Assembly: GCF_052117125.1 (NCBI RefSeq)
Contig: NZ_JBQKJT010000001.1
Location: forward strand, 46,684-70,683
Reading direction: 5' to 3'
DNA length: 24,000 nt
Source: Candidatus Avoscillospira sp. LCP25S3_F1
GTDB taxonomy: Bacteria > Bacillota > Clostridia > Oscillospirales > Oscillospiraceae
The translations under genes and the position numbers were made by a program. Under the pieces are notes generated by a model. That model saw nothing but the letters and a program-made list of their open reading frames with translations. It did not search any database and had not been told where the DNA came from. Positions 1-24,000 of this stretch are shown piece by piece; within the stretch, counting starts at the first letter, position 1; each line of letters opens with the position of its first letter.

Positions 1-2198
1 ATGTCCTTGTCCGTTGCTTGGTCCGGGTCCCAAAGGTCAAATGAGTGCTCTGACTCAAATACTCGAGTTAATCTTTCCGCAAACGCCTTTACTGATAAGC
101 GGTAATTTCCATTTGTCCTCATTTCCTTTACAACACGGAAAATACCACGCCGCCGGAGAAACTCTTGATAGGATTTCTCCATATAATTCGCAAAGAATGC
201 TGCTTCACTTCTGCTATCAGAGAAACACAGAAATTGTTTTGCTTTTTCCTTTAACTCAGGTTTTTTGATATTTCTCACTTGAGCAAAAGGATCATCCGTC
301 CATTGGATCGCCTCCTTGTCTGAGTTTTCTGCAGGTATTACGACTTCTGCATCTGGAAGCTGCTCAAAAAGCTCCGTACACAGAACCGCTGTAGCAGCAT
401 CAGAACCCAGATAGAAGCTGCGAAAACTTCCATATCCGCAAGCCGGACATTTGGCAATTTTCTTACCTTTCGTTCGATTTACACGCTTAAGATGGATATA
501 TTCCGCTTTTTTACAATCACAAATCGAACCCAAAACAATATCTGCTTTGGTGCCCATCTTCCCGCATTGCGTGCAAATTACAAAATCATTTTCACCTTGA
601 TCTTCCAATGCTTCTCCTTCTGCATCTTCGATGCCCATATCTTTCAATTCGGCATCATCCCACAGAAGAAAAAACTCGCAATCGTCGGGATCTTGTTCCG
701 ACTTCCTGGAAACCTGCCGATACTGGCCGCATTCATTTTTTCCGACCAGTGCAATCCGACCACAATCCTGACAAATTGCGATTTCAAATACGCCCTGCCC
801 CTGTTCGTTGCGCTCCCTGCGCTTCAAATAGAGCCTTTTGGGATTTCCCAATGTAATGTAAGCTCCCTCCAACGCCCGGACAAAGAAATGATATTTGGCT
901 TTGATAAGGCTGGCACCATTTTTCTCCGCCGCAGTGCAAACTGCCACAAAATCAATCAGTTCTTCCTTTGAGATGCCCAAAGACTTTCTGATTGTATCGA
1001 TTGTTTCCGGCATTATAGTTGCACATCTAAAACGGTAAAAAAGGTCGCAGTGCAGCAAAAATTCATAGATTTTTTCCTCTGTATCCCCATTGGGAGCATA
1101 ATCCTCGATACCGTACTTTTGCAGTATTTCCCCCAACGGGAGTCGCTTTTCCGCAATCTCCTTAAAAATAGCAACTGGAACATCCAATCGTTCCTTGATG
1201 GCCGGACTGGCATCCTGAGAGCGGATAATATTCTCCGGGTAAAATTCTACGCCACAAAGATTTTTTCCAAAATCCACAATATCTTGATTGGCATCCTCTC
1301 CCCCAAGTGTAGCACTGGTCAGAATATATTGCACACTGCTGTTTCCAATCCGGGCACGCAGGCGACGCATAAGCATAGAAGTCTCCATGCCAGTTGTTCC
1401 TTTATATACATGCGCTTCATCCAAAACCACAAAGTGAAGTCTTGCGCTGGAAAAGACTTTATCATCTTTTGGACGAAGCAGCATGTATTCCAACATGGAA
1501 TAGTTGGTAATCAATATGTGGGGCGGCGTCTGCTGCATTTCCTCTCTGGACAATATTTCATTGGTCAACGGCTCTGGAAATTCTGCATTGATACTGTTTT
1601 TACGATATTGCTCCCGAGCCTTTGCCCTGGTATATTCTGTATTTCCGTTATAAAGACCAAACGTAATATCTGGATAATTACGCAAAAGTCTGCGCATTCG
1701 TTTGATCTGGTCATTGGCCAGCGCATTCATGGGATAGATAATGATGGCGCGAACGCCGTTCACGCTCAGTGTGCCTACTTCTTTTTCCTTCAAAAGTGAA
1801 TGGAGGATTGGAAGCAAAAAACATTCCGTTTTGCCAGAACCTGTTCCTGTGGTAACTACAAGATTATTTCCAGCTGCTGCTTTTTTTAGTGCTTCTACCT
1901 GATGCAGATACAAAGAGCGTTCCAGCTTCAGCTCACGCTTCTTTTCTGCAACCGGCTCCAGCTCTGCAAATTCTCTACTGGCAATGCCACTGGCTATCAA
2001 CTGAGAGAGACTTTCGCCGGTTTTGTAGGACCCGCTCACATCCAGGTATGGTCCCTTGGCCACAAATCCTTCTTTCTCTAATTGTGTCCGCAGCTCTTTG
2101 GCATACTCTTTGTCTGCAATGTCAAAACTGGTGGTAATGTAGTCCACATAGCTTTGCTTTATGTTGTCAGACGCCACAATTGGGTCAAATCGGTTCAA
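1..2198 (-). CDS. Superfamily-2 DEAD/DEAH-box helicase, first ~732 codons (3' end beyond window start); YprA/DrmA/DruE-like with zinc-ribbon insertions
   Basis: Open minus-strand frame from TTG 2198 to the window edge. The TTG overlaps the upstream stop as TTGA, with AGAGGA 8 nt upstream. It is absent from the ORF track because it has no stop in the window. My translation shows Walker A TTGTGSGKTE (GTGSGKT = 1827-1847), HILITNYSMLEYMLLRP, motif II VVLDEAH (DEAH = 1410-1421) and motif III TSATL. These are followed by CxxC pairs (CQDCGR, CTQCGK, CPACGY) and CFSDSRSEAAF at the start of the second RecA lobe. Confidence 0.85.
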   Translation of the reverse strand, partial: MNRFDPIVASDNIKQSYVDYITTSFDIADKEYAKELRTQLEKEGFVAKGPYLDVSGSYKTGESLSQLIASGIASREFAELEPVAEKKRELKLERSLYLHQVEALKKAAAGNNLVVTTGTGSGKTECFLLPILHSLLKEKEVGTLSVNGVRAIIIYPMNALANDQIKRMRRLLRNYPDITFGLYNGNTEYTRAKAREQYRKNSINAEFPEPLTNEILSREEMQQTPPHILITNYSMLEYMLLRPKDDKVFSSARLHFVVLDEAHVYKGTTGMETSMLMRRLRARIGNSSVQYILTSATLGGEDANQDIVDFGKNLCGVEFYPENIIRSQDASPAIKERLDVPVAIFKEIAEKRLPLGEILQKYGIEDYAPNGDTEEKIYEFLLHCDLFYRFRCATIMPETIDTIRKSLGISKEELIDFVAVCTAAEKNGASLIKAKYHFFVRALEGAYITLGNPKRLYLKRRERNEQGQGVFEIAICQDCGRIALVGKNECGQYRQVSRKSEQDPDDCEFFLLWDDAELKDMGIEDAEGEALEDQGENDFVICTQCGKMGTKADIVLGSICDCKKAEYIHLKRVNRTKGKKIAKCPACGYGSFRSFYLGSDAATAVLCTELFEQLPDAEVVIPAENSDKEAIQWTDDPFAQVRNIKKPELKEKAKQFLCFSDSRSEAAFFANYMEKSYQEFLRRRGIFRVVKEMRTNGNYRLSVKAFAERLTRVFESEHSFDLWDPDQATDKD

Positions 2199-3010
2199 AA
2201 ATCATCTTCCTCTCTGAATGCAAACTCATCAGCAATGGGAAATCTTTTCCACGCTTCTTCCGGTGGACAATCCCATTTTCTATTTTTTATGCGCACATAT
2301 CCTTTTTCCAGATACACTTTTGTATCTACATCAAGCAGCAGCGGCTCTCCGTCTGCATTGTAAACTTTTACTCGATTACCCTGTACAACGCAGAAGGACA
2401 CTGGGTTAATGTTTTCGTACTGTTCATTCTCCGGGTCATTGTTCATATAGTTCCATCGTTGATCCGGAGCACGAAATGAGAGCACGCCTTCATACGTCGG
2501 AACTGGAGGTTCAAACTCTCCGTCAAAGTCACGCATACCAATGTATTCAATGTCAAAAATAACCGCATCATTGTAGTGGAACTTTGCCATCTCTATTTTC
2601 CGTGTTTCACAGGACCAGAACCACACTTTCATAAGGCGAACAAATTTCCCATCAAACCTACATTCAGGCCGTTCTTCAATTTGGAACGTTTCTTCCCAAA
2701 CCAACTGGCGGCGATCTCCAACAACAAAAGGATTATCATTCGGCAGGTCAAGAAATACCTTGCATCCATAACTCCCCGGCTTGCAGGAAAAGTTTTTTTC
2801 AAAAGGCTTTCCGGGCTGAAGTTGTCTATAGATCCACGGATCATTCTGAACATCATTTTCCAATTCCACTGTAAATTTTGGAGAACCTGGGCCTATAAAG
2901 TTTGAGTCAGGTTCCCATATGATACATGTGTTATCACGGATCAATGGCGAGGTCAGAAACGCAGGAGTAAAATATACATCTGCTACGGGGGCTGATTCTG
3001 GAAAGACCAT
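2195..3010 (-). CDS. hypothetical protein (271 aa), translationally coupled to the helicase
   Basis: ORF track. Its stop at 2195-2197 overlaps the helicase TTG start. I recognise no motif in it. The ATG at 3010 is immediately preceded by an in-frame TGA. Confidence 0.65.
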   Translation of the reverse strand: MVFPESAPVADVYFTPAFLTSPLIRDNTCIIWEPDSNFIGPGSPKFTVELENDVQNDPWIYRQLQPGKPFEKNFSCKPGSYGCKVFLDLPNDNPFVVGDRRQLVWEETFQIEERPECRFDGKFVRLMKVWFWSCETRKIEMAKFHYNDAVIFDIEYIGMRDFDGEFEPPVPTYEGVLSFRAPDQRWNYMNNDPENEQYENINPVSFCVVQGNRVKVYNADGEPLLLDVDTKVYLEKGYVRIKNRKWDCPPEEAWKRFPIADEFAFREEDDF

Positions 3011-3179
3011 TCATCCAGCGGCAGACCAGGCCGTTATCCAGATAAAAGTCCTGTTCCTCTTTCTGGTTAAAAAAACTGGCAAAGAGTTCATAGAGCAAAT
3101 CGGTCTGGCTCATATTGCGGTCATCACTGATATAGCGGCGGATAATCGCCATAATCGAGCAGAAATCACATCGCTCCAT
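2934..3179 (-). CDS. small hypothetical protein (81 aa), first gene of the helicase operon
   Basis: ATG at 3179 is preceded by GGGAGGG plus 5 nt. The ORF-track start 3206 is an upstream upper bound. It overlaps the next ORF by 77 nt in another frame. Confidence 0.5.
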   Translation of the reverse strand: MERCDFCSIMAIIRRYISDDRNMSQTDLLYELFASFFNQKEEQDFYLDNGLVCRWMNGLSRISPRSRCIFYSCVSDLAIDP

Positions 3180-3342
3180 AAATACCCTCCCTTCTGCTTT
3201 TGTCAATTTGCGGTCAACTCCCGCTCAATGCAAGTCAGTCCAGTTCTTGATACACTGAAACCACAACAGAGGTCCCAACCCGCTCCTGAAAAACATTGGG
3301 TATAGCAGGCAGCCTCTCCCTCATAGATTGCACTATCGGGAG

Positions 3343-3555
3343 GTGTGTGGTATCAGCAGAAAAAGCGCTCCAATCCATGTGATTGTCCATGCCCCAAAAA
3401 CAGAAGCCGGACAGCTGGAACTGGCGAAACGCGTTGCCGGTGTCCATGCCGATCTGGTGCATCGCTACATACAAAAGCTGCGTTGCCCCACAGAGGAAAA
3501 AGCAGCGTTATTGGATGCCGTCATTGCAACCGTCAAAAAGAACGCAGGAGATTGA
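3343..3555 (+). CDS. conserved small protein, copy 1 (about 66-70 aa); start codon uncertain
   Basis: The frame is open 3328-3555. The last 66 codons are 59/66 identical to ORF 17941-18153. Codon differences between the two copies are roughly 10 synonymous vs 7 replacement, which argues for real coding. In-frame GTG 3343 abuts GGGAGG (3338-3343) and ATC 3352 lies 8 nt after it, so the initiation codon is unresolved. Confidence 0.6.
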   Translation: MCGISRKSAPIHVIVHAPKTEAGQLELAKRVAGVHADLVHRYIQKLRCPTEEKAALLDAVIATVKKNAGD

Positions 3556-3724
3556 ACCCGTGTGGGTTTGATTTCCTGGGCATTTCGCAAGACGCCTCAC
3601 CATACAGGTTACACCAGTTTTCCCTATTTTTAGCAATTTATATTGTAGGATGTGTGTTACTTGATCGCAAGAGAATCTAGCAAAAATTTACAGATTATTT
3701 TCATCTATGTTTTCCCTTCATAGC

Positions 3725-3772
3725 AAAATAGCAGATGGTCAAACCTGCTGTGGTTTGACCATCTGCTATTTT
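3725..3772. terminator. bidirectional rho-independent terminator
   Basis: Perfect 21-nt arms aaaatagcagatggtcaaacc / ggtttgaccatctgctatttt with a 6-nt loop. A-run and T-run flanks lie between convergent genes. Confidence 0.8.
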
Positions 3773-3779
3773 TATTGGG

Positions 3780-4070
3780 TTATTTTCCAAACAAATCGCT
3801 ATGGGTTCCGGTTCTGGCCAAAGTCAGAACCAGCACACCGTTTTCAATACGGTAAATCAACAGCCAGTCCGGCCCGATATGGCATTCCCGAAAACCACCC
3901 CAGTTCCCGGTCAGTGCATGATCCCGGTGTTTCTCCGCCAACGGTTCATCGTTGGCCAATGCCGTGATGATGGTATCCAGCAGCTCCAGGTTCAACCCAC
4001 GTTTTCTGGCCTGTTTGTAGTCCTTTTTGAAGGCTGTGGTCAATTTGACGGTATATTTCATAGAGCTCAT
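3780..4070 (-). CDS. yafQ: type II toxin, RelE/YafQ-family mRNA interferase
   Basis: MKYTVKLTTAFKKDYK...HALTGNWGGFRECHIGPDWLLIYRI...ARTGTHSDLFGK matches the YafQ pattern (..RTGTHAALFG). ATG 4070 overlaps the antitoxin stop as ATGA. An alternative ATG lies at 4061. Confidence 0.85.
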   Translation of the reverse strand: MSSMKYTVKLTTAFKKDYKQARKRGLNLELLDTIITALANDEPLAEKHRDHALTGNWGGFRECHIGPDWLLIYRIENGVLVLTLARTGTHSDLFGK

Positions 4071-4345
4071 GCCTTCAAGTCCGCAAACAATTCATCCAGG
4101 TTCGTATACCCTTTCACCGAAGGGTCCCTGGCAATGCGCTCTGCCTCCAGCATGGCCGCCACCGTCTCCCGATTGGGCTGGTTCAGCGAGATTTCAAAGG
4201 GAATACCGCCTTCCCGGAGGGCCTGCCGCACAAAAATATTGAATGCGGTGGTCAGGTTCATGCCCAGTTCGGCAAACAGTGCATCGGCCTGGGCCTTGAG
4301 GTCTGCATCCATGCGGATGCTGATATTGGTTGTGTTGTTGGCCAT
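4067..4345 (-). CDS. dinJ: type II antitoxin, RelB/DinJ family
   Basis: MANNTTNISIRMDADLKAQADALFAELGMNLTTAFNIFVRQALREGGIPFE is a ribbon-helix-helix DinJ-like N-terminus. ATG 4345 is preceded by AAGGAG plus 8 nt. The gene sits directly upstream of the toxin. Confidence 0.85.
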   Translation of the reverse strand: MANNTTNISIRMDADLKAQADALFAELGMNLTTAFNIFVRQALREGGIPFEISLNQPNRETVAAMLEAERIARDPSVKGYTNLDELFADLKA

Positions 4346-4448
4346 TGGCTCCACTCCTTCCTTTGATATCTCTATTGTATTCTGTTTGCACGAGAATTAC
4401 AATATATTGCACGAAAATTTTTTGTTGTCTTTGAATCTACAACCATCA

Positions 4449-4476
4449 TTGAAAGTTTGTTACGTTATGATATAAT
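4449..4476 (+). promoter_or_regulatory. sigma-A-type promoter in front of the recombinase 5' fragment
   Basis: TTGAAA (4449-4454), a 16-nt spacer, then TGA-TATAAT (extended -10, 4468-4476). AAGGAGG at 4502-4508 and ATG at 4516 follow. Confidence 0.55.
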
Positions 4477-4515
4477 ATAATAAATGATATATCATAAAAA
4501 CAAGGAGGAAAAGCC

Positions 4516-4710
4516 ATGGCAACGCAAAATCAAACCATAGCCCTCTACTCCCGCAAGTCCCGGTTTACCGGCAAGGGCGAGAGCATTGGCAATCAGGTGG
4601 AGCTATGTAAAGAATATGTGCGGCTGCACTTTGGAGAGCAGGCCGCGGAACAGCTGGTTATCTACGAAGACGAAGGGTTTTCCGGCGGCAATTTTGTTGG
4701 GGTAAGATAG
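4516..4710 (+). pseudogene. 5' fragment of a large serine recombinase gene, truncated after codon 60
   Basis: MATQNQTIALYSRKSRFTGKGESIGNQVELCKEYVRLHFGEQAAEQLVIYEDEGFSGGN matches the N-terminus of ORF 18996-20816. Homology stops at 4694 and the frame runs into a stop 5 codons later. Confidence 0.85.
4541..4694 (+). repeat. direct repeat, left copy (partner 19021-19174)
   Basis: 154 nt with one mismatch (4548 c vs 19028 t). 4549-4694 is identical to 19029-19174 (146 nt), at an offset of 14480. Confidence 0.95.
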
Positions 4711-4742
4711 CGTTACCATTTTGGTGCGCTGCCTTACCCCAA
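4697..4742. repeat. imperfect palindrome at the left junction (att-site or terminator candidate)
   Basis: ttggggtaag (4697-4706) pairs with cttaccccaa (4733-4742). An inner acca/tggt pair is centred near 4720. It is followed by ttttt on the plus strand. Confidence 0.6.
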
Positions 4743-4756
4743 TTTTTAGATGTATA

Positions 4757-6478
<1,722 letters not shown>

Positions 6479-6533
6479 TTAAATTATACCATGCACCGCT
6501 GCCCGTGTCATGTCCAAAATATGAAAAAACGCC

Positions 6534-6701
6534 CTATTTTCGGGCGTTTCCAGCGTTCTGTTCCATATCCTTGCGAATAAGTTTTTTAATCTTTTTGTCC
6601 AGAGTGTCCGTAGCCCGTTCACTTGCTGACGAACAGACAAGATAAGTTACTTTTCCAATTTTATGTTCCGTTGTAGTAACGGGTATCGTATGCTGCGACA
6701 A
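6534..6701 (-). CDS. small hypothetical protein (55 aa) upstream of the recombinase
   Basis: TTG 6701 is preceded by GAAAGGGGG plus 7 nt. The product ..EHKIGKVTYLVCSSASERATDTLDKKIKKLIRKDM has the look of small proteins that accompany clostridial serine-recombinase transposons. I cannot name the family. Confidence 0.4.
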   Translation of the reverse strand: MSQHTIPVTTTEHKIGKVTYLVCSSASERATDTLDKKIKKLIRKDMEQNAGNARK

Positions 6702-7131
6702 AGAAAAGCCCCCTTTCTTTCGCAATCAGGTAATACAAGTTTATGAATAGGGGCAAGTCCACTATTCAGCGAAAAATGGGCGTTCATCAGACGGTTGGTA
6801 GCACAACCTCACGGGAATTTCACCCCGTCCCATGCTTGTGGGTGCGCCGCGCAATGCTTTGAGGGCGTTCAACGCGGGAGTATCATTATGTATTCTGCGC
6901 GTCGTCGCCCACGGGCTGCTATCCCGTTTTACGGCGTAGGTATAAATCGCTCGGCTTTTCCTCATAAAGAAAAAGCGTCATGGCGTACCCGCCGCGTAGC
7001 TCGGCGCAAAAGGAATGTATCTGATTTGCCCTATGCTGCGCCGCTTTTAATCAAGTGACGCTTTCTTTGTCAAGGTACAAGAGAGGGTTTCAGTTTGCCG
7101 CCACGGAAAGGGGGAACGGGGCGGCTAACAA

Positions 7132-7374
7132 TCAAAACCGAAAATCCAAAATAGCGCGGATCAGCCGTGAGCGCAAACGGTCGTAAATATCCCGGTCAAT
7201 CCCGTAATATGTATTGCCGCGTTCGTCGCGGAGCTTGCGGATTGACAGGGCAGAGATTTGACGCTCATAATGCTGTAATACCAAGCCGATTGCTTCCGGG
7301 TCGCCTGCATTGGCAGCAACGATCAGCGGATAAGGCAGTAAACCGCGCTCGTCGTAATCACTGTTCATCTTCAT
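7132..7374 (-). CDS. helix-turn-helix protein of the conjugative-transposon regulatory type (80 aa)
   Basis: ATG 7374 is preceded by GGAGGA plus 8 nt and overlaps the end of the sigma gene. The sequence pattern IVAANAGDPEAIGLVLQHYERQI...LIRAILDF is paralogous to ORF 16295-16540. Confidence 0.65.
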   Translation of the reverse strand: MKMNSDYDERGLLPYPLIVAANAGDPEAIGLVLQHYERQISALSIRKLRDERGNTYYGIDRDIYDRLRSRLIRAILDFRF

Positions 7375-7936
7375 AAGCGCGTTCCTCCAAATAGTTTCTA
7401 AGCCGTTCAAAAGAGCTTGTCCGGCGATACTGTATCGTGCTTCGGGGGATATTGTGGAGCTTCGCAATTTCGGCGTCGCTCATGCCCTCAAAGTAATAAA
7501 GCAGTATGACGTTTCGCTTTTCTTCCGGCAAAGTCCGCAGAGCTTCGGCAAGCAGCTTTGGGGTAATTTTCTTTCCTGCCACATGAAAAGAACCGTCGTC
7601 CTTTTCCTCGTCGTCAAAATAACTGTCAACCGTGAAAAGGCTATTTTCTTCTTGCGTGGTAAGGTCGGAAAAAGTGACTTCCCGCAACTGATGGCGTTTT
7701 ACGTCGCGGTGGGCATTGCTCGCTTCGCACCGAATGACTTTTTTACAAAAGCCGTTAAATGCACAGCGGATTTCCCATTGGCTACGGTCAGGCTCGTCCA
7801 TACGATCAGCTCCTTTCCCGTCTGTGAAAGTGGTTGATTGTTGGTTTTCCCCTTTCACTTGCCACACCACCGCATTTTGAAAACTGCCAAACGAAAACAG
7901 CGGATTTTCAGAAAAATTTTTAATTTTTTTTGCCAT
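7358..7936 (-). CDS. sigma-70 family (ECF-like) factor, region 4 recognisable
   Basis: The C-terminus LRTLPEEKRNVILLYYFEGMSDAEIAKLHNIPRSTIQYRRTSSFERLRNYL is a sigma region-4 HTH. ATG 7936 is preceded by AGGAGG plus 8 nt. Confidence 0.8.
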   Translation of the reverse strand: MAKKIKNFSENPLFSFGSFQNAVVWQVKGENQQSTTFTDGKGADRMDEPDRSQWEIRCAFNGFCKKVIRCEASNAHRDVKRHQLREVTFSDLTTQEENSLFTVDSYFDDEEKDDGSFHVAGKKITPKLLAEALRTLPEEKRNVILLYYFEGMSDAEIAKLHNIPRSTIQYRRTSSFERLRNYLEERAYEDEQ

Positions 7937-8123
7937 GATAAATACCTCCTGTCCGATTTGCGTAAACCAACGTGTCACGGACAGAAGCAGGCGGGGAACG
8001 ACAACGGGGATAGATTTGTAAAGCAGCAAAAGCAGCTTTATTTCAGCCCCCTAAACCGTTCGACAAATGGCGCAATTTTCGGTATTTTTCGTTCTGTTCC
8101 TCTTTCTCTCAACAATTTTCGCA

Positions 8124-8175
8124 GAACAAAAGAAAACGCCCGATTTAAGGTTTTTTCAACCTCAAATCGGGCGTT
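8124..8175 (-). terminator. rho-independent terminator (minus strand)
   Basis: 12-bp stem aacgcccgattt / aaatcgggcgtt (8135-8146 / 8164-8175), followed on the minus strand by ttttcttttg. Confidence 0.7.
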
Positions 8176-8284
8176 GCGTTTCCATATTCGATTGGGTGGA
8201 TTAGGACAGATAAAGAAATATTGCATAAAATTTCCCCTCCCTAAAAAATCCGTAGGTGGGGCAGCTTTTTAGCTATACCACCGG

Positions 8285-8325
8285 CAAAACAAAGAGGGCG
8301 GCGGGGCAAAATGCCTCGCCGCCCC
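8285..8325 (-). terminator. rho-independent terminator directly after the DGR target gene
   Basis: GC stem 8295-8306 / 8314-8325 (10 of 12 paired), followed on the minus strand by tctttgttttg. Confidence 0.6.
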
Positions 8326-8356
8326 TGCGGTTGTTACAAAACGAACTTGTTATGTG

Positions 8357-11300
8357 TTATACAAGCTGCGGTAAACTTTCTTCTTCCTTTTGCTCACGTC
8401 GTCGGATTACGGTCAATGCAACAATAGCAGCCAAGGAAAGAAGCATGGTAGAGAGCCAAAGTCCTATATTACTGCTGTCGCCGGTCTGCGGGCTGGAAAT
8501 GTGCTGTGTCCAGCCGCCACCGCTGCCGGTTCCGCCTGTGCCGCCATTCCCGCCGGGAACAACAGGCACAAGATTGTTTTTCTCAATGAAGTTTTGGAGC
8601 ATAGCCGCAATTTCAGCGCGGGTAGCGGTGCCTTTCGGGTCAAGTATTCCATTGCCCTTGCCGCTCATTACGCCGCTGCCAACTGCCCACTTCATAGCTT
8701 CCTGCGCCCAAGGGGACAAATCCCCGGCGTCTGTAAAGCCGGACAGGTCGCCGCTGGCGGTTGTGTCATAGCCCTTAAACTTCGCATAGTTGTAGAAAAT
8801 CACGGCAAGCTGTTCACGGGTCACAGGATCGCCCGGACCAAACAGGTTATCGCCATATCCCTGCATAATGCCGTTTTGCTGTACCCAAAGAACTGCGTCA
8901 TAGTACCAATCTGTACCCGGACCGTATGGCACATCGGTAAACGGGTTGGTATTCTCCACGGCGGGGCTTCCTGCCATGCGATAGAAAATCGTTGCAATCT
9001 GTGCGCGGGTGGTTGCGTCGTTCGGGGAGAATGTGGTTGCGCTGGTGCCGTTCATCAGGTTATTTTGGTAAACGAATATAACAGCTTCATAGAACCAATC
9101 GTCCGGGCGAACATCGGTAAACGGATTATTTACGCCGGTATCCGGGTTATCCTTTGCAAATACCGCTTCGATGGTGTGTTTCTTCTGCACGTCCTCAAAG
9201 GTGTAGCTTGTGACTGCGCCGACGCTCTTTCCATCTACCAGCACATCGGAAATGTGATAGCCGCTGTCCGGGGTAATGGTAAAGGTTTTGTCCGTATCTT
9301 CCCGGACGCTGACGCTGCCGGACGGAGAGATAGAGCCGCCCGTTCCTGCGCTGGCGGTAATGGTGTAATAGTCATAGCTGGAACCGCCGCCACCGCCGTT
9401 ATAACTCCAAGCTGCCGTTATCGTCGTATCGGCTGCGGGCATGGTAAAGGTGGTGCTTGCGCTGGAAGCGTCGGTAAAGGTGCCGCCGTTTGAGGAAGTC
9501 CAGCCGTTAAAGCGGTAATTGCTGCGGCTGCCCGCGTCAATATGGATAGCTTCGCCCGCGGGATATTCACCGCCGGTTGTGCTGCCGCTGCCGCCGTTCA
9601 GATTGACGGTAAGGGTATAGGTGTCAAGCACTTCAAAGGAGAGTTTCACGCTGGCGCTTGTGTTGTTGCTGCCGGAAATGGTAAGCGTTTCGGAATAGTC
9701 GCCCGCGCCAAGCCTGGTTTTGGGTTGGGCGGTAAAGCTCGCCGTACCATTTGGGGCAAGGGTGGCGGTATCATTCGTAAAGCCCTCTCCCGCTGTAATG
9801 ATGTAGTTCGTGCTGGTGGGCAGATCAACCGTTACAGTTTGGTTGCCGGTATTGGTAATGGTCACTTTTTTCGCGGCGGGGGCTTCCGTATAGCTCTCGG
9901 TGACGGTGCCAAAATCCCAGCTCTCTGTATCGGCGGAAATTGCATAGACCGGCGCGATATAGGCGGGTATGCTGATTTTCAGCACATCGCTGATATTCCC
10001 CGCCGCGTCTTGCACGACAACCGCCACATACTGGGTGTTTGCGGTGATACTGTCCAGCTCGATCTCGTTTTCTCCCGCCTTGCACGCCTGCTTGGTGTCC
10101 TGTGCGGCAATTTCCGCATTTGTCAGCGTGATTTCCGTATCCTGCGCGATATAGTAGCAGGTGCCTGCTTCGTCGCTGGTAAACTTCACCGTCGCGGTGG
10201 TGTCGCTGTCGCGGGTAGCCGAGCCATTGGAAAGCGTCGGGGCAGTGGTGTCATTTGAAACAGTAAGGCTAACCGTTTCAAACGCGCTGGCGTAATCGGT
10301 CAGTTTGGTATCGTCGTTTGCACCGCCGTTATATTGTTCGCTGAACACATTAAGGGTATAGGTTCCGTCTACAAGGGAAGTCGGAATTGTAATCTCCACT
10401 TGCCCCTCCGCACTCGTCGGCTGCGTAATTCTACCATAATATTGTGCGCCGCTATCGTCCGCAATAATGACGGAAATATATTCGTTGGGGGCGGTGTCAG
10501 CGTTATAGACCGTAGCCCCGGTGTAATTCAGCGTAATGGTATCGCCGGGCTTGCCGCTGGCGGTTTCTTCCGTTACGGAGAACTGGCGGCTGCTATCCAG
10601 CAAGGTCAGCTTCCATTCGCTGCCGTCATAATCGTCAATTTTAAAAATCGCGTCGGCGGCTTCGCCGCCTTGATTACCGCCGCCGTTGGCGGCGGGGATT
10701 TTGCCGCCTTCGGCGGCAGATGTGAAGAGGACAGAGTTCAGATCTAAATTAAAAGCGGGACGAGCAGCCCAGTCATAGGTCACGATGTAGTAGTACACAA
10801 TCCCATAAGTGAGGACCGCGCCCGCATAGTAGGTAATGAATGCGCCAGGCGAGCGGAGCCACCACACACCGGCGCTATTGCCATAATTGGCAATACGCGT
10901 ATTGTCATCGGTAAAACCGTATGCGCTGTTTTCCGCTTCCTCTGCCGAGAGGAAAAATACCTTGTCCCCGTTTAGGATATTTTCAGAGGCGGCAAATGGT
11001 ACGCTATATGTACTGCTGGTAAATGCTCCATCGCTTTTCGTGGTTGCAAGCACCGCGCCCTGCTCGCCCTCGGAAAAATTGCCGTTGTAAAAGGTTCTAC
11101 ACCAGTCCTGCGCCGTACTGCCTTGCCATACGTTGCTGCCGTTTCCGCTGTTATCAAAATACACATCTCCGAAACTGCCTGTTCCAAGCAGCGCGTCGGA
11201 GAGCAGGAAAAGGCCGCTTCCCCCGGTGTTGGTCTGGTCGTCCAAAACCCGCCATTTGATTGGGTTTTCCTCCCATGTCCCGAAATAGATGTTATCGGCC

Positions 11301-11452
11301 TGCCCGCCGCTGATATTGGCGGCAGTCCCGCTGTCCACAAGCTGTATCGCCTTGCCGGTATCTGTTCCCGCCGCAAAAGCGACCTGTGGCAAGAGCCCTG
11401 CCACAAGACAGATGGCAAGCAGTAAGCTGATTATTTTTCGTTTCGGTTTCAT
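8357..11452 (-). CDS. DGR target: secreted multidomain cell-surface protein (1031 aa) with SLH domains and a sortase signal
   Basis: ATG 11452 (GAAGGA upstream) gives the signal peptide [29 protein letters not shown]. The N-proximal module (IKWRVLDD...VFFLSAEEA...GVWWLRSP...[10 protein letters not shown]) contains the VR. An Ig-like region and a Listeria-Bacteroides-type repeat ([16 protein letters not shown]) follow. Three SLH repeats (FTDV..DW.Y.AV, about 8579-9131) come next. The C-terminus has SPQTG (8480-8494), a hydrophobic helix and an RRREQK tail. Confidence 0.9.
10655..10717 (-). promoter_or_regulatory. three short GC hairpins 38-100 nt downstream of the VR (possible DGR target-recognition structures)
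   Basis: ggcggc-ttc-gccgcc (10655-10669), ccgccgcc-gtt-ggcggcgg (10677-10695) and gccgcc-ttc-ggcggc (10703-10717). Confidence 0.45.
10755..10876 (-). repeat. DGR variable repeat (VR)
   Basis: 122 nt aligned without gaps to 12842-12963 (offset 2087). There are 21 mismatches, 18 of them at TR adenines on the coding (minus) strand. Confidence 0.9.
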
Positions 11453-11483
11453 TTTATGTCCTTCTGTCCTTTTCTTCACATCT

Positions 11484-12563
11484 TTATGCGTTTTCGGGCG
11501 TTTCACCCGGAACTGCCATTACTTCTCCTTTCGGGGCTTTTGTCAGTACAAACTTTCCATATATCTTCGCTTGCAGCTTCCATGTATGCCCATGCTGCAA
11601 ATGCCCGTCGTAGCTTGCAAGGCTGCGCTTGATTGCGTCAAAATCCATCTCCCCGCTGCGGTATTTCTCTTGAAAGGCTTTCAGCCGCCTCTTAAACCGC
11701 CGCTTATTGCTTGTCCGAAGCCGCCGTATGACCTTGCCCGTATCGGTCAGATAAAACCTCCAGCCGAGATAATCCACGCCCTCCGAAACGGGGAAAATCT
11801 GCGTTTTCTCGTTAAACTCAAGTTTCAGCTTTTCAGCCGCAAACGCCCGGATTTCCGCAAGGCAGGTTTTTAAGTGTTCTTTATCCTCATGCAGCAAAAT
11901 CAAATCGTCCATATACCGGGTATAGTATTTGATTTTGTACTTTTCCTTAATGATACGGTCTATCCGGTCAAGATAGTACAGGGCAAACCATTGGCTTGAC
12001 TGATTTCCCATCGGCAGCCCTTTTCCCGTATCGGCGTTAAAGCTGTCGATGACCTGATACAGAAACGTCAAAACCTCTTTATCGGGAAAACGCCGGAGTA
12101 AGTACTTCAATACGCCGTGGTCGATACTGTCAAAATATTTTCGCACGTCGCATTTCAGAAAATATCCCTTTGTGCCATGCTCTTTGTAAAACGCCTGTAA
12201 AAACCCTGTCAAACGTTTCATGGCAAAATGCGTCCCCTTATTTTCCCGGCAAGCCGCGCAATCGTAAATCAACCGTTTTTCAAAATACGGCTTCAATACG
12301 TTGTCGCATAGGCTGTGCTGCACCACACGTCCCCGAAAAGAGAGGGCTTGTATTTCCCGCTTCTTCGGGTCGTAAATCATAAAGCGGTGGTAGGGCGGCG
12401 TTTGATAGCGTCTGTTCTCCAACTCATCGTGCAGCTTCCAGAGGTTTTCCGCAAGGTTTAGTTCAAACTCGATCACTTCCCTTTTTGTACGCTTGCACCG
12501 CGCCGCCATTTTATATGCCCGGTACAGGTTTTCAAACTGATATATTTTCTCATACTCCGTCAT
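11484..12563 (-). CDS. DGR reverse transcriptase
   Basis: [54 protein letters not shown] (the DGR-type xGNxxSQ motif) and [14 protein letters not shown] 12563 is preceded by AAGGAG plus 10 nt. Upstream in-frame starts at 12614 and 12632 lack a ribosome-binding site. Confidence 0.9.
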
Positions 12564-12841
12564 GCGGACTATGCTCCTTATCTCACCGCCGGGAAAGAGC
12601 GTTTCAAAGGCCATAATGGGCTGCTCTTTCAAAGAAACCGAAAGCGTCCTGCCGGGCTTGCTCTGCCGCTTGCCCCGTTTGCGTCCGGCTGCTCCGGCGG
12701 CATGTGTTTTTCCGCGCTTTGCTTCTCCATGACACCCCTGCGCGAAAGGGAATAGGGTTCCTTTGCCTTATGCAAGCAAGCCTTTTTTCCGGCCTGCACG
12801 GGTATGACGCGCCTGCGGCATACTTCGGGCGATAAGGCGAC

Positions 12842-12963
12842 GCGGGACGAGCAGCCCAGTCATTGTTCACGTTGTTGTTGTTCACATTACCATTGTTGTT
12901 GACCGCGCCCGCATTGTTCGTATTGTTTGCGTTAGGCGAGCGGAGCCACCACACACCGGCGCT
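12842..12963 (-). repeat. DGR template repeat (TR)
   Basis: It contains 15 AAY codons (conceptual translation [41 protein letters not shown]). It lies 46 nt after avd and 278 nt before the RT start. Confidence 0.9.
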
Positions 12964-13009
12964 CAAAGTTTTTACAACCCTATCCCGTATATGATGAAAG
13001 CCTTTCGGC

Positions 13010-13399
13010 TTACACCCCCAGTCGTTTCCTGTCGCTGTTCAGCCATGCGCCCAGCATGTTCTGGCAGTCGTGGATTTTCTTTGTGATCTGCTCATACTGC
13101 TTTGGCAGTATGCAGCCCTGCTCCATAGATAGCTGCGCCATATAGCCCAATAGTTTCAATTCCGTCAAGGCTTGGTGCTGGAAGTCTATGCGCTGCTGCG
13201 CCTTTTCTCTGTCGCCCGCTTTGACAAACACCTCGTTTGCCCGGTACAGGTTTTCGATAATGTTCAGCGCGTAGTTTTGCAGCTTTGCAACAAGGGCAAA
13301 TCGGAAACGCTTTGGCGATTTATCCGTTACCGTCATCACATAGGAGCAGAGGTCTTTTGCTTTTGTGATAACCGCCAACTCGCTTTGATAAGCCGCCAT
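13010..13399 (-). CDS. avd: DGR accessory variability determinant (Avd-like four-helix-bundle protein, 129 aa)
   Basis: Size, predicted all-helical composition, a basic C-terminus (LGAWLNSDRKRLGV) and its position immediately 5' of the TR. AAGAGGA precedes the ATG at 13399. Confidence 0.75.
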   Translation of the reverse strand: MAAYQSELAVITKAKDLCSYVMTVTDKSPKRFRFALVAKLQNYALNIIENLYRANEVFVKAGDREKAQQRIDFQHQALTELKLLGYMAQLSMEQGCILPKQYEQITKKIHDCQNMLGAWLNSDRKRLGV

Positions 13400-13453
13400 G
13401 CTGATTCCTCTTTATACCTGTGTGGTTGAACTTTCCACAATTCTGCCATACGC

Positions 13454-13504
13454 AAAAAAGGCGCGTCACGCCTACGGCAAAGCCGTCGACGCAGCGCGCC
13501 TTTT
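13454..13504 (-). terminator. hairpin with flanking A/T runs upstream of avd (terminator-like on the minus strand)
   Basis: aaaaggcgcg (13456-13465) pairs with cgcgcctttt (13495-13504). The minus-strand reading ends in tttttt. Confidence 0.45.
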
Positions 13505-13550
13505 AACACGGTAATATTGAATTTTGAGCAGCACAAAAGGACAGACTTAT

Positions 13551-13612
<62 letters not shown>

Positions 13613-13864
13613 GTCAGTGTATTGCAAAGAAGCATTGCTTGTCAAGCCCCCTTTTCACGAAATCTTTCTGAAACGGTACCTTATGCACCCCCCGCTTTTG
13701 ATATAAAAATATAATATAAATTATATAGGAAAAGACCGCAAAAAGCAACACCATTCCCGAAAGGTTCACAAAATATTTCCCAAATCTGTAAGGTTCGCCC
13801 CTTTGGCAATTCCCGCCCCTGCGGTGTTGTAGAGAACAAAGGAAAAAGTTTCGTAGCAAGCATA

Positions 13865-13902
13865 GGAAAGGGGTACCCTTTCCGTATTTTCGCCCTCTGC
13901 GC
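13865..13902 (+). promoter_or_regulatory. candidate oriT (inverted repeat plus downstream GC-rich nick region)
   Basis: ggaaaggg-gta-ccctttcc (13865-13883) is followed by gtattttcgccctctgcgc, about 75 nt upstream of mobC. The layout resembles MOBQ-type oriTs (an IR, then ..GCGCCCT..). Confidence 0.35.
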
Positions 13903-13976
13903 TCTGCGGCGCGGCGGTTGAAAATTGCTTGTTGGGAAGCGTCCCAAACCCTCTAAGCAGAAAGGAGCGTCGGCGC

Positions 13977-14306
13977 ATGGACGGACGGAAAAGAACAGTG
14001 CAAATCAAATTTAGAGTAACCGAGGAAGAACGGGCATTGATTGAGGAAAAAATGAAGCTCGTCCCCACTCGGAACATGGAAGCCTATCTGCGGAAAATGG
14101 CAATCGACGGGTACATCATTCAGATAGATCATAGCGACATAAAGGCTATGACTGCGGAAATACAGAAAATCGGGGTCAATATCAATCAGATTGCAAAGCG
14201 CGTCAATGCGACGGGCAGCGTTTACCAAGAGGACATAGAGGAAATAAAGGGGGTGCTTGCGGAGATATGGCGGTTACAAAGATTAAACCTGTTAAAAGCA
14301 CGTTGA
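13977..14306 (+). CDS. mobC: MobC-family relaxosome accessory protein
   Basis: MDGRKRTVQIKFRVTEEERALIEEKMK...GVNINQIAKRVNATG is the MobC pattern. AAAGGAG plus 9 nt precedes ATG 13977. Confidence 0.8.
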   Translation: MDGRKRTVQIKFRVTEEERALIEEKMKLVPTRNMEAYLRKMAIDGYIIQIDHSDIKAMTAEIQKIGVNINQIAKRVNATGSVYQEDIEEIKGVLAEIWRLQRLNLLKAR

Positions 14307-15610
14307 GCAAAGCCCTTGACTATATCCAAAACCCGGACAAGACGGACGGGAAAATGCTGGTGTCCTCTTTTGGCTGCTCCTATGAAACGGCAGACATTGA
14401 GTTTGGATTTACCCTGTCGCAGGCTCTGGACAAGGGAAATAACCTCGCCCATCACTTGATACAATCCTTTGAGCCGGGGGAAGTCGATTATGAAAAAGCC
14501 CATGAGATCGGGCGGCAGCTTGCCGACGCGGTAACAAAGGGACAGCATGAATACGTTTTGACAACGCACATTGACAAGGGGCATATCCATAACCACATCA
14601 TTTTTTGCGCGGTCAACTTTGTAGATCACCACAAGTATGTTTCCAACAAGCGCAGTTATTACGGCATACGCAACATCAGTGACAGGCTGTGCCGGGAAAA
14701 CGGCTTGTCGGTGGTTGTGCCGGAGAAAGGCAGCAGGGGGAAAAATTATGCCGCATACCACAAGGAGAAATCCGCAAAGGCAAAACTAAAGATTGCCGTT
14801 GATACCCTTATCCCGCAAGTAAGCAGCTTTGAGGAATTGCTATCCCGCCTGCAAGGGTTGGGCTATGAGATAAAGCGCGGAAAATATATGTCCTGCCTTG
14901 TACCAGGGCAGGAACGGTTTACCCGCTTAAAAACCATTGGCGCAGACTACACCGAGGAAGCAATCCGGGAACGGATAGAGGGCAAGCGTACCCATGCGGC
15001 AAAAGCCCCGAAAACAGATCGGGGCGTCAGCCTGCTTATTGACATTGAGAATAATATCAAGGCGGCGCAGAGCCGGGGCTATGAGCAATGGGCGAAAATC
15101 TACAATCTGAAACAGGCGGCAAAAACGTACAACTTCCTCACGGCGCATGGGATTGAACAGTATGCGGATTTGACCGCCAAAATTGCGGAAGTCCAAGTGG
15201 CAAGCGAACAGGCAGCAGCCACACTAAAAGACGTGGAAACAAGGCTTTCCGATATGGCGGTACTTATCAAGAATACTACCACCTATCAAAAGACAAAGCC
15301 TGCCTATGACGCATACCGCAAGGCAAAGAATAAGGGCAGCTACCGGGCAGCCCATGAGCGCGAAATTATTTTGCATGAAGCAGCAGCAAAGGCACTAAAG
15401 GCGGCGGGCGTTTCCAAACTTCCCGATGTTGCCGCGCTGCAAGCGGAATATGTCAAACTGCAAGAGCAAAAAGAAGCCCTGTACGCCGAGTATGGCAAGC
15501 GCAAAAAACAGGTCAGGGAATACGACGTTATCAAGCGGAATGTTGACAGCTACTTGCGTCTGAACCGGGAGCCGGACAAAGAAAAGGAAAAGGACGAACA
15601 GCACTTATAG
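14267..15610 (+). CDS. relaxase / mobilization nuclease (MobA/VirD2-type)
   Basis: N-terminal Y-containing region ALDYIQNPDKT, the histidine triad THIDKGHIHNHIIF, and a long coiled C-terminal half. Confidence 0.9.
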   Translation: MAVTKIKPVKSTLSKALDYIQNPDKTDGKMLVSSFGCSYETADIEFGFTLSQALDKGNNLAHHLIQSFEPGEVDYEKAHEIGRQLADAVTKGQHEYVLTTHIDKGHIHNHIIFCAVNFVDHHKYVSNKRSYYGIRNISDRLCRENGLSVVVPEKGSRGKNYAAYHKEKSAKAKLKIAVDTLIPQVSSFEELLSRLQGLGYEIKRGKYMSCLVPGQERFTRLKTIGADYTEEAIRERIEGKRTHAAKAPKTDRGVSLLIDIENNIKAAQSRGYEQWAKIYNLKQAAKTYNFLTAHGIEQYADLTAKIAEVQVASEQAAATLKDVETRLSDMAVLIKNTTTYQKTKPAYDAYRKAKNKGSYRAAHEREIILHEAAAKALKAAGVSKLPDVAALQAEYVKLQEQKEALYAEYGKRKKQVREYDVIKRNVDSYLRLNREPDKEKEKDEQHL

Positions 15611-15850
15611 CTCAAATGGGTTAATGCCCGCGTCTACATGGGTTGCTATGTAGGTTATCACTTCTTCGGGGGTTGGGACTTCTCCCTTGCAAGGTATCTT
15701 TTTCCAGCGTTCTTGAACTGCGGGGTCTGGATTACACATACCCGCCAACATTGCTATTTTGATATGGTCGCGGATATATTTCACGCTTTTACCCTCCCGC
15801 AAAGCAATCATCTGTATTGCCCGTTCTGCGTCAATTTTTTTCTTTTTCAT
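15605..15850 (-). CDS. small hypothetical protein (81 aa)
   Basis: ORF track with ATG 15850 chosen (MKKKKIDAERAIQMIALREGKSVKYIRDHIKIAM..). It faintly resembles Spo0A C-terminal-like DNA-binding proteins of mobile elements; this is not secure. Confidence 0.45.
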   Translation of the reverse strand: MKKKKIDAERAIQMIALREGKSVKYIRDHIKIAMLAGMCNPDPAVQERWKKIPCKGEVPTPEEVITYIATHVDAGINPFEL

Positions 15851-15883
15851 AATACAAAATCGCCTTTCCATATTTTTTAGAAC

Positions 15884-15955
15884 TGACATTTAGTGAATGT
15901 CAATGCCAACATAATTTTAGCATATACTTTTTTCTGTGACAATCACTAAATGTCA
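15884..15955. promoter_or_regulatory. pair of 19-bp operator-like sites in a divergent promoter region
   Basis: tgacatttagtgaatgtca (15884-15902) and tgacaatcactaaatgtca (15937-15955) are reverse complements of each other at 18/19 positions. Each has TGACA-N9-TGTCA symmetry. Confidence 0.45.
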
Positions 15956-15970
15956 AACAGGAGAGCCGAT

Positions 15971-16219
15971 ATGTATAAGAACAAAGCAAAAGACGGAAAG
16001 AACAACATCAGCGGACGAAAGATAAAAGCCTTTCGGGAAGCTATGGCTACCAAGCCATCACAAAAGGAATTGGCTGATCTGCTGCAAATTGCAGGGCTGG
16101 ACGTTGATAAGAACGCCATACAGCGAATTGAAAGCGGACAGAGGTTTGTGACAGACATTGAATTAAGAGTAATCGCAAAGGTCTTAAATGTCAGTTATGA
16201 AGATTTGCTTGACGAATAA
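15971..16219 (+). CDS. XRE-family HTH transcriptional regulator
   Basis: ISGRKIKAFREAMATKPSQKELADLLQIAGLDVDKNAIQRIESGQRFVTDIEL. CAGGAG precedes ATG 15971. Confidence 0.8.
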   Translation: MYKNKAKDGKNNISGRKIKAFREAMATKPSQKELADLLQIAGLDVDKNAIQRIESGQRFVTDIELRVIAKVLNVSYEDLLDE

Positions 16220-16294
16220 GGGCATAAAGACATGGCTTTTTTGCCCCGCTTGTGCTATGCTTATCCTATCTTGAAAAGCAAGGAGTGATAAGGC

Positions 16295-16540
16295 GTGGCG
16301 GGAGAAAAGTTACTTGATCTTGAAACGATAAAAGCCGCTGTTGCCGGTGAGAAGTGGGCGGTACAAAAGGTCATTGAGCATTATTCCGACGAGATAGACC
16401 GTGAAAGTACCGTGAACGTCGAGCAGCCGGACGGAAGCATAAAAAAAGAGCTTGACGAGGATTTACGTCAAGCCATTATCTTAAAACTGATAGAAGCAAT
16501 CCCACAATTCCCGCTTTCCAATGGGCAGTACAAAGAATAG
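16295..16540 (+). CDS. helix-turn-helix protein of the conjugative-transposon regulatory type (81 aa)
   Basis: GTG 16295 is preceded by AAGGAG plus 9 nt. IKAAVAGEKWAVQKVIEHYSDEI...LKLIEAIPQF is paralogous to 7132-7374. Confidence 0.6.
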   Translation: MAGEKLLDLETIKAAVAGEKWAVQKVIEHYSDEIDRESTVNVEQPDGSIKKELDEDLRQAIILKLIEAIPQFPLSNGQYKE

Positions 16541-16580
16541 TGCGTAACGGTCAAACAGACCGTCACGCACTATTCTTTTT
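16539..16580. terminator. bidirectional terminator between convergent genes
   Basis: agtgcgtaacggtc-aaaca-gaccgtcacgcact (one mismatch), then attcttttt. It overlaps both stop codons. Confidence 0.7.
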
Positions 16581-16926
16581 GTCTTAATTTCGCGTCCTTG
16601 CGGATCGCGTCTTTCGCGGCTTTTAACAGGTCAGATAATATGCGTATCTCGTAATCGTCACAATCGGCAACAATCGTCTGTATCTCCTGTGAAAAAATCT
16701 CTTTGGAGCGAATGACGTTATCGCAGAGAAATTCATCGACGGAAACAGAAAGGGCATTTGCCAACGCAATAATCATCGGCAAACTAAGTTTTGAGCTGCC
16801 GGTTTCAATGTTGCTCATGTGGGTAGTGGAAAGCCCCGCCATTTCCGCTAATGCTTCTTGTGTTAAGTCTGCCTTTATCCGCGCAATTTTTATTCGTTTT
16901 CCTATCGCCTTGTAGTCTAATTCCAT
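16570..16926 (-). CDS. XRE-family HTH transcriptional regulator
   Basis: IGKRIKIARIKADLTQEALAEMAGLSTTHMSNIETGSSKLSLPMIIALANALSVSVDEFL. GAGGA plus 9 nt precedes ATG 16926. Confidence 0.85.
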   Translation of the reverse strand: MELDYKAIGKRIKIARIKADLTQEALAEMAGLSTTHMSNIETGSSKLSLPMIIALANALSVSVDEFLCDNVIRSKEIFSQEIQTIVADCDDYEIRILSDLLKAAKDAIRKDAKLRQKE

Positions 16927-17095
16927 ACGCAAAAGTCCTCACATCATATTCATTCCCTACACCTCCATATTGTAAATTAACCAGCTTCCATATATAATAA
17001 ACTGTATAAAGGAAACATTTACTTGTTTTATTTTTATAAAACATAATTTTATAACATGGGCTGATTGCTATTTTTTATGAACTGGTGGGAATATT

Positions 17096-17566
17096 GTGGT
17101 AACTTGTACTTTTGCGGGGCATAGAGAAATTTTCGGTATGAGAGATACGGAAATCATCGAGATATTGGAAAAGCTGCTGGAAAACGAAACGGATATGACG
17201 TGCTATGTCGGGGCTATGGGAGAATTTGACGCGCTGTGTGCAGGCGCGGTACGTTCTCTAAAGCAGCGGCACAAGGACAAGAACATTGCGCTTGTTATGG
17301 TGCTTCCCTATATGCAGCAAAAAATCAACGAATACCGGGAATACTACGAAACTGCCTATGATGAAATACTGATACCCATAGAATTAGCAGAAGTCCACTA
17401 CAAACAGGCAATTCCCGCCCGTAACAGGTGGCTTGTCGATCACTCGGATTATCTGATTGCCTGTGTTTGGCGGGATTTTGGGGGTGCTTATAATACACTC
17501 AAATATGCAAAGAAACAGCACAAAAAAATATTCTTGATAGAACGCAATAAAACCGGGGCGCAGTAG
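17096..17566 (+). CDS. SLOG-superfamily protein (DUF1273 / YpsA-like)
   Basis: CTFAGHREI..., GAMGEFDALCAGAV, LVMVLPY, ARNRWLVDHSDYLIACV. This motif order is typical of the YpsA/DUF1273 family. Confidence 0.7.
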   Translation: MVTCTFAGHREIFGMRDTEIIEILEKLLENETDMTCYVGAMGEFDALCAGAVRSLKQRHKDKNIALVMVLPYMQQKINEYREYYETAYDEILIPIELAEVHYKQAIPARNRWLVDHSDYLIACVWRDFGGAYNTLKYAKKQHKKIFLIERNKTGAQ

Positions 17567-17598
17567 CCAATCAATGACTACCACGCCCCGGCTTTTCT
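17553..17598 (+). terminator. rho-independent terminator after the SLOG gene
   Basis: ccggggcg (17553-17560) pairs with cgccccgg (17584-17591), with an inner gtag/ctac pair, followed by cttttct. Confidence 0.6.
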
Positions 17599-17940
17599 AT
17601 GGGTGCAGTCTGGAAGTGTTACGCAGTAAAACGCTGTTTTTGGGGGAACAGGTATAAAGTCCTTGCCCTATCGCCGGATTTTCCCCCACTTCACACCGGA
17701 CGTGCGACTTTCACCGCATCCGGCGTTCCATCGATTGTTTTCACAAGCATTTAATCAATCTCCAAATGAAATACTATTATCGCCGATGGGTTTTATGTCC
17801 CGGATCGGCCCCCCAAGGCTCCGAAAGCCCAAAATGGCGGATTCCTGAAAAAACTGAAACCACAACAGAAGGTCCAACCCGCTCCGGGAAAACATCGGGT
17901 ATAGCAGACTACTACCCTCTCATAGATTGCCTATTGGGAG

Positions 17941-18153
17941 GTGTGTGGTATCAGCAGAAAAAGCGCTCCGCTCCATGTGATTGTCCATGCTCCAAATACA
18001 GAAGCCGGACAGCAGGAGCTGGCAAAACGTGTTGCCGGTGTCCATGCCGATCTGGTCCATCGCTACATACAAACGCTGCCTTGTCCCTCAGAGGAAAAAG
18101 CAGCGTTATTGGATGCCGTTATTGCAACCGTAAAAAAGAGCGCAGGGGATTGA
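17941..18153 (+). CDS. conserved small protein, copy 2 (70 aa from GTG)
   Basis: Paralogue of 3343-3555. The whole block 17853-18184 is about 85-90% identical to 3254-3578, including upstream sequence. Confidence 0.6.
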   Translation: MCGISRKSAPLHVIVHAPNTEAGQQELAKRVAGVHADLVHRYIQTLPCPSEEKAALLDAVIATVKKSAGD

Positions 18154-18184
18154 ACCCGTCAGGGTTTGATCCCCTGCGCTTTTC
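18139..18184 (+). terminator. rho-independent terminator overlapping the small-ORF stop
   Basis: 12-bp stem agcgcaggggat / atcccctgcgct with an inner aaccc/gggtt pair, followed by tttcat. Confidence 0.7.
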
Positions 18185-18490
18185 ATCAGAAAACAGCTCC
18201 TTCAGGTCTGTTGGTCAACTGGCACTGGTATCGCGCCCCAGCTCTTTTTTTCGTTGTAATTACAACATACAGTTTGCAACTTATCCGATACAATAAACTC
18301 GGAAACAAACATGGGGCAGCGTCAAAGACACCTTGTTCGCTGCTGCCTTCGGAACAGGCTCGGTGACGCAAACGCTGCGCCGTATTTGCAAATCCACTAC
18401 CGATACGACGCTTTGCATAACCATTTTGGGCCTGTATCAGTGAAGGTTAAACCATAAACTATTACTATCACACAACAGGAGGTTCGTTTT

Positions 18491-18823
18491 ATGAACGCTA
18501 AAATGAAAAATATCAGTCAGGCAGAGGTTCTGGTCCTGAAGGATCAAATTGCCTACCAGGACGGCCAGGTGGTCAGCAAGACGTTGGCCCAGAACAATGC
18601 GTTGAGCATTACCCTGTTCTCCTTTGCCAAGGGTGAGGAGATCAGCACGCACGAGTCCGGCGGCGACGCCTTTGTCACCTGCCTGGACGGCGTCGGCAAG
18701 ATCACCATTGACGGCGTGGACTATCTGCTCCATGAAGGCGAATCCATTGTGATGCCCGCCGGGCATCCTCACGCCGTATACGGCGAAGAAGCCTTTAAAA
18801 TGATGCTGGTTGTTGTATTTTAA
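18491..18823 (+). CDS. cupin-domain protein (110 aa)
   Basis: GEEISTHESGGDAFVTCLDGVGKITIDGVDYLLHEGESIVMPAGHPHAV is the two-motif cupin signature. AGGAGG plus 8 nt precedes the ATG. Confidence 0.8.
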   Translation: MNAKMKNISQAEVLVLKDQIAYQDGQVVSKTLAQNNALSITLFSFAKGEEISTHESGGDAFVTCLDGVGKITIDGVDYLLHEGESIVMPAGHPHAVYGEEAFKMMLVVVF

Positions 18824-18995
18824 AAGGTCCATGGAGCGGGCAGCACTGTCAAAGTCCTGCTGTATCTGGGTGTTGCCTGATCGTTTTTCCTATGGCGTTT
18901 TCTGAGACAAGGTATGACACAATCCTCTTCGTATGATCTCTGCGTTATGATATACTTGCAGCAATCTATCACATGCGAGCAAAGGAGGATGAACG

Positions 18996-20816
18996 ATGCC
19001 CAACGAGTCAGATGCCATTGCCCTCTATTCCCGCAAGTCCCGGTTTACCGGCAAGGGCGAGAGCATTGGCAATCAGGTGGAGCTATGTAAAGAATATGTG
19101 CGGCTGCACTTTGGAGAGCAGGCCGCGGAACAGCTGGTTATCTACGAAGACGAAGGGTTTTCCGGCGGCAATTTGAACCGTCCGGCCTTCCGGCGCATGA
19201 TGGAAGCGGCCCGGCAGCGGAAGTTCCAAGCCATCATTGTCTACCGTCTCGACCGCATCAGCCGCAATGTCAGCGACTTTTCCGGCCTCATTGAAGAATT
19301 GTCTCGGTTGAATGTTTCCTTTATTTCCATCAAGGAGCAATTCGATACCAGCACCCCCATGGGCCGGGCCATGATGTACATTGCCTCTGTCTTTTCCCAG
19401 CTGGAGCGGGAAACCATTGCCGAACGCATTCGGGACAACATGCAGGAATTAGCCAAAACCGGCCGCTGGTTAGGCGGTACCACCCCCACCGGCTATGCCT
19501 CCGAAGCCGTCAAAAGCGTGACGGTGGACGGCAAAACGAAAAAGGCCTGCAAGTTAAAGTTGATTCCCGAAGAAGCGGAAATCATCAAAACCATTTTTGA
19601 CCTGTATCTGGAAACGGATTCTCTGACCATCACCGAAGCTCGGCTGATGCAGCGTGGAATTCAGACGAAAAGGGGCAATCATTTCACCCGCTTTTCTATC
19701 AAGTCCATTTTGCAGAACCCTGTCTATCTGATCGCCGACCAGGAGGCTTATGATTTCTTTCAGCAGCATGAAACGGACCTGTTTTCTGAGCAGAGCGAGT
19801 TTGACGGTATCCACGGCATAATGGCCTACAACCGTACCGACCAGGAAAAGGGTCGGGCCACCATCTATCTGCCTCCCAGCGACTGGATTGTGTCCGTGGG
19901 CAAGCATCCAGGGTTGATTCCCGGCAAGGCCTGGGTCGCCGTTCAAGAGTCTCTGGAGCGAAACAAATCGAAAGCCTTCCGCAAGCCCCGCAGCAATGAA
20001 GCGCTGCTGACAGGTCTGCTCTATTGCCGCTGCGGCGAACGGATGTACCCCAAGGTCAGCAAGCGGAAAACCGCCAACGGCAGCCCCGTCTATACCTATG
20101 TGTGCAAGTTGAAAGAGCGCAGCCAGCGCGCCCTCTGCAACAACAAAAATGCCAGTGGCAATCTGCTGGACCAGGCCGTTCTGGATCAGCTGAAGCTGCT
20201 CCAGGAGGATCAAGATACGTTTCTCGCCCAGTTGGAACAGAGCCGCAAATTCTACACCGGCAACCGTATGGACTACGAGCAGCGGCTGGATGCCCTGCGG
20301 GGAGAAAAACGTGACCTGGAAAAGAAGCTGGACGCTTTGGTGGATTCCCTGGCAGACCTGGCCGAGTCCGCTGCCCGCGGTCAGGTGTCCCGGCGTATCG
20401 AATCCCTCAGCAGCCAGTGCGACGATCTGGGTAAACGGATTCAGGAGTTGGAGGGGTTGACCTCCCAGCATGCCCTCAGTGATCTGGAGTTTGATCTCCT
20501 GCGGCAGCTGCTGGCTGTTTTCCGGGACGGCATGCAGGAAATGTCCCTGGAGCAGAAACGGGCTGCGGTTCGCACCGTGGTACGCAAAGTGGTCTGGGAT
20601 GGCATCCACGCCCATGTGGTACTGTTTGGCGTGCCGGATGATGAGATTGAATACCCGCCGTTCCCCTCCGACGGTTCTGACCCGGACGGCAACGATACCG
20701 ATGGCGAAACTGACGAACCTTCCACCTGCTCCGATGATGACTACGCAGAAAATCCATCGAATCCCGATGACTCCACCGACGGTACAAAAGCGCATTGGGG
20801 CGGGAATAGCAAATGA
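18996..20816 (+). CDS. large serine recombinase adjoining the sigK fragment (SpoIVCA-like role inferred)
   Basis: IALYSRKSRFTGKGESIGNQ, YRLDRISRNVSDF, the recombinase domain, zinc-ribbon CRCGERMY...YVCKLK...CNN, a coiled coil and an acidic tail. AAAGGAGG precedes the ATG. The stop codon lies inside sigK-homologous DNA. Confidence 0.9.
   Translation: MPNESDAIALYSRKSRFTGKGESIGNQVELCKEYVRLHFGEQAAEQLVIYEDEGFSGGNLNRPAFRRMMEAARQRKFQAIIVYRLDRISRNVSDFSGLIEELSRLNVSFISIKEQFDTSTPMGRAMMYIASVFSQLERETIAERIRDNMQELAKTGRWLGGTTPTGYASEAVKSVTVDGKTKKACKLKLIPEEAEIIKTIFDLYLETDSLTITEARLMQRGIQTKRGNHFTRFSIKSILQNPVYLIADQEAYDFFQQHETDLFSEQSEFDGIHGIMAYNRTDQEKGRATIYLPPSDWIVSVGKHPGLIPGKAWVAVQESLERNKSKAFRKPRSNEALLTGLLYCRCGERMYPKVSKRKTANGSPVYTYVCKLKERSQRALCNNKNASGNLLDQAVLDQLKLLQEDQDTFLAQLEQSRKFYTGNRMDYEQRLDALRGEKRDLEKKLDALVDSLADLAESAARGQVSRRIESLSSQCDDLGKRIQELEGLTSQHALSDLEFDLLRQLLAVFRDGMQEMSLEQKRAAVRTVVRKVVWDGIHAHVVLFGVPDDEIEYPPFPSDGSDPDGNDTDGETDEPSTCSDDDYAENPSNPDDSTDGTKAHWGGNSK
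19021..19174 (+). repeat. direct repeat, right copy (partner 4541-4694)
   Basis: See the left copy. Here the repeat is part of the intact recombinase gene. Confidence 0.95.
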
Positions 20817-21171
20817 AATCCTGATGCACTTTCGCAGCCAGAAAAAGTCCAGCGGCGACGTATCTCTGTCCGATTACATAGAAACGGGCAAGGACGGCAA
20901 CGCTCTTTCTCTGATGGACGTCATCTGCACCGATGATGATCTATTCGAGGACCTCAGCGCCCGGGAGAATGCCGCACGGCTCCACCGGGCCATGAAAGAG
21001 GTCCTGACGGACCGGGAATTGCTGGTGGTCCAGCTTCGGTATGGGCTGGGTGGCCGTAAACCCCTGACCCAGCGGGAGGTGGCCCAGCAATGCGGCATTT
21101 CCCGGTCCTATATCTCCCGCATTGAGAAAAAGGCCCTGCAAAAGCTGGAAGCAGCGTTCCGGGATTCCTGA
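20806..21171 (+). CDS. sigK: 3' segment of a split sporulation sigma factor K gene (spoIIIC-like); no start codon of its own
   Basis: IANEILMHFRSQKKSSGDVSLSDYIETGKDGNALSLMDVICTDDD...RELLVVQLRYGLGGRKPLTQREVAQQCGISRSYISRIEKKALQKL aligns with sigma-K regions 3-4 (B. subtilis [41 protein letters not shown]...[27 protein letters not shown]). Regions 1-2 are absent. Confidence 0.75.
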   Translation: MANEILMHFRSQKKSSGDVSLSDYIETGKDGNALSLMDVICTDDDLFEDLSARENAARLHRAMKEVLTDRELLVVQLRYGLGGRKPLTQREVAQQCGISRSYISRIEKKALQKLEAAFRDS

Positions 21172-21333
21172 TCCGAAACTTTACAAACGTTGCAGGTTTG
21201 TCCTATTGATTGAAATTGGTGCAGGGGACTTTTGTCCCCCGCACACCCCCCTGCTGCTCTCTTACAGCAGATTGTACAGATTGCCGGACAGTCCGATGGG
21301 AGGTTCCTCCTCCCTCCTGTCCGCAAAAGCCGG

Positions 21334-21380
21334 TTGACAAATCTCATTCTGTCTATTATATTAGTAATTGCTTAATTACT
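21334..21380 (+). promoter_or_regulatory. sigma-A promoter with an overlapping palindromic operator (probable ArsR site)
   Basis: TTGACA (21334-21339), a 17-nt spacer, TATATT (21357-21362), followed immediately by AGTAATT-gctt-AATTACT (21363-21380). Confidence 0.6.
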
Positions 21381-21403
21381 TAATTATTATGGAGGAACCC
21401 ACT

Positions 21404-21610
21404 ATGCCATCGAAACGACTGGCCGCCGTAGACAGCGGCCGCTGTGTGGCCTGCGGCAGCTGCTGTAAGGTCTGTCCCAAGGGAGCCGTCACCGTCTGGC
21501 GCGGCGTCTCCGCCGTAGTGGATGGTACGCTGTGCATCGGCTGCGGCAAGTGTCAAAAAGAATGCCCCGCCGGGGCCATCGTCCTCAACAACCGGGAGGC
21601 CGCCGTATGA
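21404..21610 (+). CDS. 2x[4Fe-4S] ferredoxin (68 aa)
   Basis: CVACGSCCKVCP and CIGCGKCQKECP cluster motifs. GGAGGA plus 7 nt precedes ATG 21404. Confidence 0.85.
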   Translation: MPSKRLAAVDSGRCVACGSCCKVCPKGAVTVWRGVSAVVDGTLCIGCGKCQKECPAGAIVLNNREAAV

Positions 21611-22248
21611 ACAAGACAAAACACTGGTACGACTATCTATGGATTGTGACGCCCGTCTATTTCGCCCTGGGCTTCTTCAACATCCTCTTTGCCTGGATCG
21701 GTATGATCTTCTTCTGTCTCCCCCTGTTCATCGCCATTTTCGGCGGCAGCAAACTCTACTGCAATCGCTACTGTGATCGGGGACAATTCTTCACCCTCCT
21801 GGGCAAAAAACTTCATCTGTCCCGCAACGTCCCCACCCCCCGCTGGATTGGCTCCAAATGGTTCCGGTATGGATTTCTGATTTTCTTCTTCGCCATGTTC
21901 TTCCAGATGCTCTGGGTGACGTATCTGGTGGGCGCCGGCGCCAACTCCGTCAGCGCCGCCGTCAAACTGTTCTGGACCTTCCGGGTGCCCTGGGACTGGG
22001 CCTATCACGGCACCGTCTTCGCCCCCTGGGTCGCCCAATTCGCCTTTGGCTTCTACGGTATGATGCTGACCTCCACCCTCATCGGTCTCATCGTCATGGT
22101 TCTGTTCCAGCCCCGCTCCTGGTGCGTCTTCTGCCCCATGGGTACCATGACCCAATGGATCTGCAAGCTGCGGGCCGGAAAAACACCGCCCCCCGCCTGC
22201 TCCGGCAGCTGCGCTTCCTGTTCCCGGGAGGGCTGCGGCCATGGCTGA
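21607..22248 (+). CDS. polytopic membrane protein with Cys motifs (4Fe-4S-binding membrane protein family-like)
   Basis: The ATG overlaps the ferredoxin stop (ATGA). It has several hydrophobic helices, CNRYCDRG and SWCVFCPMGT motifs, and the Cys-rich tail ACSGSCASCSREGCGHG. Confidence 0.7.
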   Translation: MNKTKHWYDYLWIVTPVYFALGFFNILFAWIGMIFFCLPLFIAIFGGSKLYCNRYCDRGQFFTLLGKKLHLSRNVPTPRWIGSKWFRYGFLIFFFAMFFQMLWVTYLVGAGANSVSAAVKLFWTFRVPWDWAYHGTVFAPWVAQFAFGFYGMMLTSTLIGLIVMVLFQPRSWCVFCPMGTMTQWICKLRAGKTPPPACSGSCASCSREGCGHG

Positions 22249-22531
22249 ATTGCAGGAACAGGCCAAAGCCGTGGCGGCCCTTCTGGGACAACTGGCCAAT
22301 GAAAACCGGCTGTTGATTCTCTGCGCCCTGCTGGAAGGACCCAAAACCGTGGGCCAGCTGGGCGAGGCCGTCCCCCACATCACCGGTCCGGCCCTGTCCC
22401 AACACCTGCAAAAGCTCCGGGCGGCGGGTCTGGTGGATGGCACCAAACACGGCCAGTTTGTGGAATACCAGATTGCCGACCAGCGGCTGTACGGCCTGAT
22501 GGAACGGCTGAAAGCCCTGTATTGCGCCTAA
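22241..22531 (+). CDS. ArsR/SmtB-family metalloregulator
   Basis: LGQLANENRLLILCALLEGPKTVGQLGEAVPHITGPALSQHLQKLRAAGLV is a winged HTH with the LxxxxRLxIL motif. It overlaps the upstream gene by 8 nt. Confidence 0.9.
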   Translation: MAELQEQAKAVAALLGQLANENRLLILCALLEGPKTVGQLGEAVPHITGPALSQHLQKLRAAGLVDGTKHGQFVEYQIADQRLYGLMERLKALYCA

Positions 22532-22537
22532 AAAAAC

Positions 22538-22579
22538 ACGCCCGCAGGCGTGCCGAATCATCGGTACGCCTGCGGGCGT
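22538..22579. terminator. bidirectional rho-independent terminator
   Basis: Perfect 14-bp stem acgcccgcaggcgt / acgcctgcgggcgt, with an A-run before and a T-run after, between convergent genes. Confidence 0.85.
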
Positions 22580-22609
22580 TTTTCTGGAACGTTTTCCGTC
22601 AAAAATCGT

Positions 22610-23548
22610 CTATGGTTCTGAAAGCGGCTCCAAGACCGTCTGGGCATACAGATCCGCCACATCGTCCATGGTCACCGGCGCACCGCCGGTACAGGCCGCA
22701 TGGGCCATACTGACCGCCACGGCCCGGCGGGCCGTCTCCTGCCACGCCGTCCCCTGCTCCAGGTCCCACAGGACGCTGGCCAGCAGCGCATCGGCCGCGC
22801 CGCGGGCCGCAGACGCCTCCAGAATGGGGCCGCAGACGTGAAAGCTCTCCCCTGCCGTGACAAACAGTGCCTCCCGGTGGCTCAAGGTCACCACCACCCG
22901 TTCCACACCGTTGGCCGCCACGGTACGGGCTGCCGCTGCCAGGGCTTCCCGGTCCGGCAGTTCCTTCTCACACAGCGCCTCCAACTGGGCCCGGTCGGGC
23001 CGGATGACCGTGGGACCGGCGGCCACACCGATTTTCATGGCCATACCCGCCGTATCCAACGCCGTCCGGATGCCCCGGTCCCGCAGGACTGTAATCCAGT
23101 CGGCCAACTGATGGTCCGTGACGCCGGCGGGATTCTTTCCGGCAAACACCACTGTATCCCCAAGCCGGACCTGTTCCTCCAGCTTTTCCCACAGTTCCTG
23201 GAGGTTCTCCGTCGTCACCGGCTGTCCCGGCTCCAGAATCCGGGTACAGGTGTCGTTGTCCGGGTCCAGAATGGTGAGATTGGTCCGGGTTTCATTGGCG
23301 GTAAAGGTGAAGTCATTGGGGATGCCCAGCATATCCAACTGGTCGCGAATCCAGTCTCCTGCCGCACCGCCGATCAGGCCCATGGCCACGGTACGGGCCC
23401 CCAAGCCCTGGAGCACTCTGGATATCTGGATTCCCTGCCCTCCCGGCGACTGCCGGGAACGCTCCGTCAGGCCCACACTGTCCACCTCAAAGTCCCGCAC
23501 CACCGAGACTTTATCCAGGGCCGGATGCAACGTTACCGTAAAAATCAT
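22610..23548 (-). CDS. PfkB-family sugar-phosphate kinase (1-phosphofructokinase / tagatose-6-phosphate kinase type)
   Basis: MIFTVTLHPALDK..., PGGQGIQISRVL, the DTAG region and a C-terminal GAADALLAS motif. Length is 312 aa. Confidence 0.9.
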   Translation of the reverse strand: MIFTVTLHPALDKVSVVRDFEVDSVGLTERSRQSPGGQGIQISRVLQGLGARTVAMGLIGGAAGDWIRDQLDMLGIPNDFTFTANETRTNLTILDPDNDTCTRILEPGQPVTTENLQELWEKLEEQVRLGDTVVFAGKNPAGVTDHQLADWITVLRDRGIRTALDTAGMAMKIGVAAGPTVIRPDRAQLEALCEKELPDREALAAAARTVAANGVERVVVTLSHREALFVTAGESFHVCGPILEASAARGAADALLASVLWDLEQGTAWQETARRAVAVSMAHAACTGGAPVTMDDVADLYAQTVLEPLSEP

Positions 23549-23773
23549 ACTGACTTCTCCTGTTTCTTTTACTGTCTACCATTATAATCCCTTTTCCCCA
23601 AAATGTAAATGAAAATCCCATCCTTTGGCGCCATCCCCGGAAACTGGCCGCATTGTTTCCACATTCTTAACATTTCCCCGGCAAAACCGTATTTACACCA
23701 CCCGGCAATCGTGGTATGATAGAGCGTAACGGTTTTTCGACCGAAACCGACAACAGTTGATTGGAGTGACATC

Positions 23774-24000
23774 TTGAGTCAGGTGAAGCTATTTGGCGGC
23801 AAAAGCAGACGGGCCGCCCCCCAGTCCTCCGCCCCTCGGGCGCGGAACAAGAAACAGCGCTCGCCGCTGAAACTCATTACGGTGATCCTTACCATTTTGG
23901 CCGTGCTGGAGTGCGGCTATTTCGTCTGCGTCTATTCCAACATTCCCTTTATTGCCAAGTGGCGGGAAATCTACATTCAGACGGCCATGGACACCATGAG
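23774..24000 (+). CDS. partial membrane-anchored protein (N-terminal 75 codons, continues past the window end)
   Basis: Open frame from TTG 23774 (GGAG 8 nt upstream; alternative GTG 23783). It has a basic N-terminus, then the helix LKLITVILTILAVLECGYFVCVY. Confidence 0.45.
   Translation, partial: MSQVKLFGGKSRRAAPQSSAPRARNKKQRSPLKLITVILTILAVLECGYFVCVYSNIPFIAKWREIYIQTAMDTM

Follow-up and report, generated by a model that had tools for sequence, protein, structure and literature searches.

The window, i.e., the whole stretch of 24,000 nucleotides that was analysed, contains at its left end three open reading frames (ORFs) on the minus strand (Table 1). An earlier note on this DNA had described them as overlapping genes in AT-richer DNA within a mobile element, and the three ORFs are confirmed at those coordinates, together with both overlaps. 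The small ORF and the 271-codon ORF overlap by 77 nt (2934-3010), and the stop codon of the latter and the start codon of the helicase gene share the sequence TTGA (2195-2198). The GC content around the locus is 44%, compared to 50-65% further to the right. The whole locus is bracketed by sigK halves and a large serine recombinase, and a toxin-antitoxin pair of the RelB/YafQ type (3780-4354) lies beside it; therefore, the proposed mobile-element setting next to such a pair also holds. The proposal that an upstream part of the operon is missing does not: what is missing of the locus is situated on the downstream side of the helicase gene.

Table 1. Features of the locus and of its carrier element (positions in the window; L011, L012 and L013 are related elements)
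Feature	Position	Strand	Basis or remark
Helicase ORF	2198 to 3, runs past the window edge	-	
Helicase gene identified as druE, first 732 of 1619 codons	3-2198; whole gene G000:C1:44022-48881, past window position 1	-	PADLOC, Pfam and PDB matches
271-aa ORF	3010 to 2195	-	
Partner remnant, codons 9-271, corresponding to partner residues 726-986 (~262)	2986-2198	-	tblastn, phmmer
Small ORF	3206 to 2934	-	90 aa from TTG; 81 aa from ATG at 3179
81-codon ORF, with codons 1-65 assigned to a STAND N-terminus (MERCDF...ISPR) and codons 66-81 to out-of-frame partner DNA	2934-3179	-	Homologue comparison
Breakpoint (deletion or illegitimate recombination)	2984-2986		Minus strand ...ATCAGCCCCCGTA joined to GCAGATGTATATTTTAC...; microhomology of at most 3-4 bp
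Backbone of the serine-recombinase, sigK-intervening (skin-like) element	2984-4694	-	94-95% DNA identity over 1712 bp to L011/L012/L013
Small ORF in the element	3235-3474		
YafQ/ParE-type toxin	3780-4070		Pfam labels of homologous genes
RelB-type antitoxin	4067-4354		Pfam labels of homologous genes
Recombinase 5' copy, 60 codons	4516-4695	+	

The helicase and its partner family

Judged by its sequence matches, the helicase is a full-length and intact DruE. Its gene starts with a TTG at 2198, which is preceded by the ribosome-binding site AGAGGA, and comprises 1619 open codons, with every motif present and no sign of decay. The core motifs reported earlier are found at residues 118 (GTGSGKT), 260 (DEAH), and 294 (TSAT), with ILITNYSMLEYMLLRP at residue 228; motif VI (QRAGRAGR, residue 1040) is encoded outside the window. 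Pfam recognized a DEAD domain (5.6e-25), a Helicase_C domain (3.7e-12, residues 980-1048), and a C-terminal MZB/DUF1998 domain (PF09369, 3.9e-12, residues 1485-1568; CDC...CYHC at 1558-1567). In the PADLOC scan DruE1 was marginally the best model (1.5e-182; DruE3 2.7e-172), and non-DruE models scored lower (DpdJ 8e-27, DrmA 7e-17). A sequence search of the PDB gave 4e-86 for the DruE structure 9tu7 versus 6e-21 for YprA, and the protein scores far below the cut-offs of the TIGR/NCBIfam models for housekeeping helicases. The membership in the YprA/MrfA-DrmA-DruE group, which had been recognized from the motifs, is thus corroborated and narrowed to DruE by PADLOC, Pfam, and 9tu7. An orthologue of the housekeeping helicase MrfA/YprA was rejected on the basis of the NCBIfam and PDB scores, the location within a mobile element, and the lack of the partner gene in 40 related genomes.

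A large insert of about 650 aa follows RecA1, with CxxC pairs at residues 476, 542, 584, 917, and 929, and the DruE profiles align across it. It has been described that the DruE insert after RecA1 contains CxxC zinc motifs and consists of a BrxA-like part plus a beta-barrel (PMC12458937). The earlier note had correctly recognized the first three of these pairs, but its estimate of about 300 aa is too small, and there are five pairs in total. Its view of the insert between the two RecA lobes went beyond the window, which holds RecA1 and part of the insert; RecA2 lies past the edge. C-terminal PLD nuclease domains are absent: the protein ends about 50 residues past the MZB domain, and the DruE3 profile (2055 positions) has no match in it beyond about 1690-1700. 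A truncation of the C-terminus relative to the 1727-aa protein of M. aceti was considered and rejected, because the relative L031 ends in the same way.

The 271-codon ORF is, by homology, the C-terminal end of a gene for a DruE partner of about 986 aa, namely, its 3' 27%. When the 986-aa protein of M. aceti was used as a tblastn query, residues 726-985 aligned to window positions 2986-2201 (69% identity, 4e-121) and residues 1-725 had no match in the window; the first 725 codons were found nowhere in the genome, which is 96% complete. A phmmer search with the 271-aa ORF against 1.8 billion representatives retrieved proteins of about 970-1050 aa, aligned at their residues ~725-985. Short database matches of "~300 aa" still include partner sequence from before this part and have the appearance of fragments at contig ends. 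The first eight codons of the ORF, including the ATG at 3010, are chance sequence from another frame of a STAND gene, and no good ribosome-binding site is recognizable for this ATG; the 262 partner codons are still all open. Pfam, NCBIfam, and PADLOC searches with the 81/90-aa and 271-aa ORFs yielded nothing except a chance match to JetA (E = 0.027), in agreement with the earlier, tentative statement that the small ORFs do not match the DISARM or Druantia gene sets.

The partner is present at the nine other loci examined, i.e., in M. aceti, on four metagenome contigs, and in four Bacillota genomes. It is full-length and directly upstream of DruE at eight of them, and split into several ORFs at one, in one of the four Bacillota genomes; no copy was found among 40 related genomes. 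The partner resembles DruH in position, size, and lack of domains only. The PADLOC DruH3 models, ten of which are matched by E. coli DruH as a positive control, did not match the remnant, the 986-aa protein, 42 family members, or seven other Bacillota partners, and an hhalign comparison of the partner family with E. coli DruH gave a probability of 0.3%. PDB searches with the single sequence and with profiles of 9 and 42 sequences revealed no solved relative. An AlphaFold2 model of the intact partner, based on a 9-sequence alignment, is poor (pLDDT 54, about 30 in the C-terminal domain); it suggests an N-terminal helical region that may be followed by beta-sandwich repeats. A Foldseek comparison of the model with the PDB yielded generic Ig/FN3 arrays alone, with uninformative TM values of 0.1-0.15.

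Compact DruE helicases are encoded in about 9% of the sampled Bacillota genomes. An ORF of 750-1660 aa abuts druE at 15 of 16 additional loci and at all loci with the present partner family, and the ORFs abutting Bacillota druE belong to fast-diverging families that are wholly missed by the current DruH models. Therefore, standard tools are expected to call such loci orphan DruE, and Druantia type III would be under-called in Bacillota. A search of 400 Bacillota genomes with the DruH3 model PDLC00039 retrieved nothing, and likewise nothing in control genomes, so that it proves little. Because the partner matches no PADLOC DruH model and the hhalign probability is so low, the intact pair is regarded as a little-described DruE-centred variant, which is closest to subtype III-B, with the III-B DruH compared by description.

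The junction between two gene fragments

The 81-codon ORF consists, according to its homologues, of the first 65 codons of a STAND/NB-ARC NTPase gene and 16 out-of-frame codons. The homologues align over the first ~65 residues and then diverge, and in L011-L013 the sequence continues into an NB-ARC/TPR protein of 464-714 aa. The NB-ARC/STAND ATPase domain is absent from the present ORF; only the 65-residue N-terminal leader is left, and the NB-ARC and TPR parts are deleted. A strong ribosome-binding site, GGGAGGG, precedes the ATG at 3179.

The DNA identity to L011/L012/L013 (94-95%) stops at window position 2984, and the homology to the partner begins at 2986, no more than 2-3 residues away from where the conserved C-terminal domain of the partner starts according to the family consensus. 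Because the 77-nt overlap coincides exactly with this DNA homology breakpoint, it is interpreted as a deletion scar that joins two gene fragments out of frame, and the tight coupling that had been taken as an operon feature can be discarded. This exemplifies that a deletion scar can pass for tight operon coupling. The junction contains a CCCCC run; the L011 homologue has CCCC preceded by T. The exact junction 30-mer had no match in metagenome contigs, and a check of synteny revealed no second case of the 81-aa, 271-aa, and helicase arrangement in any other genome or contig examined.

Function of the present copy and alternative readings

Most likely, the locus represents a two-gene system of the Druantia type that has decayed; it is carried as deletion-scarred cargo by a sigK-intervening element and is probably non-protective or weakened. 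The anatomy, the breakpoint, the homologies, and the synteny elsewhere are observations; the mode of action of DruE and the loss of protection are inferred. The ancestral unit would have consisted of the large partner protein and a compact DruE that lacks the PLD nuclease tail. By illegitimate deletion or recombination, the STAND NTPase gene, interrupted after codon 65, would then have been fused out of frame with the partner gene from codon 726 onwards. The predicted products are a translatable stub of 81 codons, an ORF that contains the partner C-terminal domain alone and lacks a real start of translation, and an intact druE, which has a ribosome-binding site of its own and is probably transcribed from the STAND promoter. 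By analogy with type III DruE, the intact DruE would load on exposed ssDNA of replicating phage and unwind it in the 3'->5' direction. For the type III systems of E. coli and M. smegmatis it has been reported that both proteins are needed (bioRxiv 10.64898/2026.05.12.722862; PMC13316683). Because of this requirement in the characterised systems, the present copy is probably defence-dead or impaired, with the reservation that the need for both proteins is known from canonical DruH systems, unlike the present partner. The decay reading is weakened by the fact that druE and the 262 partner codons are both open, and thus either the deletion happened recently or what is left remains in use. A dN/dS analysis for dating the truncation was uninformative, as dS is saturated between the present genome and M. 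aceti.

The position of the breakpoint at the edge of the C-terminal domain could also reflect selection for a surviving module. It is unlikely that the truncated locus still works, with the partner C-terminal domain plus DruE, or DruE alone, as a minimal defence module. Translation of the partner domain might start at the chance ATG or depend on coupling, and the open frames, the breakpoint just ahead of the conserved domain, and the partner split into several ORFs in one genome are in agreement with such a module. In addition, an in-frame TAG lies only about 11 codons from the same boundary in a metagenome relative with low coverage, and several DNA- or ATP-contacting residues of E. coli DruH are located in its C-terminal part (bioRxiv 10.64898/2026.05.12.722862). 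However, the remnant ATG is devoid of a recognizable ribosome-binding site, the N-terminal 725 residues are kept in a single ORF at eight of the nine other loci, the short homologues look like contig-end fragments, and DruE alone confers no or much weaker protection in characterised systems (PMC13316683). A slightly smaller chance is given to the more specific version that partner residues 726-986 and the compact DruE make up a Druantia-like module that was minimised naturally and continues to provide defence. If this were true, the C-terminal domain would be the part of the partner that works with DruE, and the 725-residue N-terminus would be dispensable or regulatory. The natural truncation, which keeps exactly the partner C-terminal domain, could be used as it stands as a construct to dissect the partner.

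The reading of the earlier note, a co-evolved operon of 81-aa, 271-aa, and helicase genes as a new, unclassified defence system, is very improbable and effectively already refuted. The ORFs are indeed co-directional and overlapping, and the small ones have no match in Pfam, NCBIfam, or PADLOC. However, both small ORFs are pieces of larger genes that are intact elsewhere, the overlap coincides exactly with a DNA homology breakpoint, and the trio was found in no other genome or contig; the locus turns out to be a degraded version of a system type that already has a name, Druantia. The result is thus a corrective one, which removes a false "new three-gene system".

Just as doubtful is an assembly chimera, with a real genome that has intact genes. 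The genome is a draft of 88 contigs, but the contig in question has a length of 323 kb, the junction has only 3-4 bp of microhomology and no misleading repeat, both of its sides belong to a single element flanked by the sigK halves, and no part of the assembly contains the missing 725 codons. The least credible alternative is slippage by -1/+1 at the C5 run, which would fuse the STAND N-terminus and the partner C-terminal domain into one functional chimeric protein: the position of the CCCCC coincides exactly with the junction, and a shift by 1 nt would suffice to connect the frames, but the C run is element-derived and lies at a recombination scar, the halves stem from proteins that are unrelated and nowhere else occur as a fusion, and there is no evidence for a slippery heptamer or a stimulatory structure.

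Comparison with known systems

The preferred reading, a decayed Druantia-type system, can be compared with several characterised systems. The repair helicase MrfA/YprA shares the SF2 core and the MZB domain with the present protein, which differs in being twice as large, in having what is probably the DruE-specific insert, and in its mobile-element location. The DruE helicase is also common to Druantia types I (DruABCDE), II (DruMFGE), and IV, the last of which is defined by DruE-DruF-DruL (PMC8565338). PADLOC found no match to DruA-D, DruM/F/G, or DruF/L in the flanking ORFs, neither here nor at the intact M. aceti locus, and the intact partner likewise matched no PADLOC model. The core of DruE is homologous to that of Druantia III-A of E. 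coli (DruH 1119 aa, DruE ~2104 aa; PDB 9tu7 series), and a common mechanism would be expected by analogy, namely, ssDNA-triggered 3'->5' unwinding with a requirement for both genes. However, III-A has C-terminal PLD nuclease domains, which are absent from the present DruE, and the present partner is not recognizably DruH. A DruH homologue directly upstream of druE, as in type III, was not detected, and instead of a complete two-gene Druantia III unit the present genome retains partner codons 726-986 alone.

The closest similarity is to Druantia III-B, exemplified by MSMEG_1253/1254 of M. smegmatis (DruH 1132 aa, DruE 1667 aa). Like III-B, the intact relatives have a protein of ~1000 aa without recognized domains, which is encoded upstream of and overlapping with a DruE of ~1600 aa, and this DruE likewise has DEAD, Helicase_C, and DUF1998/MZB domains, a putatively Zn-rich insert behind RecA1, and lacks a PLD tail. 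In contrast to III-B, the present partner matches none of the scanned DruH3 models and is cut to its last 262 residues in the present genome. The carrier resembles skin and other sigK-intervening elements with cargo genes, in that the locus is situated between the two sigK halves and has a large serine recombinase beside it; in the present case, a slot for defence genes makes up the cargo. This one slot contains a STAND NTPase in the relatives L011-L013 and the Druantia remnant in the present element, and its contents illustrate the turnover of defence genes within sporulation-linked mobile elements.

Deletion-scarred partner–druE locus

The earlier note had read an 81-aa ORF, a 271-aa ORF and a helicase gene as a new three-gene defence-like module. 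This observation was largely right: the three ORFs lie where they had been placed, all on the minus strand, and the 77-nt and TTGA overlaps are both real. However, a three-gene module is not supported, and the conserved unit is instead a pair of druE and a partner gene of ~986 codons. The locus is a deletion-scarred and probably non-functional copy of this DruE-centred two-gene system, with a partner family outside the current DruH models.

Coordinates of the features (window positions; C1, contig of the window, which spans C1:46684-70683)
Feature	Position	Strand	Remarks
Small ORF	3206->2934	minus	90 aa from TTG; 81 aa from ATG at 3179, with GGGAGGG ribosome-binding site
Middle ORF	3010->2195	minus	271 aa
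Helicase ORF	2198->3	minus	732 aa inside the window, continues past its edge
sigK region-2 half	C1:41910-42425		left of the window
sigK region-4 half	20824-21171
Serine recombinase, intact	18996-20816		605 aa; adjoins the sigK region-4 half
Copy of recombinase 5' end	4516-4695		60 codons

When the neighbouring DNA beyond the window edge is added, the helicase gene comprises 1619 uninterrupted codons, and an AGAGGA ribosome-binding site precedes its TTG start. The full protein matches the PADLOC models DruE1 (1.5e-182) and DruE3 (2.7e-172) over almost its whole length, the scores of the DpdJ, DrmA, BrxH and Cas3 models are much weaker, and all NCBIfam housekeeping helicase models stay far under their cut-offs. 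Among solved structures the closest is PDB 9tu7, a DEAD/DEAH helicase of 2108 aa (4e-86), compared to just 6e-21 for Bacillus subtilis YprA. Pfam domains are DEAD, Helicase_C and the MrfA zinc-binding domain (MZB/DUF1998), and all catalytic motifs are intact (GTGSGKT 118, DEAH 260, TSAT 294, QRAGRAGR 1040). These profile matches identify the helicase as DruE. The CxxC-containing insert noticed earlier is probably the zinc-rich insertion after RecA1 known from the ARMADA-Druantia clade (PMC12458937), but it has ~650 residues with five CxxC pairs, and RecA2 falls beyond the window edge. The protein ends ~50 residues past MZB and therefore lacks PLD nuclease domains, in contrast to type III-A DruE. 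A second truncation at this end was rejected, because L031, a relative from metagenome data that is 81% identical, has the same ending, and the short C-terminus is thus a natural compact form. The DruE of Muriventricola aceti (L004:9760-16718) carries an additional ~110-residue C-terminal tail that is missing here.

A word-based search with the 271-aa ORF returned one relative of 221 aa. A genome scan led to M. aceti, in which an ORF of 986 codons has the match at its end and overlaps (ATGA) the gene for a 1727-aa DruE. With tblastn, residues 726-985 of the M. aceti protein aligned to window 2986-2201 (69% identity, 4e-121); residues 1-725 gave no alignment in the window, and the N-terminal 725 residues of the partner are absent throughout the 96%-complete genome. 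Among 1.8 billion representatives, searched exhaustively with phmmer, there were 75 matches, nearly all of them 970-1050 aa long and aligning at their own residues ~725-985; a few of ~300 aa keep sequence from upstream of the C-terminal domain and look like contig-end fragments. By these alignments, the 271-aa ORF represents the 3' end of a gene for ~986 aa. An M. aceti-like partner gene on a metagenome contig of 2.6x coverage has an in-frame TAG (TCG->TAG) at ~codon 737 (L003:1515-1535), ~11 codons from the truncation point of the window, and there too the C-terminal domain is separated from the rest; this stop may come from a sequencing error or be another independent break at a domain boundary.

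Homologs of the 81-aa ORF span its first ~65 residues alone (MERCDF...ISPR) and diverge beyond. Longer contigs have the order large serine recombinase, RelB, YafQ/ParE and small ORF, followed by stub-type sequence that leads into a 464-714-aa NB-ARC/TPR STAND protein and then into RepA_N and MobA/MobL genes. Longer family members align to the start of the STAND ORF, and homology marks the 81-aa ORF as the stub that is left of a STAND NTPase gene. In three relatives of the element (L011:7856-8023, L012:1591-1758, L013:1569-1736) the STAND gene has a 1-nt frameshift at ~codon 36, which detaches the NB-ARC body from a leader of 55 aa (in L012 both form one broken reading frame) and which the window's stub lacks. 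Another MERCDF-type leader stands beside a TIR-domain protein and a DpnII-type restriction-modification pair (L010:146-4496), and thus the gene family also occurs in defence islands outside sigK elements.

From 4694 to 2984 the DNA of the window is 94-95% identical to these three relatives; the identity ends at 2984, 30 nt inside their STAND gene, and partner-gene homology begins at 2986. The minus-strand junction reads ...ATCAGCCCCCGTA|GCAGATGTATATTTTAC..., with microhomology of at most 3-4 bp. Because STAND DNA is joined to partner DNA, the stub frame continues for 16 out-of-frame codons into the latter; in the upstream direction the partner frame is open by chance over 8 codons, and the ATG that it reaches within STAND-derived DNA has no convincing ribosome-binding site. 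The junction thus accounts for the unusual overlap of 77 nt and for its C5 run. The most economical history would be an internal deletion or illegitimate recombination, in which the STAND gene would have lost its 3' part and the partner gene its first 725 codons, along with whatever lay in between. The truncation has no dN/dS date, because dS is saturated.

Genomic context and conservation of the pair

The two sigK halves enclose a ~25-kb intervening element, so that the Druantia remnant is cargo of a skin-like element. The element also contains the RelB/YafQ pair, the serine recombinase and, nested inside it, another element of 14.5 kb. The housekeeping genes RarA/MgsA and Rex are further left.

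A full-length partner directly adjoins DruE in eight of nine other loci examined, namely M. aceti, four metagenome contigs (L029-L032), and three of the four Bacillota genomes carrying the family. In the fourth (G306:C1:2965000-2983000) ORFs of 488, 526, 253 and 464 aa stand upstream of a 1585-aa DruE, and the partner profile matches just the first; this partner may be naturally split or decaying. The partner gene is absent from 40 genomes related to that of the host. The gene downstream of druE differs among loci: in M. aceti it encodes a NERD-UvrD helicase, which matches the PADLOC model RTasNERD-Hel (3e-59), and here a 302-aa DUF2806/Abi_alpha protein (Pfam 2e-20 and 2.5e-8; no PADLOC match). 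The latter gene lies outside the window, 103 nt downstream of druE (L002:12327-13235, minus strand), and may represent an independent gene of abortive-infection type on the edge of the element.

Predicted function and relation to Druantia

[quoted passage not shown] The compact-DruE system of M. smegmatis also needs DruH, and DruE alone protects little or not at all (PMC13316683). By analogy, intact relatives of the locus should work in this way, and the window copy should be inactive or impaired. It is unlikely that the locus is a still-functional minimal module, although druE and the remnant are both still wholly open and the cut lies immediately ahead of the partner's conserved C-terminal domain.

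The partner is not detectably a DruH by sequence. The PADLOC DruH3 models matched neither the remnant, the intact partner and 42 family members nor seven other Bacillota DruE-adjacent proteins, while the DruH of E. coli ATCC 8739, the positive control, matched ten of them; hhalign of the 42-sequence partner profile with E. coli DruH gave a probability of 0.3%. The AlphaFold model of the partner is too poor for a fold-based decision on DruH kinship. Of 400 Bacillota genomes sampled, 37 have compact DruE, and an ORF of 750-1660 aa adjoins it in 15 of 16 further Bacillota loci inspected (L035-L050). These large ORFs belong to highly divergent families, one of them matching the candidate model C3a139 'HKD+Snf2' (4e-77), and with current tools such loci would be expected to come out as orphan DruE. 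Since compact DruE is thus frequent among Bacillota and usually has a large ORF upstream, the intact pair fits, in its architecture, the Druantia "type III-like"/III-B of the literature, which consists of a domain-less partner and a compact DruE.

Follow-up and report, generated by a model that had tools for sequence, protein, structure and literature searches.

The DNA stretch analysed here, a 24,000-nucleotide window, carries what we conclude with high confidence to be a complete and naturally active diversity-generating retroelement (DGR). Its parts all lie on the minus strand, probably as a single operon, in the order avd, template repeat (TR), spacer RNA, reverse transcriptase (RT) and target gene. 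It is a new example and not a new kind of system, because both the gene order and the target domain have already been documented. The features are as follows.

13616..13645, minus strand: promoter-like site ahead of avd, TTGACA-18-TACACT, matching the consensus at 10 of 12 positions
13010..13399, minus strand: avd, accessory variability determinant, 129 amino acids (Pfam bAvd PF22296, PHROG 3206)
12842..12963, minus strand: TR, 122 nucleotides with 34 adenines and 15 AAY codons
12845..12849, minus strand: CGUCC at the TR 3′-end, candidate template strand of a template:primer duplex, pairing with GGACG of the spacer
12564..12841, minus strand: spacer non-coding RNA (Sp) in the TR-RT interval (conserved motifs and covariation)
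Within Sp, minus strand: conserved blocks GCCYGAA, hairpin AAGGAACCCTATTCC (12749-12763), AAAACACATGCCG and GGACG (12682-12686)
11484..12632, minus strand: DGR reverse transcriptase, maximal open reading frame of 382 amino acids (likely ATG start at 12563, 359 amino acids)
11991-12011, minus strand: RT motif MGNQSSQ, amino acids 208-214
11904-11915, minus strand: RT motif YMDD, amino acids 240-243
8357..11452, minus strand: target gene, 1031 amino acids (Pfam DUF6273, Flg_new_2 and SLH, plus motifs), including two InlB-B/Flg_new_2 repeats
11372-11452, minus strand: Sec signal peptide of the target
About 10718-11299, minus strand: DUF6273 module of the target
10755..10876, minus strand: variable repeat (VR), 122 nucleotides, target amino acids 193-233, at the C-terminal end of the DUF6273 module
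10755..10772, minus strand: IMH-like VR 3′ end, A-free and GC-rich, CTGGGCTGCTCGTCCCGC, overlapping the WAARPA codons
8588-9127, minus strand: three SLH domains of the target
8480-8494, minus strand: SPQTG sorting motif of the target
8378-8470, minus strand: TM segment and RRREQK tail of the target
8135..8175, minus strand: terminator-like hairpin (inverted repeat) with an 18-bp stem and a T-run, about 180 nucleotides past the target stop codon

The coordinates, length and strand of TR and VR given in the original prediction were exactly reproduced, as were the 21 mismatches over 122 nucleotides, 18 of which lie at TR adenines (13 A>T, 3 A>C and 2 A>G). With 34 adenines among the 122 TR nucleotides, the mismatches are not randomly distributed over the bases (P = 1.2e-9, hypergeometric test), and the three mismatches at other bases are each at the third codon position. 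When all TR adenines are replaced by N, the resulting pattern occurs at two sites across the window, TR and VR, whereas shuffled sequences are expected to give none. VR reads in frame within the ATG-started target of 1031 amino acids. A codon comparison bears out that all 15 Asn (AAY) codons of TR are altered in VR, and the conserved flanks, including DWAARPA, are identical between the two repeats. The proposed figure of 15^15 (4e17) variants is arithmetically right, since NNY can specify 15 different amino acids but never a stop; four more adenine-containing codons could push the number above it. The homology between TR and VR stops exactly at the IMH-like VR end, and the 20 nucleotides beyond it differ (VR TTTTAATTTAGATC versus TR GTCGCCTTATCGCC), matching the distinction between IMH and IMH*. 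An inverted-repeat scan found no local GC-rich inverted repeat directly after VR, a feature likewise absent in 66% of DGRs (Wu et al., PMC5758913).

It is also evident that VR varies in nature in the expected manner. We compared the window with public assemblies sharing the locus, whose contigs are labelled L001, L003, L004 and so on. Among near-identical contigs (about 99.9% across RT and the 5′ end of the target), almost all differences fall in VR, the only hypervariable stretch. For example, L003 and L004 each differ from the window over about 2.1 kb at 23 positions inside VR and at only one or two elsewhere (23/24 and 23/25). Twelve other contigs have one and the same TR, the common TR of this lineage (close to, but not identical with, that of the window), and their VRs all differ. 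In the 12 distinct VR alleles on contigs with this common TR, 220 of 232 substitutions (95%) are at TR adenines, which make up 34 of the 122 TR positions, and 12 are at other bases. Thus, the predicted restriction of polymorphism to the adenine sites of VR is observed in natural populations. Several sister VR alleles are frameshifted, and this counts against the active-DGR reading.

Recombination clearly shuffles the locus, and in L001, L004 and L006 the VRs share their 3′ two-thirds, with all differences limited to the 5′ third. An alternative source of VR diversity, instead of adenine mutagenesis by RT, would be homologous recombination between related cassettes or gene conversion. We regard this as extremely improbable, since 95% of the substitutions are at TR adenines while TR itself is invariant, a base specificity beyond what recombination can give, and there is only one VR-like copy in the window besides TR. 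We have also observed frame-breaking 1-nucleotide indels at TR adenines in several real VR alleles.

The TR of the window differs from the common TR at three third codon positions (ACG, GGT and GCT), and the same three variants recur in the otherwise different TR of L057. Two of them, ACG at index 44 and GGT at index 74, are absent from the VR of the window, and therefore this VR has not been fully rewritten from the present TR. A mosaic analysis identifies the window as recombinant: its backbone is of the L057 type, whereas its core of spacer, RT and DUF6273 is of the L006 type. This recombination accounts for the discord between TR and VR, and this particular copy is only probably active. 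The spacer-RT-DUF6273 block has been exchanged between diverged elements. The cassette could be intact and yet now quiescent, its VR being a frozen product of ancestral retrohoming brought beside the present TR by recombination. The mosaic structure is in line with such a history; so is the VR itself, which keeps ACC and GGG, the states of the common TR, where the window TR has ACG and GGT, and which is identical in L054 (SRR33888784), the sole other assembly with the exact target. We nevertheless consider quiescence unlikely: every open reading frame and RNA motif is intact, and in other samples the core block, at 99.9% identity, is joined to no fewer than 11 further VR alleles. VR and the window TR also share T at index 110, which fits a partial rewrite of the 3′ end, although this is weak evidence because it concerns a single site.

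The two proteins of the cassette belong to the expected families. The avd product, predicted as an Avd-like protein of 129 amino acids, is recognized by Pfam bAvd PF22296 (40.8 bits, cutoff 40) and by PHROG 3206 'Avd protein of DGR' (E = 2.5e-22); its top NCBIfam match is DivGenRetAVD (59.5 bits, under the cutoff of 80). An Avd homolog lies upstream of RT in most of 39 related loci. In RT, both predicted motifs, MGNQSSQ and YMDD, were located. RT scores 73.5 bits against RVT_1 and 418 bits against PHROG 1423, and its best solved relative is 8ub7_A (E = 3.8e-51, 177 bits), which is BPP-1 brt (100% identity). Residue R74 of bRT and the (I/M)GxxxSQ motif are aligned in our RT. In contrast, group II and retron RTs score at most 59 bits, and no retron, DRT or group II model matches at its curated cutoff. 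The most likely RT start is ATG 12563, with AAGGAG 8 nucleotides upstream, in comparison with which TTG 12632 is disfavored. The predicted mutagenic-retrohoming cassette, with avd, TR and RT plus a target that contains VR, is fully supported, and the natural population data strengthen this reading.

Between TR and RT, each of 20 loci has a single copy of the Sp motif set. The RNAalifold structure of Sp has 26 pairs, 14 of which show compensatory changes, and 89.8% of its alignment cells are paired, compared with 40-52% when the partners are slid. Its covariation score is 0.51 (at most 0.18 for comparison), a value reached in none of 500 shuffles. The single-sequence fold is not significant (z = −0.24), and Sp has no Rfam match. 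These alignments show that the structure of the Sp RNA is conserved, with support from covariation. Pairing of CGUCC in TR with GGACG in Sp is present in 12-13 of 14 aligned loci and is invariant, hence without covariation. By analogy with the TR:Sp duplex known in BPP-1 (bioRxiv 10.1101/2023.10.23.563531), CGUCC is a candidate template strand of a template:primer duplex, and cDNA synthesis may be primed in cis from the spacer.

The target ATG (11452) lies 31 nucleotides past the RT stop codon (11484-11486) and VR is 2087 nucleotides from TR, as predicted. We found no convincing promoter or terminator between the site upstream of avd and the hairpin after the target, so that a single transcript of cassette and target is plausible. 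The site upstream of avd is a putative operon promoter, from a scan that returned 10 sites where 5 are expected by chance. The layout had been called non-canonical, which holds relative to Bordetella phage BPP-1 but not otherwise. Among the 20 related loci with a detectable TR/VR pair, 12 have the order TR-RT-target with VR 0.6-0.8 kb past the RT stop; a target after RT, with VR about 2 kb downstream of TR, is the usual layout of this RT clade. The avd-TR-RT core is Architecture B1, in which the target position is variable (Wu et al. 2018, PMC5758913), and Toutatisvirus has an Avd-TR-RT-target locus whose target combines DUF6273 and Ig (bioRxiv 10.1101/2024.10.15.618418). Similarly, placement of VR close to the N-terminus in a long protein, also thought unusual, is rare among DGRs overall (Wu et al., PMC5758913), but it is the rule among the related loci of this RT clade and has been published for the DUF6273 'tentaclins' (PMC10743442). 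Within its own domain, VR still occupies the C-terminal end, as with all DGR targets.

The target was rightly called a large surface protein: it has a signal peptide, three SLH domains and an SPQTG sorting signal, and its Pfam scores are 47 bits (DUF6273), 69 bits (Flg_new_2) and 127 bits (SLH). From these motifs, the protein would be displayed on the Gram-positive cell wall via SLH and SPQTG. In an AF2 model of amino acids 25-267 (core pLDDT 91-98), VR forms beta-strands (pLDDT 95-98). A search of fold libraries with this model did not confirm the suggested C-type-lectin-like face; the sole significant PDB match is 9qa6, the Thomasclavelia ramosa IgA peptidase (E = 2.6e-9), alongside 26 significant matches to gut-phage DUF6273 proteins. 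In an alignment of 47 sequences the scaffold WWLRSP, G and RPAFNL is (nearly) invariant and the AAY positions vary. The VR face may bind a ligand.

The cassette has NikA/MobC and a relaxase on one flank; the other encodes a large serine recombinase together with a sigma/HTH_16 pair. Contigs L006, L007, L008, L034 and L045-L053 show the same synteny of relaxase, MobC, sigma, HTH_16 and recombinase genes; the cassette is cargo of an integrative mobilisable element of gut Clostridia. These flanks argue against the rival reading that the DGR resides on a prophage and diversifies a phage receptor-binding or decoration protein (tentaclin or Hoc-like) and not a cellular surface protein. Phage relatives do exist, namely the 26 fold matches, the closest phage RT, of 43.8% identity, in phage nd12 of the tentaclin study, and a match of the target N-terminus to PHROG 10993 'Hoc-like head decoration' (E = 1.3e-7). 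But the window has no recognizable genes for phage structure, packaging or lysis, a phage collection gave no match by megablast, IMG/VR contigs carry no close RT relative, and the target bears the wall-anchoring signals described above. A prophage-borne DGR with a phage target is therefore very unlikely.

The cassette can be set beside known systems. It resembles the BPP-1 DGR (mtd-avd-TR-brt) in Avd, TR, the TR-RT spacer RNA, a GxxxSQ/YMDD RT, adenine-specific VR differences and an A-free GC-rich IMH-like VR end. It differs in that BPP-1 is a phage with its target upstream of avd, its VR at the C-terminus of a tail-fibre protein of 381 amino acids, and a GC-rich hairpin after VR. The DUF6273 DGRs of gut phages, found in 'tentaclin' phages nd4/nd12 (PMC10743442), in Toutatisvirus and in Faecalibacterium prophages Lelie, Roos and Pioen (bioRxiv 10.1101/2024.10.15.618418; PMC11792537), share the N-terminal DUF6273 with VR at its C-terminal end followed by beta-sandwich domains, and in Toutatisvirus also the gene order. 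However, those have virion-protein targets in phage genomes, whereas ours has mobilisation/recombinase flanks and signal peptide, SLH and sortase signals on the target, and RT identity is only about 39-44%. The Legionella pneumophila ICE-borne DGR (LdtA), as summarized in PMC5758913, is likewise cellular, carried by an integrative transferable element and directed at a surface-exposed target; LdtA is a Gram-negative lipoprotein with a C-terminal DUF1566-type VR and lies upstream of the core cassette, in contrast to the Gram-positive host, SLH/sortase anchoring and N-terminal DUF6273 VR here. The T. ramosa IgA peptidase, ThomasA (PMC12402451), shares the signal peptide, N-terminal DUF6273, beta-domains and C-terminal SPXTG, but has an M64 peptidase domain and is not known as a DGR target; its DUF6273 domain has no effect on catalysis (PMC12402451).

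We propose that the TR-spacer transcript would fold into the conserved structure and bind an RT-Avd complex, that RT would copy TR into cDNA with misincorporation opposite adenines, and that this cDNA would replace VR, the 3′ boundary being fixed by the A-free GC-rich IMH-like end. The N-terminal DUF6273 module, a putative ligand-binding domain, would thereby be rewritten in the beta-strands and loops of its C-terminal end, at the 15 Asn-coded positions and a few others, with at least 4e17 possible binding-site variants. What sets this case apart is where it is found: the element is mobilisable, with a relaxase and a serine recombinase, and the target combines a signal peptide with three SLH domains and SPQTG. 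The patch of 40 residues that the DGR rewrites lies close to the beginning of this large, predicted cell-wall-anchored protein.

The cassette lies on the minus strand and consists of the features listed here, with two structured-RNA matches from its surroundings.

13010-13399, minus strand: avd
12842-12963, minus strand: template repeat (TR)
12564-12841, minus strand: spacer between TR and the reverse transcriptase (RT) gene
11484-12632, minus strand: RT gene
8357-11452, minus strand: target gene (1031 aa)
10755-10876, minus strand: variable repeat (VR), within the target gene
6809-6889, minus strand: pemK RNA motif (Rfam; 53 bits, gathering score 34.8), with the HTH_16 gene on one side and that of the serine recombinase on the other
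17648-17728, minus strand: group II intron catalytic domain (Rfam; 46 bits, gathering score 40)

TR and VR are direct repeats of 122 nt on the minus strand, spaced 2087 nt apart. They differ at 21 positions, 18 of which are adenines in TR (13 A>T, 3 A>C and 2 A>G; hypergeometric P = 1.2×10−9, given 34 A in the 122-nt TR), and the remaining three mismatches all fall at codon position 3. When every adenine of TR is replaced with N, the resulting pattern matches only two sites in the 24-kb window, TR and VR themselves, and none in shuffled sequences. VR is in frame within the 8357-11452 ORF, where it encodes residues 193-233 of 1031, and all 15 AAY codons of TR are altered in VR. The repeats are thus exactly those of the original prediction in length, mismatch count, number of mismatches at adenines and change of every AAY codon. 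The final 18 nucleotides shared by both repeats are A-free and GC-rich, and TR and VR diverge directly after them. This putative IMH-like end fits the arrangement expected of IMH and IMH*, the 3′ ends of VR and TR. An ORF of 120 aa (12604-12966, minus strand) was considered as a gene and rejected, as it results from reading TR and the spacer in the frame of VR; its gene-caller counterpart, a 113-aa ORF in the related locus L002 (L002:1168-1509), is annotated on sister contigs. The weak DUF6273 match of this ORF arises because TR copies VR.

Activity was assessed by comparing public assemblies between samples. An identical 382-aa RT is encoded on five metagenome contigs. Over about 2.1 kb, two loci nearly identical to the window (L003 and L004) differ from it at 24 and 25 positions, respectively, and 23 of these differences in each case are located inside the 122-nt VR. 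In one protein cluster the first 202 residues of the target are identical and the VR is different in every member, and more contigs were added by an independent flank-pattern scan. Together, contigs with the TR common to this lineage carry 12 distinct VR alleles, in which adenines account for 220 of the 232 substitutions relative to that common TR (95%). Twelve contigs share the common TR without a single difference. Polymorphism restricted to TR adenines had been proposed as the test of the cassette, and in the public assemblies it is borne out by these 220 substitutions; the 23 of 24 differences within VR show the confinement to VR. Judged from the assemblies, variation that is confined to VR and specific to adenines, alongside an invariant TR, is what mutagenic retrohoming would predict, and not what recombination or ordinary mutation would. 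These results indicate that the diversity-generating retroelement (DGR) is real, complete and active at the population level. The VR alleles of L001, L004 and L006 share their 3′ two-thirds and differ in the 5′ third only. This pattern is opposite to that of 3′-polar partial retrohoming and may reflect allele recombination, selection, or consensus assembly of mixed populations.

Segment-by-segment comparison of window positions 10650-12830 and of the flanks (6461-10649 and 12842-13928) against L006, whose lineage carries the common TR, and L057, a diverged relative, shows a mosaic. The spacer, the RT gene, the 5′ end of the target gene and the 100 nt past VR are 99.5-100% identical to the L006 lineage and 77-94% identical to L057. 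The mobC-avd spacer, the avd-TR gap, the SLH end of the target gene and the sigma and HTH genes are 94-100% identical to L057, with L006 at 65-89% or unalignable, and avd and the middle of the target gene match both lineages poorly (about 80-85%). The junctions are located just 3′ of TR and about 100 nt 3′ of VR. By these identities, the cassette in the window is a recombinant. Its VR keeps ACC and GGG, the states of an L006-type TR, and its own TR has ACG and GGT, as in the TR of L057. The VR was presumably last written by an L006-type TR. Recombination thus explains two of the three non-A mismatches. Random drift of TR was considered as the source of all three and rejected, because two of them are common-TR states kept in VR, all three TR variants recur in the TR of L057, and the window is recombinant. 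The retention of ACC and GGG also implies that no complete rewriting of VR has followed the exchange, and this is the main ground on which a modest probability must be given to quiescence of the copy in the window.

In five distinct VR alleles there is a net indel of +1 or −1 at a TR adenine or next to one. The typical change is the loss of one A from GTGAAC; the allele of contigs L051-L053 is more complex, and its alignment also has a deleted C. The indel divides the target into one ORF of 226-235 aa and another of about 800 aa (L045-L049 and L051-L053). One frameshifted allele is identical in two samples (L047 and L048), and that of L051-L053 was found on five contigs, which stem from different samples and were built by different assemblers. 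Since these alleles recur over samples and assemblers, they are not assembly errors but real and persistent. The VR of L007, a related locus with an RT 89% identical, is also frameshifted (L007:8739-8860). In the P0001 protein cluster 7 of the 12 alleles are frameshifted, but an apparent predominance of such alleles was rejected as sampling bias, because the representative of this cluster is a truncated protein. The alleles found through the RT or through the flank-pattern scan of an independent collection are all in frame. The literature searched mentions multiple-of-three indels in AAC repeats and abasic-site deletions, and no 1-nt frameshifts in natural VRs. Because VR lies about 200 codons into a gene of 1031 codons, an indel of one nucleotide removes the whole 800-residue stalk and the cell-wall anchor; because TR stays intact, such a frameshift is reversible in principle, as a later round of retrohoming restores the frame. 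It is conceivable, though we consider it unlikely, that occasional skipping or insertion of one nucleotide by the RT at template adenines makes the DGR a reversible ON/OFF switch besides a diversifier. The frameshifted alleles could represent a selected OFF state or merely tolerated errors, and their use as an OFF switch is speculation.

The proteins and the RNA of the cassette are consistent with a DGR core. Avd, 129 aa long and encoded upstream of TR, matches the Pfam bAvd family at 40.8 bits against a cutoff of 40 and the PHROG family annotated as Avd protein of DGR with an E value of 2.5×10−22, and the NCBIfam Avd model is its top match at 59.5 bits, under the cutoff of 80. By curated thresholds the identity of this putative Avd is marginal, yet it is consistent over libraries and with synteny. 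Searches of PDB sequences with Avd and with the N-terminus of the target found nothing meaningful. The RT contains both the palm motif MGNQSSQ and YMDD, and matches PHROG 1423 at 418 bits. Its best relative of solved structure is 8ub7_A (177 bits), which was checked to be the brt product of Bordetella phage BPP-1 (100% identity), and RTs of group II introns and retrons score at most 59 bits. Retron, Drt/DRT and group II NCBIfam models are all far under their curated cutoffs. These scores place the RT closer to DGR RTs than to those of group II introns, retrons or defence systems. Translation probably starts at the ATG at 12563, giving a 359-aa form, since AAGGAG lies 8 nt upstream and the 359-aa form was called on sister contigs.

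The non-coding stretch between TR and RT is about 210-280 nt long. In 20 related loci it contains one copy each of a series of motifs: GCCYGAA, an AAGGAAY...RTTCC hairpin, AAAAYAYATGCYG and GGACG. The consensus structure from 14 spacer sequences has 26 pairs, 14 of which show compensatory changes. In the alignment 89.8% of cells are paired, compared with 40-52% when the partners are slid, the covariation score of 0.51 contrasts with a maximum of 0.18, and none of 500 shuffles attains the observed values. Folded as a single sequence, TR with the spacer does not exceed its shuffles in stability (z = −0.24), so the structure is visible through comparative analysis only. An Rfam search returned no family for the spacer, and its only matches in the rest of the window were the pemK motif and the group II intron domain. 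The 3′ end of TR, CGUCC, pairs with the conserved GGACG of the spacer. By analogy this pairing would be the TR:Sp duplex, and the priming nucleotide may be placed likewise; as the pairing is invariant and thus without covariation, we infer the duplex from complementarity.

The target has the build of a Gram-positive cell-wall protein, as far as its sequence features predict. A typical Sec signal peptide (MKPKRK-hydrophobic-AFA) is followed by a DUF6273 domain (aa 97-237, 47 bits in Pfam) that contains VR (aa 193-233), then by two InlB-B/Flg_new_2 repeats (orthologues also give faint Ig-like matches), three SLH domains (127 bits), and a C-terminal SPQTG with a hydrophobic segment and RRREQK. 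The region 8378-9127 thus encodes an uncommon double anchor, with three SLH domains for non-covalent wall binding and the SPQTG/TM/charged tail for covalent sortase anchoring. An AlphaFold2 model of aa 25-267, built with 47 homologues, has a core pLDDT of 91-98 and places VR in beta-strands at the domain end. In the 47-homologue alignment the scaffold (WWLRSP, G and RPAFNL) shows no or almost no variation, and the Asn-coded positions vary. The only significant match of the modelled module among solved structures is 9qa6, the IgA peptidase of Thomasclavelia ramosa (E = 2.6×10−9). A comparison with predicted viral structures gave 26 significant matches, most of them to gut-phage proteins annotated as DUF6273 domain-containing, and DUF1566 proteins match only weakly (E = 0.025-0.05).

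The original prediction regarded the order of the cassette as non-canonical and unusual, which holds only relative to BPP-1. We found 39 genome loci with a related RT, and a TR/VR pair in 20 of them. The order TR-RT-target occurs in 12 of these 20, with L007 (target frameshifted) and L009 (target running off the contig) left out of the layout counts, and the target mostly begins no more than about 50 nt from where the RT ends (364 nt in L023). VR in these 12 loci encodes residues 135-300 of a protein of 590-1657 aa, and 370-1370 residues follow. The module WWLRSP...(A/V)RPAxxL is common to all Clostridia members. In two loci, a single protein of about 1650 aa has two VRs that both match one TR, one VR in an N-terminal and the other in a C-terminal WWLRSP module, as follows.

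L019:8739-8870 and L019:12317-12447: two VRs of one target
L029:8613-8696 and L029:12176-12261: two VRs of one target

Another related locus, L027, has a TR/VR pair (L027:725-859 and 2844-2978) in which adenines account for only 16 of the 34 mismatches, and is probably a decaying DGR. The avd-TR-RT core has been described as Architecture B1, with variable target positions, and internal or N-terminal VRs as rare but existing (Wu et al. 2018, PMC5758913). The window agrees with Architecture B1, having avd, TR and RT on one strand and no other accessory gene. The target also resembles the tentaclins (Baykov et al. [quoted passage not shown] However, tentaclins are phage-encoded parts of virions, whereas here the context is a probable mobilisable element and the protein has SLH and sortase anchors. 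The target thus has a tentaclin-like architecture but does not belong among the tentaclins. Among phage RTs, that of nd12, a phage of the tentaclin study, is closest to the RT of the window (43.8%). Similarly, in a Toutatisvirus locus the order Avd, TR, RT continues downstream into a target with DUF6273 and Ig domains, and Faecalibacterium prophages have DUF6273 targets also. Both the layout and the target domain are already known, and it is the setting that differs. VR still occupies the C-terminal end of the domain that contains it.

No phage genes were recognisable in the window, the 5-kb cassette had no megablast matches in the plasmid and phage collections, and a scan of IMG/VR with the RT found no close relatives on viral contigs. 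One flank of the cassette encodes NikA/MobC and a MobA/VirD2 relaxase. The other contains genes for a sigma-70-region-4 protein, an HTH_16 protein and a large serine recombinase with DUF4368, together with the pemK RNA motif, which has no obvious pemK toxin gene adjoining it. All the gene types of an integrative mobilisable element with a Tn916/Tn5397-like regulatory/recombination module are present in the window. The synteny of the flanking genes recurs in 13 related loci (L006, L007, L008, L034 and L045-L053); named sources of related loci are Clostridiales, Christensenellaceae and Peptococcaceae MAGs and the isolate Youxingia wuxianensis NSJ-64. On the 231-kb contig L045, chromosomal genes follow the recombinase. 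From this gene content, the cassette appears to be cargo of a mobilisable element in Clostridia, a less-described context, diversifying a cell-wall protein with SLH and sortase anchors. A second large serine recombinase is encoded at 18996-20816, where GC rises from about 0.45-0.50 to 0.56-0.65, and chromosomal-looking genes such as a PfkB kinase lie past it at about 20000-24000; this region probably marks either the opposite end of the element or another element nested there. Pfam gave no matches for the ORFs at 492-4475, nor for those adjoining the group II intron match, where no intron-encoded RT is apparent; the intron match probably represents a fragment or an intron that lacks an ORF.

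The cassette is preceded by a promoter-like site, upstream of avd, and followed by a strong terminator-like hairpin 180 nt past the target, and the interval between RT and target contains no convincing promoter or terminator. It is plausible from these predicted signals that the cassette and its target form a single operon. A perfect (TCTG/GACA) array of 15.5 copies (13551-13612) directly follows the promoter-like site, ahead of avd. The only relative to share the array is the sister contig L054 (sample SRR33888784), which breaks within it. The array could be a slipped-strand expression switch or incidental.

These results describe a well-supported natural DGR that acts on a Gram-positive cell-wall protein instead of a phage fibre, with probable mobilisable-element carriers in several families of Clostridia (Christensenellaceae, Peptococcaceae, unclassified Clostridiales MAGs and Youxingia). 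The known DGR mechanism is unchanged; the value of the system lies in its tractability, as a related cassette (L008) is present in the cultured isolate Youxingia wuxianensis NSJ-64, and in hypotheses on frameshifted OFF alleles. The 12 VR alleles on a near-identical background provide a ready series for the study of selection on the binding face. Candidate ligands of this putative face include mucin or IgA of the host, bacteria of other kinds and, during mobilisation, recipient cells. The exchange of a spacer-RT-DUF6273 block between diverged elements shows that DGR cores and targets are re-assorted. Finally, the DUF6273 domain, so far poorly understood, of surface proteins of gut Firmicutes, including the IgA protease of T. 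ramosa, is linked to a hypervariable and putatively ligand-binding role.

Follow-up and report, generated by a model that had tools for sequence, protein, structure and literature searches.

The closest described systems are the skin elements, which interrupt the sporulation gene sigK. In B. subtilis, the 5' and 3' parts of sigK are rejoined by the large serine recombinase (LSR) SpoIVCA acting with Skr (64 aa), which is controlled by sigma-E (PMC6957869), and the corresponding pair in C. difficile is CD1231 and the 72-aa CD1234, under sigma-E/SpoIIID control (PMC5025042). The elements phiS63, skinCd and skinCt are inserted near nt 427 of sigK (PMC3442830), and in one C. difficile strain the skin contains a nested conjugative element (PMC3158075). 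According to the catalogue in the preprint of Galperin et al. (2022), which surveyed reference genomes, the LSR gene is located at the edge of skin elements, mostly directly upstream of the sigK 3' fragment, and the 15 catalogued elements range from 2.6 to 48 kb and have only the LSR in common. The mechanism is textbook knowledge and the placement of the LSR next to the 3' fragment has already been described; the insertion site of the locus presented here differs from those published for the B. subtilis group, phiS63, skinCd and skinCt.

The window, i.e. the whole 24,000-nt stretch of DNA that was analysed, contains one half of a split sigK. We consider it probable that the locus as a whole represents a skin-type sigK element of a spore-forming member of the Oscillospiraceae near Candidatus Avoscillospira, which would be excised in the mother cell to restore sigK. 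The 3' part of the gene covers positions 20811–21171 (+), up to the stop codon, and spans the end of region 2.4 along with regions 3 and 4. The frame at 20806–21171 matched two NCBIfam SigK models, over positions 111–229 of 235 (128 bits) and 109–226 of 227, and the SigE model scored approximately 30 bits lower. The first-pass annotation had read this frame as a sigma-K-type fragment holding regions 3 and 4 only. The SigK-type 3' end stands, but the sigK DNA starts at 20811 and includes the end of region 2.4; the sigK reading frame picks up again at AAT (20812), and the codons ATA GCA (I A) before 20811 belong to the P arm of the element, GGGAATAGC, not to sigK. The claim that no region 1–2 coding sequence is present was borne out by tblastn with B. 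subtilis pro-sigma-K (probe sequence checked against P0245), in which residues 1–110 gave no match on either strand of the window and residues 111–228 alone were found.

The locus was reconstructed from the window and overlapping public contigs of the same sample, one of which (L081) overlaps positions 1–3367 at 100% identity and reaches 4.4 kb further left; the window pieces L165 and L183 also occur exactly in this sample. The leftward extension suggested in the first-pass annotation led to both the sigK 5' part (L081 10001–10334) and attL, which mark the opposite end of the insert. The two sigK parts have the same orientation and flank one insert, which measures approximately 25.2 kb, since the 5' half was found 4.4 kb beyond the left end of the window; the earlier estimate of at least 20.8 kb is in line with this. 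The split is situated after the N codon in ..ARCVEN|EILMH.., corresponding to codon 111 of 229 and nt 330–334. When attL and attR were joined in silico, an in-frame SigK of 229 aa with an N-terminal pro-sequence-like segment was obtained, and the junction DNA was identical to that of the intact sigK of a sister species (L002), collinear on both flanks, showing that the empty site is present in a close relative. In addition, spoIIGA and a sigE-like gene are located 9 kb upstream.

The right end of the insert is the gene of an intact LSR of 606 aa (18996–20816, +), which is SpoIVCA-like in role. It contains the Pfam domains Resolvase, Recombinase and Zn_ribbon_recom in the order expected for the class, with the motif YSRKS at residues 11–15, and matches a PHROG integrase (E = 5e-117). 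Residues ~405–500 gave weak matches to coiled-coil families, and relatives in the PDB include the TP901-1 integrase and SPbeta SprA; an exact look-up of the 606-aa protein gave no record, and the junction sequence was absent from viral contigs. The 3' end of the gene doubles as the P arm of the att site, and its stop codon TGA (20814–20816) is completed by sigK bases. The recombinase had been described beforehand as co-oriented with sigK and ending in sigK-homologous DNA, which is correct, but the sequence shared with sigK comprises no more than the final codon of the LSR gene and its stop (AAA TGA, 20811–20816), as opposed to about three codons.

The limits of attR (20802–20826) were defined by alignment with the intact sigK of L002 and 10 other split loci. 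The site consists of the P arm (20802–20810), the spacer AAAT (20811–20814) and the sigK B' arm GAAATCCTGATG. Written out in full, attL is GTGTGTGGA-AAAT-GCTATCCTA and attR is GGGAATAGC-AAAT-GAAATCCTG, while the attP form, present in L186, is GAGGATAGC-AAAT-GCTATCCTC, a perfect 9-bp dyad. The predicted junction k-mers are GTGTGTGGAAAATGAAATCCTGATGCAC for attB and GGGAATAGCAAATGCTATCCTATCGCC for attP. In the attP form, the LSR frame runs on into an XRE HTH gene. In temperate mycobacteriophages with integration-dependent gene truncation, a system involving tyrosine integrases, attP is placed inside the repressor gene; the situation here is similar in that attP lies within an ORF and the protein end differs between the integrated and the excised state.

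Comparison with the described elements revealed both shared and divergent traits. Like skinCd of C. difficile 630, the insert is a non-phage-like island in sigK with the LSR co-oriented with sigK and a small accessory gene of ~70 aa preceded by a sigma-E-type promoter, which is predicted in the present case. In contrast to skinCd, the site is at nt 330–334 instead of near nt 427, the cargo differs, SigK keeps an N-terminal pro-sequence-like segment, unlike that of C. difficile, and the small gene, ORF70, has no detected similarity to anything known. The element shares with skinBs an LSR that rejoins the sigK parts (here predicted from the sequence), a pro-sigma-K-type N-terminus, a small gene with known or predicted sigma-E control (Skr there, and here ORF70 as a candidate recombination directionality factor (RDF) with a sigma-E-like motif) and a very short att core, of 5 nt in B. 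subtilis and 4–5 nt of shared spacer here. Unlike skinBs, which is a 48-kb defective prophage, it is a mobilizable island, and its LSR gene points the same way as sigK and directly adjoins the 3' part, whereas spoIVCA is published as opposite to sigK. Moreover, the B. subtilis-group split comes after ~residue 163 (5' halves ending in ..DTIQL) and the one described here at the equivalent of residue 113, so that the interruption codon differs, as had been proposed. A site shared with the B. subtilis skin was considered, as the ENEIL and the GNEIS codons both contain the core AATGA, and was ruled out by the reach of the B. subtilis-group 5' halves. The differing attB positions argue for a recruitment of this LSR independent of the B. 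subtilis and C. difficile enzymes.

ORF70 is present in two copies, of which copy B (17941–18153, +) encodes a small conserved protein with 103 homolog clusters of ~74 aa, and copy A (3343–3555, +) is 90% identical to it at the aa level. Homologs of 70–74 aa adjoin either attL or the LSR within sigK-splitting elements (L184–L191, L001, L070 and L075). The predicted structure combines a conserved disordered N-terminal segment with a helical hairpin (pLDDT 76). A conserved PINVIVH segment could act by strand addition, in keeping with the behaviour of known RDFs. Neither Pfam nor PHROG matches were obtained, a PDB fold search gave no significant match, and similarity to known RDFs was not detectable. 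Copy B is preceded by a sigma-E-like promoter motif, ATAGCAGAC-N12-CATAGATT (17901–17928, +), followed by the RBS GGGAGG, and the same motif is found before copy A at 3302–3329. The pattern ATA-N17-CATAGAyT is kept at equal spacing in 9 sequences of diverged subfamilies, and the motif, as a consensus match only, occurred 4 times in 38.8 kb compared to 0.5 expected, including upstream of the recombinase of a nested element described below. A sigma-K-type promoter for ORF70 was ruled out by spacing. The 176-aa ORF at 17766–18296 and the ORFs at 492–971, 1050–1799 and 3801–4475 were rejected as genes, since they are other reading frames, alternate or antisense, within ORF70, the helicase gene and the toxin–antitoxin (TA) pair. 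From its position, conservation and promoter motif, ORF70 may be the excision factor, i.e. the RDF, of the element.

The proposed sequence of events is that a small factor in the mother cell, most likely ORF70 expressed from the sigma-E-type promoter, would switch the LSR to excision. Recombination between attL and attR would then take place within the AAAT spacer, with its central AA as the presumed crossover dinucleotide, and the insert would leave as a circle, resulting in an in-frame sigK for the 229-aa pro-sigma-K, while the forespore chromosome would retain the element. Both the timing of excision and its assignment to the mother cell are predictions from sequence, and the scheme supposes that attL and attR, which stem from two different sub-elements, are compatible.

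The insert is composite, comprising a Druantia-like helicase, a RelB/YafQ pair, a dead stub from the 5' end of a second LSR gene and, within this stub, a nested 13-kb mobilizable element bearing a diversity-generating retroelement (DGR). The cargo listed in the first-pass annotation (helicase operon, TA pair, nested DGR-bearing element) was confirmed. Positions 1–2198 (−) contain 732 codons for the N-terminal part of a DruE-like (Druantia) DEAD/MZB helicase of 1619 aa (PADLOC DruE1, 608 bits), the gene of which runs on to the left of the window (L081 12098–16957). The YafQ/ParE toxin (3780–4070; Pfam YafQ_toxin, 5e-37) and the RelB antitoxin (4067–4354; 2e-12) are both on the minus strand, and such a pair also precedes the LSR in L162. 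The stub (4516–4694, +) represents the initial 179 nt of another LSR gene of the sigK type, 98.75% identical to 19015–19174, and is cut by the nested integrative mobilizable element of 12.98 kb (4695–17671), whose exact ends were obtained from identical copies in other contexts. According to Pfam, the latter encodes a DUF4368 LSR (4757–6433, −), a sigma-like and an HTH_16 regulator (7132–8029, −), a MobA/VirD2 relaxase (14267–15610, +), a SLOG-like protein (17096–17566, +) and the DGR (8357–13399, −). The DGR is genuine, with Avd (13010–13399), TR (12842–12963), RT (11484–12632) and an SLH/DUF6273 target gene (8357–11506) harbouring the VR (10755–10876), and all TR/VR mismatches inside the repeat are at TR adenines. 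A Cupin_2 cargo gene (18491–18823, +; Pfam 5e-13) is located between ORF70 copy B and the LSR.

To the right of the nested element, 92 nt (17672–17763) without a homolog in any fetched locus lead up to an internal half att site (17764–17790), composed of AAATG (17764–17768), AAAT (17769–17772) and ACTATTATCGCCGATGGG. It is a second copy of the left (P') arm of the element, 88% identical to the attL-proximal 78 bp of L081, and has no recognisable left half-site, its left arm failing to match the B arm of sigK or the P arm. That the right flank of the nested element might be the rest of the interrupted LSR was unsupported in any of three contexts. attL belongs to sub-element A and attR to sub-element B, with ~88% identity between their shared segments. 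The segment order depends on a 160-bp repeat of the LSR 5' end, and it could therefore be an assembly artefact, the true structure being a simple 10.76-kb sigK element and a separate 14.48-kb circle or other locus (4695–19174). The near-identity of the repeat copies (the last 146 bp are identical) and the same-sample short-read contigs, which end exactly at these repeats, speak for such an artefact, against which the window itself asserts one connectivity, albeit not decisively. We regard this as unlikely, and neither structure would alter the LSR, the split of sigK or the two att sites.

The skin-type reading is further supported by the recurrence of the element. In 29 of 80 Oscillospiraceae species genomes (36%), sampled for sigK 3' halves closest to this one, a homologous LSR splits sigK at the same base, and more than 100 of the best 120 matches to the SigK N-terminal half end at VEN|A(I/M/T)L(S/T). 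In some relatives, sigK was observed in three pieces. One complete, minimal element (L188) consists of ORF74, an ATPase gene and the LSR alone, and other members carry relaxases and replication or partition genes. Scanning the ORFs with Pfam and PHROGs identified no capsid, terminase, tail or lysis genes, and relaxases, a TA pair, defence-type genes and the DGR were found in their place. The family consists of mobilizable non-phage islands for which the sigK site serves as attB and whose cargo includes defence-type and other genes.

These mobility genes, together with a cargo in which no phage or sporulation genes were found and the description of some Oscillospiraceae as non-spore-forming, would also suit an ordinary integrative mobilizable island, with sigK inactivated or the host non-sporulating, and excision serving horizontal transfer free of developmental coupling. 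This seems quite improbable. The 3' part is 97–98% identical to L002 and L001 at the aa level, with synonymous to nonsynonymous codon differences of 26:2 versus L002 and 22:2 versus L001, the latter a comparison of two split alleles, and the 5' half shows 9:1; these ratios point to strong purifying selection on both halves, even between split alleles. An element at this base in 36% of the sampled genomes is likewise hard to square with the loss of an essential sporulation gene, and the presence of spoIIGA and sigE and the conserved sigma-E-like promoter before ORF70 also speak against it. Finally, a locked composite, in which the nested element destroyed the LSR of the left sub-element, the surviving LSR could not excise the 25 kb with a foreign attL and sigK would be a recent pseudogene, would fit the LSR stub, the differing P' arms beside the spacer (GCTATCCTA and ACTATTATC) and the absence of the exact reconstituted SigK from a 15-billion-protein collection, where only the sister species' intact protein was found, but is very improbable, as P'_A matches the surviving P arm inverted (reverse complement GCTATTCCC) as well as P'_B does, the LSR is full length with its coiled-coil region, and sigK contains no nonsense or frameshift change.

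Provided that the locus is a skin-type element, its occurrence at one identical sigK base in roughly one in three of the gut Oscillospiraceae species genomes sampled, together with the sigK genes in three pieces, suggests that developmental DNA rearrangement may be commonplace among uncultured spore-formers of the gut. Their sigK genes will be mislabelled by annotation pipelines as missing or broken. The defence systems, TA pairs and DGR-bearing nested element would be lost from the mother cell and inherited via the spore. ORF70 would be of interest for recombinase tools, being a new, testable candidate for the directionality factor of an LSR that is compact and has a perfectly symmetric attP. 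A more far-reaching and, in its entirety, doubtful proposal is that of a distinct, very common Oscillospiraceae island family combining its own attB at the sigK ENEIL codons, an undescribed sigma-E-driven directionality factor of 70–74 aa and an attP inside the LSR ORF. If true, integration would cut the LSR short at the sigK-completed stop and excision would extend it in frame by an XRE-type HTH domain; this state-dependent isoform could render excision in the mother cell unidirectional or regulate re-integration. As a possible second layer, the DDGxSGxNF codons, conserved in the recombinase genes of other elements, may be the target of a family of mobilizable elements with DUF4368 LSRs; such insertions would abolish skin-type excision and create selection for a second element that rescues it. 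The same arrangement as at the present locus was also observed in the cultured carriers Clostridium viride DSM 6836, Flintibacter porci and F. faecis (L080, L059, L075).

The intact 606-aa large serine recombinase (LSR) encoded at 18996-20816 (+) comprises Resolvase, Recombinase and zinc-ribbon domains, with weak coiled-coil-type matches at residues ~405-500; it matched a PHROG integrase at 5e-117, and its closest solved structures were TP901-1 integrase and SPbeta SprA. The 20806-21171 frame, stop codon included, matched the NCBIfam SigK models over positions 111-229 of 235 at 128 bits, compared to 97 bits for the best SigE model. When the window was searched by tblastn with B. subtilis pro-sigma-K (query checked against protein P0245), residues 111-228 were matched, and residues 1-110 gave no match anywhere in the window. 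The domain, SigK-model and tblastn evidence agrees with the first-pass annotation, according to which the LSR gene is accompanied by a 3' fragment of sigK only, with no sigK 5' coding DNA in the window.

The N-terminal half of SigK from L002 (Candidatus Avoscillospira avistercoris, the closest relative with an intact sigK) matched almost exclusively truncated proteins, whose ends read ..ARCVEN and then A(I/M/T)L(S/T)... One of these, P0004, is encoded on L081, a Logan contig of sample SRR33888784. Window positions 1-3367 are 100% identical to L081 14760-18126, where L081 ends. The sigK 5' part (L081 10001-10334) therefore lies 4.4 kb to the left of the window start. Two more short contigs of the sample match exactly (window 18090-19058 and 4665-6905). 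The leftward extension proposed at first pass as a check thus located both the sigK 5' half and attL on L081, and the insert, predicted to be at least 20.8 kb, measures ~25.24 kb. In L002, the upstream side is collinear with L081 and the downstream side with the window, so that its locus represents the empty site. This is a real, well-formed skin-type (sigK-intervening) element splitting sigK.

The junction was set from an alignment of the window, the intact L002 sigK and ten further split loci. Sequence shared with sigK begins at 20811 (AAATGAAATCCTG..), directly preceded by element sequence ..TTGGGGCGGGAATAGC, of which the form TTGGGGnGAGGATAGC is kept among split loci. The recombinase gene had been said to end with about three codons and its stop in sigK-homologous DNA; the overlap exists, but consists of one codon and the stop (AAA TGA). 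The resulting sites are attL, GTGTGTGGA-AAAT-GCTATCCTATCGCC (L081 10330-10334), attR, GGGAATAGC-AAAT-GAAATCCTGATG (window 20802-20826), and attB, the empty-site form, GTGTGTGGA-AAAT-GAAATCCTGATG. An attP form was found in the relative L186, where GAGGATAGC-AAAT-GCTATCCTC makes a perfect 9-bp dyad around AAAT; given this symmetry, the crossover would lie at the central AA of the spacer. The L186 junction (at L186 5246-7123, -) sits inside a 437-kb contig. Joining attL and attR in silico yielded a 229-aa SigK with a junction identical to that of L002.

In the integrated state, sigK supplies the last two bases of the LSR stop TGA. The circle predicted from P arm, AAAT and attL P' arm has TGC in place of TGA, and the LSR ORF would read through in frame to the XRE-type HTH gene that comes first in the element, to give 812 aa. 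An in-frame LSR-HTH ORF is also present in L186, with 60% identity over 209 residues past the junction and an LSR without the coiled coil; given the relatedness of the two elements, it does not count as independent evidence.

Both halves show a synonymous excess compared to L002 (9 synonymous and 1 nonsynonymous codon differences in the 5' half, 26 and 2 in the 3' half), and between the 3' halves of the window and L001, both split, the counts were 22 and 2; these counts argue against a decaying relic. Ahead of FPKPLS, the N-terminus of SigK retains a hydrophobic segment resembling a pro-sequence, and spoIIGA (Peptidase_U4) and a sigE-like gene lie 9 kb upstream on L081. As judged from sequence, the insert is likely to be excised during development.

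Skin elements have been described for B. subtilis, C. difficile, C. tetani and the C. perfringens phage phiS63. Galperin et al. surveyed them in 15 reference genomes, with the recombinase gene always at the element edge, usually directly 5' of the sigK 3' fragment. As stated at first pass, the interruption differs from those of B. subtilis and C. difficile: sigK is split after about residue 163 in the B. subtilis group, and insertion is near nt 427 in phiS63, skinCd and skinCt (PMC3442830). Skin-type elements are thus already known, and the present site is not among the published ones compared; the interest rests mainly on the family-level picture, a candidate recombination directionality factor (RDF) and side observations.

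Among 80 GTDB species-representative genomes with the sigK 3' halves closest to that of the window, all Oscillospiraceae or near relatives, sigK was split at the identical base in 29 and intact in 51. The split genomes share a P arm G(A/G)TAGC(A/G)AA(T/C)GA, with a homologous LSR wherever the contig permits, and include the cultured Clostridium viride DSM 6836, Flintibacter porci, F. faecis and Flavonifractor sp. An306. In some close relatives (loci L162-L164; proteins P0123-P0133), sigK is in three pieces, with an LSR element at ENEIL and, after ..GISRSYIS in region 4.2, an ICE carrying ParA/ParB, a VirD4-type coupling protein, Maff2, TrbL and its own recombinase.

The RDF candidate, ORF70, sits in a 333-bp segment present twice in the insert and also in L001. 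Copy B (17941-18153, +; 70 aa) and copy A (3343-3555, +) share 90% aa identity, and the family comprises about 100 clusters of 74-aa proteins. In other genomes its members are found in elements that split sigK, adjacent to attL or to the LSR; L188, a complete minimal element, has nothing but an ORF70-family gene, the LSR and a gene for an AAA ATPase. ORF70 is preceded by ATA-N17-CATAGAyT and a GGGAGG ribosome-binding site, at a spacing fixed across diverged subfamilies; it was counted 4 times in 38.8 kb, where 0.5 would be expected. The sigma-E consensus is ATA, 16-18 nt, CATACA-T, which the motif fits better than the sigma-K consensus. The same sigma-E-like motif (ATAGnGGAC..CATAxAxT) is found twice, at 6686 and 6765 (-), 5' of the tnpW/recombinase genes of the nested element; either the same sigma factor serves both or the motif has another meaning. 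The ORF70 model (pLDDT 76) combines a helical hairpin with an N-terminal segment (..PINVIVH..) that is disordered but conserved, and a PDB fold search gave no match. Small size and predicted sigma-E-type control parallel CD1234 of C. difficile (72 aa, under sigma-E/SpoIIID; PMC5025042) and Skr of B. subtilis (64 aa, under sigma-E; PMC6957869), and ORF70 is consistent with the published statement that the zinc-ribbon domain gains a strand from most RDFs. We infer that it is a candidate RDF.

The insert is composite. From the left, it carries the XRE HTH gene (L081 10462-10953), an Abi_alpha/DUF2806 gene (L081 11086-11994, -), a 1619-aa DruE-like (Druantia) helicase (L081 12098-16957, to window 2198, -; PADLOC 608 bits), three small genes without assigned function (about 2195-3180, -) and a YafQ/RelB pair (3780-4354, -), so that the helicase and toxin-antitoxin cargo noted earlier is present. 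No further Druantia components were recognised beside the helicase and Abi_alpha/DUF2806 genes, which may form an oddly composed defence cargo. Then follow the first 179 nt of an LSR gene (4516-4694, +), the 12.98-kb nested element (4695-17671), 92 nt (17672-17763) with no homolog among the fetched loci, an internal half att site (from 17764 to 17790) and a cupin gene (18491-18823, +). The half site reads AAATG AAAT and continues into a repeat of the left arm of the element; no partner arm could be recognised. G+C is 43-55% in the insert (window 1-20000) compared to 60-65% in the chromosomal flank right of sigK (21500-24000), which fits a foreign origin of the insert.

Two direct repeats (3254-3586/17853-18184, 333 bp, 88.6%; 4535-4694/19015-19174, 160 bp, 98.75%) explain why the same-sample short-read contigs break at these points, and the 160-bp repeat permits an alternative assembly path. 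The duplicated module [P' arm - ORF70 - cargo - LSR nt 1-179] can be read as two related sigK elements that accreted, followed by deletion, as recombination via the 160-bp repeat, or as an assembly choice, the alternative being a 10.76-kb simple element and a 14.48-kb circle. None of these changes the split-sigK conclusion.

A conjugative element nested in skinCd (PMC3158075) is a precedent for the nesting. Besides its DUF4368 LSR and a relaxase, the nested element encodes sigma-like and HTH_16 regulators and a complete diversity-generating retroelement (DGR; 8357-13399, -, in the order Avd-TR-RT-target). The DGR claimed at first pass is genuine, and every mismatch inside the TR/VR repeat falls at a TR adenine. 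Its target is a 1049-aa surface protein with an SLH anchor, in which the variable region is found within the N-terminal DUF6273 domain, not at the C-terminus. Among related metagenome copies (loci L082-L161 and L176-L183; LSR 85-100% identical), the LSR-proximal end abuts the first ~60 codons of another LSR gene in 58/69, each in a different target gene; this flank (junction 4695 in the window) stops at ..DDG(Y/F/W)SG(T/A/G)NF. Copies with identical recombinases occur in different LSR genes. The element appears to target recombinase genes of other mobile elements. DUF4368 LSRs form a multi-targeting clade, and a shallow literature search found no description of recombinase genes as their target. 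In none of three contexts did the remainder of the interrupted LSR gene follow the opposite end of the nested element. At the right end of the nested element lies a 156-aa SLOG/DprA-like protein (17096-17566, +), whose identical sequence recurs in 63 public-collection blocks, usually beside conjugation genes of larger ICEs.
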